DNA of 64,000 bases. Origin: Escherichia coli (GTDB lineage: Bacteria > Pseudomonadota > Gammaproteobacteria > Enterobacterales > Enterobacteriaceae). The stretch is from the NCBI RefSeq assembly GCF_024700885.2, contig NZ_CP117016.1. The stretch is one strand, 5' to 3'. The translations under genes were made by a program, and so were the position numbers. How positions within the stretch are numbered: the stretch's first letter is position 1; each line of letters starts with the position of its first letter. The notes beneath the pieces are model-generated. The model ran no database searches, had not been told where the DNA came from, and saw only the letters and a list, made by a program, of their open reading frames with translations. Below, one piece after another: positions 1 through 64,000 of this stretch.

Positions 1-411
1 ACGGTGAGCGGCACCTGGAAAACCAACCTCACGCCGGACAAACTGGGCGTGGTGGCGCTGGACCCGGATGCACTCTCCATCAGTGGTTTGCACAACTACG
101 TGAAGTATCTGAAGTCGAGCGGTCAGGATGCCGGGCGTTATCAGCTCAACATGTGGAGCAAAATCTTCCAGCCGCTATCCGTGGCGGTGATGATGCTGAT
201 GGCGCTGTCGTTCATCTTTGGCCCACTGCGTAGCGTACCGATGGGTGTGCGTGTGGTCACCGGTATTAGCTTCGGTTTTGTCTTCTACGTACTGGACCAG
301 ATCTTCGGCCCGCTGACGTTGGTTTATGGCATCCCGCCGATCATCGGCGCACTGTTGCCAAGCGCTAGCTTCTTCTTAATCAGCCTGTGGCTGTTAATGA
401 GAAAATCGTAA
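1..411 (+). CDS. lptG: LPS export permease LptG, 3' portion (5' end outside window)
   Basis: 135-aa C-terminal translation is hydrophobic and matches my recollection of LptG (YjgQ); conserved neighbourhood with yjgR and ahr. Confidence 0.8.
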   Translation, partial: TVSGTWKTNLTPDKLGVVALDPDALSISGLHNYVKYLKSSGQDAGRYQLNMWSKIFQPLSVAVMMLMALSFIFGPLRSVPMGVRVVTGISFGFVFYVLDQIFGPLTLVYGIPPIIGALLPSASFFLISLWLLMRKS

Positions 412-425
412 CCGAATGAACGAAT

Positions 426-453
426 AAAGGGAGCGAAAGCTCCCTTTATTATT
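426..453 (+). terminator. Rho-independent terminator after lptG
   Basis: Hairpin aaagggagc-gaaa-gctcccttt followed by a T-rich tract, directly after the lptG stop. Confidence 0.55.
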
Positions 454-571
454 GTTAGCATAGTGTGCTTCGTTCATTTATGAAAAATCATTAAAATTCA
501 ATATATTGCAGTGGTGTGGGCATAATAAGACGCGCCAGCGTCGCATCAGGCAAAGACAAATCGCACCTGGC

Positions 572-2074
572 TTACCTTTTTCTCCCCCCCAGCAAACTCC
601 CCAACATTCCACGCACAATCTGATTCGTCACCTGGCGGGCGGCGCTTTTCGCCATTGTTTGCACAACACCATCTTTCTTCCCGCCGCGTGGTCCGGTAGT
701 GCCGAACAAAATATCCTTCAATCCACCAAGAATGCCGTCATCTACCGCTACCTCTTTCCCTTTCGCGGGGGGATTATTTTGCTGCTCGGTGCTTGCCTGT
801 ACGCCTTTTTGCAACATCTCATAGGCGGATTCCCGGTCCACGTCATCCTCGTACTTGCCATACACCGGAGAGTGATTAATCAAGCCATTACGCTCATCTT
901 CCGTCACCGGTCCCATCCGCGAACAAGGCGCAATCACCATCGCCCGTTCCACCACAGAAGGACTTCCTTTTGCATCGAGAAACGAGATTAACGCCTCGCC
1001 GGTCCCCAGTTCCTGGATTGCCTTTTCCGTATCAAATGCAGGGGTGGGGCGCATGGTTTGCGCCGCAGCTTTTACCGCTTTCTGATCTTTGGGCGTAAAA
1101 GCACGCAAAGCGTGTTGAACGCGATTACCGAGCTGGCCGAGCACATTATCTGGAATATCAGACGGGTTTTGCGAAACGAACCAGACGCCCACGCCTTTTG
1201 AGCGAATAAGCCTTATCACCTGCTCAATCTTATCCAGCAGTACCTGCGGGGCATCGTTAAATAGCAGATGTGCCTCGTCGAAGAAAAACACCAGTTTTGG
1301 TTTCTCCAGATCGCCCGCTTCCGGCAATTGTTCATACAACTCTGAAAGCATCCACAGCAGGCTGGCGGCGTACAGTTTCGGCATCTGATAAAGTTTCTCG
1401 GCGCTGAGGATATTGATAACGCCTTTACCGTTGGCATCGGTGCGCATCCAGTCTTTGATATCCAGCATCGGCTCACCAAAGAAGTGTGCTGCGCCTTGCT
1501 GTTCCAGCGACAACAGCCCGCGCTGGATGGCACCAACCGATGCGCTACTGATATTTCCGTACTGATTCTGGAAGGATTTGGCGTTATCGCCGATGTACTG
1601 GGTAATTGCCCGCAGATCTTTAAAGTCGAGCAGTAACAGCCCCTGATCGTCAGCAATGCGGAAAATGATATCCAGCACGCCAGATTGCACATCGTTGAGA
1701 TTCAACAGTCGCGCCAGCAACAGCGGTCCCAGATCCGAAACCGTCGCCCGCACCGGATGGCCTTTCTCGCCAAAGATATCCCACACCACCACCGGATTGG
1801 CATGCGGTTGCCAATCATTGACGCCGATATTTTTAAGCCTTGCGAGCAGTTTTTCCGACGCCGTTCCTGCCTGCGCGATACCGGTCAGATCGCCTTTCAC
1901 ATCAGCCATAAACACCGGCACGCCGATTTCCGACAATGACTCTGCCAGTTTTTGCAGCGTAACGGTTTTACCCGTCCCCGTTGCGCCGGTAATCAGCCCG
2001 TGACGGTTCGCCATTCCCGGCAGTAAAAACAGTTCTGTGTCCGGCGTGCGGGCAATTAACAGGGGTTCGCTCAT
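572..2074 (-). CDS. yjgR: YjgR, DUF853-family P-loop NTPase
   Basis: 516-aa ORF with Walker A (GATGTGKT); start moved to [11 protein letters not shown], which has an SD (ggagg) upstream. Confidence 0.8.
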
Positions 2075-2203
2075 GAGATTTCCTCCAGTTTCCTGCCTGG
2101 AGTATAGGCAACGGCTGCGCACTCTTCACCGCTAAATTCAGCAGATTGCGAGACGCCTTCCAAAGAGATTTAAGTGCCGGGCGACAGGCACCCGGCAAAG
2201 GGA

Positions 2204-3223
2204 TCAGAAGTCGGCTTTCAGGACCACTCGGTAGCGCGCTTTACCATCGCGTACATGCTGAATGGCGTCGTTAATTTTCGACATCGGGAACAATTCGGTA
2301 GTCGGCGCAACCTTGCTGCGGGCGGCAAAGCGCATCAGCTTACGCAACTCATAAGGCGTGCCGGTAGCAGAACCAGAGACGCTGCGGTCGCCCGCAATTA
2401 ACGTAAAGGCCGGAACAGACAGCGGCGTGAGAACCGCACCGACCGTATGGAAATTACCGCCGTACGTCAGCGCTTCAAAATAAGGCTGCCAGTCGAGGCT
2501 GACGTTGACGGTGTTGATAATGAGATCAAACTGCCCCGCCAGTGCTTTCAGTGCCTGCGGATCGCGGCTATTCACCACTTTATCGGCACCCATCGCCAGT
2601 ACTTCCTGCTCTTTCGCCGGATTCGAACTAAAGGCTGTCACCTCGCATCCCATTGCGTGCAGAAGTTTTATAGCGATATGCCCCAGCCCGCCAATACCAA
2701 TTACCCCAACGCGGCTGGTGGCAGTGATATGGTGCATTAACAGTGGTTTGAAGACCGTGATACCACCGCACAACAGCGGCCCGGCGGACTCGATATCAAT
2801 ATTTTCTGGCAGTGGAATCACCCATTGCCAGTCCGCACGCAACTTCTCGGCAAAGCCACCGCGATTCATAATCGTCGGCACCGCACCTTGCTCACAGTTG
2901 ATCTGATTACCGCTAATACAGGCATCGCAATGCCCGCAGCTACGCGCCGTCCAGCCAATCCCGACACGCTGACCGACCTGCAAACCTTTATCCTGCGCGG
3001 CGCTCCCGAGCGCCACCACGCGACCAATCACCTCATGCCCGGCAACCAGCGGATATTGTGAAAATCCCCATTCGTTATCGATCATCGACAGATCGGAATG
3101 GCAGATCCCGCAGTAATCCACCTGCACTTCAACATCTTGTGGCTTCAGTTCACCGGGATCGTACTCATAAACTTCCAGTTCGCCGCCTGCTTCTTTTGCG
3201 GCATAGCTTTTTATCATCGACAT
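2204..3223 (-). CDS. ahr: NADPH-dependent aldehyde reductase Ahr (Zn-dependent alcohol dehydrogenase family)
   Basis: Translation carries the zinc-ADH motifs ([22 protein letters not shown]); start chosen at MSMIKSY. Confidence 0.85.
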
Positions 3224-3418
3224 TTTTTGGTCCTTCTCTGGTGTTGTCTGGGAAGTGTAGAGCATGGCAGGGCGGGGTGCCTGGAGTGTGACAAAGGTTA
3301 CACATCGCTGTATGCAATGCTGAAAATTTCAGCACTTAGCGAGGTGCGAGCAAGCTGGCGCTTGCATGGTGGCGTGCGACAGGTATAATCCACAACGTTT
3401 TCCGCATACCTCTTCAGT

Positions 3419-3503
3419 GCCGAAGTGGCGAAATCGGTAGACGCAGTTGATTCAAAATCAACCGTAGAAATACGTGCCGGTTCGAGTCCGGCCTTCGGCA
3501 CCA
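3419..3503 (+). tRNA. leuX: tRNA-Leu (anticodon CAA)
   Basis: 85-nt sequence GCCGAAGTGG...TTCGAGTCCGGCCTTCGGCACCA with a CAA anticodon loop and long variable arm; genomic position after ahr. Confidence 0.9.
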
Positions 3504-4016
3504 AGTCACTAAATTCCTTACAATACAGGTAGTTAGACAATAAAATCTGTCTCTTTTGCCTGTAAGAAATGCTCTGTTATGTCCCTTGAAAAAGCCGCTG
3601 TGGTTGATAGTGGTAATTGGGATGTTAACTCATAGCGGCGTGTAGTTCCAAGCGTCAAACACGTACTGACTCAACTTGAAAGCTATGACGTAGCCACTGT
3701 CTCTAAACAATCCCAAAAACTTTTAGTGAAGCGCATTTTAGCCCGATGCCCCCGTTCTGCCGCTGTCGCGAGACGCCGCAGGGGATAAACAGGTTTATGG
3801 TGGTCACGGTACTTGCAGACCATATGCAAGCTCTGCCAGCGGTTCGGCCTCGCTCCCCTTGGGTACATGGTCATCCTGATAAGCCTCACTAACTGACATA
3901 ACTGTGATGTAGTCGCCAGAGGCTCCGCTTGTTGTCTTACCACCAACGGGGCTTTATGGATTCTATTGCGGTATGTTTGAAAGTGCGCGGGGGTTCATTC
4001 CCGCGCGTCCGGCGCT

Positions 4017-4931
4017 TTATGGTAAGTATTTAAGTATTTCTGCTGCCCAGTTTACACGGTGGATGACACGGGCATGGTGCAAGTTTCCGTCTAGTATTTC
4101 GGCTTTAGTTAGCTGGGATAACTGCTGCCAATTATTGTTAAGTATATAAGTTGCGTTATTACATTGTGAGCTTTCTAGCACGTAAATGTTTTGGCCTGTG
4201 AACCCAAATATCACGTAGCCTTGGAACCCAGCTTGCCCAACCGCTACGAAATCTGGTTTTTTACTATTGATAAGTTCAAGTCTGCCTTCAACAACAGCGG
4301 TATTGCCCTTTCCCCTGATCTTAATAGCTGAAAGGATTTTTGAGCCGATAGTACTCCAAGGCTGTTGACCCTGAGGCAGGAGGCTCCAGTTTAGTTTTAT
4401 AGATTTACTTTTAACGATGGTATTAAGTTGGTCGTCAACAGTTTCGCACAACCCAAAAAGCTCTAAAAAAAGATTAATGCAGTGAGCCACTAACTCTTTG
4501 TTGTTAGCTGTCAAACTTAGCTTTGGAGAGATGATCAACTTCTCCCCTTGAAGATTCTCTACAATCTTTAACTCTATGCTTGGTGGAGGGGTGAGGATTC
4601 TCTTGTAGCGCTTATACTCAATTTCACGAGTGTCAGTAACTTCTTGAGTTGCGCCCCCTCCGATCCATTGCTTTCTAGTCCATGAAATTTGTCTGTATGC
4701 AGTTTCTTTAGGTGCTGTTTTGTCAGGTACTGATTTGCCATTAGCATTGAATCTGGTTATTGGCCCTAAAATCTTGGGGAGGACTTCTTCACCTAAAGCT
4801 CTTTGACTTGAGAAACCAATAGAGTCCGTTTTCCCCGCATCTGGCAAAGAATGTGCAATGTAGATATCACGGCCATCAAAGTTAGGTATGTAATTATCAA
4901 TATTTCGAATACGCTTTTTCTGAATAAGCAT
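4017..4931 (-). CDS. Hypothetical protein, 304 aa, no family recognised
   Basis: Long ORF in AT-rich island DNA; no motif I can assign. Confidence 0.6.
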   Translation of the reverse strand: MLIQKKRIRNIDNYIPNFDGRDIYIAHSLPDAGKTDSIGFSSQRALGEEVLPKILGPITRFNANGKSVPDKTAPKETAYRQISWTRKQWIGGGATQEVTDTREIEYKRYKRILTPPPSIELKIVENLQGEKLIISPKLSLTANNKELVAHCINLFLELFGLCETVDDQLNTIVKSKSIKLNWSLLPQGQQPWSTIGSKILSAIKIRGKGNTAVVEGRLELINSKKPDFVAVGQAGFQGYVIFGFTGQNIYVLESSQCNNATYILNNNWQQLSQLTKAEILDGNLHHARVIHRVNWAAEILKYLP

Positions 4932-4994
4932 GGATCGTTCCTTTTGATTTTATCTTACTGTTTACATAACCAACCAAGCCGGGCACAATCGAGC

Positions 4995-5094
4995 CGTTAG
5001 AAACGATAGTGAGGCTAACAATCGTTATGAGTTTGCAGACTCATGGCGGTCATGCTTCATAGACCGGATTCACGCAGGTGACTCCGGTTTTTTT
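4995..5094 (+). ncRNA. Candidate small structured RNA with intrinsic terminator
   Basis: Three consecutive hairpins by eye (aacgat/atcgtt; atgagt/actcat; ccgga/tccgg) ending in a 7-T run at 5088-5094; possible sigma70-like promoter (tttaca-17 bp-cacaat) upstream. Confidence 0.3.
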
Positions 5095-5906
5095 ATGCCC
5101 ATCATTTATACATGAGCACAACATATAGGGTGTGTTAATAAGATTACCCCCTACATGTTCAGCATTCTAGTTAGGATTCTTTGCAGTACAAGGGGTGATT
5201 TTGAGGTTAAATTGAGGTTGTCAAAGGGAAATTTCGACCAACCCTACGTGCCGTAAGGCTTAGGCTGTATGTCAATGTTTCAGAAAAAAAATGAAAATTT
5301 GATCGAGTGCTGATTTCTTTAGCACGAGAACATGAGATCGAACCAAAATATTGCAAAGTTTTGAACAAAACTTGAGCTGCCTCGTGTCTCCATAGCCAAG
5401 ACGAATGCAGTTTAAATAAGCTAAGTCAGCTCTCAAAAGTCCTTTATGACCCGAACCAAAAATTGTACCTCTTAAACCCCCACCGCAAGCGGCTCTCCGG
5501 GGTTTGTGCGCGTGGAGTAATGCGATTGTACTGGGTATGTGCGCACAACCCTCTACAAGCCGCATTCTACCGTTAGCCTATAGCTGAATCCCCGGCTTGA
5601 AAAATTGCACGCTTATGGTTGCCCCTCCCTCAACTGTATAGCTCGCCCGCGCCCCCGTGCGCATGTGCGTGCCCGCGCGTCAGGGGTCGCTGAGAAAACC
5701 CTAAGATTTTGCTCATCCGAGACAACCGTTGCAGGCGCGCGTTGCCGGGGCACACTGTTAGTGTTTGATGGTGTCATCAATCGACCGTTTTCTGGCACCT
5801 CCCAATCGCACGCTTTCACACTGTTGGAAAAATAGCCTTGGCTTTTCTGGCAGGCCATCCTAATGTTGGCCTCGTTTTCTGGCAGGGGTCAGATGGGGAG
5901 ATAACA

Positions 5907-6467
5907 ATGGCAACTTTTGGCTACGGACGTGTTTCGACATCGCAGCAGGATACTGAGAACCAACGGCTGGAGCTTGGGCAGGCTGGGTGGCAAATTGATT
6001 ACTGGTTTGCCGATGTTGTTAGCGGGAAGGTTCCGGCAATGCAACGTAAAGCATTTTCTGAAATGCTCAATAAAATCCGCGATGGTGAAACGTTGGTGGT
6101 AGCGAAGCTTGATCGTCTGGGGCGTGATGCGATTGACGTCCTGCAAACGGTAAGGGCGCTGGCTGACCGTAATATCAAGGTTCTTGTCCACCAGCTTGGT
6201 AACACAGATCTCACTTCTGCCGCTGGGAAGTTGCTATTATCTATGCTCGCCGCGGTTGCGGAGATGGAGCGTGATCTGCTGATTGAGCGCACTCAGGCGG
6301 GACTATCACGAGCAAAAGCCGAAGGTAAGAAATTGGGCAGACCTCCTAAAATCGCGTCAGAAGCCCGTAGAGAGATTTTAGAGAAAAAGAATAGCGGTTT
6401 GAGTATCAGTGCGTTAGCGCGTCAATATGGCGTTTCAAGAGCGACTGTAGCAGCTATTACCGATTGA
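5907..6467 (+). CDS. Small serine recombinase (resolvase/invertase family)
   Basis: N-terminal GYGRVSTSQQ catalytic-serine motif and C-terminal HTH (LSISALARQYGVSRATV); start at MATFGYGRVS with SD ggggag. Confidence 0.85.
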   Translation: MATFGYGRVSTSQQDTENQRLELGQAGWQIDYWFADVVSGKVPAMQRKAFSEMLNKIRDGETLVVAKLDRLGRDAIDVLQTVRALADRNIKVLVHQLGNTDLTSAAGKLLLSMLAAVAEMERDLLIERTQAGLSRAKAEGKKLGRPPKIASEARREILEKKNSGLSISALARQYGVSRATVAAITD

Positions 6468-6480
6468 ATATGGAGAGTTT

Positions 6481-7326
6481 ATGGCTTACACAGCAACTGT
6501 TATCCCTGTAATGATTGCTTCTCCTGGTGATGTCGCTGAAGAGAGACAAGTCATTCGTGAAATGATCCATGAGTGGAATGATATAAATTCAGCTCGTTCA
6601 AAAGTAATGTTGACACCAATTGGATGGGAAACTCATACATCACCCGAATTAGGAGTTAGGCCTCAGAAGTTGATTAATCAAAGATTATTAGTAGATTGTG
6701 ATTTATTAATCGGTGTGTTTTGGACTCGTCTAGGCTCACCGACTGGGAACGAGGCCAGCGGAACAGTCGAAGAAATCCACCGTCATTTGAATGCGGGAAA
6801 ACCGGCAATGATTTACTTTTCCTCAAAGCCTGTTGCCCCTGAAAGCCTTGATAGAGAACAATATGAGTCTCTTAAATTGTTCAAAACTGAGTGCATGCAA
6901 AAGGGATTGATAGAGTCTTTTAATGACTTATCTGATTTCAAAGACAAAGTCCGTAGGCAACTTTCGATAATTATTTCTAGTAGCCCTTATTTGTCTTCTC
7001 TTATATCTACCATTAACAATTCTCCTGATGCGAATACAAGTCAATCTTTGCCAGAAAGTAATTTGTCCGCCGATGCACTCAGTTTGCTGAAATTGGCATG
7101 TGTCGATGATAGCGGAACAATTTATGTGATAAGGCATTTAGGTGGCACGGATATTCAAGCGGGAAATCAATCCTTTGGTGGAAGTTCGGCTAGAGAGGTA
7201 GCCCGTTGGGAGGGCGCACTTAACGAACTGTTATCCTTTGATTATGTGATTGAAAGAGGGGCAAAAGGACAAATGTATTATGTTACTCATAAAGGCTGGA
7301 CATTTCTTGAATCTTTAAATGAATAA
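6481..7326 (+). CDS. Hypothetical protein, 281 aa; N-terminal motif resembles DUF4062/TIR-like domains (tentative)
   Basis: Starts 13 bp after the recombinase stop with its own SD (ggagag); N-terminus VMIASPGDVAEERQVI fits a strand-SxxD-x-EER pattern; C-terminal half unassigned. Confidence 0.6.
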   Translation: MAYTATVIPVMIASPGDVAEERQVIREMIHEWNDINSARSKVMLTPIGWETHTSPELGVRPQKLINQRLLVDCDLLIGVFWTRLGSPTGNEASGTVEEIHRHLNAGKPAMIYFSSKPVAPESLDREQYESLKLFKTECMQKGLIESFNDLSDFKDKVRRQLSIIISSSPYLSSLISTINNSPDANTSQSLPESNLSADALSLLKLACVDDSGTIYVIRHLGGTDIQAGNQSFGGSSAREVARWEGALNELLSFDYVIERGAKGQMYYVTHKGWTFLESLNE

Positions 7327-7386
7327 TTAAATGCGAGGCCATTACATAAGTTTATTTTTGATGTGAGGGTGAATTCCCTCACATTT

Positions 7387-7881
7387 TTATTCGAAAGAGG
7401 CCGCAATGACTTCTCCTGTTTTTGCGTTGAAAACACAAAAGTATTGAAGCGGAGCTAGCATCCCCAAGCCGTTAACTACCTTAGCTTGTTGCCCAAATGC
7501 CTGAATAATCTTCGCATTCTCATCGTGCCAGAGATAAGTATTAAATACAGGCGCTTCGCTTTCTTGCCACACATGGCGAAACTTCGCTTTCTCATCCATT
7601 ACCTTTTTGCACTCCCTGACCGGGTTATGGTGCGTTTTCGCATAGCATTCCGGGTTGTCATCTGCACATACGATATCTTTTCGTGCTGTCTGATGCTCAG
7701 CACCTACAGCAGAAAAGGCGCATACGCCCAGCACCAATGAGAGAGTGCCCAGAGCACCCCATACAGTTGCGCGTAGCGTGCTGATGTGCTGCTTTGATAC
7801 AGCATGGGCAACTACACTATAACTGGCCCAGCTAATCGCGGCTCCCGCTGCAATCGGTAGTAAAAAGTCTGCTCCCGTCAT
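7387..7881 (-). CDS. Hypothetical membrane protein (two predicted TM helices plus Cys-containing soluble domain)
   Basis: ORF with hydrophobic N-terminal segments; start set at MTGADFLL with SD gaggga. Confidence 0.5.
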   Translation of the reverse strand: MTGADFLLPIAAGAAISWASYSVVAHAVSKQHISTLRATVWGALGTLSLVLGVCAFSAVGAEHQTARKDIVCADDNPECYAKTHHNPVRECKKVMDEKAKFRHVWQESEAPVFNTYLWHDENAKIIQAFGQQAKVVNGLGMLAPLQYFCVFNAKTGEVIAASFE

Positions 7882-8121
7882 GATTCCCTCACTTTCCAAA
7901 CCACATCGCGCCTGATAGCGAACGCTGGTGACGCCCAACCGATGATGATCATCATACTTGTTGGGTTTTAAATGTCACCATTGGTGTTTGTTTTGAATCA
8001 AAAAGGATTGTCATGATACAGCCGATGAATGCTAGTGACTAAGCTCGCTGACGTGAGATTGGATTCAAAATATCTCATATGGAGCGTGGCCTTACAGTGG
8101 TCAAAATTGCACATTCAGTGC

Positions 8122-8586
8122 ATGAAAAAATCCCTGAGAATACAGTTTGGCGAGCGGGTAAAAGAACTGCGCATTGCCACCGGATTGAGCCAGGAGGCCT
8201 TTGCCGATCGGTGCGGGTTTGCACGTAGTTATATGAGCAGAATTGAACGTGGTGGCTCTAATGCGTCTCTGGATGCGATTGAGGTGCTGGCTAACGCTCT
8301 GAGCGTTGAGCCGTGGCAGTTGTTAGCGCCTGGCCCATCTGAAGATAACGACTCGGAACTGTTGGTTCCATACGCAGCCGATGGTTCCTGTTTTCACCCC
8401 GGTTTGGCGAGCACCCGTGATGGCTCGTTTGGCGTAGGTGATAAAGCGGCTCAGAAGCGTTTTGGCACGTTTGCTGAAGCTCTTGAGTATCTTCGTAGCA
8501 TGGAGACAGCAAAATGGCGTAGGCCTAATCCTAGCGGCAACTGGGGTATCGTATCAGCGGTTCGGTGGGACAAACTGAGAAAGTAG
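8122..8586 (+). CDS. XRE-family HTH transcriptional regulator with unassigned C-terminal domain
   Basis: N-terminal HTH (LRIATGLSQEAFADRCGFARSYMSRIERG); start at MKKSLRIQ. Confidence 0.6.
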   Translation: MKKSLRIQFGERVKELRIATGLSQEAFADRCGFARSYMSRIERGGSNASLDAIEVLANALSVEPWQLLAPGPSEDNDSELLVPYAADGSCFHPGLASTRDGSFGVGDKAAQKRFGTFAEALEYLRSMETAKWRRPNPSGNWGIVSAVRWDKLRK

Positions 8587-9076
8587 CTCAAGTGTAAGTT
8601 TATGAATTTTCATGCTGTATGGATGAACAGTATTCATTAGATGCTGATAGTCTTATGTTTCATCAGCCCTTTGTTTCTATAAGAGTGAATAAAACAGCAA
8701 AATGCGGGTGCGTTACGTAGGCGTTACGGTGGCGTTTCGCTTTGGCTCTTAATGGCTTAATTCATATAAATAACATTGAGTTAAATAGTTATTCTGAACA
8801 AGGTCTGCCGGGGTCTAACTGGTTTCAAAATCCGAACGCAGTGGCGTTTATTCAACGTCCACATAGCTGACAAATGTTCTTTCCTCCCGACTCGGCAGAC
8901 CTCCAGAAACATTAAAAGGCAGGTATGGCACGTTGATGTTTTATGCCGCCACGAACACTCGGTTTGATTCCGTCCAGCGGATCAAACTTAATATGTAGCC
9001 CCTAGAACAAAAAGGTCCTACGATTGCTCTCTTAACAGCTAACAGGAACGTGATTACAGCAGGTTATAGAGACTTA

Positions 9077-9101
9077 GGTTCGAGTCCGGCCTTCGGCACC
9101 A
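9077..9101 (+). repeat. Direct repeat of leuX 3' end (att core copy)
   Basis: 25/25 identity to 3479-3503. Confidence 0.85.
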
Positions 9102-9115
9102 AAAGTATGTAAATA

Positions 9116-9138
9116 GACCTCAACTGAGGTCTTTTTTT
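9116..9138 (+). terminator. Native leuX Rho-independent terminator, displaced 5.6 kb from the tRNA
   Basis: Hairpin gacctc-aact-gaggtc followed by TTTTTTT, immediately after the second copy of the tRNA 3' end. Confidence 0.6.
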
Positions 9139-9287
9139 ATGCCTGAAATCCAGTGTTTATCTATCTTTCCCGCTATATTAACTCTCTCAAGGTCAACCGA
9201 TATCAACGTACATCTACCAACATATGTTGGTACAGATGATGGTATTTCCGGTTCGATAATGCTTGTACCAACAGGGAGGGAATACGC

Positions 9288-9878
9288 ATGGCATTAACAG
9301 ATATCAAAGTCAGAGCAGCCAAGCCAACGGATAAGCAATATAAGCTGACTGATGGTGGCGGTATGCATCTGCTTGTCCATCCAAATGGTTCTAAGTACTG
9401 GCGTTTGCAGTACCGTTATGAGGGAAAGCAAAAAATGCTGGCACTTGGGGTTTATCCTGAAATCACACTAGCGGATGCCAGAGTACGTCGTGACGAGGCG
9501 CGTAAGCTGCTTGCGAATGGCGTCGATCCGGGAGACAAAAAGAAAAATGATAAGGTTGAACAGAGTAAAGCACGAACCTTTAAAGAAGTCGCGATTGAGT
9601 GGCATGGCACCAATAAAAAGTGGTCTGAAGATCACGCCCATCGTGTGCTAAAAAGTCTTGAAGATAATCTTTTTGCAGCGCTTGGTGAACGTAATATCGC
9701 TGAGTTAAAAACTCGAGATTTATTAGCACCTATTGTTCCTTTAACCATCCGCAATGGCCAACGGTTTACAGAGCATAATACGAATAGCCGTAGAGCCAGC
9801 CAGTTACGGTGGTCGCGATGGTGTGTCCGCCAGAAAATCACCACGAATACCAGAATCGCGGCACTGACCAGAAAATGA
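9288..9878 (+). pseudogene. P4-type tyrosine integrase (IntB-like), N-terminal ~150 aa only
   Basis: MALTD.KVRAAKPTDK...YWRLQYRYEGKQKMLALGVYPE matches the P4-integrase N-terminal arm; similarity is lost near 9740 and the catalytic domain is absent. Confidence 0.75.
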
Positions 9879-10406
9879 TAAACAGGAAACACGGGGAGGT
9901 TCACTTTGCTTTCTCCTGTAGTATTTTCTGTAGGTTCTGAACCGGTTCGAGCGGGGTTGTGAGGCTGATGGCAATCCCCGGGCTCTTCCTGCATGTTACA
10001 CTGGTACTGCAACAGGGGGCCTTCGCTCCTATGACATTACTCAGTATTTTCACTACTACACCCCATCTGCCATCCATAACAACCGATTCACCCCCTCGGG
10101 AGGCGTTGTTGCCCGTCACCCGGACAGGCATCGTTATGGACTTCTCTTGTTGCACGATCGATCAATTGTTATGCATGCTGACACCACTACCCCGGTGGGT
10201 ATGACCGATGCCTTTCTCACTCTCTTCCCGGTCATCGTCGGCCTTCCCCGTTATTGTGGCGTGTCGGCACCATCGACGGCATTTCGATGGCTGCTCAGTG
10301 TTCACTCACGTTACGGCCCGCATAACCCATTGACTTCCTGAAGAAGTCGTTTCAGGGAGAGATTCAGCCCTTTTGTTACCTCCTGGACCGCTTCCTGTCC
10401 TTCCAG

Positions 10407-10681
10407 TTGGAGCGAGAGTTAGTCGGGGCGGACTTTCACCGACGGAAAGATCGTGCATTTCAAGGCACACACAACAATATCTGCGAGCGTGCTATCCGTC
10501 CGGTCGTTATGGGACGAAAGGCCTGGTTGTTCGCTGGTTCACTGATGGCCGGGAACCGAGCGGCACAGATAATGAGCCTTCTGGAAACAGCAGTCTGGAG
10601 CCACATGCTTGGCTGACGGACGTCCTAACGCGTCTGCCCGGAGTGGCCGGAGGAGAGGTTGGCAGAGTTACTGCCTCTTGA
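10407..10681 (+). pseudogene. IS66-family transposase (TnpC) C-terminal fragment
   Basis: ERAIRPVVMGRKAWLFAGS motif in one frame, continuation in another. Confidence 0.55.
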
Positions 10682-11045
10682 GGGCTTTACCTTCTTTGGG
10701 TAAGTGATACCTGCCGTCAGGTGTTTGTGCACCGGGCCATAACCTGCAGTTGGGAATTGAACGCCTGACAACAGGAAATGAGCTAGAGCAGTAAACACGC
10801 GGGCTGACAATGGGTCAGAATATGAGTCTGCCCGGCGTTATTCTTGGGGTCAGTACTTCAGATCCAGCCTCCGGTACCAGACTAGCTAGCCCCTACGCAA
10901 CCAAATAAATCAACCATCGTAAGAGTGCAATCGTTCATATACACTGCCGGTGATGGGCGGAAAAATGCGTTAATGTTGAGTTCCTCGAACCCTTACCAAT
11001 TAAGGGACATAGCCAGATACGCAACTGGCTGATGCAAGCAGTCTG

Positions 11046-11358
11046 ATGTCTTTAGATTCGCTGGCCTGCGGGCATGACAATGTCAAACAGTCAAAGATTG
11101 TGGCGTTGACGGTCAGTCTGGGTCGTAAAAACTTCCTGTTCTTCGGCTCTGACCATGGTGGTGAGCGGGGAGCGCTACTGTACAGCCTGATCGGGACGTG
11201 CAAACTGAATGACGTGGATCCAGAAAGCTACCTTCGCCATGTGCTTGGCGTCATAGCAGACTGGCCGGTCAACCGGGTCAGCGAACTGCTTCCGTGGCGT
11301 ATAGCACTGCCAGCTGAATAACACATCCCCGTCAATACGGCCCTCGCTGTACGCTTAC
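11046..11358 (+). mobile_element. IS66-family 3' remnant (TnpC C-terminus plus terminal repeat ending ...GTACGCTTAC)
   Basis: GRKNFLFFGSDHGGERGALLYSLIGTCKLNDVDPESYL; the same end sequence recurs at the other IS66 copies. Confidence 0.65.
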
Positions 11359-11434
11359 GATTAGTGGTGGTGTCTTCCAGTGCGAGGAGCAGCGGATGAG
11401 CCTCACATGCCCTTGCAGTGGCGGTAAATCCGGC

Positions 11435-11808
11435 TTAGGCAATGGCTTCCGGGGACACAGACGGGTTACGTATCAGGCGGTACGCACTTTCAACCTGAGC
11501 AGTGGAGTGGGATGATTTCACAATAGAAAGACCTGCATGCTGAGCGAGAGAAGAGGCCAGTGACACAAGGCGTCGTGTACGACGCGGATCACCGAGACGG
11601 GCATGTCCAAACTGCTCGTTATCCCATGAATAACAATCAGAAAGTACCATAACAGACCCGAAGAAAATGAAATATAAGAGAAGATCAACGGGTGAAGAAA
11701 AAGTTCAAAAAATCGCTGCCGGGGAGGAAGGAAACTACCGAATGGAAAGAGTCCCCCTAAAGCAGACTGACAGACATCACAAATCCCCGGGTGGGGATTT
11801 GTGTATAA
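11435..11808 (-). mobile_element. IS4-family (IS50-like) 5' remnant: transposase N-terminal fragment plus terminal inverted repeat
   Basis: ARLGDPRRTRRLV...AYRLIRNPSVSPEAI resembles the Tn5/IS50 transposase N-terminus; CTGTCTCTTATACACAAATCC end at ~11787-11808. Confidence 0.55.
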
Positions 11809-12113
11809 GAGACAGCCTGATAGGGGGGCGCATACATTATGCATACATACTCTCGGATATTGTAAAAGTTTTTTATATAATTACTAAGTTAGCTACCATC
11901 AATAAAATATTGACGTTAGCAGGTAACATCAACTTAATATATAAAAATATTCTTAGGTGAAAGTAACTGTTCAAGATAAAATAAAATCATCGCTTAAAAA
12001 GAAAAACACTCTCTTTGTTATATACGTACTCTGATAAATGCCAGATAAAACTATTAATTTTCATAAAAATATAATGCCATATATTATGATGCTATACATC
12101 TTACATATTCAAT

Positions 12114-12878
12114 TCAGATATATTTTAATTTTTCCGATAGTTCTTGACACGCATCAAGAACCAAAGTTGAATAATATTCAATTTTTTCTTTAGGTATCTG
12201 AATTTCCACGCCACTAATGCTGATAGCTGCAATTACTTCACGAGTCTGATTAAATACCGGAGCAGCAATACAATAAATTCCCGGTGAATCCTCTGCGTTA
12301 TCAAAAGCCCATCCACGTTCACGAATACGTGCAAATTCCTGTATTAGATCAGATTTACGAGTGATAGTTGTTTGCGTAAATCGTGGCAACGTTTCCTCAG
12401 GCAACAATGTGTCAATGACGTCTTGAGGTAACCACGCACATAAAGCCTTACCAACTCCAGAACTATGGAGTGGCAACTTCTTGCCTACCCACGTTCTGAT
12501 GCCAATTGGTTGTGTACTCTCGAGTTTCAAAATATAGATTGGAGCGACTTCATCGAGAATGCCCAGATGGCAGATAAGATCAGTACTGTCTCTCAGTTTT
12601 TCTAGAACCGGCCTCGCTACCTTACTGATGTCAAACTGCTCCAGAGATCGATTCCCCCATTCATACAATTTCAGCCCAAGAAAAAAACGCCCTCTTTCCT
12701 GACGTAACAGATGATGTTCGACAAGGGCATTCAGTAAAGATGATGTGCTGCTTTTTGGCAGATCCAGATCCTGCTGGATCTGGCTGAAGGTGGCGCCTGG
12801 AGAGCTAAAAAGGTAATTGCAGACTCTGACAGTTTTATCGAGTGCTGGTACCGATGTTCTGATGGTTTGATTATTCAT
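12114..12878 (-). CDS. IclR-family transcriptional regulator
   Basis: Family call from HTH-plus-ligand-domain organisation; start chosen at MNNQTIR (alternative upstream ATGs at 12920 and 12950). Confidence 0.7.
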   Translation of the reverse strand: MNNQTIRTSVPALDKTVRVCNYLFSSPGATFSQIQQDLDLPKSSTSSLLNALVEHHLLRQERGRFFLGLKLYEWGNRSLEQFDISKVARPVLEKLRDSTDLICHLGILDEVAPIYILKLESTQPIGIRTWVGKKLPLHSSGVGKALCAWLPQDVIDTLLPEETLPRFTQTTITRKSDLIQEFARIRERGWAFDNAEDSPGIYCIAAPVFNQTREVIAAISISGVEIQIPKEKIEYYSTLVLDACQELSEKLKYI

Positions 12879-13117
12879 AAAAAAATATGATTCCTTACAA
12901 TACTGAATAGTATACCCCATTCCCCCTTGATGCGCAGCGGCGCTTAGCACACATATTATACATGGCCTCCGCGTACCGGCATGCCTCTATAAACCTGACT
13001 TATTTCACACTTTTCATATCGCATTGTAAAAACATTTGACATGCAAAACCTGAATTTGATTCACTTTATTCAGCATAAAGAACTTATGTTCCATATACAG
13101 AACTTAGTGAGAGTGAT

Positions 13118-14017
13118 ATGTTGACAGCGTTTAGAGGTATTTTCCCGCCAGTTCCTACAATTGTTGACGCACAAGGGAAACTAGATAAGGCTGGCATGGC
13201 CCGGATGATCGACCATGTTTTAGAAAATGGTGCAAACGGGATGTTGATCCTTGGCAGTGGGGGAGAATTCTCACAATTTTCTTCCCAGCAACGAAAAGAG
13301 ATAGCTGCATTTTGCTTAAGTCATGTAGATGGCAAAGTGCCTGTTCTGGTGGGGATCGCCTGCGCGGGAACTGCAGAAACTATTGATTTAGGACATCATG
13401 CACAGGAGCACGGAGCTGATGGTGTGATGGTGGTGAATCCGTATTATGCAAAACTCAGCGATGATGCCCGGTTTATGCATTACAAATCTATTGCCGATTC
13501 ACTTAAAATTCCAGTGTTTCTCTATAACTTTCCTGATCTGACCGGTCAGGATATTGGGCTTGAGGTCATTACCCGGCTGGCCCGGGAAGTTCCAAATATC
13601 GTGGGTATCAAGGATACCATCGATAATATCAGCCATACCCGGGAAGTCATCAACCGTGTACATGCTTTTCGTCCGGATTTCATTATATTCAGCGGATATG
13701 ACGAATATATGCTGGATACCCTGTTACTGGGCGGCCATGGTGGTATTCCGGCGACATTCAATTTTGCTCCAAATATCACACGTGGTATTTATCAGGCCGT
13801 TATGGAAAATGATCTTGATAAAGCACGTTCTTTTCAGCAACAACTGGCAAAACTGTCTCCGTTATACACACTGGAGCAGCCTTTCTTTGGCGTGATAAAA
13901 ACTGCCATCAAACTGAGTGGACTGGACATATCTACTGCAGTTATGGCACCGGCTCTTCCGCTCAGTGATGACAAGGTCGCCAGGGTGAAAGCCATTCTGG
14001 AACACATTCACCAGTGA
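13118..14017 (+). CDS. DapA/DHDPS-family aldolase or dehydratase
   Basis: Family-level similarity (GSGGE, PVFLYNFP, KDT motifs) in the 299-aa translation. Confidence 0.7.
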   Translation: MLTAFRGIFPPVPTIVDAQGKLDKAGMARMIDHVLENGANGMLILGSGGEFSQFSSQQRKEIAAFCLSHVDGKVPVLVGIACAGTAETIDLGHHAQEHGADGVMVVNPYYAKLSDDARFMHYKSIADSLKIPVFLYNFPDLTGQDIGLEVITRLAREVPNIVGIKDTIDNISHTREVINRVHAFRPDFIIFSGYDEYMLDTLLLGGHGGIPATFNFAPNITRGIYQAVMENDLDKARSFQQQLAKLSPLYTLEQPFFGVIKTAIKLSGLDISTAVMAPALPLSDDKVARVKAILEHIHQ

Positions 14018-14033
14018 TTACGAGGATCGTAAG

Positions 14034-15551
14034 ATGAATAAGACTCCGATACTCAAATTAAATAACTCGGATGATGTCGTTATTGCCAGGACAGAACTTC
14101 CTGCCGGAAGCTGGCTGGAATCTGAAAGTATGGAAACACGTGACCTTATTCCGGCAGGGCACAAAATTGCTCTTCGGGATATTCCGGCCGGCAGTGCCGT
14201 TAAACGCTATGGACAGATAATCGGTTTTGCGACCCGTGACATCCGACAGGGCGAACATATTCATGTGCATAATCTCGGTATGGGGAGTTTTGAGCGTGAT
14301 TATGCCTGGGGGATAGACAGTCATCTTCCGGAAAAGGATGTTCATCAGGATACCTTTATGGGGATCCGCAGAAAAGACGGACGGGTGGCAACCCGTAATT
14401 ATATTGGTGTACTGAGTTCTGTAAACTGTAGTGCAACCGTAGTAAGGGCAATTGAAGATCATTTCCGTACCCGTGGTCTCAGTGATTACCCTAATGTGGA
14501 TGGTATTGTTGCCCTCCCACAAAGTTTTGGTTGTGCCTTTGGCTCTGACAGCGAAATGATGAAAGTCATGCGGAGGACAATGGCAGGCTATGCCACGCAC
14601 GCGAACTTTGCCGGGATCGTGATCGTGGGACTGGGATGTGAATCATTCCAGATTAAGGACATGATGAATGCCCACGGATTACATGAAAGTCCTGTATTCC
14701 ATACAATGACTATTCAGGAAAGCGGCGGAACACGTAACGCTATAGAAAAAGGTATTTCCTTCATTCTCGACATGCTCCCGGAAGCCAACAATGTCAAACG
14801 AGAACCAGTTCCGGTATCAGAAATCATTCTGGCTCTTGAGTGTGGCGGCTCTGATAGCTATTCAGGAATTTCCGCTAATCCGGCTCTCGGGTACGCAGTT
14901 GATCGCCTGGTTCGCCAGGGAGGAACGGCTATTCTGTCGGAAACATCGGAAATTTATGGAGCAGAACACCTTCTGACACGCCGTGCCATTAGTCGCGAAG
15001 TTGGCGAGAAACTAATCCGCAGAATTAAGTGGTGGGAAGAGTACTGTAAACGTACAGGGAGTGAAATGAATAACAACCCTTCTGCAGGTAATAAAGCGGG
15101 GGGACTGACCACTGTTCTGGAGAAATCGCTGGGAGGGATAGCAAAAGCTGGTACAACCAGCTTAATGGATGTATATGAATATGCTGAACCGGTGACAGCA
15201 AAAGGGCTTGTCTTTATGGATACCCCCGGATATGACCCGATGGCAGTAACCGGACAAATCGCCGGAGGAGCCAACCTGCTGTGTTTTACCACGGGCAGGG
15301 GATCTGCCTTTGGCGCAAAACCCACTCCTTGTCTGAAACTGTCAACCAATAACGCACTATGGCAACGGCAGCGCGACGACATGGATTTAAACTGTGGCAC
15401 GATTGTTGATGGCGAAGAAACAATAGAACAGGTTGGAGAACGTATTTATCAGAGAATTATTGAGCTGGCTTCAGGTCATCGTAGTCGAAGTGAAGAGCTG
15501 GGTTATGGGAGCCAGGAATTCGTTCCCTGGATAATGAACTCAATCATGTAA
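14034..15551 (+). CDS. UxaA/GarD-family sugar-acid dehydratase (SAF N-domain)
   Basis: 505-aa protein with altronate/galactarate dehydratase architecture. Confidence 0.7.
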   Translation: MNKTPILKLNNSDDVVIARTELPAGSWLESESMETRDLIPAGHKIALRDIPAGSAVKRYGQIIGFATRDIRQGEHIHVHNLGMGSFERDYAWGIDSHLPEKDVHQDTFMGIRRKDGRVATRNYIGVLSSVNCSATVVRAIEDHFRTRGLSDYPNVDGIVALPQSFGCAFGSDSEMMKVMRRTMAGYATHANFAGIVIVGLGCESFQIKDMMNAHGLHESPVFHTMTIQESGGTRNAIEKGISFILDMLPEANNVKREPVPVSEIILALECGGSDSYSGISANPALGYAVDRLVRQGGTAILSETSEIYGAEHLLTRRAISREVGEKLIRRIKWWEEYCKRTGSEMNNNPSAGNKAGGLTTVLEKSLGGIAKAGTTSLMDVYEYAEPVTAKGLVFMDTPGYDPMAVTGQIAGGANLLCFTTGRGSAFGAKPTPCLKLSTNNALWQRQRDDMDLNCGTIVDGEETIEQVGERIYQRIIELASGHRSRSEELGYGSQEFVPWIMNSIM

Positions 15552-15628
15552 TAACTACAGGCATAATTTGTTTTGCCCGGAAATAAGGAAACAAACTGAA
15601 TCCTGTTTTTGATAATTAGAGGTGAATA

Positions 15629-16636
15629 ATGGAACGTAAACCAGTACTGGGCATTTTTTTAGGTGAAGCTGCCGGCATTGGACCTGAACTGGTTGCCAAA
15701 GTCGTAGCTGATGGTACTGTCTATAAATATTGCAGACCTGTTCTGATTGGCGATGCCCGGGTACTTGCTCTTGGGCAAGAGATTGCTGGTGTGGATTTTC
15801 AGTGGGATGTCATCAGTGATCCCACTGAAGCTGACTGGACTACGGGAAATGTACCATTACTTGATTTGAAAAATTTTAATCCCGAAAAACTAACTATGGG
15901 CACCATTGACACTGCCTCAGGTTATGCAACAGGAGAATCACTGGTAACCTGTATGTCATTACTTAAATCAGGTAAAATTGACGGTTTTGTTTTCGCTCCA
16001 CTCAATAAAGAAGCGTTCAAGAAGGGGGGCTGGGATATTGAGGACGAACATTATCTCTTTGCTGAGCAGTTAGGATACTTGGATAAACCACGTGGCCTGT
16101 TGAATGTCCTTGATGACCTCTGGGTTTTTCGCGTGACGGGACATATTCCATTCAAAGATATTGCCAGCCATATTACACCAGAAAATGTCAGTCGTTCGAT
16201 TCAGTTATGCTACGATACATTAAAGATGGCGGGTTATAAATCACCTCGCATTGCAGTTGCGGCACTAAATCCTCATGCTGGTGATGGTGGTACATGTGGC
16301 ACTGAGGAAATAGATGTACTTATCCCTGTAATTGAAATGTTTCGGGAGAAAGGAATGGATATGTACGGTCCTGTCCCAGGGGACACCATCTTTATTCATG
16401 CATTTAATCATGAATATGATGCGATCGTTACCCTGTTCCATGATCAAGGACAAATTGCCACCAAGCTTCATTCCTTTGATGTGGGCATAACTGTAGCCGC
16501 CGGGCTTCCATTTGCTATAACAACACCGGAACATGGCACTGCATTTGATATTGCAGGTAAGGGGATCGCAAAAACAATGGCTACAGAGAGGGCTATTGCT
16601 GTTGCAGCCAGAATGGCATCAACAACACAGAAATAA
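15629..16636 (+). CDS. PdxA-family NAD-dependent dehydrogenase
   Basis: 335 aa; family-level match to 4-hydroxythreonine-4-phosphate dehydrogenase-like proteins. Confidence 0.65.
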   Translation: MERKPVLGIFLGEAAGIGPELVAKVVADGTVYKYCRPVLIGDARVLALGQEIAGVDFQWDVISDPTEADWTTGNVPLLDLKNFNPEKLTMGTIDTASGYATGESLVTCMSLLKSGKIDGFVFAPLNKEAFKKGGWDIEDEHYLFAEQLGYLDKPRGLLNVLDDLWVFRVTGHIPFKDIASHITPENVSRSIQLCYDTLKMAGYKSPRIAVAALNPHAGDGGTCGTEEIDVLIPVIEMFREKGMDMYGPVPGDTIFIHAFNHEYDAIVTLFHDQGQIATKLHSFDVGITVAAGLPFAITTPEHGTAFDIAGKGIAKTMATERAIAVAARMASTTQK

Positions 16637-16937
16637 TTTTTATAATAGCAGATAATAATACAATATATAACTTATATTGAGGGATATAGATATTATCTGC
16701 ATTAAAATGAGCTTTATAAAATGTCTTTATAAAGTTATCGCAAGTAATAGTGACTGTTTAAAATAGCAATAGACTATTTTATCTTCTAAGGAATACGATA
16801 CAGTCTATTGTTGGACTTATAGGAGCACTACTTCTCGGAACTATTCTTTGTTAGTAATTTCGCAATCAATATCCAGAAAGTAAAATCAAATTTTAACATA
16901 TTTAGTCTAATAGGTGTATTATTAAAGGAGAATAATT

Positions 16938-18203
16938 ATGTCCGCCTATGAGAAAGCAACAAATATAAGATGGAGAATATTTTTTGTACTTTTCCTTCTT
17001 GTTGTTGTCAGTATGATTGATCGAGCCTCAATATCTATAGCTATGCCTACTATTGCTAAAGATCTGGGATTAAGCGATACGATGCAAGGACTAATCTTGA
17101 GTGGTTTTTTCTGGACTTATGCATGCATGCAAATACCGGGTGGATTTTTAGCCGATAAATTTGGGGCAAGAATTATATTAGCATGCTCGGCAATACTTTG
17201 GGGAACTGCAGAAGCACTATTAGGGTTATGCCCAACAGGCTTTGCCTTACTTGCTGCTAATCTATTGCTTGGTGCAAGTGAAGCACCTGTATTTCCTTCT
17301 GGAGCCAGACTGAATGCAATCTGGCTTAACAAAAATGAAAGAGCTCGGGGAGCAACACTAATGGATGCAGGAGGGCCATTTGGTGCTGCAATTGGAGGAA
17401 TATTAGTAGCTGAAATGATGTTATATTTTACATCATGGCGGATTACCTTCATTATTTGTGGCATCGCAGCTATAACTCTGGGGCTAATCGCATACTGGGT
17501 TATTCGCGACAGGCCTGAAGATTCGCCAAGAGTGAATAACAAAGAACTGGGAATCATTAATCTCGATCGTGTTGTACAAGATACAGTAGAAGAAAATAAT
17601 GATCCCTTATTAAAAGTGATTCCACTACGTTCCTTCATCGGCATGCTTCTAGGCCGTTGTTCATGGGCTATGTGTTTCTTTGGTTTATTAACATGGGGGC
17701 CGGGATATCTTACACGAGCATTAAACCTGGATTTAAAAGCCGTTGGGTTTGCCACAATGATCGTTTTCTGTGCAGGTGGTTGTGGTAGCCTTTGTGGAGG
17801 ATGGCTCGCAGATAAACTTGCAAGTAAAGGGTTCGGACAGGCTAGATCATGTAAATTTCTATTAACAGTGTCAGGTATCTGCACGCTTATATCATTTGCT
17901 TTATTACCAAGTATTCCTGACGTAAAAACATCGATTATTTTACTGTCCTGCGCTGCATTTGTTTTAATGTGGGGAAGTATGTACTGGACATTCCCTCCTT
18001 TACTGGCACCCCGTTCTCGCGTAGCTACCGTCGGAGGAATGATGAATATGGCGGGAAGTGTTGGGGGCATTTGCATTCCTTTATTAGTAGGACTTATTTT
18101 AGATGTAACAAATTCATTCAATCCTGTACTCTATTTCTTTGCTGGTTGCGCAGTGATATTTATTTTAATGACAAACATTATTGATTTACGACACGTGCGA
18201 TAG
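16938..18203 (+). CDS. MFS transporter
   Basis: 421 aa, multi-pass hydrophobic; strong SD aaggag. Confidence 0.7.
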   Translation: MSAYEKATNIRWRIFFVLFLLVVVSMIDRASISIAMPTIAKDLGLSDTMQGLILSGFFWTYACMQIPGGFLADKFGARIILACSAILWGTAEALLGLCPTGFALLAANLLLGASEAPVFPSGARLNAIWLNKNERARGATLMDAGGPFGAAIGGILVAEMMLYFTSWRITFIICGIAAITLGLIAYWVIRDRPEDSPRVNNKELGIINLDRVVQDTVEENNDPLLKVIPLRSFIGMLLGRCSWAMCFFGLLTWGPGYLTRALNLDLKAVGFATMIVFCAGGCGSLCGGWLADKLASKGFGQARSCKFLLTVSGICTLISFALLPSIPDVKTSIILLSCAAFVLMWGSMYWTFPPLLAPRSRVATVGGMMNMAGSVGGICIPLLVGLILDVTNSFNPVLYFFAGCAVIFILMTNIIDLRHVR

Positions 18204-18212
18204 GAGATAAAT

Positions 18213-19169
18213 ATGAACATTAAGCCACTAAATTTATATGATGGTCCTGTAATCGATGCTCATCATCATTTCTGGGATCCGATAAAAAACGATCATCCTT
18301 GGTTGAAACCGGATGTTTTAATTCCTTTTAGATATGGTGATTATACAGCCATTAAGAGAAAATATTATCCAGAAGATTATTTTGCAGATGTAGGTGATAT
18401 TAATATTGTTGAAACATGTTATATGGAAACTGAATGGAATCCAACGGATCCATGTGGTGAAAGCGATTTCATTACATCAGTGGCAAAAATGACAGGTTAT
18501 CCAAATGCTGTTGTCGGTCAGGCTTGGTTAAACCATGATGATATAGATTCTGTATTAAAAATGCAGAGCTCATATAAGCTAATGCGAAGCATCAGACATA
18601 AACCTGAAGGCCCGGATAAACCAGAAGATGTTGGACAGTATACCACACTGATGAGTGATGAAAAATGGCGATATGGCTATTCGTTACTTTCGAAATATAA
18701 TTTAATGTTTGACCTTCAGACCCAGTGGTGGAACCTGCATGAAGCAGTAAAACTTGCAAATGATTTTCCAGATACAGTCATAATACTTAACCATACAGGA
18801 CTTCCTGCACAACGATCTGCTGAAGGGCTTGCCGGTTGGCATTCAGCAATGGCTTCTTTAGCTGAGTGTCAAAATGTTATGGTCAAAATTTCGGGAATAG
18901 GTTTAAAAGGAATCCCATGGACAATGGAGAATAATTTATGGATTATATCTGAAACCTTATCAATGTTTGGTCCTGACAGGGTAATGTTTGCAAGCAATTT
19001 CCCCGTAGATAGCCTTTGTGGCAGCTTTACTAATATATTCCATGGTTTTATGACAGTGTGTGAAATGAAAGGATATTCGCATGCCGCTCAGCGGAAGATG
19101 TTTCATGACAATTGTAAGAGAATTTATCGAACAATCCCACCACATAAATTGAAAGAAAAGCATAGCTAA
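18213..19169 (+). CDS. Amidohydrolase-2 family metal-dependent hydrolase (possible lactonase or lactone isomerase)
   Basis: 318 aa with N-terminal DAHHH motif typical of TIM-barrel amidohydrolases. Confidence 0.6.
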   Translation: MNIKPLNLYDGPVIDAHHHFWDPIKNDHPWLKPDVLIPFRYGDYTAIKRKYYPEDYFADVGDINIVETCYMETEWNPTDPCGESDFITSVAKMTGYPNAVVGQAWLNHDDIDSVLKMQSSYKLMRSIRHKPEGPDKPEDVGQYTTLMSDEKWRYGYSLLSKYNLMFDLQTQWWNLHEAVKLANDFPDTVIILNHTGLPAQRSAEGLAGWHSAMASLAECQNVMVKISGIGLKGIPWTMENNLWIISETLSMFGPDRVMFASNFPVDSLCGSFTNIFHGFMTVCEMKGYSHAAQRKMFHDNCKRIYRTIPPHKLKEKHS

Positions 19170-19676
19170 TAACCATACAACAAAACCTGATATTTATTGT
19201 GATATATAACGTATCAAACTTTATAACTTTTAAATATATGTTATGTTCATACTATGTCGAATGATAGTGCTCAAGTAGCACATCTAAAAAGACAATGCAA
19301 AACAGTAATAACCCCCCTTGCTAAAAAAAGGGGGGTATCATCCCTACACCGTCTCCAAAGGAGATGGAGATAGTTCCTATAAGGTCATAGCCTAAAAAAT
19401 ACCTATGACGGAATATCTCAACTTACTCACCACAATTAAAAAGAGACAAAATGACATGGAGTTTATGTGACCTCATCCCATTTTGCACAGCCTCCATTGT
19501 TCTGACATTGACGGCAGGTTGCCGCTTTATATCCGGCTTTATTGCAGCCATAAAGTTATGTGCCACTATATAATTCTCTGACTCACACTTCATTTACTGC
19601 ACGGGCTTCAAGCCCAAACCTCATGCAGGTTTAGTGAGTCCCAATCTTACCTGTCTTTATCATCTGTCACGAACGA

Positions 19677-21249
<1,573 letters not shown>

Positions 21250-21297
21250 TGAAATTCCTGAGAGAATAGTGGACACCAAATATGGTGGACGCTATCC

Positions 21298-21702
21298 ATG
21301 AAATCATTAACCGCAGTGCGTAAAAAAAGCCCTAATTATCCCGTTGAGTTCAAAATCAAAATGGTTGAACTCTCGCATCGACCAGAGATCTCCGTAGCGC
21401 AACTCGCTCGTGAGCATGGGATCAACGATAATTTGCTGTTCAAGTGGCGCCAGTACTGGCGCGAAGGAAAACTACGTCCTCCTTCAACAACAGAAAACAA
21501 CGTGCCTGAGCTGCTCCCGATAACACTTGATGCCGAAGATGTTGTCCCTACAACCTCCCCCCGGTCACAACCTGTAGCTGCTGCGACACCTGAATCACTC
21601 AATATCAGCTGTGAAGTGACGTTCCGGCACGGATCACTCCGTCTGAATGGTGCCATCAGCGAAAATATCCTGAACCTGCTGATACGGGAGCTCAAACGTT
21701 GA
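21298..21702 (+). CDS. IS66 OrfA
   Basis: 134 aa; IS66-family accessory protein motif AREHGINDNLLFKWRQ. Confidence 0.7.
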   Translation: MKSLTAVRKKSPNYPVEFKIKMVELSHRPEISVAQLAREHGINDNLLFKWRQYWREGKLRPPSTTENNVPELLPITLDAEDVVPTTSPRSQPVAAATPESLNISCEVTFRHGSLRLNGAISENILNLLIRELKR

Positions 21703-22046
21703 TCCCATTACCATCAGGGACAAAGATCTGGCTGGTCGCTGGCATCACCGATATGAGAAACGGCTTCAACGGCCTGGCGGCAAAGGTGCAGACGACGCTG
21801 AAAGACGATCCGATGTCAGGTCACGTTTTTATCTTCCGTGGGCGTAATGGCAGTCAGGTAAAGCTCCTCTGGTCTACCGGCGATGGACTGTGTCTGCTGA
21901 CCAAACGGCTGGAGCGCGGCCGCTTCGCCTGGCCGTCAGCCCGGGATGGCAAAGTGTTCCTCACACCGGCACAGCTGGCGATGCTGCTGGAAGGTATCGA
22001 CTGGCGGCAGCCTAAAAGACTACTTACGTCCCTGACTATGTTGTAA
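21699..22046 (+). CDS. IS66 OrfB (TnpB)
   Basis: 115 aa; overlaps orfA by 4 bp as is typical. Confidence 0.7.
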   Translation: MIPLPSGTKIWLVAGITDMRNGFNGLAAKVQTTLKDDPMSGHVFIFRGRNGSQVKLLWSTGDGLCLLTKRLERGRFAWPSARDGKVFLTPAQLAMLLEGIDWRQPKRLLTSLTML

Positions 22047-22094
22047 GCCTCTTTATCCTGGTCGACGCTGAATGAGCCTGGTAATATACCCGGT

Positions 22095-23519
22095 ATGAGC
22101 AGCTCACTTCCTGACGATATCAATGCACTGAAACGTCTCCTTGCCGAACAGGAGGCGCTGAACCGTGCCCTGCAGGAAAAGCTGAACGAGCGTGAACGCG
22201 AAATAGACCATCTGCAGGCACAGCTGGATAAGCTGCGCCGGATGAACTTCGGCAGCCGCTCGGAAAAAGTCTCCCGTCGTATCGCACAGATGGAAGCTGA
22301 CCTGAAGGCACTTCAGAAAGAAAGTGATACCCTTACCGGTCGGGTTGACGACCCGGCCGTGCAGCGCCCGCTGCGTCAAACCCGCACCCGCAAACCGTTC
22401 CCCGAATCACTCCCCCGCGATGAAAAACGGCTGCTGCCGGCAGCGTCATGCTGCCCGGAATGTGGAGGCTCGCTGAGCTATCTGGGTGAGGATGCCGCCG
22501 AACAGCTGGAGTTGATGCGCAGCGCCTTCCGGGTTATCCGGACTGTACGTGAAAAGCATGCCTGTACTCAGTGCGATGCCATCGTGCAGGCCCCCGCGCC
22601 TTCACGGCCCATCGAGCGGGGTATCGCAGGACCGGGGCTGCTGGCCCGCGTGCTGATCTCAAAGTATGCAGAGCACACCCCGCTGTACCGCCAGTCTGAA
22701 ATGTACGGCCGCCAGGGCGTGGAGCTGAGTCGTTCACTGCTGTCGGGCTGGGTGGATGCATGCTGCCGGCTACTGTCACCGCTGGAAGAAGCGCTTCAGG
22801 ACTATGTGCTGACTGACGGTAAGCTCCATGCTGATGACACGCCTGTCCCGGTGCTGTTGCCAGGCAATAAGAAAACGAAGACCGGGCGGTTATGGACCTA
22901 CGTTCGTGACGACCGTAACGCCGGGTCAACGCTGGCGCCGGCGGTGTGGTTCGCTTACAGCCCGGACAGAAAAGGCATCCATCCGCAGACCCATCTTGCG
23001 GGGTTCAGTGGTGTACTGCAGGCGGATGCATACGCCGGGTTCAACGAGCTGTACCGGGATGGCCGGATAACGGAAGCCGCCTGTTGGGCTCACGCCCGCC
23101 GTAAAATCCACGATGTGCACGTTCGCACCCCGTCAGCCCTGACGGAGGAAGCGCTGAAACGGATCGGCGAACTGTACGCCATCGAGGCAGAGATAAGGGG
23201 AATGACGGCGGAGCAGCGCCTTGCCGAACGTCAGTTGAAAACGAAACCGCTGCTGAAATCCCTGGAAAGCTGGCTGCGTGAAAAGATGAAAACCCTGTCG
23301 CGACACTCAGAACTGGCGAAAGCGTTCGCATACGCCCTGAACCAGTGGCCGGCGCTGACGTACTATGCAGATGATGGCTGGGCTGAGGCGGACAATAACA
23401 TCGCTGAAAATGCGTTGCGGATGGTCAGTCTGGGCCGCAAAAACTCTTATGACCTTTGTCAAATATTAAGCCCAAAAAGACCTACGCAGCTCCGGGAGCT
23501 TCGTTATATCGCGGATTAA
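22095..23519 (+). pseudogene. IS66 TnpC transposase, interrupted after codon GRKN (~23444) by IS110 insertion; C-terminus resumes at 24897-25079
   Basis: Homology ends at ...MVSLGRKN and resumes at GGERGALLYSLIGTCKLNGVEPESYL on the far side of the insertion. Confidence 0.75.
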
Positions 23520-24896
23520 AGAACCTGAAACAGTCAGACTGTATCTTGGATTTTACAAACTCTTATTCGGGGATTTTAGCCCCATGACGATTTACGCAGT
23601 GAGCTGGCCTCTTTCTACGTGCAGGTATTAGCGCATTCTGGCTTCCCTGAATTCTTTTTCGAGGATCACTCATTCCGTGTCTGACTGCTTCAGGGTTTAA
23701 TTTTGCTTCTGCTGACTGAATGATGATTGGGCAGCAAGTGCAATATCCCACATAAATCCAGTCAACTCACGAGCCACCGCCGTAATGGCTACTTGTGATT
23801 TTTTCCCTTTTGCTGTCAGAGTTCGGTAACGAGAACACAATCGTTGTTGAGCTTTCCATGCAATATCTTTGGAATATTGTGTTACAGAGTCCGGTCGGTA
23901 ATATATAAGCCATGCACCAACTTTTGCAGGTGTACGATAAGACCAGGCGGCTTCGTAAAGCAGACGTCTCAGTTCGCTGTTTCCAACTTTTGTTATTCCT
24001 CTGGGACGAATACTGTTTCCACTGGAATATTCACCTGGCACCAGTCCCAGAAAAGCCATGAGCTGTTTGGGATTGGAAAATCGCGAAAAATCACCCAGTT
24101 CAGCAACCAGGGTTATTGCAATTAGCTGACCAACACCTTTTAGAGCCTGCAACTGGCAGACCAGATTGCACAGAGACCACTCAGGTAACAGGCGAGATAT
24201 TTCCTGGTCGAGTTGAAGTATGCGATCTTCAATCTGCTCCAGACTTTGACAATAGTGTTGAAAAGCAATCTGCTGAGATGGCTGACTAAATGATTGATTA
24301 GCTAACCAGGTTCGATGTTTGCCGGTCCAGTGCTTCCCTGCATAACGTTTGTCTGTTCGCAATAGCATGCTCAGAATTCGCTGTCGGGCAACTCTGCTGT
24401 CTCGTTTAGCTGCTGCACGGGCTCTGATTAGATCCCGCATAGCTTCATGAGTCAGGTCAGGGATCCAGACAGGGGTAAGTTCACCAGCCCGCAGTAACCT
24501 GGCAAGAGAAATTGCGTCCCGATGATCATTTTTGATTCTGTCTGTCGGTGATTTTGGTATCCGGGAAGGGGCAATAACCTGGAATTTTATATTCATCGCT
24601 GTGAGTTGATGATATAGCCCAAAACCACAGGGGCCAGCCTCATAGCAGGAAAGAATGTTTCCGTAAAGTCCCTGCAATTTCTGAAATAATCGACGTACAG
24701 CCTGGGCTTCGTTGTTAATCGTACCATAATAACGAACTTCGCCAAGCCGTTCAGGTGCAGCAATAGCAACCGCCAACGTTTCTTTATGTACATCCAGCCC
24801 GATGTAAGCTGCAATATTTTCCGAATGCATAATGACCTCCTCTGGAATATCCCACCAATGCTATAGTGAGTATATAAAGGTCATACCATCTACCTG
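23445..24896 (-). mobile_element. IS110-family element (~1.45 kb) inserted in IS66 tnpC
   Basis: Boundaries inferred from where IS66 tnpC homology breaks and resumes; carries the 377-aa transposase. Confidence 0.65.
23697..24830 (-). CDS. IS110-family transposase
   Basis: 377 aa; N-terminal YIGLDVHK (DEDD-type) and C-terminal LKGVG.LIAITLVAELGDFSRF motif. Confidence 0.75.
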   Translation of the reverse strand: MHSENIAAYIGLDVHKETLAVAIAAPERLGEVRYYGTINNEAQAVRRLFQKLQGLYGNILSCYEAGPCGFGLYHQLTAMNIKFQVIAPSRIPKSPTDRIKNDHRDAISLARLLRAGELTPVWIPDLTHEAMRDLIRARAAAKRDSRVARQRILSMLLRTDKRYAGKHWTGKHRTWLANQSFSQPSQQIAFQHYCQSLEQIEDRILQLDQEISRLLPEWSLCNLVCQLQALKGVGQLIAITLVAELGDFSRFSNPKQLMAFLGLVPGEYSSGNSIRPRGITKVGNSELRRLLYEAAWSYRTPAKVGAWLIYYRPDSVTQYSKDIAWKAQQRLCSRYRTLTAKGKKSQVAITAVARELTGFMWDIALAAQSSFSQQKQN

Positions 24897-25124
24897 TTCT
24901 TCGGTTCGGATCATGGAGGAGAGCGGGGAGCGCTGCTGTACAGCCTGATCGGGACGTGCAAACTGAACGGAGTGGAGCCAGAAAGCTACCTCCGCTATGT
25001 CCTTGACGTCATAGCCGACTGGCCGATAAACCGGGTCGGCGAACTGCTCCCCTGGCGCGTAGCACTGCCGACTGAATAACACATCCCCGTCAATACGGTT
25101 CTTGCTGCACGCTTACAGTTCGTA

Positions 25125-25770
25125 AACGTCCGATAGCGATGATCTGAAGTGCACTATTTGCAGCACGCTCCCCACCCCGATTAAGTCGGTAACGGTTCAT
25201 TTTTTTAGAAGATACGGTAACCGAGTTGACACCACACAGCACCGCAAAACCTGATTCTATTCTTAGCCGTTGGGGATTATCTCCGGCAGTGATGAGCAAC
25301 TGCGAAGCGCTTTCGTATCCAACAGCATTACGTTTAATCAGTTCAGGTGCCAGTTCATCGACAATTGCCGCAATCATGACATCAAGGTCGGCGATTTCAT
25401 CATGTAACTCGAAATAGCGTCAGGCAAGTGATTTCAATGCAATGCGATAAACGTTGGTAACATTACGATATTCACTGGCACTAGGCTTCCAGGATCCCGG
25501 AGTCCTGATAAGTTGCATACGTGTCATATTTCTGAGTGGTTCGCGTAATTCATCCGGTGCAGAGATAATATAGGAATGGATAATCTGGAGAGCGACTCTG
25601 CAGGCTGATATTGCGGTTTTGCGGCAAGTTTTTGGCATCCGCTTCTACGCCAAATACCTGAAGTAGGAATGGATGCGTTAGCAGCATACATCCGGATCTG
25701 CGCGGGGAATAGCCGGAAACGGCTATCCCTACCACAATAGCTAACTTTGTAATAGTGCCCTTTTAGGCTC
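25125..25770 (-). pseudogene. Degenerate IS110-family transposase remnant
   Basis: Fragments in two frames with the IS110 C-terminal-domain pattern (FAVLCGVNSV..SSKKMNRYRLNRGGERAANSAL). Confidence 0.4.
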
Positions 25771-26800
25771 ATGTACTCTGACGTAATTCTATCTGGTAGT
25801 TGAATTGCACGATACGCGACTCTTCTGATTCATCATGATTATTATTCAATAGCCCAATCAGTAACTTACCCGTCTCTATCCCCATTTTTTTGTAGTCAAT
25901 ACGGATGGATGTCAAGGTTGGGTGTGTTTGATCGCAATTGTCTGAACCATCAAGACAAGCTACAGCGATATTTTCAGGAATTTTTAACAAACGCCGCTGG
26001 CACTCAAACATGATACCCAGCGCAATCTCTTCGTGGCTGCAAATCACAGCATCCAGCTCTGGTTGTCGCAGTAATATCTCGTTTAATGCGTAACGCCCCA
26101 ATTGCAGACTTGCGGCATCCGGCATGGTGATAACAAGATCAGAGTTCTGGTAATGGCTCAACATTGCTTTATGCCAGCCGTTCAGTTGCTGACGTTGCAG
26201 GCGGTTGTCCATATGCGCACCGATAAATCCGATATTCTTATAACCCTGTTCCAGCAGATGTTCGGTCAGTTTATGTGATGCTTCAAAAAATGCTGTTTCG
26301 ATGGTAATTTGAGCCGGACTGAAAGGGGAACCGACAACGTTAATGGTAGGTATATTTGTTTTCTCGAGTATCTGGTGAGTTTTATCAGCCAACTGAGAAC
26401 CAAAAATAACTAACGCCGCCGGGTTGCCTTGAAGAAGCGTCATCAGAATTTCAGCTTCTTTGAGCTGATTATACTCATGACACCCAAGCAGTAGCTGGAA
26501 TTCATTTTTATTAAGCACCTGCTGCAACGACTGCATAAAGCGGGAGCTGGCTTTATCTGTCAGGGAAGGAACCAGTACGGCGACTGTATCACTGTGACCA
26601 GATGCAAGGGCGCCAGCAGTTCTGTTGGGAATATAACCCAACTCTTCTACGGCCTGTTCTATCTTTTCCCTCAGCTTGTCAGATACCTGTTCCGGTGTTC
26701 TCAGCGCACGGGAAACGGTCATGGTTCCGACACCTGCAAAGTTAGCGACCTCCTGCAGCGTCACCCGTCCGGTACCACGGCGCTTACGTGTTTTTTCCAT
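25769..26800 (-). CDS. LacI-family transcriptional regulator
   Basis: N-terminal HTH VTLQEVANFAGVGTMTVSRAL plus periplasmic-binding-like domain. Confidence 0.8.
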   Translation of the reverse strand: MEKTRKRRGTGRVTLQEVANFAGVGTMTVSRALRTPEQVSDKLREKIEQAVEELGYIPNRTAGALASGHSDTVAVLVPSLTDKASSRFMQSLQQVLNKNEFQLLLGCHEYNQLKEAEILMTLLQGNPAALVIFGSQLADKTHQILEKTNIPTINVVGSPFSPAQITIETAFFEASHKLTEHLLEQGYKNIGFIGAHMDNRLQRQQLNGWHKAMLSHYQNSDLVITMPDAASLQLGRYALNEILLRQPELDAVICSHEEIALGIMFECQRRLLKIPENIAVACLDGSDNCDQTHPTLTSIRIDYKKMGIETGKLLIGLLNNNHDESEESRIVQFNYQIELRQST

Positions 26801-27070
26801 TTCGACTCCATGGATAATTACAACCAGCTGTTTTCATTACTTTTATTTCACCATTACTCTTTCCAGTTTTTGCCCACGGTAGCAAATATCCTGTTGCATT
26901 GTATATGCAGGAACCGAATATAGCCAAAGCATGGCGGCAGAGAAATGATAGCGCTATCACAAAGATTGATAGCGTTATCAGATAGCGCTATCAAATGCGA
27001 CAATCATCACATTAATTAATGCGTAAAATATCTACTCTCCTGTTAATTATCATCGGGAGTTATCAGTAGC

Positions 27071-27514
27071 ATGTTAAAAAATCTATTAAATACAGAGGTC
27101 GTTCAGGTCGTGGAACAGGCCAAAGACTGGCGGGAAGCCGTGGCGATTTCATGCCGGCCGTTGATTGAAAACGGTTCTATCGAACCGCGTTATGTTGATG
27201 CGATCTATCGCTCGCACGACACTATCGGTCCGTACTATGTGGTTGGCCCTGGTATTGCGATGCCTCATGCGCGCCCGGAAGAGGGAGCTAACAAGCTGTC
27301 ATTAGCACTGACCCTGATCCCTTCAGGTGTGAATTTTGATGCCGATGAAAACGATCCAGTGAAATTACTGATTGTGCTGGCTGCAACCGACAGTACCAGC
27401 CACATTGAAGCGATTTCTCAACTCGCCAAGTTATTCGATAACGAAAAAGACATACAGGCCATTTTGATGGCCAAAACGACGCAGGACATTTTGTCTGTTA
27501 TTGCGCGCTATTAA
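27071..27514 (+). CDS. PTS EIIA component (ascorbate/mannitol-type)
   Basis: 147 aa with GIAMPHAR phosphorylation-site motif. Confidence 0.75.
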   Translation: MLKNLLNTEVVQVVEQAKDWREAVAISCRPLIENGSIEPRYVDAIYRSHDTIGPYYVVGPGIAMPHARPEEGANKLSLALTLIPSGVNFDADENDPVKLLIVLAATDSTSHIEAISQLAKLFDNEKDIQAILMAKTTQDILSVIARY

Positions 27515-27529
27515 TCCAGAGGAACATTT

Positions 27530-27817
27530 ATGAAAATTACAGTGGTTTGCGGTAACGGCTTAGGCACCAGCCTGATGATGGAAATGAGCATTAAAAGCAT
27601 TTTGAAGGATTTGTCCGTCAGCGCTGATGTTGATCACGTCGACCTGGGCTCCGCGAAAGGGACGTCGAGTGATATCTATGTCGGCACCAAAGACATTGCC
27701 GAGCAGTTAGTCGCGCAGTCTGTCGCAGGCAAAATCGTCGCACTGGAAAATATGATTGATAAGAAAGCCATGAGAGAACGTTTATCCGTGGTATTAAACG
27801 AATTAGGCGCACTGTAA
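27530..27817 (+). CDS. PTS EIIB component
   Basis: 95 aa with N-terminal VVCGNGLGTS Cys motif. Confidence 0.75.
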   Translation: MKITVVCGNGLGTSLMMEMSIKSILKDLSVSADVDHVDLGSAKGTSSDIYVGTKDIAEQLVAQSVAGKIVALENMIDKKAMRERLSVVLNELGAL

Positions 27818-27829
27818 GCTGGGGGCGAT

Positions 27830-29086
27830 ATGGATTTCTTTCGTTTTTTGATGAGCGATGTACTTTCCGAACCCGCAGTGCTGGTCGGTTTAATCGCCCT
27901 GATTGGCCTGATTGCACAGAAAAAACCGGTAACCGAATGCATTAAAGGTACCGTCAAGACCATTATGGGGTTTGTGATTTTAGGCGCAGGGGCGGGTTTA
28001 GTTGTGTCGTCACTGGGTGACTTCGCAAACATTTTCCAGCATGCCTTTGGTATTCAGGGTGTAGTGCCGAACAATGAAGCCATTGTTTCCGTAGCGCAGA
28101 AAAGCTTCGGGAAAGAAATGGCGATGATTATGTTCTTTGCGATGGTTATCAACATTATGATTGCCCGTTTCACACCGTGGAAATTTATCTTCCTGACCGG
28201 TCATCACACGTTGTTTATGTCGATGATGGTAGCGGTAATTCTGGCAACAGCAGGCATGACCGGCATTACGCTTATAGCCGTTGGCTCTTTGGTTGTTGGC
28301 GTGGCAATGGTCTTTTTCCCGGCTATTGCGCATCCGTACATGAAGAAAGTGACCGGTTCTGATGACGTTGCCATCGGCCACTTCTCAACATTATCTTATG
28401 TATTGGCCGGTTTCATCGGCAGCAAGTTTGGTAATAAAGAGCACTCGACTGAAGACATGAATGTGCCGAAAAGTCTGCTGTTCTTGCGCGACACGCCGGT
28501 TGCTATCTCTTTTACCATGAGCATAATTTTCCTGGTGACGTGCCTGTTTGCGGGTGCAGATGCGGTGAAAGAGCTTAGCGGTGGTAAAAACTGGTTCATG
28601 TTCTCTATCATGCAATCCATTACCTTCGCAGCTGGCGTGTACATCATTCTGCAGGGTGTGCGCATGGTGATTGCGGAGATTGTCCCGGCATTCAAAGGTA
28701 TTTCAGACAAGCTGGTTCCGAATGCCAGACCTGCTCTCGATTGCCCGGTCGTCTTCCCTTACGCACCTAACGCTGTACTGGTTGGTTTCCTGAGTAGCTT
28801 TGCTGCAGGTTTAATCGGTATGTTCACGTTGTATCTGCTGAACATGATCGTGATTATTCCTGGTGTGGTGCCGCACTTCTTCGTAGGTGCAGCTGCAGGG
28901 GTATTCGGTAATGCAACGGGTGGACGTCGTGGTGCGATTTTGGGTGCCTTCGCTCAAGGCTTGCTTATTACCTTCCTGCCAGTATTCTTATTGCCGGTGC
29001 TGGGTGATATTGGTTTTGCTAACACCACCTTCAGTGATGCTGACTTTGGCGCACTGGGTATTTTGTTAGGGATTATCGTTCGCTAA
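27830..29086 (+). CDS. PTS EIIC permease (SgaT/UlaA family)
   Basis: 418 aa polytopic membrane protein immediately after IIA and IIB. Confidence 0.75.
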   Translation: MDFFRFLMSDVLSEPAVLVGLIALIGLIAQKKPVTECIKGTVKTIMGFVILGAGAGLVVSSLGDFANIFQHAFGIQGVVPNNEAIVSVAQKSFGKEMAMIMFFAMVINIMIARFTPWKFIFLTGHHTLFMSMMVAVILATAGMTGITLIAVGSLVVGVAMVFFPAIAHPYMKKVTGSDDVAIGHFSTLSYVLAGFIGSKFGNKEHSTEDMNVPKSLLFLRDTPVAISFTMSIIFLVTCLFAGADAVKELSGGKNWFMFSIMQSITFAAGVYIILQGVRMVIAEIVPAFKGISDKLVPNARPALDCPVVFPYAPNAVLVGFLSSFAAGLIGMFTLYLLNMIVIIPGVVPHFFVGAAAGVFGNATGGRRGAILGAFAQGLLITFLPVFLLPVLGDIGFANTTFSDADFGALGILLGIIVR

Positions 29087-29332
29087 TATTTTGATGACAT
29101 TAATATCCTCCAGGATTTCAGGAACGTGGAGGATATTAATTCCTCTTATTTTCTCCATTTTTCTTTCTTCCAGTCAGGACTGCATCCGATTAATCGTAAG
29201 CGCTCCGAGAAGTACGTAGCGTAAGGATTATTTTACAGCTGAGAAGTTTCAGTGCAGCAGTTCATGCACACGGTTCGACGGCTAGTCATTGATCTTCATA
29301 ATTACCTCGCGTAAAAAACGGGGTAAGGCCGC

Positions 29333-29524
29333 TCATCCCAGCGTCATCTCCACAGGTAATAATTCAACGCCAATGCCAGAAGAGTTCGTTAACGGAAGAC
29401 GCCGTGATATACGCCCTTTGATCAGCGAGAGCCTGAGCCATTTGAACAGAAGATTATCATTGATATCATGCTCCCGGGCAATACGGGCAACAGAACCCCT
29501 TGGTTGTAAAGCCAGTGTAACCAT
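29333..29524 (-). pseudogene. IS66-like OrfA fragment
   Basis: ARIAREHDINDNLLFKW motif. Confidence 0.4.
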
Positions 29525-30008
29525 TTGAAGTTTAAACTCATTTGAAAATGACCTGCGGGGTTCAGCTGATAATGTTTTTTGTTCTATAACAGGTGTCCAC
29601 TTGTTGAAAAGGTGGGTACCTATGTTACCAATACAGGCTTAATGGCTACATACAGCAGTCGGTTTACGCATACACTTTTATAGTGCACTCCGGCCTCATG
29701 AATATAACGGTGGATTACCGCCGAACGAATCGGAAAATAGATACTGGAAAAAATCTGAAATTGTGACCAGTTTTTGTTGACCACTACAAATAAATAAAAG
29801 AGTTGCAGTGCTTGCTCGGTAAGAAAACAATGGAAGTTGAGATCCTAAAAGAAGCTGTGGAGTACACCACTCTACAGTAGTTGCGCAAATTTGGAGTGGA
29901 CGATAATGTGATCGTCTATAAGGGCAACGCTATCATAGTATTGTCCTGGCGGGTAAAAAAACGCGCTTACATTAACGATAAGCGCGCCGCTGTTCAGGCC
30001 TTAAGTGG

Positions 30009-31022
30009 TTATTCAATTCCTGTGGTGACTGTAAAAGTGCGTGTTTGCTGCGGTGCAACCTGAATCAGCGTGCCATTACGTTGCGCGGCAAGATACCCCT
30101 CAGGCCGACAGGTTGCAGGTAATGCAAAGGCGGCTACCTGTTGCTCGCCGTTATAAAGGATCCAGCGTGTCACATAATTTAGTTCGGCACTGGAGAAACG
30201 AGTAACAAACGTAGTGCCATCGGGAGCGATCATGCGAAACTCTGGCTGATCTGTGTAAGCGTCCAGTTTGTCTGCAAAGAAGACTATTTCTGGATCATAA
30301 AATTCCGGTTGATTCAGCGTCGACAGAGAGGCTTCTCCCTGCATAATCCGTTGATTAAACGCCAGCCACTGAGCGGTGGGATTAACATGCGAAGGTACTG
30401 ATTCACGCAACCTTAATATTTCGTCCGGTATATTCTGGCTGAACGTAGCATTTGGTATATATGCATAATTCATGTGGCACATATATTGTAGTGGCATATC
30501 TACAGAAGCCAGATTGGTTACGGCCATCTTAATATCGAACAATGTAGAGGATTTGTGAAGGACCACTGTTGGCTGAGCCAGATAATGATGCCCGAACCCC
30601 ATTACATACTCGCAACGCCCGGTAAGGCGTAACATATCTCCCTCTAATTCCATCCATGCTTCATCCATCGCGGCACAGGCCATTTCACCGTGTAGCAGAT
30701 GAGTATCTTCCGCAGATGGGCAGCCATTAGCCAGCAAACCTGAATGAAAGGCAAAACAGCCATAGGTTTCTATCACCTCTGTCGCCGGTTTAGGCTGGCG
30801 AAACATATTGCACATGGTGAGACTGTGTCCATCAAATTGCGCATCCCAAATCATCTGCCCCATCCAGGGAAGAATAATTAAATGTCCACGACTGTTTGCA
30901 ATTTTAAGCCCCTCGACACCACTGTCATAGCGAAAAGACGTGACAGTAAAATCACTATTTTCCAGCAAGATACGAGGTTTTTCGCCAAAAAGCGCCCGCC
31001 ACAAATAAATACGCGTACTCAT
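30009..31022 (-). CDS. deoX: DeoX-like protein of the deoxyribose operon
   Basis: 337 aa; operon position after deoK and deoP as I recall for the Salmonella/ExPEC deoQKPX locus; SD aggag. Confidence 0.6.
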   Translation of the reverse strand: MSTRIYLWRALFGEKPRILLENSDFTVTSFRYDSGVEGLKIANSRGHLIILPWMGQMIWDAQFDGHSLTMCNMFRQPKPATEVIETYGCFAFHSGLLANGCPSAEDTHLLHGEMACAAMDEAWMELEGDMLRLTGRCEYVMGFGHHYLAQPTVVLHKSSTLFDIKMAVTNLASVDMPLQYMCHMNYAYIPNATFSQNIPDEILRLRESVPSHVNPTAQWLAFNQRIMQGEASLSTLNQPEFYDPEIVFFADKLDAYTDQPEFRMIAPDGTTFVTRFSSAELNYVTRWILYNGEQQVAAFALPATCRPEGYLAAQRNGTLIQVAPQQTRTFTVTTGIE

Positions 31023-31033
31023 AACGATTCTCC

Positions 31034-32350
31034 TCAGGACTCTGTGACTTCAGCCAGTGCATTACGTACTTTGCTTTCACGCCAGAAGTAGACTCCGACA
31101 TAGACAAAGCAGAGCATAGAAACCAGGAATGAAAGCTGAAGTGAGTGGAACATATCTGCAATATATCCCTGAATTGCCGGAACCACCGCGGCGCCGACAA
31201 TAGCCATAACAATGACTGCTCCTGCCATTTCTGTATGTTCGTTATCAACTGTATCCAGTGTTCCTGCATAGATCGTCGCCCAGCAAGGGCCAAACAAAAC
31301 ACTTACCAGGACGGCGACATAGACCGCGCTGAAACTTGGAGCCAGTGCAACATATGCCAGGAACAGCGCCCCTATAACGGAATAGAGAATCAATACTTTT
31401 TCCGGATTAAAACGCGTCATAAGGATGTTGGCTATAAACTTGCCAATAAAGAAGCAGGCAAAGCTATAGACCATGAAGTTTGAAGCATCACGTTCGTTGA
31501 TATCGCCCAACTCCAGTGCCAGACGGATGGTAAATGACCATACTGCGACCTGCATACCCACATAAAGGAATTGAGCCACAATACCACGACGAAAGCGCGA
31601 ATTTTTAGCCAGATAGCGCAGCGTATCCATTGCTGACGGGCGTTTATGGTGACTTGTCTGTGCCACTTTACAGGTTGGGAAGCGGGTTAAAAGGAACAAC
31701 ACCATGACCACAACCAGAATCATAATCATATACTTATACGGTTCAAGGGTGTTCTCTAACATCAGCACCTTAAAGTTGTGAATTTGCTCGGCGTTCATTC
31801 CGGACATCTGCTTCTCAAGGCTTTCCCCCTCGGAGAAAACCAGATATTTGCCCAATAAAATACCAGACGCAGCACCAATCGGATAAAAGGTCTGGCTGAT
31901 ATTGAGCCGCAATGTGGCATAGGCTTTTGGACCGATCATTGAACTGTATGTGTTCGCTGCAGTTTCAAGGAAACTCAGGCCAATCGCAATCGCAAAAATA
32001 GCTGCAAGGAACATAGTGTAGGTTGCCATATGCGAGGCAGGGAAAAAAAGTGTACAACCACCAATATACAGCGTCAGGCCAATTAAAATTGCCACCTTAT
32101 AACTGGTCTTTTTAATCACAAGGGATGCTGGTATTGCAATTAAAAAATAACCTCCATAAAATGCGCTCTGCACCAATGCTGAAGCAAAGTTACTTAGCGA
32201 AAATACACTTTTGAATTGAGTGATTAATATGTCATTTAATGCAGCTGCGCATCCCCATAGCGGGAATAAACACGATAACAAAATAAACTGGAACAAGGGA
32301 GTCTTATTCAGATATCCATCAGGCATCTGAATGATGTTTTTATCGTTCAT
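31034..32350 (-). CDS. deoP: Deoxyribose permease (FucP-type MFS)
   Basis: 438 aa MFS permease between deoK and deoX. Confidence 0.7.
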   Translation of the reverse strand: MNDKNIIQMPDGYLNKTPLFQFILLSCLFPLWGCAAALNDILITQFKSVFSLSNFASALVQSAFYGGYFLIAIPASLVIKKTSYKVAILIGLTLYIGGCTLFFPASHMATYTMFLAAIFAIAIGLSFLETAANTYSSMIGPKAYATLRLNISQTFYPIGAASGILLGKYLVFSEGESLEKQMSGMNAEQIHNFKVLMLENTLEPYKYMIMILVVVMVLFLLTRFPTCKVAQTSHHKRPSAMDTLRYLAKNSRFRRGIVAQFLYVGMQVAVWSFTIRLALELGDINERDASNFMVYSFACFFIGKFIANILMTRFNPEKVLILYSVIGALFLAYVALAPSFSAVYVAVLVSVLFGPCWATIYAGTLDTVDNEHTEMAGAVIVMAIVGAAVVPAIQGYIADMFHSLQLSFLVSMLCFVYVGVYFWRESKVRNALAEVTES

Positions 32351-32377
32351 AGTGCTACCTTTAACTGTGCAGGATGA

Positions 32378-33298
32378 TTATTCGTTTAAGGTTAAAAATT
32401 CATTAAATTGTTCAATACTCGGATAAGATGATTGCGTACCTTTCCCTGTGACGCTGAAAGCGGCAAAGAGAGCGGCTTTTTTCAAAGCGGCTTCAACATC
32501 ACCGCTTTGAACATAATAATGGGAAAAGCAACCAATAAATGCGTCACCAGCGCCACTAGTATCAACAGCATTTACTTTGAATGCAGGAACATGGACTTCC
32601 TGATCGCGGGTCATCCATAATGCGCCTTTTTCGCTCATGGTAACAATAATATTGTTCAGCCCTTTATCAACTAACGAACGTGCGGCCAAACGAATATGAT
32701 CATAAGTATCAACCGACATACCGGTTAATATTTCCAGTTCTGTTTCATTCGGGATAAAGAAATCACATTTGCAGGCATAAGACATATCTAACTCACGCAA
32801 TGCCGGAGCCGGATTTAATAACACTTCAATACCATTTATCTTACCAAACTCAATCGCGTGGTAAACTGTTTCCAGTTGAACTTCCAGTTGTAAAACGATC
32901 AATTTGCATTTTTTCAGATCTTCTGCAGCTCGATCGATATCTTCCGGGGAAAGAAATTTATTCGCTCCCTTAATTATTAATATACTATTGCTCGAGTTGG
33001 CATTAACAAAGATCGGTGCAACACCACTGCTGGTACAGGGGACCTTCTCAACATAAGTGGTATTAATTCCCCATGATTCAAGATTACGAATAGTATTATC
33101 CGCAAAAATATCATCACCTACTTTAGTCAGCATCAGGACTTTTGAATTCAATTTAGCCGCCGCCACCGCTTGATTAGCACCTTTCCCACCACATCCGATT
33201 TTGAAGGCAGGTGCTTCCAGAGTTTCTCCTTCTTTAGGCATCTGATTAGTGTAAGTAATGAGATCCACCATATTGGAACCAATAACTGCAATGTCCAT
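32378..33298 (-). CDS. deoK: Deoxyribokinase (ribokinase/PfkB family)
   Basis: PfkB signatures (GGKGANQA, DTSGAGDAF); start at MDIAVIG with SD agagg. Confidence 0.75.
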   Translation of the reverse strand: MDIAVIGSNMVDLITYTNQMPKEGETLEAPAFKIGCGGKGANQAVAAAKLNSKVLMLTKVGDDIFADNTIRNLESWGINTTYVEKVPCTSSGVAPIFVNANSSNSILIIKGANKFLSPEDIDRAAEDLKKCKLIVLQLEVQLETVYHAIEFGKINGIEVLLNPAPALRELDMSYACKCDFFIPNETELEILTGMSVDTYDHIRLAARSLVDKGLNNIIVTMSEKGALWMTRDQEVHVPAFKVNAVDTSGAGDAFIGCFSHYYVQSGDVEAALKKAALFAAFSVTGKGTQSSYPSIEQFNEFLTLNE

Positions 33299-33603
33299 TT
33301 CACTACCTCTTATAAACTTTCGCATAACAATGGTATTTAAATAACATTAGCATGTTACTTTTGCATCATTTGTGACTGAGATCGCGATTAGCACATCAAC
33401 CCGATGTTTATTTAATAGACTTCCAGTCTCATCACTCAGGCCAACACTATCTAATCATAAGCAACCTAACAAGATTAGTGCCCAAAACTCAGCAGCCTAT
33501 ACCCTTTTCATTTCAAAGGGTCGGTCGTATAGTATGGTAATGAAAACAATGTTTACTAACGCCAAAATGTTATTTTTATAACATTCTTACGGAGAGAGAG
33601 TTG

Positions 33604-34386
33604 ATGGAAACGAAGCAAAAAGAGCGTATCCGACGTTTGATGGAACTGCTTAAGAAAACTGACAGAATCCATTTGAAAGACGCAGCGCGAATGCTGGAAG
33701 TTTCTGTAATGACTATTCGTCGCGATCTCCATCAGGAAGATGAACCTCTGCCACTGACCCTACTGGGTGGCTATATTGTAATGGTGAATAAACCCGCGCC
33801 ATCCATGCCAGTAATCCATGACGTTCCAAAAAATCATCGTGATGACTTACCTATTGCAATTCTGGCTGCCGGAATGGTTAATGAAAATGATCTGATCTTC
33901 TTTGATAATGGCCAGGAGATACCACTCGTTATAAGCATGATCCCGGATGCAATCACCTTCACCGGCATCTGTTACTCACATCGCGTCTTTGTTGCGTTGA
34001 ATGAAAAGCCTAATGTAACAGCAATACTTTGTGGTGGTACGTATCGTGCCAGAAGTGATGCTTTTTACGATGCCAGTAACTCTTCGCCATTAGACTCTCT
34101 CAATCCGCGAAAAATATTTATTTCCGCCAGCGGTGTGCATAATCACTTTGGCGTCAGCTGGTTTAACCCTGAAGATCTTGCCACTAAGCGTAAAGCGATG
34201 AACCGTGGACTACGGAAAATTTTGCTCGCCCGCCACGCGTTGTTCGATGAAGTGGCCTCTGCCAGCCTTGCACCGATCTCTGCATTTGACGTTCTGATTA
34301 GCGATCGTCCGTTACCGGCAGATTATGTTACGCACTGCCAGAATGGTTCTGTAAAGATCATTACACCTGATTCAGAAGACGAATGA
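33604..34386 (+). CDS. deoQ: DeoR-family repressor
   Basis: N-terminal HTH and C-terminal sugar-phosphate-binding domain; divergent from deoK. Confidence 0.7.
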   Translation: METKQKERIRRLMELLKKTDRIHLKDAARMLEVSVMTIRRDLHQEDEPLPLTLLGGYIVMVNKPAPSMPVIHDVPKNHRDDLPIAILAAGMVNENDLIFFDNGQEIPLVISMIPDAITFTGICYSHRVFVALNEKPNVTAILCGGTYRARSDAFYDASNSSPLDSLNPRKIFISASGVHNHFGVSWFNPEDLATKRKAMNRGLRKILLARHALFDEVASASLAPISAFDVLISDRPLPADYVTHCQNGSVKIITPDSEDE

Positions 34387-35431
34387 CTTACTGAAAAAAC
34401 ACCACAATCTTGTTAAACATCGTCGGATTGGACTGATTACGTTGCACTTTCACCACATATTCCAGCTTATCTATTTGGCTTATCACCTACTCCAGACGCT
34501 GGTCATCCTTGACCAGTAGCCAGATATGGCTTTTGTCGCAGTCCTGAATCGGCAGGCAGAGAATGTCTTCAACGTTAAGAGCGCGACGGGCAAAAGCCCA
34601 CAAAGGTGAGTCATTACACCCGGATGGTAAACAGGCACTTCCTTGTTGTAGAAGCCGTTATATTGCCCATAATGTCTGGGTTTTTAATGCATACTGGGTA
34701 ACAACCGGACGAATCTTCGAATATCACTGGCGCTGCCAGCCGGTTTGAATTCATCTCACAACCCTGCATAGAGCGAATCTCCTGCCTGCACGTCACTCCA
34801 CTCCATGGTATCAACTTCACACTCTTTATCTGCGGCTAGCTTCAGCCACCAGATAAGCATCGACTATGAAAGATGAGCCATGACAACATAACGTTGGTAA
34901 CGCTCTGACGCCTTAATGGAAGATGCCTGCCACCATAGGGAATGTAAACGACTGAAGTGTGGCCTTTAATGCCGTGAACGGCTCATGGTCTCCTGGCACG
35001 GTTGCCGCCCCAACCTGTAACAACATTCCACAGTACAATGTCTGCCAGAGTCAGAGCCTCCCATGCTTGTTGTAGTAACTCTACCAGTTACGAACATCCT
35101 TCCTCAAAATTGTTGTCATATCTCGCATGGAAGAAAAGATCCTGGCTAAGGAGCAACACACAACGTATTGCGGAACTTGCATATTTTTCCTGTAACTAGT
35201 GTATTACCACATATGGTAATAGCTACCTGTGTGGTTTCGCTGGATAGCAAGGGGATTTATTCGCAAGTAAAATGCCTGATAAAATACACGAATCTAGTAA
35301 TCATCAATATTTACTCTGGTCGAATGACGCGTGAAAGTGGACGGCCAACAGACGCAGTCAGTGATCTACAGCCTGTTGAATAAAACCCCGGATGCTTCCC
35401 CCGATTCTGCAAGTAATACTTCGGTTATTTG

Positions 35432-35537
35432 CACTATTTTATCCCTGTTGAATTTGGTTAAGCCGGTGCAGACGCGCCGGGAAACGCACACCTGAACCGG
35501 CACAATAAAATACAATACAACCCCCTGTTACTGGAGA
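35432..35537 (+). repeat. 106-bp exact repeat (second copy at 49603-49708)
   Basis: Identical strings cactattttatccctgttgaatttggttaagccggtgcag...ccccctgttactggaga at both places. Confidence 0.8.
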
Positions 35538-35837
35538 AATGCCTGCGCCGGGGTCCGATATGGCAGTATTGTTGCAGCCTGCGGCATGGCTCAGGGGATG
35601 GATTTGATGGGCAATATGGCTCCGTTTATTCTGCGTGGTGTCACGCTGAAAGGGATTGATAGCGTCATGTTCGCGAAAGAGAAAAGAGCAGCAATCTGGC
35701 AACAGGCGGTATAGTATTTGCCAGAGTCCAGAATGGATAGTCTCACTACCGTTTATCCGCTCAGTGACGCCATCACTGTGGCTGAAAAACTTCTGAGTGG
35801 CGGAATTCGCGGTCGTGCAGTCATTCAATATAGCTAA
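35523..35837 (+). pseudogene. YhdH/AcuI-like quinone oxidoreductase, C-terminal remnant with frameshift
   Basis: ...PFILRGVTLKGIDSVM... then, in another frame, ...AEKLLSGGIRGRAVIQYS*. Confidence 0.5.
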
Positions 35838-35894
35838 TTAGATGGATGCCGAGCTCAGGCTTAGTATAATAAGTTTTAGGGGCTGCGGCCCCTT

Positions 35895-36551
35895 TTACTG
35901 GCCAGTTGTTGCTTCCTGAGAAGACTGATAGCGTACCGAGGTTTTGAAATAGCTCCAGAAGTCGTACACTGGCTCAGTAGAACAATATAGTTTGGAACGC
36001 ATTACCGCACCTTCCCAGCCACTCCAGAAAATAGCCGCCAGTTGTGTATTATTCATATTTGAACTTATTTCGCCTGAAGATAACGCGTCGGACAGGCAGG
36101 CCGCAACAAGTGCCTGCCAGCTCTCAAGAATATTCTGTAGTACTTTAATGAAGGATTGGGGAAGCCCCGGACTCTCCTGCATCATATTTCCAACCAGGCA
36201 GCCGCGGGTAAAATTGTATTTTTTAATCCCCTCACAGGCATCATTGATGAAATTTTCCAGACGTACCATTGGTGTGCAGGATGATTCATGTAGATGTTTT
36301 TTGAGTTTATGCTCGAAGAAACTGTCATAGGCGTTCAGAACGGTCTGAGCATAATCCTCTTTACTCTTAAAGTAGTAATAAAATGAGCCTTTAGGGACAT
36401 TGGCATTTTTAACAATGGCATCGACTCCCGTCGCAAGAAAACCATTCTGCGTCAGCAGTTCAAGGCCACTGCGGATCAGATCATTACGAGTATCTGCATA
36501 GGTACTTTCTGTCTTTCGCGGCCTTCCCCGGCCACGATTTTCGCCTGTCAT
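35895..36551 (-). CDS. TetR/AcrR-family transcriptional regulator
   Basis: HTH (LIRSGLELLTQNGFLATGVDAIVKNANVPKGSFYYYF); start at MTGENRG with SD aggag. Confidence 0.75.
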   Translation of the reverse strand: MTGENRGRGRPRKTESTYADTRNDLIRSGLELLTQNGFLATGVDAIVKNANVPKGSFYYYFKSKEDYAQTVLNAYDSFFEHKLKKHLHESSCTPMVRLENFINDACEGIKKYNFTRGCLVGNMMQESPGLPQSFIKVLQNILESWQALVAACLSDALSSGEISSNMNNTQLAAIFWSGWEGAVMRSKLYCSTEPVYDFWSYFKTSVRYQSSQEATTGQ

Positions 36552-36798
36552 GACCCATCTCCTACATTTTATTAACGCAAAAGAATAAGTGATTTTGCGC
36601 GAGAGCTTCAATCAGTTTATCCCCGCAGTGGCAAAGTGTTCGCTTTTGCCGACTGGACAGTGGCAGTGCCTGTCGCTACTGCGCCATCGCTGAACAGTGC
36701 AGAATTAGCAACGTTTGCTTTTGGCACAAAGCATACGCCCATTCTCACGCGAATGCTTTGCCCTTGACTTGCCAACAACCGAATCGCTTGCTCTGCAG

Positions 36799-38076
36799 CT
36801 ATGTTTTTTTATTAGAATATTCGCCACTAAATAAATTATAATAAGTTGATTTTATTAGATATCTATCAGAATCTATATGGTCAGCACGAGTTGCATGCTC
36901 TAATGTTTCAAATGCCAGGGTATGTGCGGCTTCAGCAAATATCCCTGGCCAACCTTTACTCAGCATCGACAGTCCTTTAAGGACTCTTATCTGAATCTCC
37001 CTCATACTGGCACCATCGCGCGCGACAGGTGAGAAAAAGTCTTCCAGTAGATCGTTATTCTGAAGTGGTGCAACATGTACTGAAGGATATTTCACTTCTA
37101 TTTCATCAGATTTATTCTGCGCGTAAGTGGAAAGTATACGAACACCTCTGCCAATGACATCAATGGCGGTTCCAGGATCGTTCACTGCAGGGGAAAGGGC
37201 CCGGCAGGCTATTTCGGCCATGACGCTAAGACAAAATCGAGGATCCTGAGCAAATGAACGTGCATCCGAGACAATAATCGTCTCAAGTAAATCGGTGCTG
37301 ATTGACGACTCCTGGCCCTGACTCAGGTACAAAACTGGCATGGACGGATGTATGAAACTGCCTGGCTGCGCCACGAGGTATACATGACGGGGATCATTGG
37401 TCAGCAGCTTGCTAAGTTTCACCATATCAATATATTCAACATAGCCAATCTTCTTCGGATAAACTGCAACCGTTCCTTTCGGCTGTTCATTGTTCTCAAG
37501 CCATGGATATCCGCCGAGACAGGGATTTCTTGCTCTCGCAATAAATGTTTCGATGGCCGCCTGTTCTACTTGTGCCGTTGTCTCACCAACCCTCCCCAGA
37601 GAGGTCAAATGCTGTATCCAGCGAAGCAATGTGATGAGGATTAAGGCAATGACAACCAGTGTGACAATGAATAAAATGACTCTCCCCCTTTCTCCATAAG
37701 CTCCCATATTGAGGGCAATAATCCCTACCAGACTGAAGAGAAAAGAACCGATGAAGGTGGCCAGTACATTTTGTGTGGTGACGTCTTCAACAACTAAACG
37801 CGTAGCTCTGGGAGTCACATTAGTAGTGGCTGAACCGTAGGCTGTGACCATGATACTCAGCGAAAATGTGGTCACTGCCAGCATACTCGATGCCAGTATG
37901 TTCAGAATGTTATCGACTGCTTCCGCACCAACCTTCACGGAAACCGACTCAGGTATCATTGATTTAAAAAGAATTGATAAAAGGGCCGTTATTATCGCGA
38001 CAATTGCGAATAACGTTGCCCTGAACCATAGTTTTTTAATTGTCTGCTTCAGCATCCATTTCCAGCGTGAAATCAT
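36799..38076 (-). CDS. DUF2254-family membrane protein
   Basis: Multi-TM N-terminal half plus soluble domain; start ambiguous (38091 or 38076). Confidence 0.55.
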   Translation of the reverse strand: MISRWKWMLKQTIKKLWFRATLFAIVAIITALLSILFKSMIPESVSVKVGAEAVDNILNILASSMLAVTTFSLSIMVTAYGSATTNVTPRATRLVVEDVTTQNVLATFIGSFLFSLVGIIALNMGAYGERGRVILFIVTLVVIALILITLLRWIQHLTSLGRVGETTAQVEQAAIETFIARARNPCLGGYPWLENNEQPKGTVAVYPKKIGYVEYIDMVKLSKLLTNDPRHVYLVAQPGSFIHPSMPVLYLSQGQESSISTDLLETIIVSDARSFAQDPRFCLSVMAEIACRALSPAVNDPGTAIDVIGRGVRILSTYAQNKSDEIEVKYPSVHVAPLQNNDLLEDFFSPVARDGASMREIQIRVLKGLSMLSKGWPGIFAEAAHTLAFETLEHATRADHIDSDRYLIKSTYYNLFSGEYSNKKT

Positions 38077-38138
38077 TCTGCATTCCCTCATATTGCGGCC
38101 GGGATAATAATTGCCGCCCCCAGGACGGCATGTTGCTA

Positions 38139-40142
38139 TTAACGAACCAGGTGCAGGAAGTGCAGATGTTTTTCGTACTGGTCCAGTATGTCATTAATCA
38201 GCTGTTCCTGGTTCCAGCCCATCACATCATAATTTTGACCGCCTTCTTTGAGATAAACCTCAGCGCGATAATATCGATGTTGTTCAGTCTGCTGCTCATC
38301 ATTATCCATTGCGGCGAGCGCGAAGGTCGGTGAGATATACCCGCGAAGCCTCACTTCATATATAAAATTCAGCTCGTTGCCCAAATCGACTTCAAGACGA
38401 ATACGATCGTCGACTGCATCACTAATGTGGCTTATCGTCCCCTGCTTGTTCAGTTCCTCCTGAACCAGCGTCATGGCGGGCTGGATAACGTCGTCCATAA
38501 AACGTTTCACAAGAGATCGCTTCGGCAGATACGCGATATTGCGTAACCTTCTCTGCCAAGGAATTGGGTTACGTGCAGCCGTAGGAGCAATTGTCGCCAT
38601 GCTCAGGCTTTCACGCTTGGTCAAATCCCGGCGCAAAGCTTTTAAAAGTCCGTATATAGATATTAGTAAGATCACTGAGAAGGGCAATGCACTCGCTATT
38701 GTCACCGTTTGCAGCGCACTTAGCCCTCCGGCAAGGAGAAGCGCAATTGCAACAATGCCCATGAGCGAGGCCCAGAATATTCGCTGCCAGACGGGTGTGT
38801 TTGCCACTCCACCTGATGCCAGAGTATCCACAACCATTGCCCCCGAATCAGCAGACGTTACAAAGAAGACGATGACCATCGCCATTGCAATGAATGACAG
38901 CACAGAAGAGAACGGGAAATGCTCCAGGAAATTAAACAGGGCCAGCGCCACATCCTGCTGAACAGTATTGGCGAGGTCTGTGGCCCCCTGGTTCATAATG
39001 AGATAGATCGCGCTGTTACCAAACACCGTCATCCACATTAGCGTAAAACCCGCGGGAACAAACAGCACGCCGGTGACAAACTCGCGAATGGTTCGCCCGC
39101 GGGAGACTCGTGCGATGAACATCCCCACAAACGGCGACCATGAAAGCCACCATCCCCAGTACAGTAATGTCCAGCCCCCCAGCCAGTTGCTCGACTTGGG
39201 CTCATACGCGTAAAGGTTGAACGTTTTACTCACCAGTTCCGAAAGATAACCGCCCGTATTTTCCACAAATGACTTCAGCAGAAGCACGGTTGGTCCCAGA
39301 CACAGGACCAGCGCCAGGAGCAACAAAGCCAGACCCAGATTGAGTTCAGACAGGATACGTATTCCCTTATCCAGACCGGACACCACTGAAATCGTCGCTA
39401 ACCCCGTGATGACCACGATCAGAATTACCTGCACCGTTTCATTGATGGGCACCCCGAAAAGATGGTTCAAACCGGCATTCACCTGCAAAACACCGTAACC
39501 CAGTGATGTCGCAACGCCAAAGACCGTGCCTATAACAGCGAAAATATCAACCGCATGTCCTACAGGTCCGTATATGCGATCGCCAATAATGGGATAGAGT
39601 GCGGAGCGCAGAGTTAAAGGCAGACCGTGACGGTAACTGAAGAACGCCAGAATCAGCGCCACAATGGCATAAATTGCCCATGCGTGCAGTCCCCAGTGGA
39701 AAAAGGTCAGACGCATTGCTTCCTTAGCTGCCGCAACGGTTTCTGGAGTGCCAACGGGTGGCGAAAGATAATGCATTACAGGTTCGGCAACGCCAAAGAA
39801 CATCAGGCCGATCCCCATCCCTGCCGAAAAAAGCATCGCAAACCAGGAGTGGTAGCTGAAATCAGGCTGCGCATGGTCCGGGCCCAGCTTGATATCACCG
39901 TAGCGTGAGAGTCCAAGGAACGTGACACTCAGTAAAATCAGGGCCACAGCAAGGATGTAGAACCAGCTGGCATTCGTGAAGATTTGTTGCTGAAGTAGTT
40001 TAAAATTTTTGTCGGCGACATCCGGGAATACGGCGGCAAAGGCGACAAGAAGGAAAATTAGCAAAGCAGATGTAAAGAATACCGCTTTGTTAATCTGACT
40101 TGTAGACTTCTTTGGGATTGTATCATTTTCACTCATAATCAT
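38139..40142 (-). CDS. BCCT-family betaine/carnitine/choline transporter
   Basis: 667 aa; BetT-like polytopic protein with long C-terminal cytoplasmic tail. Confidence 0.75.
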   Translation of the reverse strand: MIMSENDTIPKKSTSQINKAVFFTSALLIFLLVAFAAVFPDVADKNFKLLQQQIFTNASWFYILAVALILLSVTFLGLSRYGDIKLGPDHAQPDFSYHSWFAMLFSAGMGIGLMFFGVAEPVMHYLSPPVGTPETVAAAKEAMRLTFFHWGLHAWAIYAIVALILAFFSYRHGLPLTLRSALYPIIGDRIYGPVGHAVDIFAVIGTVFGVATSLGYGVLQVNAGLNHLFGVPINETVQVILIVVITGLATISVVSGLDKGIRILSELNLGLALLLLALVLCLGPTVLLLKSFVENTGGYLSELVSKTFNLYAYEPKSSNWLGGWTLLYWGWWLSWSPFVGMFIARVSRGRTIREFVTGVLFVPAGFTLMWMTVFGNSAIYLIMNQGATDLANTVQQDVALALFNFLEHFPFSSVLSFIAMAMVIVFFVTSADSGAMVVDTLASGGVANTPVWQRIFWASLMGIVAIALLLAGGLSALQTVTIASALPFSVILLISIYGLLKALRRDLTKRESLSMATIAPTAARNPIPWQRRLRNIAYLPKRSLVKRFMDDVIQPAMTLVQEELNKQGTISHISDAVDDRIRLEVDLGNELNFIYEVRLRGYISPTFALAAMDNDEQQTEQHRYYRAEVYLKEGGQNYDVMGWNQEQLINDILDQYEKHLHFLHLVR

Positions 40143-40246
40143 TTATTCCATTAATTAAATTCGCACTGGATAGAAGGTACTACCTCTCACAAAGTAGCAA
40201 AGTTCAACTGGCTATGCGGCGTTAATCGGAATGCATGGTGGAATGT

Positions 40247-41493
40247 TGAGGTGTACTGGCAATAGCGGACACTACCATTTGTTCTTTTTTTAAGCAGCCA
40301 TCTGATGATATTTTTCCCTGAAGGCTGCCGGGGAGATATTCCCCAGACGAGAGTGACGACGCTGACGATTGTAGAAAATCTCAATGTATTCCCGTATTAC
40401 TGAGATGGCTTCATCCCGGTTATTAAAACGATAGTGGCTCAGGCTCTCATTTTTCAGCGTTCCCCAGAAGCTTTCCATCGGAGCGTTGTCGTAACAGTTA
40501 CCTTTACGCGACATTGATGTTTTCAGACCAAACTGCTCCTGTATGACACGGTAATCGTATGCGCAGTACTGTGAACCTCGATCAGAGTGGTGGATTAGCC
40601 CGGCAGGTGGGCGCTGGCTCCTGAGCGCCATAAACAGGGCTTTACCTGTCAGCTCTTTTGTCATGCGCTCTCCCATGGCGTAGCCGACAATTTCGCACGT
40701 ATAAACATCTTTGATGCCAGCGAGGTACAACCATCCCTCCTGTGTGGCAACATACGTCAGGTCCGCCACCCAGACCTGATTTGGTGCTGTAGGAGCGAAC
40801 GTCTGGTTCAGCAGATTTGGCGCAACTGGCAGATTGTGGTTCGAGTTCGTAGTCGCTCTGAACTTGCGTTTCTGCTTACAGCGTAGCCTTAGCTCCTTAC
40901 GAAGACGTGCCAGTCGGTCACGACCAACGATGATGCCATTCTCTGCCAGCTCCGTCTGGAGCTGCCGGGTTCCATATGTTTCGCGAGTGCGGATATGCGC
41001 CACCTTAATCTCCAGTTTTAGCCGCTCATCACTTTGTTTTCTGTCTGAGGGTTCATGCTGTACCCAGTTGTAATAACCGCTCCTGGATACACCAAATACC
41101 TGACACATCGCTTCAATGGGAAATTGTTGTCGCCATTGTTCGATTAACGCGTATTTTTCAGCGACTCCTGTGCAATTTAATATATCTCGCTCAAGGCGAG
41201 CTTCATTTAACGCCTTACGCAGTTGCAGAATTTCAGATTCCAGTTCAGCCACCGTGCGGGAACCAGGAGTACCGAGCCCTTTTCTGGCGGCGGTAACCCA
41301 TTGTCCTAAAGTGCCTTCAGGAAGAGATAATCGGGAAGCACCTTCACTGATCGAAAGTTGATTTTCAAGAACCGTTCTGACAGCTTCGGCTTTGAACTCT
41401 TTAGAGTAACGTTGGGTTTTTCTGCTCATTATTAGCTCCTTCTGATGCCATTCTATTTCAGGAAGGAGTGTCCGTTAAACTCAGGCTACCTCA
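40247..41493 (-). mobile_element. IS3-family insertion sequence (1247 bp), imperfect terminal IRs TGAGGT...CGGACACT
   Basis: Terminal repeats at 40247-40276 and 41464-41493; internal transposase. Confidence 0.7.
40290..41429 (-). CDS. IS3-family transposase encoded as a single fused OrfAB reading frame (379 aa)
   Basis: N-terminal HTH and C-terminal DDE integrase core (ADLTYV, HHSDRGSQY, YDNAPMESFW) in one uninterrupted frame. Confidence 0.75.
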   Translation of the reverse strand: MSRKTQRYSKEFKAEAVRTVLENQLSISEGASRLSLPEGTLGQWVTAARKGLGTPGSRTVAELESEILQLRKALNEARLERDILNCTGVAEKYALIEQWRQQFPIEAMCQVFGVSRSGYYNWVQHEPSDRKQSDERLKLEIKVAHIRTRETYGTRQLQTELAENGIIVGRDRLARLRKELRLRCKQKRKFRATTNSNHNLPVAPNLLNQTFAPTAPNQVWVADLTYVATQEGWLYLAGIKDVYTCEIVGYAMGERMTKELTGKALFMALRSQRPPAGLIHHSDRGSQYCAYDYRVIQEQFGLKTSMSRKGNCYDNAPMESFWGTLKNESLSHYRFNNRDEAISVIREYIEIFYNRQRRHSRLGNISPAAFREKYHQMAA

Positions 41494-41575
41494 TTGGTTC
41501 CCACTACTTATTTGGTGGACACCACTTTGTCTAATTCGTCAGATTCTGACCAGACGGTTCAGGCTGTACGCTTAC
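41494..41575 (-). mobile_element. Orphan IS66-family terminal fragment (82 bp)
   Basis: Same 82-bp string as 49521-49602, the left end of the IS66 copy at 47315-49602, ending ...GTACGCTTAC. Confidence 0.7.
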
Positions 41576-41609
41576 AAACAACTAGTGGAAATACTTGTAC
41601 TTTATAATT

Positions 41610-42554
41610 TCAAGGGTACGGGTCCGCTTCGTTTGATTTGCGTGTTTTTAACAATTTTAAAACCCAGACATACTGTTCCGGATGTGGCCCCACCAAAATT
41701 TCCACTGTTTTGTTCATTTGTCGGGCAATCATTTTATTGTCCGCGCTGGCAATGCAAGCATCCATTGGTGGCCGAATTTCAATAGTCAGGAGATGTTTTT
41801 TTTCATCATAAACCGGGAAAAGTGGTATAATCATAGCCTGACTGATGTTCATCAGACGTCCAATGATTGGTAATGTCGCTTTATAGGTCGCAAAAAAATC
41901 AGCAAATTCACTGTATTCAGGACCATGATCCTGATCTGGGAGGTAATATCCCCAGTATCCCTGGCGTACTGACTGAATAAATGGTTTTATCCCATCCTCC
42001 CGGGCATGTAAGCGCCCCCCGAATTTACGCCGTACTGAATTCCAGACATAATCAATCACTGGATTTCGTTGCTGATGAAACATGGCGGCCATTTTTTTTC
42101 CCTGAGCTGCCAGCAACATTGCAGGAATATCCACGCTCCAGCCATGGGGAACCAGAAAAATCACATTTCTATTATTGTGTCGAATTTCCTCAAGAATTTC
42201 GAGGCCTTTCCAGAACACTCGTTTCTGGAACTTTTCCGGACCACGAATTGCCAGTTCTGCCATCATCACTATGGATTGCAATGCTGTGGCAAACATTTTG
42301 TCGACAATTATTTCCCGTTCTGTATCACTCTTTTCTGGGAAACAAAGCGATAAATTAATCGTCGCCCTGCGACGAGCTTTTTTGCTCAATCTGCCCACCC
42401 AACGCCCTATTTTTGCCAAGACAGGATCTCTGAATGAAGGGGGAAACATTGAAATACCTGCAATCATTCCCAAAAGGAACCATGTAGACCAGTAAACAGG
42501 GGAAAGGTAATTTTTCTTAAATTCAGGAATAAACTCAGATTTATATTTTTTCAT
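41610..42554 (-). CDS. Lipid A secondary acyltransferase (LpxL/LpxM family, MsbB2-like)
   Basis: 314 aa; LpxM-family call on overall similarity (acyltransferase H-box region around VPHGWS); adjacency to a virK-like gene as on Shigella virulence plasmids. Confidence 0.7.
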   Translation of the reverse strand: MKKYKSEFIPEFKKNYLSPVYWSTWFLLGMIAGISMFPPSFRDPVLAKIGRWVGRLSKKARRRATINLSLCFPEKSDTEREIIVDKMFATALQSIVMMAELAIRGPEKFQKRVFWKGLEILEEIRHNNRNVIFLVPHGWSVDIPAMLLAAQGKKMAAMFHQQRNPVIDYVWNSVRRKFGGRLHAREDGIKPFIQSVRQGYWGYYLPDQDHGPEYSEFADFFATYKATLPIIGRLMNISQAMIIPLFPVYDEKKHLLTIEIRPPMDACIASADNKMIARQMNKTVEILVGPHPEQYVWVLKLLKTRKSNEADPYP

Positions 42555-42618
42555 TATTTAGTGCGAATGCCTCTACCAAAATTATCATTACTGTTTTATT
42601 CAGAGAATACATCAAACC

Positions 42619-43233
42619 TTAATTTAAATTCTGATGTTCTGAGTGTACAGGATATGCATCCAAAGAGCGGATAGTAGTTTCATGGATATAATCCAGCAAA
42701 GCGTATCGTTTTCGGTACTCAGAGCGTTTTTTACTGGCTATATCGCTTAGCGGCTTTCGAATCACCTGGGTTGGTAATCTGTACCAGTCACCACAGGTTT
42801 TTCCTGCTACAGACTCCCAGAAATCACTATAGACCGCAACAAAGGTTTTGCGTTTCTGATACCAGTATCTCAATTGCCGGAAAACATGACTGTGCTCACT
42901 GACTGCCAGACACTCAGAGATATTGCAAGCTTTCATCAACGCACAAAATGCTTCAAAAATAATCCGTTTTGGGAAAATCCCATAACAGGCCCGGGTTGCG
43001 CACCGAATAACATCAGGTCCGGTATTTTTAGGGGCTCCCTGTAATCCGCCAATAAAAGCAATGTGTCCATTTTGAGTCAGAATGACTGAAAATGTTAACC
43101 GGGCAATAACTGTTTTATTGTAAAACAATGACAACATCAACTCTCCTTCCCGGTCAAAACCACTGGGAGAACACTGGATATCAAAATTCTCTCCATCTTT
43201 CCCGATGAATTGGACTAATGATACCGATTTTTG
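42619..43233 (-). pseudogene. VirK-like (DUF535) gene, 5'-truncated at the IS1 boundary
   Basis: C-terminal 173 aa (IGGLQG, ACYGIFPKRI, RKTFVAVYSDFW); ORF runs into the IS1 end at 43234. Confidence 0.55.
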
Positions 43234-43288
43234 GGTAATGCTGCCAACTTACTGATTTAGTGTATGATGGTGATTTTAAGGTGCTTGC

Positions 43289-43564
43289 GTGGCTTCCATT
43301 TCCATCAGATGTCCTTCCTGCTCCGCTACTGAAGGCGTGGTGCGTAACGGCAAAAGCACTGCCGGACATCAGCGCTATCTCTGCTCTCATTGCCGTAAAA
43401 CATGGCAACTACAGTTCACTTACACCGCCTCTCAGCCCGGTACGCACCAGAAAATCATTGATATGGCCATGAATGGCGTCGGATGTCGCGCCAGTGCACG
43501 CATTATGGGCGTTGGCCTCAACACGGTTTTACGTCACTTAAAAAACTCAGGTCGCAGTCGGTAA
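43289..43564 (+). CDS. insA: IS1 InsA
   Basis: [30 protein letters not shown]... Confidence 0.85.
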
Positions 43565-43986
43565 CCTCGCGCATACAACCGGGCAGTGATGTGATTGTCT
43601 GCGCTGAAATGGACGAACAGTGGGGCTACGTCGGTGCTAAATCACGTCAGCGCTGGCTGTTTTACGCGTATGACAGGATACGGAGGACGGTTGTGGCGCA
43701 CGTCTTCGGTGAACGCACTCTGGCCACACTGGAGCGTCTTCTGAGCCTGCTGTCGGCCTTTGAGGTCGTGGTATAGATGACGGATGGCTGGCCGCTGTAT
43801 GAATCACGCCTGAAGGGAAAGCTGCACGTTATCAGCAAGCGTTACACTCAGCGCATTGAGCGACATAATCTGAATCTGAGACAACATCTGGCAAGGCTGG
43901 GACGGAAGTCACTGTCGTTCTCAAAATCGGTGGAGCTGCATGACAAGGTCATCGGGCATTATCTGAACATAAAACACTATCAGTAA
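43483..43986 (+). pseudogene. insB: IS1 InsB with in-frame TAG stop at 43774-43776
   Basis: Translation reads ...[18 protein letters not shown] across the stop; canonical IS1 has W at this position as I recall it. Confidence 0.7.
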
Positions 43987-44071
43987 GTTGGAGTCATTAC
44001 CTCCTCCCGAACTCAAAGCTATCATACAGATAATTACTGGTTAACCCTATATAGGGCATTTTAAAGTGTTG

Positions 44072-44400
44072 TGATCTTACCCAGCAATAGTGGACACGCG
44101 GCTAAGTGAGTAAACTCTCAGTCAGAGGTGACTCACAAGACAAAACAGTTTCAACCAGTAAAAAAACGTAAACACCATTCGCATGAATTTCGTAGTTAAG
44201 ATCTGAAGCTTGCAGAATGCATCGGTGTTACTGCCGGAGTCCGTGAACTTAGTCTGCATGAATCACCACAGCTTTACATCTGTCGCAGTAAACAGCAAAA
44301 TCAGCAAACTTACTTAATTATATCGAGTGCGATTACAATCGCTGGCGATGGTACAGTTGGTGTGGCGGTCTCAGTCCGGAACAATTTGAAAATCAGAATC
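44072..44400 (+). mobile_element. IS3 internal-deletion relic (left IR, 5' of orfA, fused to the 3' end region)
   Basis: TGATCTTACCCAGCAATAGTGGACACGCGGCTAAGTGAG... followed by degenerate orfA 5' sequence and then orfB 3' sequence. Confidence 0.55.
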
Positions 44401-44710
44401 TCACTTAAAACGGCATCCATTTTACAAAAGATGGCCGTCTGTGTATTTATAATGAATACCTTCTACATGTTTAGAGTGCATAATCCACGACAAGGCGATA
44501 TCCTAAAAATTAGCTAGCAGGCAACTTTGATGGCATAGATAATGTTTTTAGTAAAAAAGAGTTGACTTAATATAATACAGCCTCTTCCTACATAAGAAGG
44601 AATGTGCTCACAAAAAAAAACATTAGTCTGCTTCCTGTTCTTACAATAATCAGTATTATGTATTTTATTTATATAGCAAAATATGCTTGTTACACCTGTC
44701 ATAATTAGGC

Positions 44711-45004
44711 ATGGTAAAATTATTGACTGAACCCTGGGGGAGAAAGATGCACAGTGATTATTATAATATGGTTTTTGGTGAAAAATTGGCCAATATTTTA
44801 TATGAAGCTAACTCTCAATTTTTTTACGAGAGAAATGTCATAGAAGAGGCAGTCAACGCTTTATTCTGTGAGCGTGAAATAATAAACAACAAGAACATAA
44901 TAAAGAAGCTGATGTTCTTTTTGTCAGATGTTAATCACACCAAGAAAGATGTTGTTCAGAGCGCACTTAATATTATCATTGACATTACATCAGGTGATAT
45001 TTGA
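44711..45004 (+). CDS. Hypothetical small protein (97 aa), AT-rich
   Basis: ORF only; no recognisable motif; weak support. Confidence 0.25.
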   Translation: MVKLLTEPWGRKMHSDYYNMVFGEKLANILYEANSQFFYERNVIEEAVNALFCEREIINNKNIIKKLMFFLSDVNHTKKDVVQSALNIIIDITSGDI

Positions 45005-45261
45005 GATTTTACATAAAAGATAATCTCTCAAGGAGTCTTATCTGAAAACGAAATATATAGTCCCTCTCGTTTTGTAATATCGATTGGCTTTGTTGAATCG
45101 GTTACGTACCCCGGAGCCGGTCATATTTTCAGGTAATACACACGCTTTCAGACATTTCGGCTTTCGTCATTTTGGTATCATGGGCATAGCTTCTGCTACC
45201 TGACCATCATAATCACGCAGCTTCAGTGAAGCAGTGACCACCTGTTTAACCCGGTGTATCG

Positions 45262-45486
45262 TTATGATCTTATCCAGCAATAATGGACACGCGGCTAAGT
45301 GAACCGCCCCGGGTTTCCTGGAGAGTGTTTTATCTGTGAACTCAGGCTGCCAGATCATCGTTTCCGATGGAAGCATAATAAGCTTTTTCTGCTTCTGCCG
45401 GTGGGATATGGCCCTGCCTTTCCAGCAATCGTCGATTGTTATACCAGTCCACCCACGTGAGTGTGGTCAGCTCATCATACTGACAC
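45262..45486 (-). mobile_element. IS3-family (IS629-like) 3' fragment abutting a second IS3 left-IR copy
   Basis: Minus-strand frame encodes ...WVDWYNNRRLLERQGHIPPAEAEKAYYASIGNDDLAA; end sequence TGAACCGCCCCGGGTTTCCTGGAGAG. Confidence 0.5.
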
Positions 45487-45754
45487 GTGCATTACCCCTA
45501 CCGCGATAATGCAACCGTACAATATAGGGCGTTTCCTAAACGCAGCCCTCATCACTCCAATCCAACAAGACACAGCATTTTTGATCACGAAGAAAGACAA
45601 ATAATTTCCGTAAATGTTTCCGTTGTTACAAATAACAACAGTGTTTTACATTTCTTTGGCCTCAGGCCCGCGCATGTTGCCATTCGATGTCATTTTCCTG
45701 ACTCGTTTCTTCTTTATGGTGTAGTGTGATCTTCACTTTATGGATGCTAACAAT

Positions 45755-47113
45755 ATGAAAAGAAAAATTATTCCCGTGCTAATCGGTTGTACGCTCTCTT
45801 TCTCTGCCCTGGCGGCACAACCTACGGCTGAGCGCTATGTCGTCAGTTTTCCAGAAGGCACGCACGTGAACTACGCCGGCGCATTTGCCAGTGCATTCCC
45901 GAACGGCCTTCCGGTTGGGATAGGTTCTGGCCTGCTGTTCACCGGTAAACAGGGCGATGCCCTGACATTCGCAACCATTACCGATCGCGGTCCGAACGCG
46001 GATTCACCGAAAGAGGGGAAAAACGAAACTAAAATTTTCGTTACGCCAGATTTCGCGCCGCTGCTGATGACGATTCGTGTACAAAACGGCAAAGCGGAGG
46101 CCATCGATCCCCGTCCTCTGCATGACGATAAAGGCGCGATCAACGGTCTGCCGCTGGCAAGCGACGTGATTGGCTCCACCAATGAAGTGGCCTTCAGCGA
46201 CACGTTACATAGACTGAAGGGGGATAATCGCGGGCTGGATACGGAAGGGATCACTCCGGATGGTAAAGGAGGTTACTGGCTGTGCGATGAGTATGGCCCG
46301 TTCCTGATTAACATCGACAGTAAAGGGAAAATCCTGGCAATCCACGGTCCGCAGGCGGCGGAAGAGGAAAAAGCGATTGCGGGCGGTTTGCCAAATATCC
46401 TCAAATGGCGTCAGGCGAACCGCGGCTTTGAAGGCCTCACCCGTATGCCGGACGGGCGTATTATTGTCGCCGTGCAAAGTACGCTGGATATCGACGCTAA
46501 GAGCAAGAAAAAGGCGCTGTTTACGCGTCTGGTGAGCTTCGATCCGGCAAGCGGAAAAACCGCGATGTACGGTTATCCCATCGACAGCGCGGCCTACAGC
46601 AAAAACAGCGACGCTAAAATCGGAGACATCGTGGCGCTCGATAACCAGCACATCCTGCTGATCGAACAGGGAAGAGATAAAAACAACAGAATGCGTAACC
46701 TGATTTACGAGGTCGATCTCAATAAGGCGAGCGACCTGTCAGGCTTCGACAAGCCGGGTGAGTATCCGGAGTTTGATGATGAGAAAACCCTGTCACAGCG
46801 CGGCATTACCCTTGCGCAGAAAACGCAGGTTGTTGATCTGCGCTCCTTGGGCTGGCAGCAGGAGAAGGCTGAAGGGTTGGCGCTGATCGACAGCAAAACG
46901 CTGGCGGTGGCGAACGATAACGACTTTGGCGTGAAGGTGGCGATGCAACATCCGGTCGAGGGCAAGACATTCAAGGATTATCGGGTGAACGCGGAAGGAA
47001 AGCTGACGCTTGACGACAAGCAGGTTGAAACGACCCTCAGAGTGAAGCCACTGGAGAAACCGGAGTCTGACAGTGAACTGTGGATTGTGACGCTGCCGGA
47101 AGCGTTGAAATAA
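45755..47113 (+). CDS. Secreted phytase-like esterase family protein (signal peptide)
   Basis: N-terminal signal sequence MKRKIIPVLIGCTLSFSALAA; family call is tentative. Confidence 0.55.
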   Translation: MKRKIIPVLIGCTLSFSALAAQPTAERYVVSFPEGTHVNYAGAFASAFPNGLPVGIGSGLLFTGKQGDALTFATITDRGPNADSPKEGKNETKIFVTPDFAPLLMTIRVQNGKAEAIDPRPLHDDKGAINGLPLASDVIGSTNEVAFSDTLHRLKGDNRGLDTEGITPDGKGGYWLCDEYGPFLINIDSKGKILAIHGPQAAEEEKAIAGGLPNILKWRQANRGFEGLTRMPDGRIIVAVQSTLDIDAKSKKKALFTRLVSFDPASGKTAMYGYPIDSAAYSKNSDAKIGDIVALDNQHILLIEQGRDKNNRMRNLIYEVDLNKASDLSGFDKPGEYPEFDDEKTLSQRGITLAQKTQVVDLRSLGWQQEKAEGLALIDSKTLAVANDNDFGVKVAMQHPVEGKTFKDYRVNAEGKLTLDDKQVETTLRVKPLEKPESDSELWIVTLPEALK

Positions 47114-47314
47114 GTTTATAAGGTACGGACAGCAGTATCGCTTAGTTTTTCAAATTCATGTATGTGAACAATATTGGGGTTCCGGCGTAGACCCCCAATG
47201 AAAGCGTCACCACGTGAAAACATGCCTGCACGGTTTACACGTCATCCCATGGTGGCAGCCGGTTAACTTTCCTGCGCCACCAGTGGAAAAAGGCCATAAG
47301 CAGTCCGAACAAAA

Positions 47315-49602
47315 GTAAGCGTACAGCGAGGGCCGTATTGACGGGGATGTGTTATTCAGCTGGCAGTGCTATGCGCCACGGAAGCAGTTCGCTGACCCGG
47401 TTGACCGGCCAGTCTGCTATGACGCCAGGCACATGGCGAAGGTAGCTTTCTGGATCCACGTCATTCAGTTTGCACGTCCCGATCAGGCTGTACAGTAGCG
47501 CTCCCCGCTCACCACCATGGCCAGAGCCGAAGAACAGGGTCTTCATCTTTTCACGCAACCAGCTTTCCAGGGATTTCAACAGCGGTTTCGTTTTTCGCTG
47601 ACGTTCAGCAAGCCGCTGCTCTGCCGGCATTCCCCTTATATCCGCCTCTATGGCGTACAACTGACCGATCTGCTCCAGGGCTTCTTCCGTCAGTGCTGAC
47701 GGGATGCGGACGTGCACATCGTGGATCTTTCGGCGGGCATGAGCCCAGCAGGCAGCTTCCGTTATCCCACCATTGCGATACAGCTCGTTGAACCCGGCGT
47801 ACGCATCCGCTTGCAGCACACCGCTGAAGCAAGCAAGATGAGTCTGCGGATGGATGCCTTTTCTGTCCGGGCTGTAAGCGAACCTCACTGCAGGTGCCAA
47901 CGCTGACCCGGCATTGCGGTCATCACGAACATACGCCCACAACCGCCCGGTCTTCGTCTTCTTATTACCCGGCAGCAGTACCTGGACCGGGGTATCATCG
48001 GCATGGAGTTTGCCGTCAGTCATGACATAGCCATGAAGCGCCTCTTCCAGCGGAGACAGCAGCCGGCAGCATGCATCCACCCAGCCCGACAGCAGTGAAC
48101 GGCTCAGCTCCACACCTTGCCGGCCGTATATTTCTGACTGGCAATACAGCGGGGTGTGCTCTGCATACTTCGAGGTCAGCACGCGGGCCAGCAGCCCCGG
48201 TCCGGCGATACCCCGCTCGATGGGCCGCGAAGGTGCAGGTGCCTGCACGATGGCATCGCACTGAGTACAGGCATGTTTTTCCCGTACCGTCCGGATAACC
48301 CGGAAGGCGCTACGCATCAACTCCAGCTGTTCGGCGGTATCCTCGCCCAGATAGCTCAGTGAACCGCCGCAGTTCGGGCAGCACGGCGCCGCAGGCAACA
48401 GTCGCTTTTCGTCACGGGGTAGTGATTCAGGGAACGGCTTACGGGTGCGGGTCTGACGCAACGGACGCTGTACTGCCGGGTCATACACCCTACCAGTCAG
48501 CGTATCGCTCTCTTTCTGAAGCCGGTTCAGATCGGCTTCCATTTGTGCGATACGGCGGGAGACTTTTTCGGAACGACTGCCGAAGTTCATCCGGCGGAGT
48601 TTATCCAGCTGCGCCTGCAGATGTCTATTTCGCGCTCCCGGTTGCTCAGCTTTTCCTGCAGGGCGTGGATCAGCGCTTCCTGTTCGGCCAGGCGCTGTTT
48701 CAGCAGGAAGATGTCGTCAGAAGAGATTTCGTTCATAAGCCCGTATTTTACCGGGCTTATTCTGTGACAACCAGGATAAAGAGATTTACAGCATGGTCAG
48801 GGAGGTCAGCAGCCGCTTGGGCTGTCGCCAGTCGATACCTTCCAGCAGCATCGCCAGCTGCGCCTGCGTAAGGAACACTTTGCCATCACGGGCTGACGGC
48901 CAGGCGAAGCGCCCACGCTCCAGCCGTTTGGTCAGGAGGCACAGTCCGTCACCGGTGGACCACAGCAGTTTAACCTGACTGCCGCTGCGGCCCCGGAAAA
49001 TGAAAACATGGCCGGACATGGGATCGTCTTTCAGCGCCGTCTGTACTTTCGCAGCCAGGCCGTTGAAGCCATTTCTCATATCGGTGATACCGGCAACCAG
49101 CCAAATTTTGGTCCCGGAAGGTAACGGGATCATCGCTTCAGTTCCTGTATCAGCAGAGTCAGGAGCTTTTCGCTGACATTGCCATTGAAGCGGAGCGTCC
49201 CGTGCCGGAACGTTACCTCACAGCTGATACTGAGGGTTTCCGGGTCCTCTGCGAGCGATTCTGGCTGTTCGGCAGCTGCATCGGGAGTCACAGGAAGTAG
49301 CTGGGGGCTCTCTGAAGAAGGTAATAGCAGCTTTCCCTCGCGCCATTGTTGTCGCCATTTGAACAACAGATTGGCGTTAATGCCATTTTCAAGAGCAAGT
49401 TTTGAGATGGATATCCCGGGTTCACAGGAGGCAGCAACGAGCTGCTGTTTAAATTCGGGAGGATAATTAGGGCAGCCTTTTCACCTGCCGGGAGTCACAT
49501 TTTTCTGCATATCTGACACTTTGGTTCCCACTACTTATTTGGTGGACACCACTTTGTCTAATTCGTCAGATTCTGACCAGACGGTTCAGGCTGTACGCTT
49601 AC
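47315..49602 (-). mobile_element. IS66-family element, degenerate (tnpC frameshifted with an internal deletion)
   Basis: Ends GTAAGCGTAC... and ...GTACGCTTAC; orfA 49130-49366, orfB 48786-49133, tnpC pieces 47352-48590 and ~48600-48760. Confidence 0.75.
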
Positions 49603-49708
49603 CACTATTTTATCCCTGTTGAATTTGGTTAAGCCGGTGCAGACGCGCCGGGAAACGCACACCTGAACCGGCACAATAAAATACAATACAACCCCCTGTT
49701 ACTGGAGA
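49603..49708 (+). repeat. Second copy of the 106-bp repeat, directly abutting the IS66 end
   Basis: Identical to 35432-35537. Confidence 0.8.
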
Positions 49709-49864
49709 TACGAATGGAATGACGAGGCAGCCTGTCAGTCACAGGGGGCTGTTGGCATAAAATCAACGGAAAGGCCACCAACACCGGAATTAAGCTCCAC
49801 AGTCCCCGCACTGGCAATCCATTCCCGGGAAAGGCATCACCGCAAACTGCTCCGGAGGCAACCA

Positions 49865-50299
49865 TTACAGCCTCTGTAACGGATTATCAGCCCTGGCATC
49901 TTCCGACGGCACCTCCTGCCGCCCCCACGCCCTGCTGTATACCCCGGTACCGCAGCGTGGGCAGCACTTTTCCCCCTCATAATCTTCGTCACACATCACA
50001 CAAAACCACTTTCTCACCTTCACCGTATAATCCGGAACCGTCATGCCCTGCAGATGCAAACGACGGGCCTCTTTCTCCGCCGGGTCAAGCCAGGTACATC
50101 GCAGCAGGATTTTTTCAGCGACAGTCATCTGGTCATGTTCAAACCACGGTGGTTGTCCGTCATTGCCCCGCTGAAGTGTTAACGGGCATCCACAGGACAC
50201 ACAGCACAAAACGTCCTGTCGGTTGTGCTTCGCAGCTTCTTTCGCCGTAACAAAATGGCCTTTGCTGTCATTCGCCATATAACAGTTCAGAATTCGCAT
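49865..50299 (-). CDS. Zinc-ribbon hypothetical protein (paralog 1)
   Basis: CxxC pairs (CCVSCGC, CVMCDEDYEGEKCCPRCG); start set at MRILNCYM. Confidence 0.5.
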   Translation of the reverse strand: MRILNCYMANDSKGHFVTAKEAAKHNRQDVLCCVSCGCPLTLQRGNDGQPPWFEHDQMTVAEKILLRCTWLDPAEKEARRLHLQGMTVPDYTVKVRKWFCVMCDEDYEGEKCCPRCGTGVYSRAWGRQEVPSEDARADNPLQRL

Positions 50300-50694
50300 A
50301 TTTCCTCCTGAGTTGTCCGGGGAATACTGAATCCTCCGGTCTGGCAGTGTGTGCAGTACTGCTCCCCATAATAATCGTGGTGACATTGTCTGCAGTGCCA
50401 GCTGGCTTTACGCACCACGGGTAAGGCATCCGATACGAATTGCTGCAGACGTTTAATCAACTGTATTTCTCTGCGCTCCGGCCTGACATAAGGGCACTGT
50501 TGACCGTGCTCTGTCAGCCTGTCGTCAGTGTGTTCAAACCAGGGAAGTTCAGTGTCGTATTGCGGATGGTATCTGAGTGCACTGCCACACAAGTGGCAGG
50601 TGTAGTTAGCATAAGGTGCGTCCTGTGCAGTACGGGCGCCCGTCAGACGTCCGTTGCCATCAAGAGCGATAAAGGATTTTGCGTACATAGTCAT
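50287..50694 (-). CDS. Zinc-ribbon hypothetical protein (paralog 2)
   Basis: CxxC pairs (CHLCGS, CRQCHHDYYGEQYCTHC); shares the WFEH motif with paralog 1. Confidence 0.55.
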   Translation of the reverse strand: MTMYAKSFIALDGNGRLTGARTAQDAPYANYTCHLCGSALRYHPQYDTELPWFEHTDDRLTEHGQQCPYVRPERREIQLIKRLQQFVSDALPVVRKASWHCRQCHHDYYGEQYCTHCQTGGFSIPRTTQEEICEF

Positions 50695-50947
50695 ATTCCT
50701 TAGCCGCCAGACGACACGCAGGCAACAGCCGTCCCGGTACGGGCAGCGTGGTCAGGGTGTGAATGGCGGTTCAGTTAAAATCTGGACTGGAGTTTGGGTA
50801 AAGCAGGCTGGTTGCTGTTACAGCACTGTGGTTGTCACACAATGGAACACTGACGTAAAAAACAGTCAGTGGGCGAGTGGATACATCGTTGCCGCCAGAC
50901 AACAACCCATACTTTTGGTTTGCCGGATATTGGCGCGCCAGTCGTGC

Positions 50948-51517
50948 TCAACTCCGGCTACAGCCAAAATTGCGCTCACCGGTGCAGTGAGCTTTGGTAT
51001 GCTCTTTCGCCAGATAGTCAGCACGTTCCAGCACTTGCTGAAAGCCGGTGTCATCATTACGCGCCAGCCACACCGCCGGCCAGGCCGGAAAATGCACCAG
51101 CGTGGCATGGCACCCGACATCCACTCCCAGGGCACTGCACCACGCCTGTTTAATCATCCCGGCCAGAGACTCCGGAGCGCGGTAATCACCGGCACGACAC
51201 CAGGTATCCCGGTTGACCAGCAGCATCAGGTGATAGTGTTTTTTACCTTTGAACTCCCCAAACTCCCGGGCCCAGACGTAATGCAGGGGGGTGGGATGCA
51301 CGCGTTTACCTTTCCGATGCTTACGTTTCTGGTAAGCGTCGATTCGGGCTTTCAGGGCATTGATGAAGCGGGATATCACAGCTGCGTCCGTTGCTGCCGG
51401 TACATCCGGGAGACGCAGGTCAACCCGCAATGCCGTCAGGCGGGGATGAACATTCAGTGCGTGCCGCACCGTCTCACGAATACGTTGCTGCCAGAAGGGG
51501 TTGTATTTGTAGGTCAT
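50948..51517 (-). CDS. YagK/YfjJ-family (inovirus Gp2-like) protein
   Basis: Start set at MTYKYNPFWQQRIRETV; prophage-remnant family. Confidence 0.6.
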   Translation of the reverse strand: MTYKYNPFWQQRIRETVRHALNVHPRLTALRVDLRLPDVPAATDAAVISRFINALKARIDAYQKRKHRKGKRVHPTPLHYVWAREFGEFKGKKHYHLMLLVNRDTWCRAGDYRAPESLAGMIKQAWCSALGVDVGCHATLVHFPAWPAVWLARNDDTGFQQVLERADYLAKEHTKAHCTGERNFGCSRS

Positions 51518-51712
51518 GGTTAAATCTCCGTATGGTTCATACGGAATAGCCACGTCGTAAAAAATGCGCAGAGTCCCTGAAGTGACCTCCGGCAGGACAC
51601 TGTCTCAGGCACTCTGTGATAACCCGAACGGTCGTCTCCGGACTGACGGTTGAATTTTCAGCGTCGTTTTTTAATGTAAAAAACCGGTTACGGGTAAGGC
51701 TGTGAGGAGGGA

Positions 51713-51916
51713 GTGATGGTGATACGCAAAAAGAAGTGCAGGGATTGTGGAAACGCGATTACTCATAATACAGTGTGTTGCCCGTATTGTGGTTCTGTCG
51801 ACCCCTTCGGCTACTACCGGAATACAGACCGTATCGTTACCATACTGCTGGCGCTGATTATTGTGGTCCTGCTGACTACTGTCAGCGTCAGTGTGTGTAT
51901 ACTGTGTAGCTGGTGA
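51713..51916 (+). CDS. Small zinc-ribbon plus TM protein (67 aa), hypothetical
   Basis: CRDCGN...CCPYCGS followed by a hydrophobic tail. Confidence 0.3.
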   Translation: MMVIRKKKCRDCGNAITHNTVCCPYCGSVDPFGYYRNTDRIVTILLALIIVVLLTTVSVSVCILCSW

Positions 51917-53144
51917 GATAACGGTTCATGTATCCCCTGAGCTGACAGTGTACCGTGTATATTAAGCGTAACCGACAGGTTCTCCTTCATACCATATTAA
52001 ATTTTCCAGGGATTGCCGCTGCCTTATTTCGTCTCATACAGGAAAACTCATCTGGGTTTCTGACAAATACGCGAAACTCACAGCCCCTCAATATCAACCA
52101 CACGTTGTAAGCCGGTAATACCTGAAAATCAGCCTATTACCGCCCACGCCTCCGGCACCATTCCCTTTTGATTTCGAATTCTTTGTTGTCGCTATACCGC
52201 TTAATGTTCCCGGTCCTCCGGTGCAGATAACACCGGAGTCATCGTAGCGCTGCTTCAATATTCAGGTGACATATTTCCAGACGGAAGCCGGCGCGCGATC
52301 GTAAAGTTTGTTCATTGTCAGTTCTGCCAGCCGGTTGTCAACGGCAGAGTTAAAGGCTTCCAGCTCCGCAAGGGTAAGTTTATAACGCGTGTGGGAATTC
52401 ACTTTTCCCGCGTCTCCTGACGTATTACGGGCTGCCACTTACCTGGTGTCCCGCAATACAGCCTTAGTGTTCCGTTATCGGGGATCCGGACGCACCGCAA
52501 CAACCGGGGAAGTATTTCTGGTTTAGAGCATTGTCAAGAGGGATTTCTCAGCCCCTCACTCACCGCTCAGTCTCAGGGCAGGAGCATTAATACGCTCAGT
52601 TCATGTCTTATACAGGAATGGGCACAGGGGGAGCTGGCGTGTCACTGCTGATTTTACGCATCAGCGTTCATGTATCTGCACTCTGATACATGAACGATTC
52701 ACAGCGCTCTGTTACCGGAGAGATTTACTCTCTTAGCTTACTCTGGCAAATCCTTTACGTTACTCTCTGATGACTTCTTATATTTATAATACCAATCAGA
52801 CAGCCTTATCCCATCGGTGATATCAGTCTCCTCCTCGCCAGGAACGGGCTGACTCACTGTAACCACCTCCGAAAACAACTCTGCAATTATCAGAACGCCT
52901 GCTTCTCTCCCTGTCCTCACGAAAACTATCCCCTCTTTATCGCGCGTGCGTGCGGAAGCATCTTTTCGCAACAACCACCCGGTATACCGGTACGGCTCAG
53001 CCACCGCAACCTCCCCGTTTATCTCCTGGCGGTCACATTCCCGATTATTTTTTACGTTTCTCCCCGGTTGTTATGCCGGTGAAGGTGGCGCGCTGTTTTC
53101 ATGACCACACCGGCTGGTTTAACAACATCCGGAGGAACATTCTC

Positions 53145-53351
53145 ATGGCTACCCCAGTTTCACTGATGGATGACCAGATGGTCGACATGGCATTTATCAC
53201 TCAACTGAACGGCCTGACAGATAAGTGGTTTTACAGGCTCATCAGGGATGGGGCCTTTCCGGCTCCCATCAAGCTGGGCCGCAGCTCCCGCTGGCTGAAA
53301 AGTGAAGTGGAAGCCTGGCTACAGGCGCGTATTGCACAGCCCCGCCCGTAA
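53145..53351 (+). CDS. alpA: AlpA-family phage transcriptional regulator
   Basis: AFITQLNGLTDKWFYRLIRDGAFPAPIKLGRSSRWLKSEVEAWL; SD ggagga. Confidence 0.75.
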   Translation: MATPVSLMDDQMVDMAFITQLNGLTDKWFYRLIRDGAFPAPIKLGRSSRWLKSEVEAWLQARIAQPRP

Positions 53352-53445
53352 TTTCTGACCGTTATCCGTTCACCCGCAGCAGACGTAATCCCCGGCCTGC
53401 CGGCGGCATTCTGCTGCCTGTTATATCCCCGTGAGGAATATGAAA

Positions 53446-54048
53446 ATGAAACAACAGTATCAGACCCGCTACGAATGGCTCCACGAAAGCTACCAGAAAT
53501 GGCTGACCGGCTTCACCCGGCACGCCGTATCCTGGGGCGTGTGTCATCCGAATATCTACTACTTCCATAATCTGACGCCCGGTTGGGTGTCATTCAATGG
53601 TGAAAAACCGGAGATTGCCATCGTACCCCAGAGCCTGCACCGGCTGATTTATGGCCCTGACAAACGGGCCACGCCGCCCCTGGATGATGATCTGATTGTG
53701 AATTTATGCACCAGTGAACATCTGCTGGTTCATCATCCGATGCTGGAAGGCATTCTCCTGTCTGAATGTGAACGTCTGAGGCAGCGTTCTCTGGCAAATA
53801 AACTGATCAGCCTCTTCCGTCAGTTTGGTGGCACGGAGTTGCGCCTCAAACTGGTCTGGCTTTGCTGGCTTGATTTAATGACCGGAAACAGCCTTGAAGA
53901 CTGGAAAGAGAACCTGAAACGGAAATCAGAAAAAGAGCTGGAGGAATGGATCATCAACCGTCAGAGGCAGAGCGCAGCACTGACGGATCTGATGGATCAG
54001 TACGTGCTCCTGGCATACCGCACAACGGTTGACGATAGCCGCAACTGA
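53446..54048 (+). CDS. Hypothetical protein (~200 aa)
   Basis: ORF after alpA; start ambiguous (53431, 53440 or 53446). Confidence 0.45.
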   Translation: MKQQYQTRYEWLHESYQKWLTGFTRHAVSWGVCHPNIYYFHNLTPGWVSFNGEKPEIAIVPQSLHRLIYGPDKRATPPLDDDLIVNLCTSEHLLVHHPMLEGILLSECERLRQRSLANKLISLFRQFGGTELRLKLVWLCWLDLMTGNSLEDWKENLKRKSEKELEEWIINRQRQSAALTDLMDQYVLLAYRTTVDDSRN

Positions 54049-55233
54049 TGCCGGTTGCTTCCGGAAGGTGTGACAAAATACGGAAATGATGATGCTCCCG
54101 GCCCCGCATGCTCACCTGCAGAGCGTGTTCGTCGTCATCATACTGAGCCATGACGGGCGTCTTAAGGGCATCCTGTCATTGCTGAGCAGGCAACACCACC
54201 AGAGGAGCCACGGACAGGGATGTTCTTTACAGCCCGATACACGCCAGGTTCTCAGCAGACTGAATGTGCAGGTGCGGTTATTCACCAGAAATGGCATGCT
54301 GCGGTACATACCCATCCTGGTGACAATATGTACGTGGCGACAGCGATCCCGGCACTGTGGAAGAGACTCACTCAGCCTGCAGGATATTCTTTCCGGCATC
54401 CGGGAATGTCCGCCTGAATGCAAACAGGATGATATTTGAATCCGTAATACTGTTCTTTCATCATAAATAATTTATGCAGATACAGTTAACCGTTACAGTA
54501 GCCGGTTTGTTTTACCGGGAAATAATATCCGTCAGACTGATGCCGGAACATATCTGAAACACGTTATGATGTTTTGTTATCAGAAATGTTGTATATTCTT
54601 ATCCGTGGCGACAGTTTAATGCCCTCTGGTATCACCTTGGATTTGCCCCTATATTTACGGGACACGCCTCTTTTCATTGTGCTCCTTTTCAGACTTCATT
54701 TTCCGTAAGTGTTCCCCGGCATAAAGGAGGTACCTTTCTGGCGTTTATAACTCTCTTTATCGGTGACGCCGGTAATACAGGGAATACCACACCGACAAAC
54801 GAGGTATTAACAGACGATATTTCAGTGTCCATAATTTTTCTGTCCGGTTAAATAACGTCAGTCTGCTGCCCTCTGACTGTAATCATCAAAGCCGGAATGC
54901 ATACCGGGTTACAACGTAAAAAAAGTGATGCTGGCCCCCGGTGCAGCTGGCGGGCGAAACATGTTTACCTTTCAATACCCCCTGTCTGCAGTCTCCACTC
55001 TTCCATCCTCTTAAGCTACGTCGGCCACATGAGTGCACTTCCATGATAACAGGTATTCCTGTCAGCATAACGAAGCCGGTTACCTTCCCTTCCTCCTGCA
55101 TTTCCTGTCAGAATGACTGTACAGCGCGCAGATTGCCTTTTTATTGACCACCTTAATATACCATTATAAACTTCTTTTTATCATGTTATTATCACCTTAT
55201 TATGTTTAATTTTTAAGCAACCGGAGAAAGAGG

Positions 55234-56151
55234 ATGGTTCAGAAAATTTTGTCGGATAAGGTTATGAATGAAAGAACAAATGCGTATTACTCTTATTATC
55301 TTGGAGAGCGTAATATCTCCGTACTGCCCCTTAATGTTTATGATCCCCCGGAACGTTTTATCGCTTACATAAAAAAAAACAGAGAAAATCTGAACATCAC
55401 ACTTTCAGATTTTGAACTTGAACAAATCATTTCTGGTATGCGTCTGAAGGCACTGGCCTCCCTGGTGCCCCTGGAAAAAATATCCTGGATCGCGGGCAGT
55501 GAACGTGCATGCTTATTTTCCTGGTATCTGTTGATGCAGTTTATCCAGAATAACAGGACAAAAATAAGCGCAGACTTGCTTCAAAAGAATAAACTGTATC
55601 TTAAAGAAGAGTATTTAGAAGGGAATGCCTTCCCGTCGGACTCATCGACACAGTTCAGACAAATACTCAGAGTTCTCGATATTCTTTCTGATAAGAATTT
55701 GCGGGATGAGTGGATAATCCAGACCAAAGACAGATGGATGCGGGCATTTAAATCAAAGAGTCCTTTCAGTTACCTCCTCCCGGAGAACGAACATGAATGC
55801 ATATGGACATGGAATTATTTGAAGGGAAAAAATATTGCACTGGAAAAACTGGCCAGTTTTCCTGGTTCTGCTGATATTTACCACGCAATTCACCTTTCAT
55901 TTGACATATGGGTTACCTGTCCACTCACCTCACCTGACGATATAAAAAATTTCAGAAACAGTTTCAATAAGGCCAAGGCGCAGCGCAAGTACAAAAAAAT
56001 GCAGGAAGATAAAGTCAATGTACAGTTTTTTCTTGACGCAGAAACCAGGGCGCAGCTCAAAGAATTATCGAGGGTCAGAAGACTCAGTACCGGCGAAATG
56101 CTGCATGACCTGATTGTTGAAGAGTATAAAAGGTACCGACATTCCAGATAA
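55234..56151 (+). CDS. Hypothetical protein, 305 aa, AT-rich, C-terminal ribbon-helix-helix-like segment
   Basis: Strong SD (gagaaagagg); C-terminus VNVQFFLDAETRAQLKELSRVRRLSTGEMLHDLI looks like strand-helix. Confidence 0.55.
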   Translation: MVQKILSDKVMNERTNAYYSYYLGERNISVLPLNVYDPPERFIAYIKKNRENLNITLSDFELEQIISGMRLKALASLVPLEKISWIAGSERACLFSWYLLMQFIQNNRTKISADLLQKNKLYLKEEYLEGNAFPSDSSTQFRQILRVLDILSDKNLRDEWIIQTKDRWMRAFKSKSPFSYLLPENEHECIWTWNYLKGKNIALEKLASFPGSADIYHAIHLSFDIWVTCPLTSPDDIKNFRNSFNKAKAQRKYKKMQEDKVNVQFFLDAETRAQLKELSRVRRLSTGEMLHDLIVEEYKRYRHSR

Positions 56152-56235
56152 TTTCAGACATATATTATCTCCGTGAGTCCCCCACCACCTTTCCGGTGTG
56201 CGGGGGTTTTGTCTTTTTTCACCGGGAATACATGT

Positions 56236-57108
56236 ATGAATCCGTCTGATGCCATTGAGGCAATTGAAAAACCGCTCTCCTCCCTGCCTTACTCACTTTC
56301 CCGTCACATCCTGGAACATCTGCGCAAACTCACCAGTCACGAACCCGTGATTGGCATTATGGGTAAAAGCGGGGCCGGTAAATCCTCACTCTGTAATGCA
56401 CTGTTTCAGGGGGAGGTCACCCCGGTCAGTGATGTTCACGCCGGCACCCGGGAAGTGCGGCGCTTCCGTCTGAGTGGCCACGGTCACAGCATGATTATCA
56501 CTGACCTGCCCGGGGTGGGCGAGAGCCGGGACAGGGATGCAGAGTATGAAGCCCTGTACCGTGACATTCTGCCTGAACTTGACCTGGTACTGTGGCTGAT
56601 TAAAGCCGATGACCGTGCCCTGTCTGTGGATGAGTATTTCTGGCGACACATCCTGCACCGGGGACATCAGCAGGTGCTGTTTGTGGTGACGCAGGCCGAC
56701 AAAACGGAGCCCTGCCATGAATGGGATATGGCCGGCATTCAGCCTTCTCCCGCACAGGCACAGAACATTCGTGAGAAAACAGATGCGGTATTCCGGCTGT
56801 TCCGGCCCGTACATCCGGTTGTGGCCGTATCGGCCTGCACCGGCTGGGAACTGGATACGCTGGTCAGTGCGCTCATGACAGCGCTTCCCGACCATGCCGC
56901 CAGTCCCCTGATGACCCGCCTGCAGGACGAGCTGCGCACGGAATCTGTCCGGTCTCAGGCCCGTGAACAGTTTACCGGTGCGGTGGACCGGATATTTGAC
57001 ACGGCGGAGAGCGTCTGTATTGCCTCTGTTGCACGCACGGTTCTGCGTGCCGTCCGTGACTCGGTGGTCTCTGTTGCCCGCGCTGTATGGAACTGGATTT
57101 TCTTCTGA
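56236..57108 (+). CDS. yeeP: YeeP/YkfA-family GTPase (50S ribosome-binding GTPase fold), apparently intact
   Basis: G1 motif GIMGKSGAGKSS and G3 DLPG; start set at MNPSDAIEA. Confidence 0.7.
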   Translation: MNPSDAIEAIEKPLSSLPYSLSRHILEHLRKLTSHEPVIGIMGKSGAGKSSLCNALFQGEVTPVSDVHAGTREVRRFRLSGHGHSMIITDLPGVGESRDRDAEYEALYRDILPELDLVLWLIKADDRALSVDEYFWRHILHRGHQQVLFVVTQADKTEPCHEWDMAGIQPSPAQAQNIREKTDAVFRLFRPVHPVVAVSACTGWELDTLVSALMTALPDHAASPLMTRLQDELRTESVRSQAREQFTGAVDRIFDTAESVCIASVARTVLRAVRDSVVSVARAVWNWIFF

Positions 57109-57227
57109 ACACTCTGCCAGGGGAAATGCCTGATTACATTGCGTTAACCAACTGAAAACATGACACAAACACCTCATGCCCCTCCTGTTTCTCTTGCGTG
57201 ACTGCTCTGCTGTTAATAGAATAAAAC

Positions 57228-57263
57228 GATCGATAAAACAGGTATCGATCGTTACTATCGATC
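57228..57263. promoter_or_regulatory. agn43 phase-variation switch: three GATC Dam sites in the OxyR-binding region
   Basis: GATC at 57228, 57247 and 57260 within cgatcgataaaacaggtatcgatcgttactatcgatcg, upstream of flu. Confidence 0.75.
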
Positions 57264-57422
57264 GTTTATAGTGGTTAATGGTCTGCGAAAAGGCAGCTGA
57301 ATCTCTTCATCATGCAGAACGGAATTGCACACAACGGACTGATACTTCTCTGGCGGATGAGAGAGGGGAAGCATTTATGTCCGGGAAAAACCACTTTATC
57401 TGACCATGCTGTTTTGTACCTG

Positions 57423-57457
57423 CCGGTATCCACATTTGTGGGTACCGGCTTTTTTAT
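57423..57457 (+). terminator. Rho-independent terminator-like hairpin in the agn43 leader
   Basis: 11-bp stem ccggtatccac...gtgggtaccgg with one G-U pair, then CTTTTTTATT, 24 bp upstream of the flu ATG. Confidence 0.6.
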
Positions 57458-57480
57458 TCACCCTCTGTAAGGAAAAGCTG

Positions 57481-60327
57481 ATGAAACGACATCTGAACAC
57501 CAGCTACAGGCTGGTATGGAATCACATTACGGGCACCCTGGTGGTGGCTTCCGAACTGGCGCGCTCACGGGGAAAACGCACCGGTGTGGCGGTTGCGCTG
57601 TCTCTTGCTGCTGTCACGTCAGTCCCGGTACTGGCTGCTGACACGGTCGTACAGGCGGGAGAAACCGTGAGCGGCGGAACACTGACAAATCATGACAACC
57701 AGATTGTCTTCGGTACGGCCAACGGAATGACCATCAGTACCGGTCTGGAGTATGGGCCGGATAACGAGGCCAATACCGGCGGACAATGGATACAAAATGG
57801 CGGTATCGCCAACAACACTACTGTCACCGGTGGTGGTCTTCAGAGAGTGAATGCCGGAGGAAGCGTTTCAGACACGGTTATCAGTGCCGGAGGCGGACAG
57901 AGCCTTCAGGGGCAGGCAGTGAACACCACTCTGAACGGCGGTGAGCAGTGGGTACATGAAGGCGGGATTGCAACGGGTACCGTCATTAATGAGAAGGGCT
58001 GGCAGGCCGTCAAATCCGGCGCAATGGCAACCGACACGGTTGTGAATACCGGCGCGGAAGGGGGACCGGATGCAGAAAATGGTGATACCGGGCAGTTTGT
58101 TCGCGGAAATGCCGTACGTACCACTATCAATGAAAATGGTCGTCAGATTGTGGCTGCTGAAGGAACAGCAAATACCACTGTGGTTTATGCCGGCGGCGAC
58201 CAGACGGTACACGGGCATGCGCTGGATACCACACTGAATGGCGGTTACCAGTATGTGCACAACGGAGGCACAGCCTCTGACACGGTTGTAAACAGTGACG
58301 GCTGGCAGATTGTCAAGGAAGGTGGTCTGGCGGATTTCACCACCGTTAACCAGAAAGGCAAACTGCAGGTGAACGCCGGTGGTACAGCCACGAATGTCAC
58401 CCTGAAGCAGGGAGGCGCACTGGTCACCAGTACGGCGGCAACCGTCACCGGCAGCAACCGTCTGGGCAATTTCACTGTGGAAAACGGTAATGCTGACGGT
58501 GTTGTTCTGGAGTCCGGTGGTCGCCTGGATGTACTGGAGGGCCATTCAGCCTGGAAAACACTGGTGGATGACGGCGGAACCCTGGCAGTGTCTGCCGGTG
58601 GTAAGGCAACAGATGTCACCATGACATCCGGTAGTGCCCTGATTGCAGACAGTGGTGCCACTGTTGAGGGGACCAATGCCAGCGGTAAGTTCAGTATTGA
58701 TGGCACATCCGGTCAGGCCAGCGGACTGCTGCTGGAAAATGGCGGCAGCTTTACGGTTAATGCCGGAGGACTGGCCAGCAACACCACTGTCGGACATCGT
58801 GGAACACTGACGCTGGCTGCCGGGGGAAGTCTGAGTGGCAGAACACAGCTCAGTAAAGGTGCCAGCATGGTACTGAATGGCGATGTGGTCAGTACCGGCG
58901 ATATTGTTAACGCAGGGGAGATTCGCTTTGATAATCAGACGACACCGGATGCCGCGCTGAGCCGTGCTGTTGCAAAAGGCGACTCCCCGGTAACGTTCCA
59001 TAAACTGACCACCAGTAACCTCACCGGTCAGGGTGGCACCATCAATATGCGTGTTCGCCTTGATGGCAGCAATACCTCTGACCAGCTGGTGATTAATGGT
59101 GGTCAGGCAACCGGCAAAACCTGGCTTGCGTTTACAAATGTCGGAAACAGTAACCTCGGGGTGGCAACCTCCGGACAGGGTATCCGGGTTGTGGATGCAC
59201 AGAATGGCGCCACCACAGAAGAAGGTGCGTTTGCCCTGAGTCGCCCGCTTCAGGCCGGCGCCTTTAACTACACCCTGAACCGTGACAGCGATGAAGACTG
59301 GTACCTGCGCAGTGAAAATGCTTATCGTGCTGAAGTCCCCCTGTATACATCCATGCTGACACAGGCAATGGACTATGACCGGATTCTGGCAGGCTCCCGC
59401 AGCCATCAGACCGGTGTAAACGGTGAAAATAACAGCGTCCGTCTCAGCATTCAGGGCGGTCATCTCGGTCACGATAACAACGGCGGTATTGCCCGTGGAG
59501 CCACGCCGGAAAGCAGCGGCAGCTATGGCTTCGTCCGTCTGGAGGGTGACCTGCTCAGAACAGAGGTTGCCGGTATGTCTCTGACGACAGGGGTGCATGG
59601 TGCCGCAGGCCATTCTTCCGTTGATGTTAAGGATGATGACGGTTCCCGCGCCGGCACGGTCCGGGATGATGCCGGCAGCCTGGGCGGATACCTGAATCTG
59701 ACACACACGTCCTCCGGCCTGTGGGCTGACATTGTGGCACAGGGAACCCGCCACAGCATGAAAGCGTCATCGGACAATAACGACTTCCGCGCCCGCGGCT
59801 GGGGCTGGCTGGGCTCACTGGAAACCGGTCTGCCCTTCAGTATCACTGACAACCTGATGCTGGAGCCACAACTGCAGTATACCTGGCAGGGACTTTCCCT
59901 GGATGACGGCCAGGATAACGCCGGTTATGTGAAGTTCGGGCATGGCAGTGCACAACATGTGCGTGCCGGTTTCCGTCTGGGCAGCCACAACGATATGAGC
60001 TTTGGTGAAGGCACCTCATCCCGTGACACCCTGCGCGACAGTGCAAAACACCGTGTGCGTGAACTGCCGGTGAACTGGTGGGTACAGCCTTCTGTTATCC
60101 GCACCTTCAGTTCCCGGGGTGACATGAGCATGGGGACAGCCGCCGCCGGCAGTAACATGACGTTCTCACCGTCCCGGAATGGCACGTCACTGGACCTGCA
60201 GGCCGGACTGGAAGCCCGTGTCCGGGAAAATATCACCCTGGGCGTTCAGGCCGGTTATGCCCACAGTGTCAGCGGCAGCAGCGCTGAAGGTTATAACGGT
60301 CAGGCCACGCTGAATGTGACTTTCTGA
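57481..60327 (+). CDS. flu: Antigen 43 autotransporter adhesin (948 aa)
   Basis: Signal peptide, repetitive beta-helix passenger (TVxNxGG repeats), C-terminal beta-barrel ending ...TLNVTF. Confidence 0.85.
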
Positions 60328-60361
60328 TAATCAGGTCACTCTCCTTCAGGCCCCGGTCATC

Positions 60362-60556
60362 ATGACCGGGGCTTTTTACTTTCAGGGAGCAACAGATATG
60401 CCGGGTTGTACATCACGTTTATTGCCCGAAGGCCCTTTCTCACGCGAACAGGCTGTTGCCGTCAAAACAGCTTACCGCAATGTATTTACTGAAGATGACC
60501 AGGGAACATATTCCCGGCTGGTTATCCGTAATGCTGAAGGTCAGTTGCGCTGGTGA
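60362..60556 (+). CDS. Small hypothetical protein (64 aa)
   Basis: ORF only, downstream of flu. Confidence 0.3.
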
Positions 60557-60710
60557 TGCCGGAACACAGCTTAATACTCAGCTCGCCAGTTAAGGGCTTC
60601 TCAGACAATAAACGTCATTCATTTCATCTGTCAGGCCGCGTCTTCTCCGGGAGACGCAGCTTTTTCATTTATTACACCAGTAAATCGTAACCACCGATAA
60701 GGAGCAAATT

Positions 60711-61529
60711 ATGCGACTAGCCAGTCGTTTTGGTTATGCGAACCAGATACGCCGTGACCGTCCGCTGACACACGAAGAACTGATGCACTATGTTCCCAGT
60801 ATTTTCGGTGAAGACCGGCATACTTCCCGCAGTAAACGATATGCGTACATTCCCACCATCACCGTACTGGAAAGCCTGCAGCAGGAAGGTTTTCAGCCAT
60901 TCTTCGCCTGCCAGACCCGCGTGCGCGACCCGGGCCGCCGGGGATACACAAAACACATGCTGCGTCTGCGGCGGGCCGGAGAGATAAACGGAGAACATGT
61001 CCCTGAAATTATTCTGCTCAACTCTCATGACGGTACCTCCAGCTACCAGATGCTGCCGGGTTACTTCAGATTCGTCTGCCAGAATGGCTGCGTCTGCGGT
61101 CAGTCTCTGGGGGAAGTGCGTGTTCCACACCGGGGAAATGTGGTGGAGAAAGTTATCGAAGGGGCTTACGAAGTGGTGGGGGTTTTTGACCGGATTGAGG
61201 AAAAGCGTGATGCCATGCAGTCGCTGGTCCTGCCGCCACCGGCACGCCAGGCGCTGGCACAGGCGGCACTGACTTACCGTTATGGTGACGAACATCAGCC
61301 AGTCACCACCGCTGACATTCTGACGCCACGACGCCGGGAGGATTACGGTAAGGACCTGTGGAGTACTTATCAGACCATCCAGGAGAATATGCTGAAAGGC
61401 GGGATTTCCGGCCGCAGTGCAAAAGGAAAACGTATCCACACCCGTGCCATTCACAACATCGACACCGATATTAAGCTCAACCGCGCATTGTGGGTAATGG
61501 CAGAAACGCTGCTGGAGAGCCTGCGCTGA
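60711..61529 (+). CDS. DUF932-family protein (YafZ/YfjQ-like)
   Basis: 272 aa; strong SD aaggag; conserved CP4-type module position. Confidence 0.7.
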   Translation: MRLASRFGYANQIRRDRPLTHEELMHYVPSIFGEDRHTSRSKRYAYIPTITVLESLQQEGFQPFFACQTRVRDPGRRGYTKHMLRLRRAGEINGEHVPEIILLNSHDGTSSYQMLPGYFRFVCQNGCVCGQSLGEVRVPHRGNVVEKVIEGAYEVVGVFDRIEEKRDAMQSLVLPPPARQALAQAALTYRYGDEHQPVTTADILTPRRREDYGKDLWSTYQTIQENMLKGGISGRSAKGKRIHTRAIHNIDTDIKLNRALWVMAETLLESLR

Positions 61530-61870
61530 TGCAGCATGTCCCTGAAGGCGTGATTCAGGCACCAGAATCACCCGACGCCCCGGAGGCGCTGCCGGGGTGT
61601 CGTTCCATTTCTGATGATGACCTGTGCGCCTGGTGTACCCGTCTGCTTTACCGTCCCGGAGAAATCAGTCTGTGCAGACTGAGTATACAGGCAATGGCAT
61701 CTGGCCATCCGTCTGTGACCGGAACGGTTACGCGTACGGCTGTCCGGAATTTCAGCCGAATATCATTCATCCCTGATATTACCGGGTCATCACGGTCAGT
61801 GATGAACGTGATGTTGCCAGGTCCCGACCTTTACTCCCTCTCATTTATTCACATTACAAGGATTTCATAC

Positions 61871-62344
61871 ATGAAAACATTGTCTCAGAACACCACCTCT
61901 TCGGCCTGTGCACCGGAGACTGACCTGCAACAACTGGTTGCCACCCTCGTCCCTGATGAACAGCGCATCAGCTTCTGGCCGCAGCACTTTGGCCTCATTC
62001 CACAGTGGGTGACCCTGGAGCCCCGTGTCTTCGGCTGGATGGACCGTCTGTGCGAAGACTACTGCGGTGGTATCTGGAATCTGTACACCCTGAACAACGG
62101 CGGGGCATTTATGGCACCCGAACCGGATGACGATGATGACGAAACATGGGTACTGTTCAATGCCATGAACGGTAACCGCGCTGAAATGAGTCCGGAAGCT
62201 GCCGGCATTGCTGCCTGTCTGATGACGTACAGTCATCATGCCTGTCGTACGGAGTGTTATGCCATGACGGTCCATTATTACCGGCTGCGGGATTACGCCC
62301 TGCAGCATCCGGAATGCAGCGCCATTATGCGCATCATCGACTGA
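61871..62344 (+). CDS. Antirestriction protein (KlcA/ArdB-like, YfjX/YafX family)
   Basis: ...AAGIAACLMTYSHHACR...YYRLRDYALQHPECSAIMRIID; start at MKTLSQNT (the frame is open upstream to 61490). Confidence 0.7.
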   Translation: MKTLSQNTTSSACAPETDLQQLVATLVPDEQRISFWPQHFGLIPQWVTLEPRVFGWMDRLCEDYCGGIWNLYTLNNGGAFMAPEPDDDDDETWVLFNAMNGNRAEMSPEAAGIAACLMTYSHHACRTECYAMTVHYYRLRDYALQHPECSAIMRIID

Positions 62345-62359
62345 ATGGAGAGAAGTACA

Positions 62360-62836
62360 ATGCAACAGCTTTCCTTTCTGCCCGGAGAGATGACGCCCGG
62401 CGAGCGCAGCCTCATTCAACGGGCCCTGAAAACCCTGGACCGCCATCTTCATGAACCCGGCGTGGCCTTCACCTCCACCCGTGCGGCACGAGAATGGCTG
62501 ATTCTGAACATGGCGGGACTGGAGCGTGAAGAGTTCCGGGTGCTGTATCTGAACAACCAGAATCAGCTGATTGCCGGTGAAACCCTCTTCACCGGCACCA
62601 TCAACCGCACGGAAGTCCATCCCCGTGAAGTGATTAAACGCGCCCTGTATCACAATGCCGCTGCTGTGGTGCTGGCACACAATCACCCGTCCGGTGAAGT
62701 CACACCCAGCAAGGCAGACCGCCTTATCACGGAACGTCTGGTACAGGCACTGGGCCTGGTGGATATCCGGGTGCCGGACCATCTGATAGTCGGTGGCAGC
62801 CAGGTTTTCTCCTTTGCCGAATATGGTCTGCTTTAA
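62360..62836 (+). CDS. RadC-like JAB-domain protein (YeeS/YkfG family)
   Basis: JAMM motif HNHPSGEVTPSKAD; start at MQQLSFLPGE with SD ggagagaag. Confidence 0.8.
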   Translation: MQQLSFLPGEMTPGERSLIQRALKTLDRHLHEPGVAFTSTRAAREWLILNMAGLEREEFRVLYLNNQNQLIAGETLFTGTINRTEVHPREVIKRALYHNAAAVVLAHNHPSGEVTPSKADRLITERLVQALGLVDIRVPDHLIVGGSQVFSFAEYGLL

Positions 62837-62898
62837 CCCGTCACAACCACATCACACCTGTTTTCACTTTTATCTTCTGTCTTCAGAGGTATCCCACT

Positions 62899-63120
62899 AT
62901 GAAAATCATCACCCGTGGCGAAGCCATGCGTATTCACCGTCAGCATCCGGCATCCCGTCTTTTTCCGTTCTGTACCGGCAAATACCGCTGGCACGGCAGT
63001 GCTGAAGCGTATACCGGTCGTGAAGTGCAGGATATTCCCGGTGTGCTGGCCGTGTTTGCAGAACGCCGTAAGGACAGTTTTGGTCCGTATGTCCGGCTGA
63101 TGAGCGTCACCCTGAACTGA
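62899..63120 (+). CDS. DUF987-family protein (YeeT-like)
   Basis: 73 aa; conserved position between the RadC-like gene and cbeA. Confidence 0.65.
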   Translation: MKIITRGEAMRIHRQHPASRLFPFCTGKYRWHGSAEAYTGREVQDIPGVLAVFAERRKDSFGPYVRLMSVTLN

Positions 63121-63282
63121 TGTTCCGTCACCCGGAAAACGAGTACGACTGGCTGAGCTCAGACGCCGCTGTGGATGAGGCCCTGCTCATCAACGAATAC
63201 ACCTTCACCGAAGCCGGTCTGTGCACCGGCTGACCCGTCATCGTTAAACTATCATTCACCGATTTTCTGTGAGGATTTTATC

Positions 63283-63651
63283 GTGTCAGACACACTTTCC
63301 GGGACAACGCATCCCGATGACAATGACGACCATCCCTGGTGGGGACTACCCTGCACAGTGACGCCCTGTTTCGGCGCCCGTCTGGTGCAGGAGGGTAACC
63401 GGTTGCATTACCTTGCCGACCGTGCCGGTATCAGAGGCCGGTTCAGAGATGCGGATGCGTACCCTCTGGACCAGGCCTTTCCGCTGCTGATGAAACAACT
63501 GAAATTAATGCTCACCAGTGGTGAACTGAATCCCCGCCATCAGCATACCGTGACACTGTATGCGAAGGGGCTGACCTGTGAAGCCGACACCCTCGGCTCC
63601 TGTGGTTACGTTTATCTGGCTGTTTATCCGACACCTGAAACGAAAAAGTAA
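63283..63651 (+). CDS. cbeA: CbeA/YeeU-family type IV antitoxin
   Basis: GTG start with SD gaggat; ...[33 protein letters not shown]...[31 protein letters not shown]. Confidence 0.8.
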
Positions 63652-63740
63652 ACCACCAGAATAACCTTCTGCTCCGGCCTGGTGTTTTCACCACGCCACT
63701 GTCCCATTTTTTATCTCTGCATATCAGGAAAATCTTCAGT

Positions 63741-64000
63741 ATGAAAACATTACCCGACACGCATGTACGGGAGGTATCGTGCTGCCCGTCTCCCGTCACC
63801 ATCTGGCAGACACTGCTCACCCGGTTACTGGACCAGCATTACAGCCTTACGCTGAATGACACACCGTTCGTGGATGAACGCGTGATTGAGCAGCATATTG
63901 AGGCAGGCATTTCACTGTGTGATGCAGTGAACTTTCTCGTGGAAAAATACGCACTGGTACGAACTGACCAGCCGGGATTCAGCGCAGGAGCCTCGTCGCA
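63741..64000 (+). CDS. cbtA: CbtA/YeeV-family toxin, 5' portion (runs off window end)
   Basis: [11 protein letters not shown]...[43 protein letters not shown]. Confidence 0.8.

Follow-up and report, generated by a model that had tools for sequence, protein, structure and literature searches.

A regulator resembling restriction-modification controller proteins and a divergent membrane-protein gene in a recombinase-marked islet of Escherichia coli

[quoted passage not shown] The C-box consensus follows the scheme 4-N3-4-N4-4-N3-4 with a conserved central GT (PMC2175313); the sites of C.AhdI are centred at -44 and -29, and the mRNA of C.AhdI is leaderless (PMC2275141). Concerning genomic surroundings, small serine recombinases have been described as markers of defence loci (RADS; PMC12632615, October 2025 preprint), and the DUF4062 family has been named Swarozyc, a single-gene abortive-infection NADase system with E97 as the reported catalytic residue (May 2026 preprint, 10.64898/2026.05.01.722283).

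The window analysed here, i.e., 64,000 nucleotides of the E. coli chromosome with the leuX locus, contains elements similar to each of these. Its central feature is a pair of divergent genes, one for a helix-turn-helix protein with a C-protein-like domain (termed HTH in the following), the other for a small membrane protein (termed MEM).

The leuX islet and its conserved module

The tRNA-Leu (CAA) gene leuX (3419-3503, plus strand; found by ARAGORN and Rfam and annotated in RefSeq) constitutes the integration site of an islet of 5.6 kb. At its left border, a 26-nt direct repeat, GGTTCGAGTCCGGCCTTCGGCACCAA, coincides with the 3' end of the tRNA gene (3479-3504, plus strand), and a 100% identical copy (9077-9102, plus strand) forms the right border; since these repeats at both ends are exact, 3505-9102 is regarded as a discrete islet. 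No integrase gene of its own is situated within 3505-9102, and the Rfam search of the islet found the tRNA alone. The truncated P4-type tyrosine integrase gene at 9288-9749 (plus strand; an ORF annotated as a pseudogene in RefSeq) belongs to the next, older island. Specific to the islet is an ORF for a hypothetical protein of 304 aa (4017-4931, minus strand), which is absent from the other loci and whose product yielded no match in searches of Pfam and PADLOC.

Nucleotide comparison with related loci delimits a sharply bounded conserved module from approximately 5773 to 8741. At its left end (5773-5906, plus strand), where TTTTCTGGCA occurs three times and a recombinase promoter may be located, conservation starts abruptly in 10 loci; at its right end (8587-8741, plus strand), which includes GCGTTAC repeats (8710-8716 and 8722-8728) and a hairpin resembling a terminator, it stops sharply in 12 loci. 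Terminal inverted repeats of this 3-kb module were looked for, and none was convincing.

The left backbone gene of the module codes for a small serine recombinase of the resolvase/invertase type (5907-6467, plus strand; Pfam Resolvase, 1.3e-36), and 13 bp downstream of it starts the defence cargo gene of this copy (6481-7326, plus strand), which codes for a TIR-like, Swarozyc-like DUF4062 protein. The latter matches PADLOC PDC-S60 (1.3e-26) and reaches 23.1 bits against Pfam DUF4062, slightly below the cut-off of 24.7; it possesses Glu97 at the position of the reported catalytic residue and a weak winged-helix match at residues 247-281. In Swarozyc proteins, a winged-helix auxiliary domain at the C-terminus accompanies DUF4062. 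The MEM gene (7387-7881, minus strand) follows in convergent orientation, and between both genes a terminator scan located a G+C-rich hairpin with T runs (7360-7385), which is likely a bidirectional terminator. The HTH gene (8122-8586, plus strand) is the last gene of the module.

The same order, in which a serine recombinase gene is followed by variable cargo, the gene of an exported protein, and finally HTH, recurs in the enterobacterial-type loci of our genome scan, among which the recombinase is 80-92% identical, and in further loci that were fetched. Elsewhere, the cargo slot is occupied by DRT9, SIR2 together with DUF4365, an HNH protein, JukA, an AbiU-like AIPR protein, PDC-M36A, or a reverse transcriptase scoring as retron type XII RT-TIR. 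In complete islands of other E. coli strains, the order is tRNA-Gly, integrase, Shedu and others, recombinase, DUF4062, MEM, HTH, core genes. The insertion site of one related island is the thiM TPP riboswitch. The defence setting that a first-pass annotation of the window had proposed for the two divergent genes is thus borne out by the DUF4062 neighbour and by the known defence genes of related loci, but MEM itself is without a PADLOC match.

The HTH protein and its putative operators

The HTH protein consists of 154 aa: residues 1-68 form a C-protein-like XRE domain, which a linker joins to a further conserved domain (residues ~78-154). RefSeq labels the CDS with the same coordinates as "helix-turn-helix domain-containing protein", and residues 8-63 match Pfam HTH_31 (1.9e-14), in agreement with the earlier description of a 154-aa XRE-HTH protein encoded divergently from MEM. 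Two longer ORFs of the mechanical ORF list (183 aa and 185 aa) were rejected, conservation 5' of HTH breaking at ~8058-8062 in those loci where the neighbour differs. A 153-aa HTH protein upstream of JukA in Pectobacterium was considered as the same protein as well; with 21% identity, it is a different XRE protein.

The N-terminal domain is closest to the controller proteins of R-M systems, with C.AhdI as an example (phmmer E=1.5e-11, 47% identical), and HTH matches the PADLOC Control_protein model at 1.3e-18. Aligned to each other, the recognition helices read RSYMSRIERG in HTH and RSYVGGVERG in C.AhdI. Accordingly, HTH shares with the C.PvuII/C.AhdI group an XRE-type helix-turn-helix homologous to C.AhdI and a nearly identical recognition helix. 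The match to the PADLOC capH model (1.6e-10) comprises the HTH domain alone, and weak matches to the models of the antitoxins HipB, MqsA, and PezA are likewise confined to this domain.

Despite this similarity, there are fundamental differences to the C proteins: HTH is twice their size and carries an additional conserved, folded domain of ~75 aa; its neighbours are MEM and the end of the islet, whereas an endonuclease or methyltransferase gene accompanies it nowhere in the islet; and its proposed target is not a co-transcribed nuclease but a divergent gene for an exported protein. Because R-M genes are lacking, HTH is not a classical C protein.

Concerning the additional domain, the structural model exhibits a disordered linker (residues 73-78) followed by a confident beta-rich domain (residues 81-151). 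Residues ~78-154 match no Pfam family and have no sequence relative in the PDB, where a profile search returned chance matches to designed beta-trefoils only, such that the earlier remark on the missing of any assignable motif past the DNA-binding domain stands. The domain is strongly constrained (dN/dS 0.054), and W132, R134, P135, N136, and W149 are invariant in an alignment of 20 diverse full-length homologues. A search of the full library yielded 445 cluster representatives at 50% identity. The architecture census covered 145 of the best 150 matches, namely those aligning over most of the domain: stand-alone proteins (<=125 aa) account for 35 of these, while the domain follows an ASCH-like domain in 39 and an unknown domain of ~220 aa in 42; further fusions within this set are situated after XRE HTH domains, and single cases involve a UDG-like partner or GIY-YIG plus RNase T modules. 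At one Gallionella locus, ASCH and the C-terminal domain are encoded by adjacent, separate genes.

ASCH proteins and proteins of the UDG superfamily have recently been linked to the defence against phages with modified DNA. Because of this connection, we favour, as a conjecture, a role of the C-terminal domain in nucleic-acid or signal binding, or else in an oligomerisation that would link the two candidate operators described below.

Pairwise comparison among ten loci gave a dN/dS of 0.07 for HTH, of 0.07 for the recombinase, and of 0.21 for MEM, the latter being composed of 0.29 in the transmembrane (TM) hairpin and 0.16 in the periplasmic domain; dS is similar for the three genes (~0.8-0.9). 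MEM and HTH are thus confirmed as real genes under purifying selection, and where MEM is present, the three genes have diverged together.

The 62 bp upstream of the HTH start codon are conserved irrespective of the neighbouring gene, Pseudomonas included. They contain a pair of boxes of 26 bp (8074-8099, plus strand) with C-box geometry, i.e., two 11-bp units with a central CGTG, recognized by this geometry and by its conservation. The pair spans positions -48 to -23 relative to the ATG, with unit centres at -43 and -28, and follows the pattern [CACY or CTCA]-N3-[GGAG or AGTG]-CGTG-[GCCT or GCTC]-N3-[AGTG or GGTG]. In all but two or three upstream regions of Enterobacterales, its middle part is constant, namely CGTG with the quartets GGAG and GCxx on either side, and in MEM-type loci the outer half-box of the distal unit is degenerate (CTCA). 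The beta-proteobacterial and Pseudomonas homologues possess a GCGTGG core with two repeats spaced by 15 bp. Compared to C.AhdI, the centres of these candidate boxes are shifted by a single position (-43/-28 versus -44/-29) within a similar bipartite arrangement of 15-bp periodicity around a central CGTG, whereas the half-boxes read CACY/RGTG instead of the GACT/AGTC of the canonical C-box. Over the whole window, the palindrome pattern and the box pattern are not significantly enriched.

A candidate -10 element of the HTH gene, CACATT (8110-8115, plus strand), was read from the sequence in columns that are conserved in the alignment. As it is situated only 7-12 nt before the ATG and the gene has no Shine-Dalgarno sequence, the HTH mRNA is probably leaderless. 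The lack of a Shine-Dalgarno sequence is shared with leaderless C genes, and both the -35 and the -10 are weak; from this arrangement we infer a C-type autoregulation of HTH from a leaderless promoter.

In the opposite direction, a sigma-70 promoter of MEM is predicted at 7951-7978 (minus strand; promoter scan, 10 of 12 matches), with the -35 GTGACA at 7973-7978, a spacer of 16 nt, and the -10 TATGAT at 7951-7956. It is kept in every MEM-type upstream region examined that has an intact intergenic region, and also where MEM does not adjoin the HTH gene. Over its -35 lies the palindrome CACCATTGGTG (7976-7986), here called site L, whose alignment columns are conserved and whose half-sites are the same as those of the box pair. 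Both site L and the box pair are regarded as candidate operators in view of their position, geometry, and conservation.

Of 37 distinct upstream regions, 25 contain a leftward GTGACA-16-TATNAT promoter, either at -46, within the distal box, or at approximately -143, at site L. Where the slot is occupied by one of three unrelated cargo types other than MEM, the divergent -35 corresponds, on the opposite strand, to the TGTCAC at the start of the distal box, and occupancy of the box should therefore block the cargo promoter; in MEM loci, the divergent promoter is situated 97 bp further out. This predicted overlap of -35 and box in the divergent promoters constitutes the main evidence for a control of the neighbouring gene by HTH.

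MEM and the slot for exported proteins

The MEM gene codes for 164 aa from an ATG preceded by a GAGGG Shine-Dalgarno sequence, and RefSeq labels the CDS of the same coordinates "hypothetical/membrane protein". Hydrophobic segments at residues 6-25 and 38-61 correspond in the AF2 model to the helices 4-29 and 35-67, which form a hairpin; the earlier assignment as a 164-aa protein with two TM segments is hence correct. The hairpin anchors an alpha+beta domain of ~100 aa with four conserved cysteines, and the pLDDT of the model amounts to 86-90 at residues 121-164. As the net positive charge is located solely in the short loop between the TM segments, both termini should face the periplasm, and the cytoplasmic part would be this loop of about 10 residues only. 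This small loop, together with the weaker constraint on the hairpin than on the periplasmic domain, speaks against MEM as a pore-forming effector or as a sensor that signals to HTH directly.

The cysteine- and histidine-rich character ascribed to the soluble part holds over 105 homologues: C91, Y80, H84, and P87 are invariant there, and C72, C79, and C149 nearly so. The conserved motif C-x6-C-x4-HH-x5-C could bind a metal instead of forming disulfides. Concerning the fold, the periplasmic domain exhibits a weak cystatin-like resemblance in a model of mean pLDDT 74.

Searches for known relatives of MEM gave no match in NCBIfam, zero families at E<=1 in PADLOC-DB 2.0, no match of its profile in the PDB, and no match of its model at E<=0.001 among the viral folds of BFVD (Foldseek). 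A sub-threshold Pfam match to EamA was taken as TM noise. A phage origin by way of PHROGs phrog_20749, a family without known function, was set aside as well, MEM being nearly missing from phages: tblastn against 50,697 GenBank phage records yielded no match, and IMG/VR contained one locus, again beside HTH and an AbiU-like gene.

MEM and HTH differ strongly in their distribution. MEM homologues (144 clusters) are restricted to Enterobacterales, whereas those of HTH (443 clusters) reach Pseudomonas and the beta-proteobacteria. HTH is present in 953 of 5426 complete E. coli genomes (~18%), including Nissle 1917 and O157:H7, and 496 of these 953 genomes contain both genes. The divergent neighbour is MEM in 11 of the 19 enterobacterial-type scan loci with sequence on that side, and HTH remains ~90% identical across Enterobacterales whatever the divergent neighbour. 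In O157:H7, for instance, HTH (90% protein identity) adjoins a signal-peptide protein of 257 aa in place of MEM.

Eleven neighbour types were read over the HTH family as a whole, 9 of which have a signal peptide, a lipobox, or a TM segment, and by these predictions the divergent slot is occupied by at least nine unrelated exported proteins, MEM among them. With one of these, a family of 247 aa, MEM has no homology according to hhalign (probability 0.2%). Within this 247-aa family, a Cys-bounded C-terminal domain is swapped between alleles.

Conversely, MEM nearly always adjoins this HTH. The single exception is a Yersinia island, where MEM has its own promoter and box, and HTH is situated 1.1 kb away, paired with an exported protein of 246 aa. 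Copies on plasmids that appeared to carry MEM only or HTH only turned out to be a single pair split by an IS1 insertion at ~7997-8000; such insertions between the two genes are tolerated in plasmid-borne as well as in chromosomal copies. Regarding the co-occurrence expected by the first-pass annotation, it applies in one direction, MEM being almost always found with HTH, but not in the other, since only about one HTH locus in two has it as the divergent neighbour. As HTH is constant while its neighbour varies, and MEM occurs mostly beside HTH, HTH is a backbone gene and MEM one frequent occupant of the slot for exported proteins.

Possible functions and comparison with known systems

The reading we prefer, with a probability of roughly one half, is that MEM and HTH form a unit of a controller and its cargo, placed at the right-hand end of a hotspot for cargo that the recombinase flanks, within small defence islands situated mostly beside tRNA genes. 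HTH probably switches the neighbouring MEM gene. According to this model, HTH dimers would bind the box pair and site L, would autoregulate their own weak leaderless promoter in the manner of C.AhdI, and would simultaneously keep the divergent cargo promoter repressed, its -35 being covered by the bound protein. The C-terminal domain may modulate this control, either by an oligomerisation that connects the box pair with site L, 93 bp away, or in response to a nucleic-acid or ligand signal. The TM hairpin would hold MEM in the membrane with its two termini on the outer side, and the activity of MEM would reside in the Cys-rich periplasmic domain, which is weakly cystatin-like and may contain disulfide bonds or bind a metal.

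Three observations, namely the stronger constraint on its periplasmic part, the conserved Cys/His motif, and its replacement by other exported proteins, lead us to regard MEM as a membrane-anchored protein acting in the periplasm. Its most likely role would be that of an envelope-level protective factor that blocks phage entry or neutralises a periplasm-acting agent, rather than a pore-forming suicide effector; our confidence in such a protective role, be it phage-entry exclusion or immunity to a periplasm-acting toxin, is low. A pore-forming abortive-infection effector, a sensor coupled to HTH, or the toxin of a toxin-antitoxin system each fits MEM less well. A more specific version of the model, in which HTH is a signal-sensing controller whose C-terminal domain is a new sensor module for nucleic acid or modified bases, shared with ASCH- and UDG-type enzymes, such that infection or transfer would derepress the exported, periplasm-acting protein, is speculative and appears rather improbable at present. 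In that case, the pair would be a novel system of the envelope against phages (or toxins), governed by a C protein and with periplasmic effectors that can be exchanged.

The first-pass annotation had likened the two genes to pairs of a regulator and a membrane effector or sensor in defence; of this view, the defence islet and the co-divergence have stood, but the genes are not an obligate two-gene unit. MEM and HTH might nevertheless be a self-contained abortive-infection or defence system in which HTH silences a toxic membrane effector until infection, and their position inside a defence islet, their divergent orientation with a candidate operator on the MEM -35, their co-inheritance at similar dS, and the almost constant adjacency of MEM to this HTH are all consistent with it. 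We hold this to be quite unlikely: unrelated exported proteins replace MEM beside an HTH that stays ~90% identical, no part of MEM is under weaker constraint than its TM hairpin, PADLOC has no match to MEM, and the tolerated IS1 splits do not suggest a strongly toxic MEM in need of a repressor in cis. A type II toxin-antitoxin system composed of an XRE antitoxin and a membrane toxin can draw on the weak HipB, MqsA, and PezA matches, which are limited to the HTH domain, yet the genes are divergent and form no bicistronic operon, the C-terminal domain of HTH is nearly invariant with any neighbour and exhibits no partner-specific co-variation, MEM has a large periplasmic domain and no match to a toxin family, and the best matches of HTH are C proteins; this explanation is extremely unlikely.

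A function in competition among bacteria instead of anti-phage defence is unlikely, though it accounts for several observations: MEM and the other slot proteins would be orphan immunity or protective proteins against bacteriocins or against T6SS or CDI effectors. In its favour, a single mobile slot receives small proteins from many unrelated families, be they periplasmic, lipoproteins, or anchored by TM segments, the 247-aa family swaps its C-terminal domain like polymorphic immunity proteins, an inhibitor-like cystatin fold would be consistent, and MEM is almost absent from phages. On the other hand, a cognate toxin gene was not seen in the vicinity of any copy, the module's other slot carries anti-phage genes only, and the searches made revealed neither a sequence nor a fold match of MEM to a known immunity family.

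Finally, HTH might mainly be a regulator of island maintenance, acting on the serine recombinase operon, on excision, or on transfer, with MEM as an unrelated passenger. The conserved backbone consists indeed of the HTH and recombinase genes, no further gene lies between HTH and the distal end of the island, and a box-like CACTGTTGGAA exists in the conserved region upstream of the recombinase. This CACTGTTGGAA is, however, a single weak match without statistical support, and the overlap of the divergent -35 with the box in three unrelated cargo types points to a direct control of the neighbour; we consider a role mainly in maintenance unlikely.

If the controller-plus-cargo reading is true, HTH would show the C-protein switch reused outside of R-M systems. 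The regulation of defence islands is little known, and HTH is a possible second bait, beside the serine recombinase, for new defence cargo. The slot of diverse exported proteins beside HTH constitutes an unexplored class of island cargo, while the C-terminal domain of HTH is a widespread, unannotated module tied to ASCH and UDG-like enzymes and may matter for the sensing of modified phage DNA.

Among known systems, small inner-membrane or periplasmic proteins carried by mobile elements are represented by Imm and Sp of phage T4, Cor, and Llp, with which the predicted topology and the weakly inhibitor-like fold of MEM would be compatible. MEM could be functionally analogous to such superinfection-exclusion proteins; in contrast to Imm, Sp, Sie, Cor, and Llp, it is not phage-borne, and the searches of GenBank phages and of BFVD revealed neither sequence similarity nor significant fold similarity to them.

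Concerning regulators embedded in defence loci, CapH/CapP of CBASS, the WYL regulators BrxR/CapW, and RptR resemble HTH in that a DNA-binding regulator with an extra C-terminal domain is conserved beside the variable defence cargo of mobile islands. Of CapH, though, only the HTH domain is matched, and neither a CapP-like metallopeptidase nor any peptidase gene exists in the islet; compared to BrxR/CapW, the C-terminal domain of HTH is not a WYL domain. Furthermore, HTH diverges from the gene of an exported protein, whereas the intracellular defence gene is transcribed together with the recombinase gene. With RADS, the module shares a small serine recombinase gene followed within 100 bp by a defence gene on the same strand, as well as the variable cargo; an HTH conserved across the hotspot, the slot for exported proteins, and MEM are not described there (PMC12632615). 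The locus is best described as a variation on the C-protein controller theme, with an added domain, without R-M genes, and with divergent exported cargo, situated in recombinase-marked defence islands.

Boundaries and terminal repeats of the islet

Two identical 26-nt direct repeats, each corresponding to the 3' end of tRNA-Leu, bound the 5.6-kb islet at leuX (window 3479-3504 and 9077-9102); a degenerate copy is situated at 8961-8986. The islet is without an integrase of its own and forms a tandem with an older island, which possesses a P4-type integrase. In one related locus (L006), the left end of the islet is present in a second copy after the 26-nt repeat.

Concerning the conserved module within the islet, short repeats are found at both of its ends. 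In the 130 bp of conserved sequence that precede the serine recombinase gene, TTTTCTGGCA occurs three times (5788-5797, 5843-5852, and 5875-5884); these copies exhibit no variation across 10 loci and are candidates for recombinase binding sites or res-like sites. The motif CACTGTTGGAA (5819-5829) is similar to the HTH box, i.e., the candidate operator unit upstream of the gene for the XRE protein (HTH). At the other end, the conservation of the module terminates exactly at a GCGTTAC repeat (GCGTTACGTAGGCGTTACGGTGGCGTT, 8710-8737), which may serve for recombination or for the binding of a protein or other factor.

Genes of the islet and an IS1 insertion in related copies

The start of the DUF4062 TIR-like gene (6481-7326) is situated 13 bp 3' of the serine recombinase, and Glu97 of its product coincides with the reported catalytic position. 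The gene probably encodes a defence NADase of the Swarozyc type, which a May 2026 preprint described. A 304-aa ORF (4017-4931), for which searches of Pfam, NCBIfam-type models, and PADLOC returned zero matches, is confined to the islet in its present E. coli form. In three related loci (L003, L004, L005), the region between HTH and the divergent gene for the two-TM protein (MEM) is interrupted by IS1 at one shared point (around 7997-8000, window numbering); this insertion, which splits MEM from the HTH gene, is carried by plasmid copies as well as by some chromosomal ones.

Relatives of HTH and its alternative neighbour

At locus L055 (4373-5549), an ASCH gene is directly followed by a gene that starts with the HTH-type C-terminal domain, in the vicinity of HigBA-like genes and an integrase; this adjacency supports the idea that the domain and ASCH are functionally linked. 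Assemblies attributed to Collinsella (a MAG), Martelella alba, and Chryseobacterium (L006, L010, L018) contain sequences that share 89-100% identity with the HTH protein of enterobacteria, probably owing to contamination or mis-binning.

An exported protein of 247 aa is the alternative neighbour in L002, L013, L016, L018, L021, L022, L024, L028, and L089. It is modular: its N-domain (LPAKGYKNG...) is conserved, and its C-domain, helical and bounded by Cys, has two alleles; the C-domain stands alone in Serratia, the N-domain in Pseudomonas.

Related islands in other E. coli

In E. coli MRY15-117 (L087, 6206-14034), a related island comprises an integrase, HNH, a 115-aa exported protein, HTH, and the recombinase. 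An annotated TPP riboswitch is found on each side (two in all, upstream of thiM); the island appears to have inserted into the riboswitch and duplicated it. In O157:H7 (L002, 7531-10642), the module is situated within the leuX island, where type II Zorya and a phosphorothioate-dependent restriction enzyme are its neighbours. According to a 2025 preprint, Zorya II is located on O-island 172, with which we infer the O157:H7 module locus to be identical (OI-172).

Follow-up and report, generated by a model that had tools for sequence, protein, structure and literature searches.

The tRNA gene leuX is the attB site of phage P4, and intB sits directly 3′ of it. For islands of the leuX type, stabilisation through damage to the integrase or to the repeats has already been described (PMC9686529). 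Islands of the PAI II536 type likewise occupy leuX, carry a P4-like integrase at their head and are flanked on both sides by copies of the leuX 3′ end. In K-12 MG1655, the head of KpLE2 (also "cryptic prophage PR-Y") runs leuX-intB-(IS2)-yjgX-yjgZ, where intB is full length but inactivated by a TAG at codon 18, and IS2 lies between intB and yjgX. As for mobile elements inside one another, the group II intron Sr.md.I1 of Sinorhizobium medicae, related to RmInt1, resides within an IS66 transposase ORF (PMC4615759).

Here, we analysed the leuX-proximal part of an island in a 64,000-nt stretch of an Escherichia coli chromosome (contig NZ_CP117016.1), hereafter the window. We propose, with a probability of about 0.85, that 9077-11815 is the head of a leuX island of the KpLE2 type, without function and made up of a stack of fossils that accumulated in several steps (Table 1). 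The K-12 head belongs to the same island family at the same site: 9077-9734 is 99.7% identical to it, and 9735-11122, with the truncated yjgX, the intron fossil and the first IS66 remnant, is collinear and 97.4% identical. Beyond the shared 124-bp backbone, K-12 continues into IS4 and nanXY, whereas the window continues into a second IS66 remnant, an IS50-like fragment and a cargo of IclR, DHDPS-like and UxaA genes. In comparison with PAI II536, no virulence cargo was seen in the window, the integrase is dead, no distal repeat lies within the window, and the repeat measures 26 bp here versus the 18 bp reported there. The full arrangement is present in 447 genomes, and RefSeq/PGAP already marks most of the pieces as pseudogenes, an annotation found in hundreds of genomes; the locus is ordinary genome decay. 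All four sequence features named in a preliminary description of this DNA exist near the positions given there, far above chance, with some boundaries shifted. Of its interpretation, the truncation of the integrase, the immobility of the island and the probably later arrival of the upstream segment stood, while the IS elements as the cause and a freed att site did not.

Table 1. Annotated features at the leuX-proximal end of the island (positions in the 64-kb window).
Feature	Position	Strand	Evidence
leuX 3′ 26-bp repeat, second copy = att core GGTTCGAGTCCGGCCTTCGGCACCAA	9077-9102	+	exact repeat of 3479-3504
native leuX-downstream sequence and intB upstream region	9103-9287	+	collinear with K-12 and LWY6, in which leuX immediately precedes it
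intB′, codons 1-149 of 421	9288-9734	+	Pfam; identity to intact intB
deletion junction, 2,164 bp missing versus LWY6	9734-9735		alignment
yjgX fragment, 56 codons	9735-9903	-	PGAP in identical genomes; translation
group II intron, nt 1-567	9904-10470	-	Rfam RF02003
IS66-family remnant 1 (= K-12 yjgZ)	10471-10996	+	Pfam; intact plasmid IS; K-12 collinearity
island backbone, 124 bp, common to K-12 and LWY6	10997-11120		collinearity
IS66-family remnant 2, last 238 bp of the element	11121-11358	+	Pfam; copies in the window
IS50-like (IS4 family) left end, nt 1-452	11364-11815	-	Pfam; ATCC 25922 copy

The ORF at 9288-9878, which starts 186 bp beyond the att core copy, matched Pfam Arm-DNA-bind_3 (PF13356) at residues 3-87 (E 1.7e-29) and Phage_int_M (E 6.8e-12). 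Its arm-binding domain is complete, some half of the central domain remains, and the catalytic domain is gone. Integrase homology had been thought to stop near 9740, after some 150 aa. Alignment to intact intB located the breakpoint at 9734 with both references (nucleotide identity up to this point 99.85% with LWY6 and 99.70% with K-12), so that 149 of 421 codons are kept in a true truncation, with a single amino-acid difference (K73N) from LWY6. The ORF encodes at most 196 aa, the last 47 of which are antisense yjgX read out of context. Intact LWY6 IntB (421 aa) carries Arm-DNA-bind_3, Phage_int_M and Phage_integrase (PF00589), the last at residues 207-383; it is 58.8% identical to phage P4 Int over 97% of the length (E 1e-160) and has the same three-domain architecture. 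Neither Pfam nor tblastn detected a PF00589 catalytic domain with its active-site tyrosine in the window, which also has no P4 genes. Therefore, the window holds a fragment of a P4-type integrase gene and no functional member of the family. A full-length integrase recovered by correcting a frameshift had been named as the finding that would overturn the truncation; however, tblastn of intact IntB against the whole 64-kb window returned residues 1-149 only, and thus no frameshift correction can rebuild intB.

Relative to LWY6, the deletion comprises 2,164 bp (L005 6836-8999) and takes out intB from codon 150 to codon 421, the spacer between intB and yjgX, and roughly 1 kb of yjgX. At the junction, intB runs directly into antisense yjgX; the microhomology there amounts to 1 bp, and IS sequence is absent. 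The preliminary description held that repeated IS insertion and IS-mediated deletion had cut the integrase and so fixed the island. IS fragments are indeed abundant within 2 kb, the IS2 of K-12 between intB and yjgX falls in the interval deleted here, and the second IS66 remnant with the IS50-like fragment shows nested insertion followed by deletion. However, adjacent deletions mediated by an IS keep the IS at one end, and none is found at this junction; the closest IS sequence begins 737 bp beyond it and is common to genomes with full-length intB. Moreover, 9735-11122 is collinear, with identical junctions and 97.4-97.8% identity, with K-12 and LWY6, in both of which intB is full length. Given that such genomes also contain the yjgX fragment, the intron fragment and IS66 remnant 1, this debris is older than the truncation and not its cause; what is particular to the present island variant is confined to IS66 remnant 2 and the IS50-like fragment. 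We therefore consider the IS mechanism improbable. As read from the junction sequence, intB lost its catalytic domain by one plain deletion, with no visible IS action.

The same deletion junction was found in 451 of 5,426 complete genomes, with an allele conserved at 99.8-100%, and is usable as a lineage marker. Strain Ec-U3 (H37), considered as an undeleted ancestor on account of its annotation, was found to carry the same deletion, annotated with other boundaries. A synthetic 3.7-kb query for an intermediate, with undeleted yjgX and the window-type junction of IS66 remnant 2, IS50-like fragment and IclR, matched 0 of 5,426 genomes.

The roughly 0.6 kb downstream of the integrase homology had been called unassignable. 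The stretch is real, and it can be assigned to a yjgX fragment and the 5′ part of a group II intron. The gene yjgX is a phosphoethanolamine transferase pseudogene, and the fragment translates into the same residues with which the yjgX pseudogene of LWY6 starts. Pfam returned nothing for the ORFs at 9632-10012 (minus strand) and 9959-10204 (plus strand), and a scan of RNA families alone explained the stretch: RF02003, for the conserved RNA structure of domains 1-4, was matched over the full model at 10306-10445 on the minus strand (66.3 bits against a gathering score of 49, E 1e-13). The intron 5′ end reads GTGTG at 10470-10466 on the minus strand, as in the group II GUGYG, and the remaining nucleotides 1-567 span this end, domain 1 onward and the first few codons of the reverse transcriptase (RT), the 3′ remainder being deleted. 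The catalytic domains D5-D6 (RF00029) gave no match at E<=1 in 8900-12200, and tblastn with the RT of a relative found no intron-encoded reverse transcriptase in the window. The fragment is 90.3% identical over 567 nt to copies on Enterobacter plasmids, and a full-length relative occurs on an Azotobacter plasmid, where its protein has RT and maturase domains and no endonuclease domain.

The intron is inserted antisense at a conserved site of an IS66-family tnpC. In this respect it resembles introns of the Sr.md.I1 type, which also sit in an IS66-family transposase gene, while only the 5′ 567 nt are left here. On balance, we favour the view that this intron lineage homes specifically, in antisense, into the codons for the "NN" motif that is conserved in IS66-family TnpC, which would make it a retroelement that disables a transposon family. 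One such event would then survive as a fossil in about 28% of E. coli genomes; K-12 MG1655 is among them, and there it forms part of the "uncharacterised protein" ORF yjgZ. Once the intron fragment is recognised, this K-12 orphan ORF is explained as a chimera in which antisense intron is joined to a frameshifted IS66 tnpC. For yjgZ, a 2025 preprint devoted to hypothetical proteins of K-12 was able to assign neither a regulator nor a GO category (doi 10.1101/2025.03.20.643886). We found no description of an intron fragment in K-12 or KpLE2 in an incomplete search of the literature, in which an earlier record may have been missed. The fragment in the yjgX-yjgZ interval, unannotated so far also in K-12, is a small gain in annotation.

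Two different IS66-family remnants had been recognised, and they are distinct: each has its own right end and there is no nucleotide similarity between them. Remnant 1 had been placed at 10407-10681. It is an IS66 TnpC remnant as claimed, but both limits have moved, since 10407 lies 64 bp inside the intron and 10681 ends only the coding part. It holds tnpC codons ~448-527, in which 10 bp are deleted and 1 bp is inserted, then the 3′ non-coding tail, and closes with a true right inverted repeat (...CCCTTAC) at 10996; its left edge is the intron insertion site and no deletion breakpoint. DDE_Tnp_IS66 (PF03050, E 5.6e-8) and IS66_C (PF13817) were both matched, and the remnant is 85% identical to a complete IS66-family element of plasmid pZ1323CEC0016-3, for which the inverted repeats and an 8-bp target duplication were read from the sequence. 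For remnant 2, given as 11046-11358, the end was exact and the start lay too far left, the first 75 bp being backbone shared with K-12; collinearity with K-12 and LWY6 ends at 11122, at the start of this remnant. It encodes the C-terminal 70 aa of TnpC (DDE_Tnp_IS66_C, PF13817, E 1.3e-17), has its right inverted repeat (...CGCTTAC) at 11358, and is 98.7% identical to an inverted copy at 47315-47538 and 86% identical to 24879-25116. Thus 526 and 238 bp are left of elements of ~2.7 kb, with one end each; no tnpA or tnpB homology and no left inverted repeat was found in 9000-12200. The backbone between the two remnants gave no Rfam match.

The IS50-like 5′ end had been correctly identified as to element and type of end, while its bounds (11435-11808) required extension on both sides and assignment to the minus strand. 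The fragment matched Tnp_DNA_bind (PF14706, E 1e-18) and is 96% identical (437/453) to nt 1-452 of a 1,539-bp IS of ATCC 25922 (L006 1413-2951). It includes the terminal repeat CTGTCTCTTATACACAAAT..., with a 19-bp IS50-like end resembling CTGTCTCTTATACACA at 11797-11815, and covers transposase codons 1-95, among which codon 72 is a nonsense codon; PGAP describes it as "internal stop; missing C-terminus". In comparison with IS50/Tn5 of the IS4 family, 452 bp of a ~1.5-kb element and one end are present, and the DDE catalytic domain and the second end are absent. The true right end of IS66 remnant 2 abuts an internal point of the IS50-like element, which indicates that IS66 inserted into the IS50-like element and that a deletion followed. 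None of the three IS fragments can transpose. Five base pairs (11359-11363) separate IS66 remnant 2 from the IS50-like fragment.

We then considered excision. The 26-bp leuX core occurs in two copies only in the 64-kb window (up to 3 mismatches allowed; 0 expected by chance), both upstream of the island, and the second copy divides an upstream 5.6-kb segment from the older island. A 15/18 match to the att core in an 18-mer search, at 28713-28730 on the minus strand, lies inside a PTS transporter gene and was taken as chance. Given that the window has no other integrase homologue and no third 26-bp repeat, the island is probably unable to excise alone. The immobilisation proposed earlier is supported, with the whole catalytic domain lost. 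With a truncated integrase and no distal repeat within the window, the locus does not belong among excisable tRNA islands.

The 5.6-kb segment had been regarded as a newer element. Among the 451 genomes with the deletion junction, only 59 also have the segment adjoining, and therefore it is probably a later arrival, judged by these genome counts. In strain R12, which lacks the segment, leuX directly abuts the same truncated intB, and 9077-15399 is 99.84% identical to the window. R12 and Ec-U3, the latter with the segment, differ from the window at the same sites, nearly all within 1 to ~2100; a divergent ahr allele travelling with the segment, as expected of import by recombination, was rejected, because the two strains share their differences from the window. 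In the opposite order, the segment would have entered leuX first, the intB island would have entered the distal att of the segment, and the segment would have been lost later in most lineages. Three points suit that order: where an element is already resident, site-specific integration can take place at either of its att copies; in genomes that lack an intB island, leuX is occupied by relatives of the segment; and the segment sits on two different left-flank haplotypes. However, the segment would have to have been lost from ~390 of the 451 genomes with the deletion, even though no integrase is present in either element, and the adjacency of leuX and intB seen in R12 is the widespread state, found in K-12 and LWY6-type genomes. 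We consider this order unlikely, and retain the segment as the probable newcomer.

The preliminary description further supposed that immobilisation left the att site free for the segment, which we do not support. When an element integrates into the 3′ end of a tRNA gene, the tRNA gene is rebuilt, and leuX therefore remains available as a target irrespective of whether the resident integrase still works. Moreover, intact relatives of the segment have their own 636-aa tyrosine integrase next to leuX, while the segment in the window is an integrase-less mosaic.

We propose the following history. In an ancient step common to K-12 and LWY6, a group II intron retrohomed antisense into an IS66-family tnpC beside yjgX. 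A later deletion took the 5′ end of yjgX together with the 3′ part of the intron and ~2 kb from the left of the IS, leaving the order yjgX′, intron′ and IS66 right end. In the branch with the IclR/DHDPS-like/UxaA cargo, the backbone became joined to the last 238 bp of a second IS66, which, as its abutting right end implies, had inserted into an IS50-like element before a deletion. Either before or after this, the 2,164-bp deletion with 1 bp of microhomology fused intB codon 149 to antisense yjgX. These two steps may also have been one complex rearrangement, or the whole variant may have been imported by recombination. Lacking a recombinase and, in the window, a distal att repeat, the island would since have been inherited vertically. 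Finally, as the nested distribution suggests, a minority of these genomes would have received the 5.6-kb mosaic between leuX and the island, either through a 636-aa integrase of its own that has since been lost or through homologous recombination of the flanking DNA; its arrival would not have depended on the state of intB. The locus is a textbook case of a tRNA-linked island fixed in the chromosome once its recombinase was lost and has little biological weight, while the base-accurate map of the decay layers at leuX tells ancient events, shared with K-12, apart from lineage-specific ones.

It is very improbable that the 196-aa product is a retained arm-binding protein that disturbs P4-type recombination at leuX. 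The gene still has its native start and upstream region and an entire Arm-DNA-bind_3 domain, and the allele is highly conserved over the 451 genomes; however, recent common descent predicts such conservation, no promoter-like site was found in 9050-9950, and the C-terminal 47 residues are antisense read-through. That a frameshift or misjoin makes an intact integrase look truncated has nothing in its favour beyond the caveat of the preliminary description itself and a negligible probability, as antisense yjgX follows 9734 in every frame, tblastn finds no integrase residues past 149 in the window, and the identical junction recurs in 451 independently assembled complete genomes. The terminator-like site downstream of leuX, a stem at 9115-9132 followed by a T run, is the leuX terminator.

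The head of the leuX island is a case of ordinary decay that is already annotated, and the small new item in it is a group II intron fossil, common to K-12, with its bearing on the K-12 reading frame yjgZ. The observations of the preliminary description held overall, with boundaries corrected and its "unassignable" stretch fully assigned; of its interpretation, the truncation, the probably newer segment and, as a fair reading, the immobilisation stood, while the IS-caused cutting and the freed att site did not.

We aligned the truncated integrase gene, intB', with the full-length intB genes of LWY6 and K-12 MG1655. Nucleotide identity from 9077 was 99.85% to LWY6 and 99.70% to K-12 and ended at 9734, leaving codons 1-149 with a single substitution relative to LWY6 (K73N), in agreement with an earlier estimate of about 150 aa ending near 9740. 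The ORF at 9288-9878 has Pfam matches to Arm-DNA-bind_3 (E 1.7e-29) and to the opening portion of Phage_int_M, its last 47 codons being antisense yjgX, and RefSeq labels intB' [quoted passage not shown]. The LWY6 product is 421 aa long with arm-binding, central and catalytic domains and shares 58.8% identity with phage P4 integrase across 97% of its length, which bears out the "P4-type" label. Relative to LWY6, 2,164 bp (6836-8999 of the LWY6 locus) are absent, and the junction joins GCACCTATT directly to GTTCCTTT, with one ambiguous T. Of 5,426 complete genomes, 451 contain a full match to a 300-bp junction probe and 447 the entire 9000-12100 arrangement, indicating that the truncated intB is a real inherited allele. 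A sequencing frameshift hiding a full-length integrase is thereby excluded, and tblastn with the intact LWY6 protein as query gave no further integrase sequence in the window. Compared with the window, the 5′ end of K-12 intB (2676-2740 of the MG1655 locus) lacks 1 bp just ahead of the ATG and has TAG for AAG at codon 18, which explains why that gene is listed as a pseudogene despite its full length.

Features of the leuX island head (window coordinates)
Feature	Position	Strand	Remarks
tRNA-Leu(CAA) leuX	3419-3503		preceded by lptG, yjgR, ahr
5.6-kb segment, middle part	3970-5774		differs from both the ~8-kb leuX elements and the 3505-3969 match; includes 304-aa ORF
5.6-kb segment, right part	5775-9076		resolvase-family recombinase, DUF4062 protein, membrane protein, HTH protein; matches ~8-kb leuX elements
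yjgX phosphoethanolamine transferase pseudogene piece	9735-9903	-	56 codons
Group II intron 5′ end	9904-10470	-	567 nt, unannotated, between yjgX and yjgZ; also at about 6792-7358 of the MG1655 locus
IS66 remnant 1	10471-10996		85% to complete ~2.8-kb IS66-family element
Backbone, no assignment	10997-11120		124 bp, common to K-12 and LWY6
IS66 remnant 2	11121-11358		PF13817, E 1.3e-17; right end ...CGCTTAC
Spacer, origin uncertain	11359-11363		5 bases
IS50-like fragment	11364-11815	-	nt 1-452 of 1,539-bp IS4-family element of ATCC 25922, 437/453 identity

Repeated IS insertion and deletion had been proposed to have cut the integrase. No IS-derived sequence was found at the intB/yjgX deletion junction. 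Moreover, the yjgX truncation, the intron fossil and IS66 remnant 1, a block carried by about 1,528 E. coli genomes, have identical junctions in genomes with full-length intB (LWY6, and K-12, where the codon 18 stop inactivates it), indicating that these layers predate the integrase loss and are unrelated to it. The junction to different cargo (IclR, DHDPS-like, UxaA, PdxA, MFS) is formed by remnant 2 and the IS50-like fragment, which in this data set always occur together with the intB deletion; undeleted yjgX joined to this cargo junction was found in 0 of 5,426 genomes, so either event may have come first. An ordinary deletion, with no visible part played by an IS, cut the integrase.

The roughly 0.6 kb thought unassignable proved to be the yjgX piece and the intron 5′ end. 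The stretch 9735-11122 is collinear with K-12 (97.4%) and LWY6 (97.8%), and the full Rfam model RF02003 (group-II-D1D4-4) was matched at 10306-10445 (66.3 bits, gathering score 49, E about 1e-13), with the same hit in LWY6, K-12 MG1655 and an E. albertii plasmid. The intron strand opens with GTGTGCC at 10470 and is 90.3% identical across 567 nt to Enterobacter plasmid copies, which then run into a reverse-transcriptase N-terminus where the window changes to yjgX. An Azotobacter plasmid has a full relative, 76% identical, whose product is a 428-aa RT/maturase in which no endonuclease domain was found. The 5′ exon ends in ...RTTGTTGT, at the same site in IS66 tnpC, in E. coli and in the E. albertii, Enterobacter and Azotobacter plasmids; this is antisense to conserved Asn-Asn codons in clearly different tnpC genes, indicating that remnant 1 begins on its left at an intron homing site and not at a breakpoint left by deletion. 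For an RmInt1 relative, group II introns within IS66 transposase ORFs have been recorded (PMC4615759). A literature search, which may have missed an earlier description, found no publication on the K-12 fragment. K-12 yjgZ (7261-7590 of the MG1655 locus; window 10373-10681), an uncharacterised protein ORF, begins 98 nt into the antisense intron and then runs through the out-of-frame IS66 tnpC tail; this composition suggests a chimeric junk ORF and not a gene.

Comparison with other IS copies mapped the IS breakpoints and upheld, within corrected limits, the two different IS66 remnants and the IS50-like 5′ end. Remnant 1 corresponds to the last 80 codons, 3′ tail and right inverted repeat of an element that lies in an F-type plasmid, between its traX and traI genes, and can be read there with both repeats and the 8-bp target duplication. 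In the window copy, a 10-bp deletion together with a 1-bp insertion accounts for the frameshift that PGAP records. K-12 and LWY6 part from the window exactly at remnant 2. In the IS50-like fragment, the end (CTGTCTCTTATACACAAAT) is Tn5-like and codon 72 is a nonsense codon. That a true IS66 end adjoins an internal IS50-like position implies insertion of the IS66 into the IS50-like element, with a later deletion joining the backbone to the interior of the IS66. At 47315-47538 remnant 2 has an inverted counterpart, 98.7% identical, which is the right end of an IS66-family copy (47315-49700, minus strand) with tnpC (47352-48590) internally deleted; the two ends could be traces of an old inversion or deletion about 36 kb in extent.

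The terminal 26 bp of leuX (3479-3504) are repeated once, at 9077-9102. Behind this second copy come the native leuX terminator (stem 9115-9132) and then the region upstream of intB, the order found directly after leuX in K-12 and LWY6. Therefore, 9077 onward is the head of the older KpLE2-type island, and 3505-9076 is an insertion between it and leuX. No third copy was found in the 64 kb at up to 3 mismatches; an 18-mer search for the att core added only a 15/18 match at 28713-28730 (minus strand), within a PTS ascorbate-family transporter gene, which we took as chance. As no catalytic domain, other integrase or distal att copy was found in the window, the island can fairly be regarded as immobilised within these 64 kb.

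The 5.6-kb segment adjoins the deletion in only 59 of the 451 deletion-bearing genomes, and in R12 leuX directly adjoins the same intB', with 99.84% identity to the window across 9077-15399. These nested counts and the segment-free R12 favour arrival of the segment after the deletion-bearing island, as first described. The further suggestion that loss of the integrase left the att site free is not supported: leuX is regenerated at every integration, and the intact segment relatives (DJH_137urine, 23CRST024) are elements of ~8 kb that carry a 636-aa tyrosine integrase of their own beside leuX. The window segment is a mosaic that has lost this integrase; its first 465 bp (3505-3969) match DJH_137urine sequence on the far side of the distal att copy, and the 304-aa ORF had no Pfam match. 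The functional leuX now lies 5.6 kb from its native terminator (9115-9139), which remains with the second att copy, and the plus strand just past leuX (3504-3700) showed no terminator-like site. Against R12 and Ec-U3, the island proper is about 99.8% identical, and the left flank shows about 81 differences in 1-2100 (lptG 3′ end, yjgR) and almost none in ahr-leuX (2101-3504), a pattern indicating a probable recombination breakpoint near the yjgR/ahr boundary.

Follow-up and report, generated by a model that had tools for sequence, protein, structure and literature searches.

The stretch of Escherichia coli DNA that we analyzed (the window, 64,000 nucleotides) carries a cluster of six open reading frames, all intact and full length at the coordinates and with the families that an earlier sequence-only reading had assigned. 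A 100%-identical locus in RefSeq bore gene annotation in agreement, and NCBIfam, Pfam and PDB sequence searches backed the family assignments. The cluster sits in a leuX-tRNA island of E. coli, with IS remnants on either side. Its genes and features are as follows.

11112..11650, no strand: left boundary, fragments of IS66 and IS4/Tn5 transposases (pseudogenes in RefSeq; positions recalculated for the window)
12114..12878, minus strand: IclR-family regulator, transcribed away from the enzyme genes (RefSeq start, 254 aa)
12879..13117, no strand: divergent intergenic region, presumed promoter-operator of regulator and operon (from the gene arrangement)
13118..14017, plus strand: DHDPS/NAL-family class I aldolase, YagE-like (2-keto-3-deoxy-acid aldolase; PDB alignment, NCBIfam)
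14034..15551, plus strand: UxaA/GarD-superfamily acid-sugar dehydratase, single-chain SAF+GD_AH, AraD/IdnD-like clade (Pfam, Cys alignment)
15629..16636, plus strand: PdxA-family NAD-dependent metal dehydrogenase, "EDEH / GVTV / ITTPEHG" subfamily (NCBIfam, Pfam, PDB, alignment)
16150..16250, no strand: recombination breakpoint inside the pdxA-like gene, common E. coli allele against window allele (mismatch profile)
16637..16937, no strand: intergenic gap of 25% GC, differing from seven-gene relatives by an indel of gntP size (about 1.5 kb; comparison with L039)
16938..18203, plus strand: MFS transporter, anion:cation-symporter (DgoT/ACS) type (NCBIfam TIGR00893)
18213..19169, plus strand: Amidohydrolase_2 (COG3618-type) metal hydrolase, putative sugar(-acid) lactonase (Pfam PF04909, AF2 model)
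19751..20761, plus strand: right boundary, an istA pseudogene of IS100 with IS66/IS110 elements beyond it (ORF list and RefSeq)

Each cluster protein scored under the curated cut-off of all known equivalogs in NCBIfam, and a literature search found no publication on the six-gene cluster, in keeping with the earlier description of an uncharacterized sugar-acid-type operon with an IclR regulator. The island is real, intact and unstudied, and its predicted role is most likely the degradation of a small sugar acid together with the corresponding lactone. Mechanical calling extends the IclR frame to 12950 (12114-12950, minus strand). The best NCBIfam matches of the regulator were BhcR (180 bits) and KdgR (144 bits), both under cut-off, and an IclR gene is also found with the cluster in Hafnia, Citrobacter, Salmonella, Desulfovibrio and one Firmicute. 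Promoter-like matches in 12879..13117 were not above chance, and an Rfam search of the same region gave no match.

The DHDPS-like protein aligned with E. coli YagE (structures 3n2x and 2v8z) at 295 bits and about 50% identity; YagE is a KDP/KDGal aldolase. From this alignment we read the Schiff-base residue Lys165 in GIKDT, Tyr136 and the GSGGE motif. The protein fell under the DapA, NanA and KdgD cut-offs of NCBIfam, and a KdgD-type identity was rejected because it reached only 112 bits against a cut-off of 374 and YagE was much closer. It is a predicted YagE-type 2-keto-3-deoxy-acid aldolase.

The dehydratase is composed of SAF, GD_AH_second and GD_AH_C domains (Pfam), and its four conserved Cys are all present (132, 167, 202 and 270). 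GarD was its sole match in NCBIfam and its sole full-length match in the PDB search (337 bits), but GarD equivalog identity was rejected at 404 bits, with 731 needed. Among its homologues of 62-66% identity are proteins (about 63-65%) whose Cys spacing is that of the D-arabinonate dehydratase (AraD) of Herbaspirillum huttiense, C785_RS13685, which is itself 67% identical to D-idonate dehydratase, both enzymes using (2S,3R) acids (PMC6336799). Judged by these likenesses, the cluster dehydratase is a member of the D-arabinonate/D-idonate dehydratase clade, the clade of (2S,3R) aldonates. It shares the superfamily and the four Cys with AraD and with Paracoccus IdnD, and the (2S,3R) substrate logic is also shared with the lactonase family, whereas the Cys1-Cys2 spacing is 35 residues in the cluster protein and 39 in AraD. 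The partners are also unlike those of the cluster: FAH-type dehydratases/hydrolases and an SDR for AraD, a KDGal kinase and aldolase for IdnD. Because the substrates of AraD and IdnD differ at 67% identity, their specificity is not transferable to the cluster dehydratase.

The MFS protein scored 240 bits against TIGR00893 (cut-off 395); anions are usually the cargo of ACS-type carriers. In the amidohydrolase, the HxH motif (H17, H19), H194 and D266 were invariant across 50 homologues, and this HxH/His/Asp catalytic framework is common to the L-fucono-1,5-lactonase BmulJ_04915 (COG3618, 4dlf). That lactonase was also the best structural match of the AF2 model (pLDDT 93; TM 0.75/0.83). Galactarolactone isomerase Atu3138 was more distant. 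Sequence identity to the lactonase was 20%, and the NCBIfam equivalog gave 79 bits against a cut-off of 400. The cluster protein represents a distinct COG3618 subfamily in which the partner is always an ACS-type MFS; homologous pairs occur in Pseudomonas and Leminorella (MFS 50% identical; 50%/61% identity for the Leminorella pair).

The PdxA-like protein matched PdxA and PdxA2 best in both NCBIfam and PDB, though all scores were under cut-off (284 vs 470, 257 vs 290 and, for PdxA2, 205 vs 583). In the alignment it retains the three metal-binding His and Lys279, and Tyr142, Thr288 and Ile297 replace Thr137, Asn283 and Arg292, which are common to PdxA and PdxA2. This Tyr/Thr/Ile signature persists down to about 55% identity. 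No kinase gene was found in the cluster, and a DUF1537 kinase gene was absent both in and beside it. The loss of these shared residues and the lack of a kinase gene suggest that a phospho-sugar acid, which the sequence-only reading had considered, is an unlikely substrate. However, fusion to a DUF1537 kinase is seen in a relative of 45% identity that shares the Thr/Val substitutions, so loss of Asn and Arg does not by itself exclude phosphorylated intermediates.

The operon is mosaic. GC content is 46.1% over 13118-16636, 39.5% over 16938-19169 and 25% in the 301-bp gap at 16637-16937, which bears out the observation that the last two genes are richer in AT. The four-gene core (12114-16636) was present in 451 of 5426 complete E. 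coli genomes (about 8%) and 98-100% conserved, and the MFS and amidohydrolase segment (16637-19169) in only 55 of the 5426. The mosaic proposed earlier therefore stands, but not with its junction between the pdxA-like and MFS genes: window and common allele differ by 0-4 mismatches per 100 bp up to 16200 and by 24-25 per 100 bp from 16201, inside the pdxA-like gene, and cannot be aligned beyond its stop codon. The chimeric gene retains all subfamily-invariant residues. In the gap, gntP occupies the position in C. braakii L017, L033 and L039, and the flanks match L039 on both sides of gntP. Identity to the anaerobe versions was 68-79% for the PdxA-like, MFS and amidohydrolase proteins and 37-50% for the aldolase and dehydratase; on these values the first three share ancestry and move together.

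The island also occurs in other gut bacteria. Its five functions are found again in Citrobacter, Salmonella, Hafnia, Desulfovibrio and Firmicutes; the proteins are 85-92% identical in Salmonella diarizonae and Citrobacter werkmanii/braakii, and the gene order is rearranged in Desulfovibrio and Firmicutes. The recurrence of the gene set in Salmonella, Citrobacter, Desulfovibrio and Firmicutes clearly makes the cluster more than a chance association. A genome-context comparison of the PdxA-like gene, which had been proposed as a check, showed that its linkage to dehydratase and aldolase is kept across phyla, even where the latter two are only 37-50% identical. The transporter varies between GntP and MFS, GntP standing in for MFS and amidohydrolase in Hafnia and Citrobacter. 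In a Negativicute-type cluster, a cyclase-family hydrolase occupies the amidohydrolase position, suggesting that the hydrolase step is conserved by non-homologous replacement. IclR-aldolase-dehydratase units without PdxA carry a GldA-like "glycolaldehyde reductase/glycerol dehydrogenase" in Serratia, a gene that also adjoins the Citrobacter cluster, and DgoK with a KDPGal-type aldolase in Salmonella. The PdxA-like gene has other settings as well. In Superficieibacter, an 82%-identical copy stands alone with GntP, and no dehydratase or aldolase lies nearby; in Clostridium, a 55%-identical copy accompanies a split transketolase and sugar isomerase-type genes. In Leminorella, the MFS-amidohydrolase pair and a PdxA-like gene adjoin DhaK/DhaL, near TIM and a DerI-like RpiB. 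MFS-amidohydrolase-PdxA operons without any dehydratase or aldolase exist. The homologous operon in P. putida adjoins an enolase-type acid-sugar dehydratase, GguC/AraD1 and an aldehyde dehydrogenase, a pentonate (L-lyxonate/Weimberg-type) cluster.

We compared the cluster with known systems. The yagEF/yjhHG genes of E. coli (Dahms-type D-xylonate; YagE/YjhH KDP aldolase, YagF/YjhG dehydratase) share with it the accessory location, an IclR regulator, a permease and a DHDPS-family aldolase coupled to an acid-sugar dehydratase, by which an acid is converted through a 2-keto-3-deoxy acid to pyruvate and a small aldehyde. They lack a PdxA-like gene and a lactonase, and YagF and YjhG are of the IlvD/Edd type, as opposed to UxaA/GarD. 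The galactarate/glucarate system (GarD, GarL, GarR, GarK, GarP) offers the nearest solved full-length dehydratase homologue and likewise an ACS-type permease, but the cluster aldolase is of class I DHDPS type, not GarL, and GarR and GarK homologues are absent. The PdxA2/DUF1537 tetronate pathways and ApnO also use a PdxA-family NAD/metal dehydrogenase in acid-sugar catabolism, ApnO (D-apionate oxidoisomerase) acting on an unphosphorylated acid (PMC12994016); the cluster, with dehydratase and aldolase as partners, has none of their DUF1537 kinase, RuBisCO-like protein or class II aldolase-type decarboxylase. Judged by the YagE, KdgD and GarD scores, the Cys spacing of the dehydratase relatives and the amidohydrolase model, the enzymes are closer to non-phosphorylative aldonate (Dahms-type) routes than to the aldarate/uronate-lactone routes first invoked. 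The earlier interpretation is thus partly supported: a sugar-acid route is retained, the PdxA-like gene is its non-canonical piece, and the underlying observation is confirmed.

We tentatively propose (probability about 0.4) that the cluster is a horizontally mobile accessory island for non-phosphorylative catabolism of a C5-C6 (2S,3R) aldonate or its lactone, with a PdxA-like branch. The compound, of the D-arabinonate, L-xylonate, D-idonate or L-galactonate type, would enter as free acid or lactone through the ACS-type permease (GntP importing the free acid in relatives), and the amidohydrolase would open the lactone. The iron-dependent dehydratase would then form the 2-keto-3-deoxy acid, which the aldolase would cleave to pyruvate and glycolaldehyde or glyceraldehyde. 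At the second exit, the PdxA-like enzyme would use NAD+ and bound metal to oxidize the C3 hydroxyl of the unphosphorylated acid, and the resulting beta-keto acid would lose CO2. The product would be a ketose shorter by one carbon (erythrulose, a pentulose or dihydroxyacetone) usable by host kinases, and the NADH could reduce the aldehyde from the aldolase step. The IclR protein would control the operon.

We infer the substrate, the lactonase activity and the PdxA-like reaction, including its place as a branch or upstream of the dehydratase, from several lines. The likeness of the aldolase to YagE with Lys and Tyr kept, the four Cys of the dehydratase and its likeness to (2S,3R)-acid dehydratases, and the lactonase-like amidohydrolase model all suggest such a route, as do the GldA-like or DgoK/KDPGal-type aldolase neighbors in PdxA-less relatives and the conserved hydrolase step. 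The PdxA-GntP pair of Superficieibacter forms a stand-alone module, and the residues kept and lost in the PdxA-like protein suggest an unphosphorylated substrate. Decarboxylation is suggested by analogy with PdxA, PdxA2 and TphB, the characterized decarboxylating members, which are beta-hydroxy-acid oxidative decarboxylases. The Leminorella and Clostridium contexts suggest a ketose product. Against this proposal, it would be unusual for an operon to encode a branch that draws on the acid used by its dehydratase, and the linkage of the PdxA-like gene to diverged dehydratases and aldolases across phyla argues for a single linear pathway. An ACS-type MFS would be a better match for a lactone bearing a carboxylate than for a neutral one, identity to the PdxA-like proteins of Leminorella and Pseudomonas is low (about 39-40%), the kinase-fused relative carries the same substitutions, and E. 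coli is not known to have an erythrulose pathway.

A linear pathway, somewhat unlikely in our judgment, would place all five functions in one line and so account for the linkage across phyla. A mono-anionic carboxy-lactone would be imported by the MFS and opened by the amidohydrolase to a dicarboxylic beta-hydroxy acid; the PdxA-like enzyme would remove one carboxyl through transient C3 oxidation, and a (2S,3R) aldonate such as L-xylonate would pass through dehydratase and aldolase to pyruvate and glycolaldehyde. Tartrate dehydrogenase/decarboxylase, of the isocitrate/isopropylmalate dehydrogenase superfamily, performs such an NAD-dependent, net redox-neutral decarboxylation of a hydroxy-dicarboxylate. 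Its action on meso-tartrate is a mechanistic precedent, but from another family, and none is known from the PdxA family itself. The carrier and hydrolase types suit an anionic lactone, LigI of this hydrolase family opens a carboxylated lactone, the P. putida operon adjoins a pentonate cluster, and neighbors resemble glycolaldehyde reductase. Candidate substrates are an aldarolactone or the ascorbate breakdown products 2-carboxy-L-xylono/lyxonolactone; ascorbate chemistry gives exactly such compounds, two epimeric lactones with a single ionizable carboxylate that slowly decay to L-xylonate and L-lyxonate (PMC11066805). However, the GntP that replaces MFS and amidohydrolase in Hafnia and Citrobacter is known for monocarboxylates, an invariant acidic Glu-Asp-Glu beside the substrate His looks ill-suited to a second carboxylate, and the Superficieibacter and Leminorella contexts fit poorly.

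An alternative aldarate route, toward which the sequence-only reading leaned, is improbable. The substrate of the GarD-like dehydratase would be an aldarate, but neither galactarate nor glucarate; the amidohydrolase would open the aldarolactone, the aldolase would replace GarL to give pyruvate and tartronate semialdehyde, and the PdxA-like enzyme would replace GarR, reducing or decarboxylating the latter. GarD being the only match of the dehydratase agrees with this, tartronate semialdehyde would be an exact analogue of the PdxA/PdxA2 3-oxo intermediates, and the bulky Tyr142 and Ile297 would fit a C3 substrate. But the GarD score is far under cut-off, the aldolase is nearest YagE and not KdgD or GarL, relatives use GntP transporters, and related clusters, one of them also having the PdxA-like gene, carry GldA-like reductases for neutral aldehydes. 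Moreover, the MFS-amidohydrolase-PdxA operons lacking dehydratase and aldolase suggest that the PdxA-like step directly follows the hydrolase, not the aldolase.

It is very improbable that the cluster is a decaying, non-functional remnant of the IS-rich island, as the flanking IS fragments and pseudogenes, the gntP-sized indel and the recombination junction inside a gene might suggest: the six frames and their catalytic residues are intact, the core is conserved in 451 genomes, and the chimeric gene keeps its invariant residues. Metagenome contig L035 does carry disrupted copies, so decay is recognizable where present. It is scarcely credible that the PdxA-like protein is a genuine PdxA/PdxA2 with a phosphorylated four-carbon acid as substrate, serving vitamin B6 synthesis or a tetronate pathway of the DUF1537 type, and that its gene lies next to sugar-acid genes only fortuitously, since, despite the top matches to PdxA and PdxA2, every score is under cut-off, Thr137, Asn283 and Arg292 are substituted, the DUF1537 kinase gene is absent, and the linkage to aldolase and dehydratase is kept across phyla.

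The six open reading frames of the cluster (12114-19169) lie exactly where the sequence-only reading had placed them, and its family labels were right: RefSeq lists an IclR family regulator, a dihydrodipicolinate synthase family protein, a UxaA family hydrolase, a PdxA family dehydrogenase, an MFS transporter and an amidohydrolase family protein. Every protein scored below the NCBIfam cut-off of each functionally defined family that it resembles, so that specific functions are not transferable to the cluster proteins. The stretch 11500-19800 is 100% identical to chromosomal loci in several complete E. coli genomes. Rfam gave no matches across this stretch, promoter-like sites occurred at chance (24 found, 23.3 expected), and no terminator was found between the pdxA-like and MFS genes. 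A full-text literature search found no publication on the cluster; the "pdxA-like cluster" described in E. coli BEN2908 is a different locus, with PdxA2 and DUF1537.

Features in and around the cluster
3419-3503: tRNA-Leu(CAA) gene (leuX), with the cluster about 8.6 kb downstream
3500-25700: island after leuX, with a resolvase-type recombinase, an HTH protein, fragments of an integrase and of a phosphoethanolamine transferase, and IS fragments (IS66, IS4, IS100, ISEc22, ISEc45/IS110)
12114-16636: core of the cluster, from the IclR regulator gene to the PdxA-like gene
16637-16937: gap between the PdxA-like and MFS genes
16637-19169: MFS-amidohydrolase segment, gap included
17117-18121, minus strand: 334-aa antisense ORF wholly within the MFS gene
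25769-33298: second accessory sugar locus, downstream of the cluster; in order, LacI regulator, ascorbate-type PTS IIA/IIB/IIC, aldose 1-epimerase family protein, FucP-like permease, ribokinase, DeoR regulator

The cluster lies within the island, flanked by IS66 and IS4 fragments on the left and by IS100, IS66 and IS110 elements on the right, and is one cargo module of the leuX island. The antisense ORF has no RefSeq annotation or further support and is most likely a mechanical ORF.

The dehydratase has the SAF + GD_AH architecture (PF08666, PF04295 and PF20629, precomputed on the 100%-identical protein P0121 and its orthologues). Its C132, C167, C202 and C270 align with cysteines of GarD and are kept in 121 of 121 aligned homologues; by its domains and these four cysteines it belongs to the UxaA/GarD superfamily (COG2721). 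GarD is also its nearest solved relative (337 bits), and assignment as a GarD equivalog was excluded by the score on TIGR03248 (403.9 bits, cut-off 730.85). In the D-arabinonate dehydratase C785_RS13685 of Herbaspirillum huttiense (AraD), Cys134, Cys173, Cys208 and Cys276 are the proposed iron ligands (PMC6336799). We judged the relation to this enzyme through proxies, namely the published cysteine numbering and a C-terminal primer match. Within a large proteobacterial group at 62-66% identity to the dehydratase, nine homologues (63-65%) have the exact published AraD cysteine spacing of 39/35/68, compared with 35/35/68 in the window enzyme, and one protein has the same C-terminal peptide as the Acidovorax enzyme, by a primer-derived match. 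PGAP names one record "D-arabinonate dehydratase" and others UxaA family hydrolase. These sequence comparisons suggest that the dehydratase likely belongs to the clade of AraD and the D-idonate dehydratase (IdnD). The two enzymes are 67% identical to each other yet use different substrates (Watanabe et al., PMC6336799), so clade membership does not settle specificity; the trait common to the clade is (2S,3R) stereochemistry at C2-C3.

The aldolase matched E. coli YagE over its full length (295 bits, about 50% identity; next PDB match 150 bits) and, aligned to it, shows the class I motifs of the DHDPS/NAL family: the Schiff-base K165 (GIKDT), the catalytic Y136 (LYNFP) and the carboxylate-binding G46-E50 (GSGGE). 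YagE is a 2-keto-3-deoxy-pentonate/galactonate aldolase. The DapA model TIGR00674 gave 181.8 bits (cut-off 206.15) and the KdgD model TIGR03249 gave 112.3 bits (cut-off 373.95), the latter excluding a KdgD-type assignment. The likeness to YagE thus points to aldol cleavage rather than to the KdgD-type dehydration/decarboxylation of the aldarate pathway. What the sequence-only reading had observed was confirmed, and its interpretation held in part.

PF04166 was found on all PdxA-like homologues, and the metal-binding H172, H216 and H271 (His166, His211 and His266 of E. coli PdxA) are invariant; equivalents of E. coli PdxA His136 and Lys274 are also kept. The protein reached neither the cut-offs of three PdxA models (284, 257 and 226 bits; cut-offs 470, 290 and 378) nor that of the PdxA2 model (205 bits; cut-off 583). 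The motifs PGHT, GVN(I/V)T and (I/V)RTS, shared by E. coli PdxA, 4jqp and the two Salmonella PdxA2 structures, correspond to EDEHY, GITV and AITT in the PdxA-like protein. Thr137, Asn283 and Arg292 of PdxA, which from the UniProt annotation we take to be its substrate-binding residues, become Tyr142, Thr288 and Ile297, a direct contrast with the three phosphate-substrate enzymes. Relatives of between 100% and about 55% identity show the EDEHY/GITV/AITT-type signature without exception, in any gene context. Residue 142 varies (Tyr, Ala, Val, Gln, Glu, Lys) with no correlation to gene context and so gives no clue to specificity. Among 1.84 billion cluster representatives searched, the PdxA-like group at 50% identity or more collapsed to essentially one cluster, the best representative being 50% identical. 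The Asn/Arg pair was kept in only 44 of 156 aligned sequences (the 150 nearest 50%-identity representatives, the window protein and five references), placing the PdxA-like protein in a broad, largely unstudied class, which as far as we found is uncharacterised. No kinase gene, DUF1537 (SBD_N+NBD_C) kinases included, was found at the window cluster or at any orthologous locus. A caveat is a 45%-identical relative with Thr/Val at the Asn/Arg positions that is fused to a DUF1537 acid-sugar kinase; this fusion recalls the apionate pathway, in which oxidation comes before phosphorylation (PMC12994016).

The amidohydrolase matched PF04909 (E=2e-36), and its HxH (H17/H19), H194 and D266 framework is invariant in 50 homologues; it belongs to the Amidohydrolase_2/COG3618 lactonase group. 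Its AlphaFold model (pLDDT 93) has a (beta/alpha)8 fold whose closest structure is the L-fucono-1,5-lactonase 4dlf (TM 0.75/0.83). Foldseek ranked 6uvz (a Bifidobacterium amidohydrolase) and the LigI lactone hydrolases next, with decarboxylases and galactarolactone isomerase lower, and this ranking excluded a decarboxylase-class assignment. The score on the L-fucono-1,5-lactonase equivalog NF052480 was 79 bits (cut-off 400). The 20% identity to 4dlf sets the protein in a subfamily of its own, made up of probable lactonases. For the MFS protein, the best-scoring family was ACS (anion:cation symporter) TIGR00893, at 239.5 bits with a cut-off of 395.

The last two genes had been described as markedly more AT-rich than the enzyme genes before them, and the base composition bears this out: GC is 46.1% in the three enzyme genes, 39.5% in the MFS and amidohydrolase genes and 25% in the 301-bp gap between the two groups. 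Of 5426 complete E. coli genomes, 451 carried the core, in each case as a single chromosomal copy, at about 98% identity in 394 and at least 99% in 56, whereas the MFS-amidohydrolase segment was present in only 55. The common allele has a different ACS-type MFS (29% identity) and lacks the amidohydrolase. The two alleles are near-identical up to about 16200; from there on, through the final third of the pdxA-like gene, they show 24-25 differences per 100 bp, and past its stop codon they no longer align. This jump in divergence at about 16200 marks the window allele as a recombinant with its junction inside the pdxA-like gene; the chimeric protein retains every subfamily-invariant residue. In a seven-gene relative, the sequences bordering gntP align to the two ends of the AT-rich gap, where 75 bp (16720-16794) take the place of about 1.5 kb (the gntP-bearing stretch, L039 3860-5347); by this alignment the gap is a scar. 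One E. coli genome, Rb-50 (NZ_AP025682), carries a version with GntP, MFS and amidohydrolase at 87% identity. In L030, a common-allele locus, the cluster runs directly up to a truncated PTS IIC gene (L030 10047-10946), and no IS elements separate the two.

Related loci and their gene content
Salmonella diarizonae, C. werkmanii: all six genes, 85-92% identity
C. braakii and two metagenome contigs: seven genes, a GntP permease lying between PdxA-like and MFS
Hafnia alvei: core and GntP only
C. youngae / C. portucalensis: aldolase, dehydratase, PdxA-like, GntP, IclR and a divergent GldA-like dehydrogenase
Desulfovibrio and a Firmicute: five functions in another order, with a split dehydratase (SAF and large subunit)
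Negativicute-type contig: dehydratase, MFS, cyclase-family hydrolase, PdxA-like, aldolase

At the Desulfovibrio and Firmicute loci, the PdxA-like, MFS and amidohydrolase proteins are 68-79% identical to those of E. coli, but the aldolase only 48-50% and the dehydratase 37-38%; a non-homologous enzyme fills the hydrolase step in the Negativicute-type contig. Without the PdxA-like gene, the IclR-aldolase-dehydratase-MFS unit is also seen in Serratia (with a GldA-like "glycolaldehyde reductase/glycerol dehydrogenase") and Salmonella (with DgoK and a KDPGal-type aldolase). The PdxA-like gene is likewise found without the aldolase-dehydratase unit, in Superficieibacter with GntP as sole partner (82% identity) and in Megasphaera and Veillonellaceae with an MFS, a cyclase and a sigma-54 regulator (61-64% identity). 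The pair of MFS and amidohydrolase genes (50% and 59-61% identity) has a wide distribution, with copies in Pseudomonas, Bordetella, Bosea and Leminorella. P. putida (L053 6683-16789) has an overlapping MFS-amidohydrolase_2-PdxA-like operon with an adjoining OprD porin; its neighbours (MFS, enolase-superfamily acid-sugar dehydratase, GguC/AraD1 and aldehyde dehydrogenase) form a pentonate Weimberg/L-lyxonate-type set. In Leminorella, the pair stands beside a PdxA-like gene followed by DhaK/DhaL, with an AP_endonuc_2 isomerase-type gene, TIM and a DerI-like RpiB near. The PdxA-like proteins of these two loci are only about 39-40% identical to that of E. coli and have the same Thr/Ile substitutions. 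Taken together, it is clear that the same five functions were rebuilt from non-orthologous parts across phyla, by modular pathway assembly with exchange of transporters.

The cluster contains candidate parts of a Dahms-type pathway (dehydratase, aldolase and a lactonase-like gene), and no sugar dehydrogenase gene is found at it, suggesting entry at the acid or lactone level. A (2S,3R) aldonate would enter as such or in lactone form, in which case the amidohydrolase would open the ring; the dehydratase would convert the aldonate to a 2-keto-3-deoxy acid, and the aldolase would cleave this to pyruvate and a small neutral aldehyde. This proposed non-phosphorylative route is the well-supported part of the scheme. 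The PdxA-like enzyme may use NAD+ to oxidise the free acid at its C3-hydroxyl, after which beta-decarboxylation would leave a ketose with one carbon less. Such oxidation and beta-decarboxylation is the chemistry of characterised decarboxylating PdxA-family members. We favour the whole picture, PdxA-like step included, at a probability of about 0.4. A non-phosphorylative acid-sugar pathway with a PdxA-class enzyme and a distinct lactonase subfamily contradicts no established principle.

The main rival, which we think unlikely but serious, places the PdxA-like enzyme upstream of the dehydratase, where it would trim a carboxylated precursor to the aldonate. It accounts better for the persistent linkage of the five functions, and it is consistent with the anion-type MFS, with the Pseudomonas neighbourhood and with 2-carboxy-L-pentonolactones derived from ascorbate, which decay to L-xylonate and L-lyxonate (PMC11066805). 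We nevertheless prefer the ketose role on the family chemistry, the stand-alone transporter-(hydrolase)-PdxA-like modules and the ketose contexts in Leminorella and Clostridium. A more speculative and quite doubtful proposal is that the island serves to salvage, in the gut, products of non-enzymatic vitamin C breakdown, in the chain MFS, hydrolase, PdxA-family enzyme, dehydratase and aldolase. The ACS-type MFS would import mono-anionic 2-carboxy-L-xylono/lyxonolactones, and the COG3618 hydrolase would open them to 2-carboxy-L-pentonate. A PdxA-family enzyme of a new kind would shorten this by beta-oxidative decarboxylation, either to L-xylonate or all the way to L-erythrulose, and the AraD/IdnD-clade dehydratase and YagE-like aldolase would take L-xylonate to pyruvate and glycolaldehyde. 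If true, this would give a first function to the large PdxA-like class without Asn283/Arg292 and define a microbial sink for ascorbate degradation products.

An aldarate pathway, towards which the sequence-only reading leaned, is improbable. That the cluster is a decaying remnant is very improbable, with the invariant residues intact in a chimeric protein, and a canonical phospho-substrate role for the PdxA-like enzyme, with the Asn/Arg pair replaced and no DUF1537 kinase gene in or beside the cluster, is the least credible. D-apionate was considered as substrate from the precedent of a lactonase and a PdxA-family oxidoisomerase, and was rejected on the formaldehyde release expected on dehydration and aldol cleavage and on the lack of a kinase or RuBisCO-like protein. 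A role of the PdxA-like enzyme in handling tartronate semialdehyde was downgraded, as stand-alone MFS-hydrolase-PdxA operons and neutral-aldehyde reductase neighbours exist.

The core operon occurs in about 8% of complete E. coli genomes, ST131-type clinical isolates included, and related versions are found in Salmonella, Citrobacter, Hafnia, Desulfovibrio and gut Firmicutes, which makes it a recurrent niche trait of gut bacteria. The cluster pairs a well-understood dehydratase and aldolase with a PdxA-family enzyme of the class without the Asn/Arg pair; solving the operon would open a way into that class and into a possible new exit from acid-sugar or lactone metabolism. For pathway discovery in gut bacteria, the cluster offers a target that is both conserved and tractable.

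Several side observations concern the related loci. In Megasphaera and Veillonellaceae (L018 4254-10999; L036, L040, L042, L043), the order is ACS-type MFS, PF04199 cyclase-family hydrolase and PdxA-like, with a sigma-54 PrpR/PrdR-like activator and a variant "putative NPN-dependent ornithine cyclodeaminase" (611 bits, above the cut-off) upstream, which suggests a possible amino-acid or lactam-related use of the PdxA subfamily. TctCBA and a LysR regulator lie upstream at the P. putida locus L053. In the metagenome copy L035 (4470-7900), otherwise 98-100% identical, the IclR and dehydratase genes are each in two pieces and the aldolase match is shortened, reflecting either decay or sequencing error. 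A PdxA-like gene with 55% identity lies in the Clostridium swellfunianum locus L009 (7850-20535). Its cluster also encodes a sigma-54 activator and TctCBA, along with three sugar isomerase-type proteins (AP_endonuc_2), a member of the Asp/Glu racemase family, a split transketolase and a D-2-hydroxyacid dehydrogenase, and citrate lyase subunits adjoin it; the set has the look of a further uncharacterised pathway for acid sugars. Natural DUF1537 kinase/PdxA-family fusions include P0370 (771 aa) and others of about 750-790 aa (P0404, P0410, P0454 and more); P0370 is of the Thr/Val (non-Asn/Arg) type and P0404 and P0410 are of the canonical Asn/Arg type, and phosphorylation may follow oxidation in one class and precede it in the other.

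Follow-up and report, generated by a model that had tools for sequence, protein, structure and literature searches.

Positions 25769-29086 of the 64-kb window (the whole stretch of E. coli DNA that was analysed) hold a LacI-family repressor gene divergent from a three-gene unit encoding PTS components IIA, IIB and IIC, which spans 27071-29086. ORF positions and Pfam matches agree with the first-pass annotation, which had described an orphan LacI regulator and IIA-IIB-IIC transporter at this place:

25769-26800, minus strand: vpeR, LacI-family repressor gene, 343 aa (Pfam LacI, 69 bits, and Peripla_BP_3, 90 bits)
27071-27514, plus strand: vpeA, PTS EIIA, 147 aa (Pfam PTS_EIIA_2, 125 bits)
27530-27817, plus strand: vpeB, PTS EIIB, 95 aa (Pfam PTS_IIB, 49 bits)
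27830-29086, plus strand: vpeC, PTS EIIC of the SgaT/UlaA (L-ascorbate) family, 418 aa (Pfam EIIC-GAT, 500 bits)

The VpeC accession is WP_000345347.1, the annotation at the locus in a strain with 100% DNA identity, and a supplementary table of PMC6455142 names this accession VpeC. The same supplement carries the name VpeR and lengths of 343, 147, 95 and 418 aa, equal to those found here, and lists VpeR, VpeA, VpeB, VpeC, a transposase, DeoM, DeoP, DeoK and DeoQ, which is also the gene order of our stretch (vpeR-vpeABC, a transposase fragment and the deoK cluster). Because the VpeC accession and the gene layout agree with the published ones, the locus is the vpe operon, already published from extraintestinal and diarrhoeagenic E. 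coli, and not a new find. Published vpe copies, in E. coli AL511 and in islands of other ExPEC, EAEC and STEC, have the same VpeC accession, the same VpeA, VpeB and VpeR lengths and the same order. The vpe operon (vpeR, vpeABC) of AL511 is said to have been described by Martinez-Jehanne and colleagues in 2012 (Infect Immun 80:2655). The match to vpe had escaped the first-pass annotation. A passage of PMC5382810 assigns vpe and deoK to one shared region of difference and compares the vpe locus with that of an O104:H4 strain; the O104:H4 copy is 99.8% identical to the locus here. The setting differs from that tabulated in PMC6455142, where vpe lies in a pheV island, in that the island here adjoins tRNA-Leu(CAA).

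Downstream of vpeC, remnants of insertion sequences lead into a second, unrelated gene cluster:

29094-29950, strand not given: IS debris bridging vpe and the deoK operon; cross-genus homology ends at 29093, and there are more than 5000 plasmid matches
29333-29524, minus strand: IS66 tnpA fragment within the debris, 63 aa, with an HTH_Tnp_1 match
30009-31022, minus strand: deoX/deoM (DUF4432)
31034-32350, minus strand: deoP (FucP-type MFS)
32378-33325, minus strand: deoK (ribokinase family)
33601-34386, plus strand: deoQ (DeoR)

The deo genes were called with Pfam and NCBIfam and the names DeoM, DeoP, DeoK and DeoQ follow the PMC6455142 supplement; together, the genes at 30009-33325 and 33601-34386 are the deoxyribose deoK cluster and lie outside the PTS operon. 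In E. coli this cluster is always linked to vpe, through one transposase ORF, and wherever vpeC was inspected in E. coli, the same IS66 tnpA fragment follows it. The fragment had been called IS66 OrfA-like, and that call holds: besides the HTH_Tnp_1 match, a 94-aa allele of it in another strain (EFKLQMVKLALQPRGSVARIAREHDINDNLLFKW...) resembles, in an alignment made by eye, the IS66 TnpA encoded at 21298-21702. The accompanying IS3-like label for 29803-29880 (...MEVEILKEAVEYTTLQ) can be kept only loosely; the DNA of 29678-29788 has matches at 80-90% in thousands of plasmids, some of them annotated as IS3- or IS66-family transposases. That vpe and deoK might be linked in function is rejected, as the two are neighbours in E. 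coli only, with IS debris between them and on opposite strands; vpe beside deoK was found in none of the other genera examined.

The IS debris raises the question of whether vpe is intact. The first-pass annotation had suggested that IS activity deleted catabolic genes after vpeC and left a transporter with no pathway, and there is some substance behind this suggestion: the debris begins 7 bp past the vpeC stop codon, IS remnants lie on both sides of the module, and IS-driven loss is real at the locus, where vpeC is cut down to its final 885 bp in about 414 E. coli genomes and Y. pestis has lost vpeR, vpeA and vpeB. The homologous loci nevertheless show the very outcome that the annotation had itself named as refuting the suggestion. 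We assembled 79 vpe loci from about 80 species of Enterobacterales, Vibrionaceae and Aeromonas and inspected approximately 10 kb on each side, a span beyond which a conserved, unlinked regulon may lie. The three-gene unit with its regulator recurs in the 79 loci and is complete in itself in 71, with a minus-strand LacI gene and plus-strand IIA gene directly upstream of IIC. IIC is followed by a convergent gene in 56 of 77 loci, and no co-directional gene begins less than 123 bp after IIC among the loci analysed. Sugar-catabolic genes are absent after IIC throughout the set, and no transketolase, transaldolase or SIS gene occurs within approximately 10 kb of any of 80 loci. Instead, the unit is flanked by housekeeping genes, and which ones varies from genus to genus: one set has pta-ackA with a NUDIX gene, another has phoU-pst together with a HAD phosphatase and a purine permease. 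When E. coli is set against every other genus, DNA homology ends at 25757, 12 bp past vpeR, and at 29093, 7 bp past vpeC. By these sequence comparisons the vpe cassette is complete as it stands and has lost no enzyme genes. Deletion, which would have to account for an enzyme-free four-gene unit in about 80 species with unrelated flanks, is thus refuted as an explanation of the gene content, and we regard it as extremely improbable. The strong purifying selection described below is also hard to square with a useless transporter, and mutant phenotypes, as reported in passages of the citing literature, imply function.

The annotation's other suggestion, a transporter feeding a pathway encoded elsewhere, is the one that the evidence favours. 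Since the enzyme-free four-gene unit is kept across Enterobacterales, Vibrionaceae and Aeromonas, the phosphorylated product most likely passes to enzymes whose genes lie elsewhere, probably those of core metabolism.

Purifying selection on the cassette is strong, with Ka/Ks values of 0.01-0.02 in vpeC and 0.04-0.07 in vpeA, vpeB and vpeR and with saturated synonymous sites. VpeC proteins of 80 species, ranging from E. coli to Vibrio and Aeromonas, are 83-99% identical at the amino-acid level. The candidate phosphorylated residues are conserved as well: His66 of VpeA, in an MPHAR motif, is invariant in all 79 orthologues, and Cys7 of VpeB, in a VVCGNG motif, is kept in 78 of 79. By analogy, these would be the residues that carry the phosphate, which would pass from PEP through EI and HPr (both encoded elsewhere) to VpeA His66, and from there to VpeB Cys7 and the carbohydrate bound in VpeC. 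VpeABC is presumably active in transport.

The intergenic region between vpeR and vpeA contains putative elements for both repression and activation:

26946-26959, strand not given: operator O1, TGATAGCGCTATCA, predicted VpeR-type site
26967-26980, strand not given: operator O2, TGATAGCGTTATCA, predicted VpeR-type site
26980-26993, strand not given: operator O3, aGATAGCGCTATCA, predicted VpeR-type site
26996-27011, plus strand: CRP-like site, TGCGA-N6-TCACA, 60 bp upstream of the vpeA ATG, read from the sequence

The three predicted tandem operators span 26946-26993 and represent three matches against 0.13 expected in the 64-kb window, which has no further VpeR-type operators elsewhere. In a 72-species alignment of the divergent region, conservation is highest in the columns of O1 and O3; O2 has the allele TGATAGCGTTATCA here and TGGTAGCGTTATCA in most E. 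coli. Across 80 loci, VpeR-type sites are essentially confined to the vpeR-vpeA intergenic region, the exceptions being two chance-like matches with one mismatch, and a BLAST search of 5426 E. coli genomes with the operator cluster as query, a method that detects only long or tandem matches, returned the vpe locus only. VpeR would bind O1-O3, and it most likely represses vpe expression at the three tandem TGATAGCGCTATCA operators. CRP, in turn, most likely activates expression at the adjacent site: a TGTGA-N6-TCA core is conserved at the corresponding position in loci of Yersinia, Photorhabdus and Vibrio, and no strong sigma-70 consensus is found in front of vpeA, as expected for an activator-dependent promoter. 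The promoter assignment, made by consensus, is putative.

The repressor itself gives a hint about the substrate. The best NCBIfam matches of VpeR are gluconate-type repressors, all below their cutoffs (GntR of Pseudomonas, 279 bits against 400; IdnR, 208 against 500; E. coli GntR, 175 against 433), so that, by sequence score, VpeR is closest to the GntR and IdnR repressors of the LacI family, yet outside those equivalogs. GntR-type regulators also use tandem overlapping palindromic operators of the kind predicted for VpeR, and the 13-bp spacing found between O2 and O3 has been described for them (PMC4052901). These likenesses suggest that the substrate could be a sugar acid such as gluconate or keto-gluconate, with a product, for example 6-phosphogluconate, that enters the Entner-Doudoroff or pentose phosphate pathway directly, and it is in keeping with this that ascorbate, the only characterised substrate of the family, is a sugar-acid lactone. 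We nevertheless consider a sugar acid unlikely, given how far the GntR and IdnR scores fall under the equivalog cutoffs and that the sister permeases discussed below are linked to transketolase and transaldolase genes, not to gluconate enzymes. The operator half-site, TGATAGC, is likewise unlike the E. coli GntR operator, which has the form ATGTTA-N4-TAACAT.

Another candidate is the substrate in the family name. VpeC aligns to the UlaA structure 4RP8 (E=2.5e-50), shares its permease fold family with UlaABC (SgaTBA of K-12; structures 4RP8/4RP9 and 5ZOV), and passes the NCBIfam model NF006919, "PTS ascorbate transporter subunit IIC", with 628 bits against a cutoff of 380. Both systems pair a PTS_IIB-type IIB with a PTS_EIIA_2-type IIA, and the equivalents of UlaA H135, H194, D314, R288 and F362 are kept in VpeC, four of them (VpeC H125, H184, D304 and R278) invariant in 80 orthologues. 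In addition, RegPrecise lists a regulog of a LacI-type "SgaR" (STM2345 is an example gene, and each regulon has about 4 sites) that is labelled ascorbate utilization, ascorbate/ascorbate-6-P, and that has a spread across Enterobacterales, Aeromonadales and Vibrionales similar to that of vpe. Vpe might then be a second L-ascorbate PTS feeding the chromosomal ulaG/ulaDEF pathway. We think this quite unlikely. Of ten mapped UlaA ascorbate contacts (T86, Y87, H135, I136, Q139, H194, Q195, D314, I358 and F362), five are invariantly replaced, with T86, Y87, I136, Q139 and Q195 becoming N, E, H, F and F in all 80 VpeC orthologues, and one more is changed conservatively, from I to V. The NCBIfam equivalog cutoffs are missed by all three components (UlaA, 592 against 890; UlaB, 30 against 138; UlaC, 119 against 187), and the database and regulog labels derive from annotation. 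The operons also differ in plan. In ulaABC the order is IIC, IIB, IIA with a DeoR-type UlaR, and K-12 ula and sgc are both unlike vpe in gene order and regulator type; vpe runs A-B-C with a LacI-type regulator nearest GntR and IdnR, and no ulaG/ulaDEF enzymes or DeoR-type UlaR are linked to it in the window flanks. Because half of the UlaA ascorbate contacts are replaced without exception, the substrate of Vpe is probably not L-ascorbate, and the name "ascorbate" probably a misnomer.

Sister permeases offer another view of where the product might go. Three of nine sister clusters examined carry transketolase or transaldolase genes beside IIC, an observation indicating that the subfamily is not always enzyme-free. 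In these three SgaT-family IIB-IIC operons (P0121, P0122 and P0129), transketolase, transaldolase/FSA or SIS genes come directly after IIC. Their permeases are 45-53% identical to VpeC and share with it the "NE", "GHH"/"GHI" and "GHF" pocket motifs that separate Vpe from UlaA, whereas their regulators are PRD-domain proteins with fused IIA, in contrast to the LacI regulator and lack of a linked enzyme in Vpe. Salmonella STM2340-2345, which we take to be a related PTS beside a split transketolase near pta, may be a further case. As a tentative proposal, and one we hold to be possible but doubtful, Vpe could be a widely conserved PTS for a non-ascorbate carbohydrate, the phosphate ester of which serves transketolase and transaldolase/FSA of the core pentose-phosphate pathway as a direct substrate; one example would be a ketose that carries its phosphate on the terminal carbon. 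If true, this would explain the absence of enzyme genes beside vpe in Gammaproteobacteria, the sister systems' own transketolase, transaldolase or SIS genes, and the altered supply of capsule precursors on vpe loss.

Capsule could also be affected in another way, if Vpe were mainly a sensory or regulatory PTS branch with a phosphorylation state that tunes capsule and virulence gene expression. In favour of this, the 2012 vpe study reportedly found no substrate. Also consistent with such a role is the much lower group 2 capsule of vpe mutants reported in a passage of PMC5382810. Catabolic uptake operons, however, typically have the architecture predicted here, a LacI repressor with tandem operators and a CRP site, and the VpeC pocket does not vary among 80 species that for the most part are not ExPEC with a capsule, so that we see a mainly sensory role as very unlikely.

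Overall, we are confident that this locus is the published vpe operon, comprising a complete enzyme II and a divergent repressor, that it has lost no enzyme genes, that its product is most likely metabolised by enzymes encoded elsewhere, and that its substrate is probably not L-ascorbate. As the locus was already published, the observation in itself adds little. VpeC is, however, linked to urovirulence, sepsis and gut colonisation by E. coli, and few PTS permeases of enteric and marine Gammaproteobacteria are better conserved. The search for the substrate of VpeC is narrowed by an invariant pocket unlike that of UlaA, a near-gluconate regulator, a predicted operator with a CRP-like site, and sisters linked to transketolase and transaldolase, and the predicted operator and its repressor would be direct reagents for an induction screen.

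The first-pass annotation had described a LacI-type regulator and a complete three-component PTS followed by IS fragments, an arrangement that ORF listing and profile searches confirmed.

Genes and IS remnant at the locus (the four genes by ORF listing and profile search, the fragment by profile search)
25769-26800, minus strand: LacI-family regulator gene (vpeR)
27071-27514, plus strand: PTS IIA gene (vpeA)
27530-27817, plus strand: PTS IIB gene (vpeB)
27830-29086, plus strand: IIC gene (vpeC), EIIC-GAT/SgaT-type
29333-29524, minus strand: HTH_Tnp_1 fragment, 63 aa

In the window, the divergent region between the regulator and IIA genes is 270 bp, and a patchwork of IS remnants begins past the IIC stop codon. 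The IS66 OrfA-like label given to the 29333-29524 fragment stood, as other strains carry a longer allele of it that is similar to the IS66 TnpA which the window encodes at another site, but the IS3-like label at 29803-29880 is only weakly supported. Beyond the remnants, the minus strand encodes a DUF4432 mutarotase-like protein, a FucP-type permease and a ribokinase-family kinase, and the plus strand then has a DeoR regulator gene.

The locus is the already known vpe operon of E. coli, because the IIC accession, the gene order and the gene lengths match a published table. In a strain with 100% DNA identity to the window, IIC is annotated as WP_000345347.1, the accession listed as "VpeC" in a supplementary table of PMC6455142. 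That table places VpeR (343 aa), VpeA (147 aa) and VpeB (95 aa) ahead of VpeC, and one transposase ORF, then DeoM, DeoP, DeoK and DeoQ, after it. According to PMC5382810, the vpe locus and the deoK operon share one region of difference, and group 2 capsule is much reduced in vpe mutants (a 2012 study, as cited there); both operons are noted to promote mouse gut colonization (as cited by PMC6455142).

Were catabolic genes once present downstream of vpeC? We used the IIC protein as query against one genome per GTDB species and obtained 80 loci, in which ORFs were called and clustered. IIC was a called ORF in 79 of these; in the 80th, from Aeromonas caviae, it was missed in the clustering, and all four genes were found with tblastn. 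A LacI gene on the minus strand and a IIA gene on the plus strand lie directly upstream in 71/79 loci, with IIB between IIA and IIC. The cassette occurs in Buttiauxella, Yersinia, Brenneria, Providencia, Proteus, Edwardsiella, Photorhabdus, Xenorhabdus, Vibrio, Photobacterium, Grimontia, Aeromonas and other genera, flanked by housekeeping genes that differ by genus. In Yersinia, Brenneria and Proteus, the cassette has acetate kinase and phosphate acetyltransferase genes at one end and a NUDIX gene at the opposite end, and it is inverted in Yersinia relative to Proteus; in Buttiauxella, HAD phosphatase and purine permease genes flank one end and phoU-pst the other. In 56 of 77 loci, IIC is followed by a convergent gene, and the closest co-directional one is 123 bp away; the co-directional genes inspected encode alanine racemase, an AIR-synthase-like protein, a thioesterase and, on visual inspection, a sensor of the diguanylate-cyclase type. 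No transketolase, transaldolase or SIS gene was found in any of the 80 loci within the approximately 10 kb searched around the cassette. The nucleotide homology that E. coli shares with each of the other genera spans 25757-29093, ending 12 bp past vpeR and 7 bp past vpeC.

The recurrence of the four-gene unit without enzymes, its genus-specific flanks and these homology limits rule out the proposal that IS activity deleted downstream catabolic genes; the unit is complete in relatives, the very outcome that the first-pass annotation had set against deletion. Its other proposal, that the transporter feeds a pathway encoded elsewhere, is supported by the lack of linked enzymes in the species compared. 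Judged from these comparisons of sequence, the unit comprises just these four genes. Variants of the cassette were also seen. IIA-IIB-IIC without an adjacent vpeR is found in Xenorhabdus species, Candidatus Fukatsuia symbiotica and Serratia microhaemolytica (L068, L071, L074-L078 and L080), with a BCCT-type transporter gene upstream in place of vpeR in Xenorhabdus. In Yersinia pestis NCTC5923 (L026, 7087-11257), vpeC alone is intact; vpeR, vpeA and the greater part of vpeB have given way to two ORFs of transposase size (402 and 469 aa), whereas the cassette is complete in other Yersinia species.

Within E. coli, the whole cassette is present in 935 of 5426 complete genomes at 98.8% identity or higher. 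Wherever its E. coli context was inspected, vpeC is followed by the IS66 tnpA fragment and the deoK cluster, and the upstream flank is variable (IS110 debris or cdiBA). In approximately 414 genomes, including ST131 strain EC958, vpeC is reduced to its last 885 bp; the truncation leaves the cassette inactive in a major ExPEC lineage, despite its being ranked among virulence-associated loci. The EC958 locus (L086, truncated vpeC at 6003-6878) also carries an extra ISEc23 ahead of the deoK cluster. On an IncFIB plasmid of E. coli RHBSTW-00304 (CP056626.1, 1-5620), vpeR-vpeABC and the tnpA fragment lie between two IS26 copies, and thus the four-gene cassette alone has been mobilized as an IS26-bounded unit.

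In the window, vpe lies in an island beside tRNA-Leu(CAA) (3419-3503). This tRNA gene is the island edge, with core genes ahr, yjgR and lptG across it in the identical strain, and a truncated integrase gene and many IS fragments downstream. An IS66-family element (ISEc22-like, 21298-23519), its transposase gene truncated at the 3´ end, is followed by an intact transposase gene of the IS110-like ISEc45 (23697-24830), so the region upstream of vpeR is heavily IS-ridden. The same island holds an uncharacterized, catabolic-looking cluster at approximately 12114-19169 (IclR regulator, DHDPS-family protein, UxaA-family hydrolase, PdxA-family dehydrogenase, MFS transporter and amidohydrolase), and this cluster also lies upstream of the truncated vpeC in EC958.

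Several features argue that the cassette is a working module under strong constraint. Its nearest relatives, in Buttiauxella, share only 84-88% DNA identity, with VpeC proteins 98-99% identical. Ka/Ks values, taken where synonymous sites are unsaturated, are 0.01-0.02 (vpeC) and 0.04-0.07 (vpeA, vpeB and vpeR); E. coli and Vibrio or Aeromonas, with these sites saturated, still have VpeC proteins with 85-88% identity. The IIA histidine (MPH66AR) is invariant among orthologues, and the IIB cysteine (VVC7GNG) is kept in 78 of 79.

The regulatory region is also conserved. In an alignment of 72 divergent regions, the top conserved columns form AAATGATAGCGCTATCACAA and a second TAGCGCTA core. The window has three operator-type sites, O1 (26946-26959, a perfect palindrome), O2 (26967-26980) and O3 (26980-26993), against 0.13 expected by chance in 64 kb, and none elsewhere in the window; at other loci, too, VpeR-type sites are essentially confined to the vpeR-vpeA intergenic region. 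O2 and O3 overlap at a 13-bp spacing, an arrangement reported to be typical of operators of GntR-type LacI regulators (PMC4052901). Right behind O3, at 26996-27011, is a CRP-like site (TGCGA-N6-TCACA), whose TGTGA-N6-TCA core is shared by Yersinia, Photorhabdus and Vibrio. From these patterns, we infer that VpeR represses and CRP activates. The O2 sequence is TGATAGCGTTATCA in the window lineage (approximately 84 genomes), and most E. coli have TGGTAGCGTTATCA (other E. coli loci used for comparison: L083-L085 and L088); since Buttiauxella A111 and Y. ruckeri have TGATAGCGCTATCA at this position, O2 is degenerate in E. coli. In the blood-culture strain AHB4 (L089, 3864-4099), the divergent region is 236 bp rather than 270 bp; an exact 34-bp deletion fuses O1 and O3 into a single operator, with O2 gone. 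This natural variant may alter repression.

The 2012 vpe study reportedly did not identify the substrate. We mapped the UlaA residues listed in PMC6048161 as holding vitamin C onto VpeC through ungapped parts of a HMMER alignment. VpeC keeps the equivalents of H135, H194, D314, F362 and R288, with I358 replaced by Val, whereas T86, Y87, I136, Q139 and Q195 become N, E, H, F and F; the mapped residues are invariant in 80 orthologues. The Vpe proteins do not reach the cutoffs of the NCBIfam equivalogs for UlaA, UlaB and UlaC, and ascorbate is an unlikely substrate. VpeR scores highest against gluconate/idonate repressors, yet far below cutoffs. Its effector domain matches PDB 3D8U (E=3e-67), an uncharacterized structural-genomics entry deposited as "PurR transcriptional regulator" that is probably the V. 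parahaemolyticus orthologue of VpeR.

The nearest sister permeases, from an exhaustive search of 50%-identity representatives, are only 45-53% identical to VpeC and share its NE, GHH and GHF motifs. Nine of their contexts were read: three have transketolase (whole or split), TAL/FSA-family aldolase and/or SIS isomerase genes directly after IIC, two lie amid dehydrogenase genes, two have a PRD-type regulator and a IIB gene and nothing more, one is another enzyme-free IIA-IIB-IIC cassette, and one is on a contig whose short length leaves no context visible. Together, the pocket, the similarity of VpeR and the sister contexts suggest the hypothesis that the phosphate ester of the substrate joins central sugar-phosphate metabolism without dedicated enzymes, with the pentose phosphate pathway as one candidate entry route and a sugar-acid route as another.

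Follow-up and report, generated by a model that had tools for sequence, protein, structure and literature searches.

An intact deoQKPX locus, very probably for catabolism of 2-deoxy-D-ribose, in a leuX-associated island of Escherichia coli

The DNA studied here, referred to below as the window, is a 64,000-nucleotide stretch of an Escherichia coli genome. Its open reading frame map shows four intact long open reading frames occupying positions 30009 to 34386, the coordinates also given in an earlier note on this DNA. deoX (30009 to 31022; 337 amino acids), deoP (31034 to 32350; 438 amino acids), and deoK (32378 to 33298; 306 amino acids) lie on the minus strand, while deoQ (33604 to 34386; 260 amino acids) lies on the plus strand, divergent from deoK. 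The earlier note had described a ribokinase-family kinase, a FucP-type permease, a DeoR-type repressor, and a fourth gene, and all four reading frames have the matching domains. DeoK matches PfkB (E value, 2.7e-62) and the ribokinase-type model TIGR02152 (366 bits), DeoP matches MFS_1 and the fucP-type model TIGR00885 (324.5 bits), DeoQ carries HTH_DeoR and DeoRC domains, and DeoX matches DUF4432 (E value, 2.7e-16). The four-gene content and these domain matches are far beyond chance. A search against Rfam found no RNA family inside the locus.

The same four-gene layout, a deoK-deoP-deoX operon with deoQ divergent, is found in Salmonella contigs (L002, L003, L085, and L086), as the earlier note had proposed. 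Three Salmonella subspecies share this gene order, orientation, and set of sizes, and the protein lengths match those of the Salmonella locus (337, 438, 306, and 260 to 261 amino acids for DeoX, DeoP, DeoK, and DeoQ, respectively). As the S. enterica reference, we used a subsp. enterica contig found via a member of the DeoP cluster. DeoK is 95.8% identical to its S. enterica counterpart across all 306 residues and DeoP is 95.9% identical over 438 residues, while the values for DeoQ and DeoX are 83.9% and 83.4%. Alignment of deoK and deoP to Salmonella was the check suggested in the earlier note, which would have been contradicted by a low identity; the identity is high. Furthermore, the differences from Salmonella fall overwhelmingly at third codon positions, indicating purifying selection on the deo genes. 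Taken together, these comparisons make it very probable that positions 30009 to 34386 hold an intact, island-borne deoQKPX regulon for the catabolism of free 2-deoxy-D-ribose. The deoQ/deoK-deoP-deoX cluster is already known, and the region is ordinary, since it is an intact copy of a deoxyribose cluster known from some E. coli and Salmonella strains.

The RefSeq annotation names the genes differently. The PGAP labels are rbsK, fucP, and, for the deoX product, "aldose 1-epimerase family," and DeoK and DeoP do pass the broad models TIGR02152 and TIGR00885. If these names were right, the locus would encode a second ribokinase, an L-fucose permease, and an aldose epimerase and would serve ribose or fucose use, not deoxyribose use. 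We regard this as extremely unlikely. E. coli has rbsK and fucP elsewhere in its genome, and both proteins encoded here fail the corresponding E. coli equivalogs, DeoK scoring 249.5 against the RbsK model NF008353 (cutoff, 341) and DeoP 285.2 against the FucP model NF007524 (cutoff, 427). Indeed, K-12 RbsK and FucP belong to the same families as DeoK and DeoP (PfkB and FucP-type MFS) but are paralogues rather than orthologues, and DeoK aligns with RbsK at only 168 bits, compared with 214 bits for mammalian ribokinases. The 96% identity to Salmonella DeoK and DeoP and the shared four-gene arrangement argue in the same direction, and DeoK is also 95.4% identical to an S. salamae protein labeled "Deoxyribokinase" in UniRef.

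The substrate site of the kinase likewise speaks against the RefSeq names. In an alignment to 1gqt and 1rkd, Met10, Asp12, and Tyr16 of DeoK align with Asn14, Asp16, and Asn20 of E. coli RbsK, so that methionine takes the place of the Asn14 that binds ribose in RbsK; the GAGD motif retains the catalytic Asp252. Methionine at the position of RbsK Asn14 is said to have been identified by Tourneux et al. in 2000 as a specificity determinant of Typhi DeoK. When K-12 RbsK was evolved in the laboratory, mutants growing on deoxyribose carried changes at Asn14 and Asn20 (N20Y) (PMC6452873). DeoK phosphorylates ribose too (PMC13432705), and deoxyribose therefore need not be its sole substrate. Because automated annotation names the genes rbsK and fucP, metabolic reconstructions built from product names miss the trait.

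The fourth gene encodes a protein with an aldose-1-epimerase fold, presumably a deoxyribose mutarotase; we take it to be DeoM, to which this function has been assigned. Since a sequence search detected no relative of DeoX in the PDB, a predicted structure was used. The AlphaFold model (pLDDT, 83.5; pTM, 0.86) matched aldose 1-epimerases/galactose mutarotases best among solved folds (3ty1; E value, 1e-13; TM score, 0.76), with further matches to 3mwx, 4bze, and 1nsz. This fold search agrees with the mutarotase assignment. As a point against the deoxyribose reading of the locus, DeoQ and DeoX are just about 84% identical to the Salmonella proteins that have been studied.

DeoQ scored 230 bits against the NCBIfam DeoR model NF007961, just below its cutoff of 244 bits, which makes it a paralogue of DeoR rather than DeoR. 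An identical sequence is present in UniRef (Q67FX0_ECOLX). An alternative TTG start at 33601 would give a protein of 261 amino acids. On the other side of the spacer, the deoK start codon (ATG at 33298) is preceded by AAGAGG, a good Shine-Dalgarno sequence; the listed reading frame runs to an upstream ATG at 33325, but that codon lacks a Shine-Dalgarno sequence, and other genera do not conserve it.

The 305-bp divergent control region between deoK and deoQ (33299 to 33603) contains two palindromes of the form AATGkTATTTwwATAACATT (33329 to 33348 and 33566 to 33585), 237 bp apart, a third palindrome, TAACATTAGCATGTTA (33342 to 33357), and a CRP-like site (33371 to 33386). Across 12 enterobacterial genera, the palindromes and the CRP-like block are invariant or nearly so within an otherwise variable spacer, and these blocks are also kept among E. 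coli alleles. DeoR half-site patterns match the control region and only one other place. The CRP consensus is not enriched in the window (34 matches versus 32.8 expected); the support for the CRP-like site is its conservation across genera. Judging from this pattern, the palindromes may serve as DeoQ/DeoR operators and positions 33371 to 33386 as a CRP site. The best candidate for a -10 hexamer reads GATAAT in other genera, whereas E. coli alleles have GCTAAT or GTTAAT, and the strength of expression may differ as a consequence.

We propose the following pathway for the locus. DeoP, as a FucP-type MFS proton symporter, would import deoxyribose, and DeoX/DeoM, through its aldose-1-epimerase fold, would speed the interconversion of anomers and ring forms; we infer that transport comes first and mutarotation second. 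DeoK, as a PfkB kinase, would then use ATP to convert deoxyribose to deoxyribose 5-phosphate, which the core-genome aldolase DeoC would cleave into glyceraldehyde 3-phosphate and acetaldehyde. DeoQ would repress deoKPX via the putative palindromic operators of the 305-bp spacer until released by the sugar, and the conserved CRP-like site suggests that the deo genes may be under catabolite control. A kinase/aldolase pathway for deoxyribose has been described (PMC6365646), and deoK is needed for growth of Salmonella on deoxyribose (PMC13432705). For the kinase activity, growth phenotype, and colonization advantage that the locus would confer here, we rely by analogy on published work with Salmonella and with other strains of E. 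coli.

Alternatively, this strain could carry intact genes in a locus that is silent or does not work, because the promoter is weakened, DeoQ is noninducible, or something beyond the window is defective; the trait would then be cryptic. The departure of the candidate -10 hexamer from the GATAAT of other genera fits this possibility, and deoC and deoR of the strain do not lie within the window. We nevertheless consider a cryptic locus very unlikely. These promoter variants are shared by the other E. coli alleles that we compared, and E. coli strains carrying deoQKPX are reported to grow on 2-deoxy-D-ribose (PMC7924626). deoC is essentially universal in E. coli, being present in 5,423 of 5,426 genomes. 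Moreover, all four reading frames are full length, their ribosome-binding sites and control region are conserved, and the deo genes show purifying selection, with third-codon differences predominating.

The earlier note had also placed the locus inside an island, absent from K-12, and had taken it as a hint that the host is not K-12-like. These claims hold. Colinearity with K-12 ends at position 3504, directly after the tRNA-Leu(CAA) gene leuX (3419 to 3503), and K-12 matches beyond it consist of short patches only. In K-12, ilvN and uhpA are adjacent, and the leuX region is free of deo genes. deoQKPX is missing from K-12, which fails to grow on 2-deoxy-D-ribose (PMC7924626). Carriage of the locus sets the strain apart from K-12-like strains and is of use in predicting its range of carbon sources.

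Within this leuX-associated island, where they adjoin the vpe operon, the deo genes lie on a cassette of 4.75 kb (29875 to 34628) bounded by two gene relics. The left relic (29875 to 30008, minus strand) comprises the ilvN-uhpA intergenic region and the first ~63 bp of uhpA, which are frameshifted. It is 84% identical to K-12 (contig L087, 4665 to 4802) and 82 to 83% identical to Salmonella, and at 29875 the homology shared with loci in many genera comes to an end. An intrinsic-terminator-like hairpin and T-run (29960 to 29988, minus strand) lies 21 nt past the deoX stop codon, in the part of this relic whose homologue in K-12 is the spacer between ilvN and uhpA; its stem is 11 bp long, and TTTTTTT comes next. 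The right relic (34388 to 34628, minus strand) consists of the last 241 bp of ilvN, and RefSeq lists it as a pseudogene for an "acetolactate synthase small subunit"; its lesions, a premature TAG and a 1-nt deletion, are common to three E. coli alleles.

The literature suggests that the E. coli cassette was imported from Salmonella. However, the ilvN relic is of the E. coli type, being 91% identical to K-12 ilvN compared with 76 to 82% for Salmonella and Citrobacter ilvN, which argues against that import. Its inferred ancestor differs at 11 third-codon positions from K-12 ilvN and at 8 from B2 ilvN, while K-12 and B2 alleles differ from each other at 10; the corresponding number for S. enterica is 40. 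In addition, the divergence of the deo genes from Salmonella equals that of the flanking core genes. A look for a sampled donor yielded none: no genome of 80 species exceeds ~80% DNA identity to the cassette, and among 5.8 billion proteins no DeoX homologue falls between 84% and 98% identity. The flanking scraps, as sequences, suggest that the source was an E. coli-type chromosome and not Salmonella. We thus lean toward the view that the cassette represents the ancestral ilvN-deoQKPX-uhpA locus of the E. coli lineage itself, excised once by cuts inside ilvN and uhpA and moved to a tRNA-associated island, and that the native copy was lost, the locus surviving only as island cargo. On that reading, the cassette, dated and sourced by its flanking scraps, would be a neat, small-scale case in which a species keeps a core locus only because a mobile island picked it up.

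We looked for the native site with a chimeric query joining deoQ, the relic, and K-12 ilvN-ilvB, requiring a coverage of at least 80%, and found deoQ beside intact ilvN in none of 5,426 complete E. coli genomes. Metagenomes were searched with a gapped DNA pattern consisting of an E. coli-type deoQ end followed by intact ilvN. Two contigs with a seemingly native deoQ-ilvN junction, L094 and L095, were rejected as assembly chimeras. Over ilvBN, they are 99.9% identical to the resident copy in ST73-type strains such as Nissle, CFT073, and 25DN, and over the deo part they are 99.4 to 99.8% identical to the island copy of 25DN; they switch exactly within stretches of 29 and 21 nt common to the resident ilvN and the relic. 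Moreover, each contig stops within the cassette, and more than 1 Mb separates the two parts in the finished genome of 25DN.

The earlier note had assigned the locus to Salmonella and extraintestinal pathogenic E. coli. The Salmonella part stands, while the restriction to extraintestinal pathogens does not: the locus is present in 1,593 of 5,426 complete E. coli genomes (29%), and carriers include ETEC, STEC O103:H2, the commensal NCTC 86, and the probiotic Nissle 1917 (PMC5382810, PMC7924626). deoQKPX is a known accessory fitness trait, deoxyribose from degraded DNA being available in the gut, and the deo operon is reported to raise competitiveness and intestinal colonization. In E. coli islands, the deoK operon adjoins vpe and promotes gut colonization (PMC6455142, PMC7545054, PMC5382810).

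The locus studied here shares with Salmonella enterica deoQKPX its genes, order, orientation, lengths, control-region motifs, and Met10. In Salmonella, Citrobacter, Raoultella, Enterobacter, and Leclercia, however, it belongs to the core chromosome, with an intact ilvN on one side and an intact uhpA on the other, whereas here it is a 4.75-kb cassette in the leuX island that has truncated ilvN and uhpA at its ends and a DNA identity of just ~79%. The same cassette is found in the E. coli islands known to carry a deoK operon, namely, the AL862 PAI (pheV), the LAC PAI of LEE-negative STEC, ROD 40 of NCTC 86, and the islands of Nissle 1917/CFT073. Like the one described here, these are large tRNA-associated islands ending in an Ag43/Cah-type autotransporter, with the cassette directly beside the vpe sugar-PTS operon (PMC6455142, PMC5382810, PMC7545054), although the insertion site is leuX here and pheV in the strains first described. 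E. coli copies of the cassette are 97.5 to 100% identical and fall into two or more allele groups, ~2% apart, one of which is represented in the window.

The ORF map of the window showed that positions 30009-34386 are occupied by four long ORFs, and the span claimed in the earlier note runs exactly from the stop codon of deoX to that of deoQ. Three genes lie on the minus strand, separated by 11 and 27 nt: deoX (30009-31022; 337 amino acids; Pfam DUF4432, E value of 2.7e-16), deoP (31034-32350; 438 amino acids; MFS_1; TIGR00885 fucP type, 324.5 bits), and deoK (32378-33298; 306 amino acids; PfkB, E value of 2.7e-62; TIGR02152 ribokinase type, 366 bits). The divergent deoQ (33604-34386, plus strand) encodes 260 amino acids with HTH_DeoR and DeoRC domains and scores 230 bits against the NCBIfam DeoR model (cut-off, 244). 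An upstream ATG at 33325, from which the ORF list derives a longer deoK, has no Shine-Dalgarno sequence, is not kept across other genera, and falls within the conserved control region. AAGAGG precedes the ATG at 33298. An 11-bp hairpin followed by a T-run was found 21 nt past the deoX stop codon.

RefSeq uses the names rbsK, fucP, and "aldose 1-epimerase family" for these genes. The K-12-specific equivalog models for RbsK (249.5 versus 341) and FucP (285 versus 427) were not passed, and the names rbsK and fucP are family-level labels only. The 90% protein cluster of the kinase includes a 95% identical protein of Salmonella enterica subsp. salamae, named "Deoxyribokinase" in UniRef. Contigs carrying the subsp. 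salamae kinase or the subsp. enterica DeoP show the same four-gene arrangement as the window, with a DeoR-family gene (261 amino acids) divergent from PfkB (306 amino acids), MFS (438 amino acids), and DUF4432 (337 amino acids) genes, which bears out the proposal that the kinase, permease, repressor, and fourth gene are organized like deoQKPX. The suggested comparison with Salmonella deoK and deoP gave high global identity to the subsp. enterica proteins (95.8% for DeoK and 95.9% for DeoP), DeoQ and DeoX reaching 83.9% and 83.4%. The earlier note was correct in both observation and interpretation, and the deo locus is a well-described, already known accessory locus.

In an alignment with E. 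coli ribokinase (1gqt/1rkd), Met10 of DeoK corresponds to Asn14, which contacts ribose, and Tyr16 corresponds to Asn20, while the catalytic aspartate of the GAGD motif is retained as Asp252. Tourneux et al. (2000) reportedly described Met10 as the residue distinguishing deoxyribokinase. The human and mouse ribokinases likewise have a methionine at the Asn14 position, and DeoK scores 214 bits against their structures versus 168 bits against E. coli RbsK. When K-12 was evolved in the laboratory for growth on deoxyribose, RbsK changed at exactly Asn20 (to Tyr) and Asn14 (PMC6452873). A sequence search with DeoX returned no relatives in the PDB. Its structure was modeled from 33 homologues (pLDDT, 83.5; pTM, 0.86), and the model best matched aldose 1-epimerases (3ty1; E value of 1e-13; TM score of 0.76), followed by the galactose mutarotases of B. 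subtilis and L. lactis. The Salmonella counterpart is said to have been assigned by Assairi et al. (2004) as DeoM, a deoxyribose mutarotase, and the predicted fold agrees with this assignment. The name DeoM is in use (PMC3899980).

The known deoxyribose route consists of a kinase plus an aldolase (PMC6365646). DeoK would convert deoxyribose to deoxyribose 5-phosphate, which DeoC would cleave into glyceraldehyde 3-phosphate and acetaldehyde; deoC is absent from the window and was found in 5,423 of the 5,426 complete E. coli genomes. Deletion of deoK in Salmonella abolishes growth on deoxyribose (PMC13432705), and E. coli with deoQKPX grows on 2-deoxy-D-ribose while K-12 does not (PMC7924626).

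In the 305-bp spacer between deoK and deoQ, a 20-nt palindromic element occurs twice (33329-33348 and 33566-33585). A further palindrome, TAACATTAGCATGTTA (33342-33357), overlaps one of the copies, and a CRP-like site, TGTGACTGAGATCGCG, is located at 33371-33386. The palindromes and the CRP-like site are invariant or nearly so in 12 genera and are also conserved between E. coli alleles; the remaining spacer varies freely. The half-sites (TGTTA...TAACA) resemble those of the DeoR operator. The palindromes are putative operators for DeoQ, and possibly also DeoR, over the deoK and deoQ promoters, and the CRP-like site could mediate activation by CRP. The best -10 candidate reads GATAAT in other genera and GCTAAT or GTTAAT in E. 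coli.

At a coverage of at least 80%, the 4.4-kb locus was present in 1,593 of 5,426 complete E. coli genomes with 97.5 to 100% identity, almost always on the chromosome. Carriers include ETEC O6:H16, STEC O103:H2, and B2 strains. Given its frequency and its varied carriers, the locus is common and is not confined to the extraintestinal pathogens named in the earlier note. K-12 indeed lacks it, since ilvN and uhpA are directly adjacent there and no deo genes are found at the K-12 leuX.

Colinearity with K-12 stops at the tRNA-Leu(CAA) gene leuX (3419-3503), beyond which lies non-K-12 DNA; the deo genes are found some 26 kb from the start of this variable stretch, in keeping with the island setting first proposed. 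At ~9077-9734, the last ~25 nt of leuX are repeated, together with the start of K-12 intB, and this second leuX 3' end suggests two islands in tandem. The cassette is directly adjoined by a LacI-family regulator gene (25769-26800, minus strand) and PTS IIA, IIB, and IIC genes (27071-29086, plus strand). These genes (25769-29086) match the vpe carbohydrate-permease operon, reported from E. coli islands as a neighbor of deoK (PMC6455142, PMC5382810).

We then compared the cassette with loci from Salmonella, Citrobacter, Raoultella, Klebsiella, Enterobacter, Leclercia, and others. Homology stopped sharply at 29875 and 34628. On one side, the final 241 bp of ilvN (34388-34628) remain, which RefSeq lists as a pseudogene with the product name "acetolactate synthase small subunit", and on the other, the ilvN-uhpA intergenic region with the first ~63 bp of uhpA (29875-30008). 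The cassette ends are hence remnants of the native neighbors ilvN and uhpA; in Salmonella, the deo unit sits between ilvB-ilvN and uhpABCT.

No close donor was found, DNA identity being only 75 to 80% to every sampled deo locus from outside E. coli, and no DeoX homologue at 84 to 98% identity was found among 5.8 billion proteins. The ilvN relic matches K-12 ilvN at 91% identity, in contrast to 76 to 82% for Salmonella or Citrobacter, and has E. coli-specific codons (..DKSH.., VQRNQS, FFQ*); its sequence is that of an E. coli-type ilvN. Three E. coli relic alleles have the breakpoint, a 1-nt deletion, and a premature TAG in common, which points to a single capture, probably from a chromosome of the E. 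coli lineage. Differences private to individual alleles are spread evenly across codon positions, as would be expected for decay after capture. Formally, the resident ilvN could instead have converted the relic sequence, but such gene conversion would have needed to spare every lesion.

Within the ilvN segment, the relic ancestor differed from K-12 at 16 positions (11 at third codon positions), from the B2-type resident gene at 13 (8), and from S. enterica at 53 (40); K-12 and the B2-type resident differed at 10, all at third codon positions. Third-codon-position identity to Salmonella was 48 to 54% for deoK, deoP, and deoX, compared to 52 to 62% between K-12 and Salmonella for the flanking core genes ilvN, ilvB, uhpA, and uhpB. 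We read the donor chromosome as probably falling inside the range of E. coli diversity or on its margin, not as that of Salmonella, and the E. coli-type relic argues against the published idea of import from Salmonella. This proposed origin is the modestly new point of the analysis. The native arrangement occurred in none of the 5,426 complete E. coli genomes, indicating that the source lineage has died out or has yet to be sampled.

When metagenomes were scanned for a junction of deoQ with intact ilvN, two contigs emerged, L094 (OJVA01000027.1, 3449-3722) and L095 (OMBO01000503.1, 9761-10034), in which the island deo cassette is joined to resident ilvBN. We rejected both as native loci and regard them as most likely chimeras of short-read assembly to which the ilvN relic gave rise, because their ilvBN part is 99.9% identical to ST73-type resident genes, their deo part is 99.4 to 99.8% identical to the island copy of the same strain type, the joins fall exactly within stretches of 29 and 21 nt common to relic and resident ilvN, and both contigs break off inside the cassette.

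The gap between ilvN and uhpA measures 75 bp in K-12, and other genera have the deo genes there in their native position. In the B2 strain E. coli 25DN (L096, 3806-5270), the gap is occupied by an insert of 1.4 kb that carries a DUF6708 gene, and genes may have been gained and lost at this site repeatedly.

Several further features of the window were noted. The interval between yjgR and ahr (2113-2204) lacks the idnR-idnT-idnO-idnD-idnK cluster (~5 kb; GntII gluconate/idonate pathway) that K-12 has there, an absence also reported for Nissle 1917. Rfam matches comprised a group II intron D1-D4 fragment (10306-10445, minus strand; 66 bits) and IS102 RNA (57226-57462, plus strand; 75 bits). A second lpxM, encoding an msbB-like lipid A myristoyltransferase (41610-42554), lies beside a truncated virK. 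This module (flank at ~42.6-43.2 kb), known from Shigella and EAEC virulence plasmids, is enclosed by IS3 and IS1 copies and now resides in a chromosomal island. The right-hand island part (56173-62344) has genes for a YeeP-like GTPase, a DUF932 protein, and an antirestriction protein; an Ag43/Cah-type autotransporter with ESPR, AIDA, and Autotransporter domains is encoded at 57406-60327, and the island extends beyond the window end.
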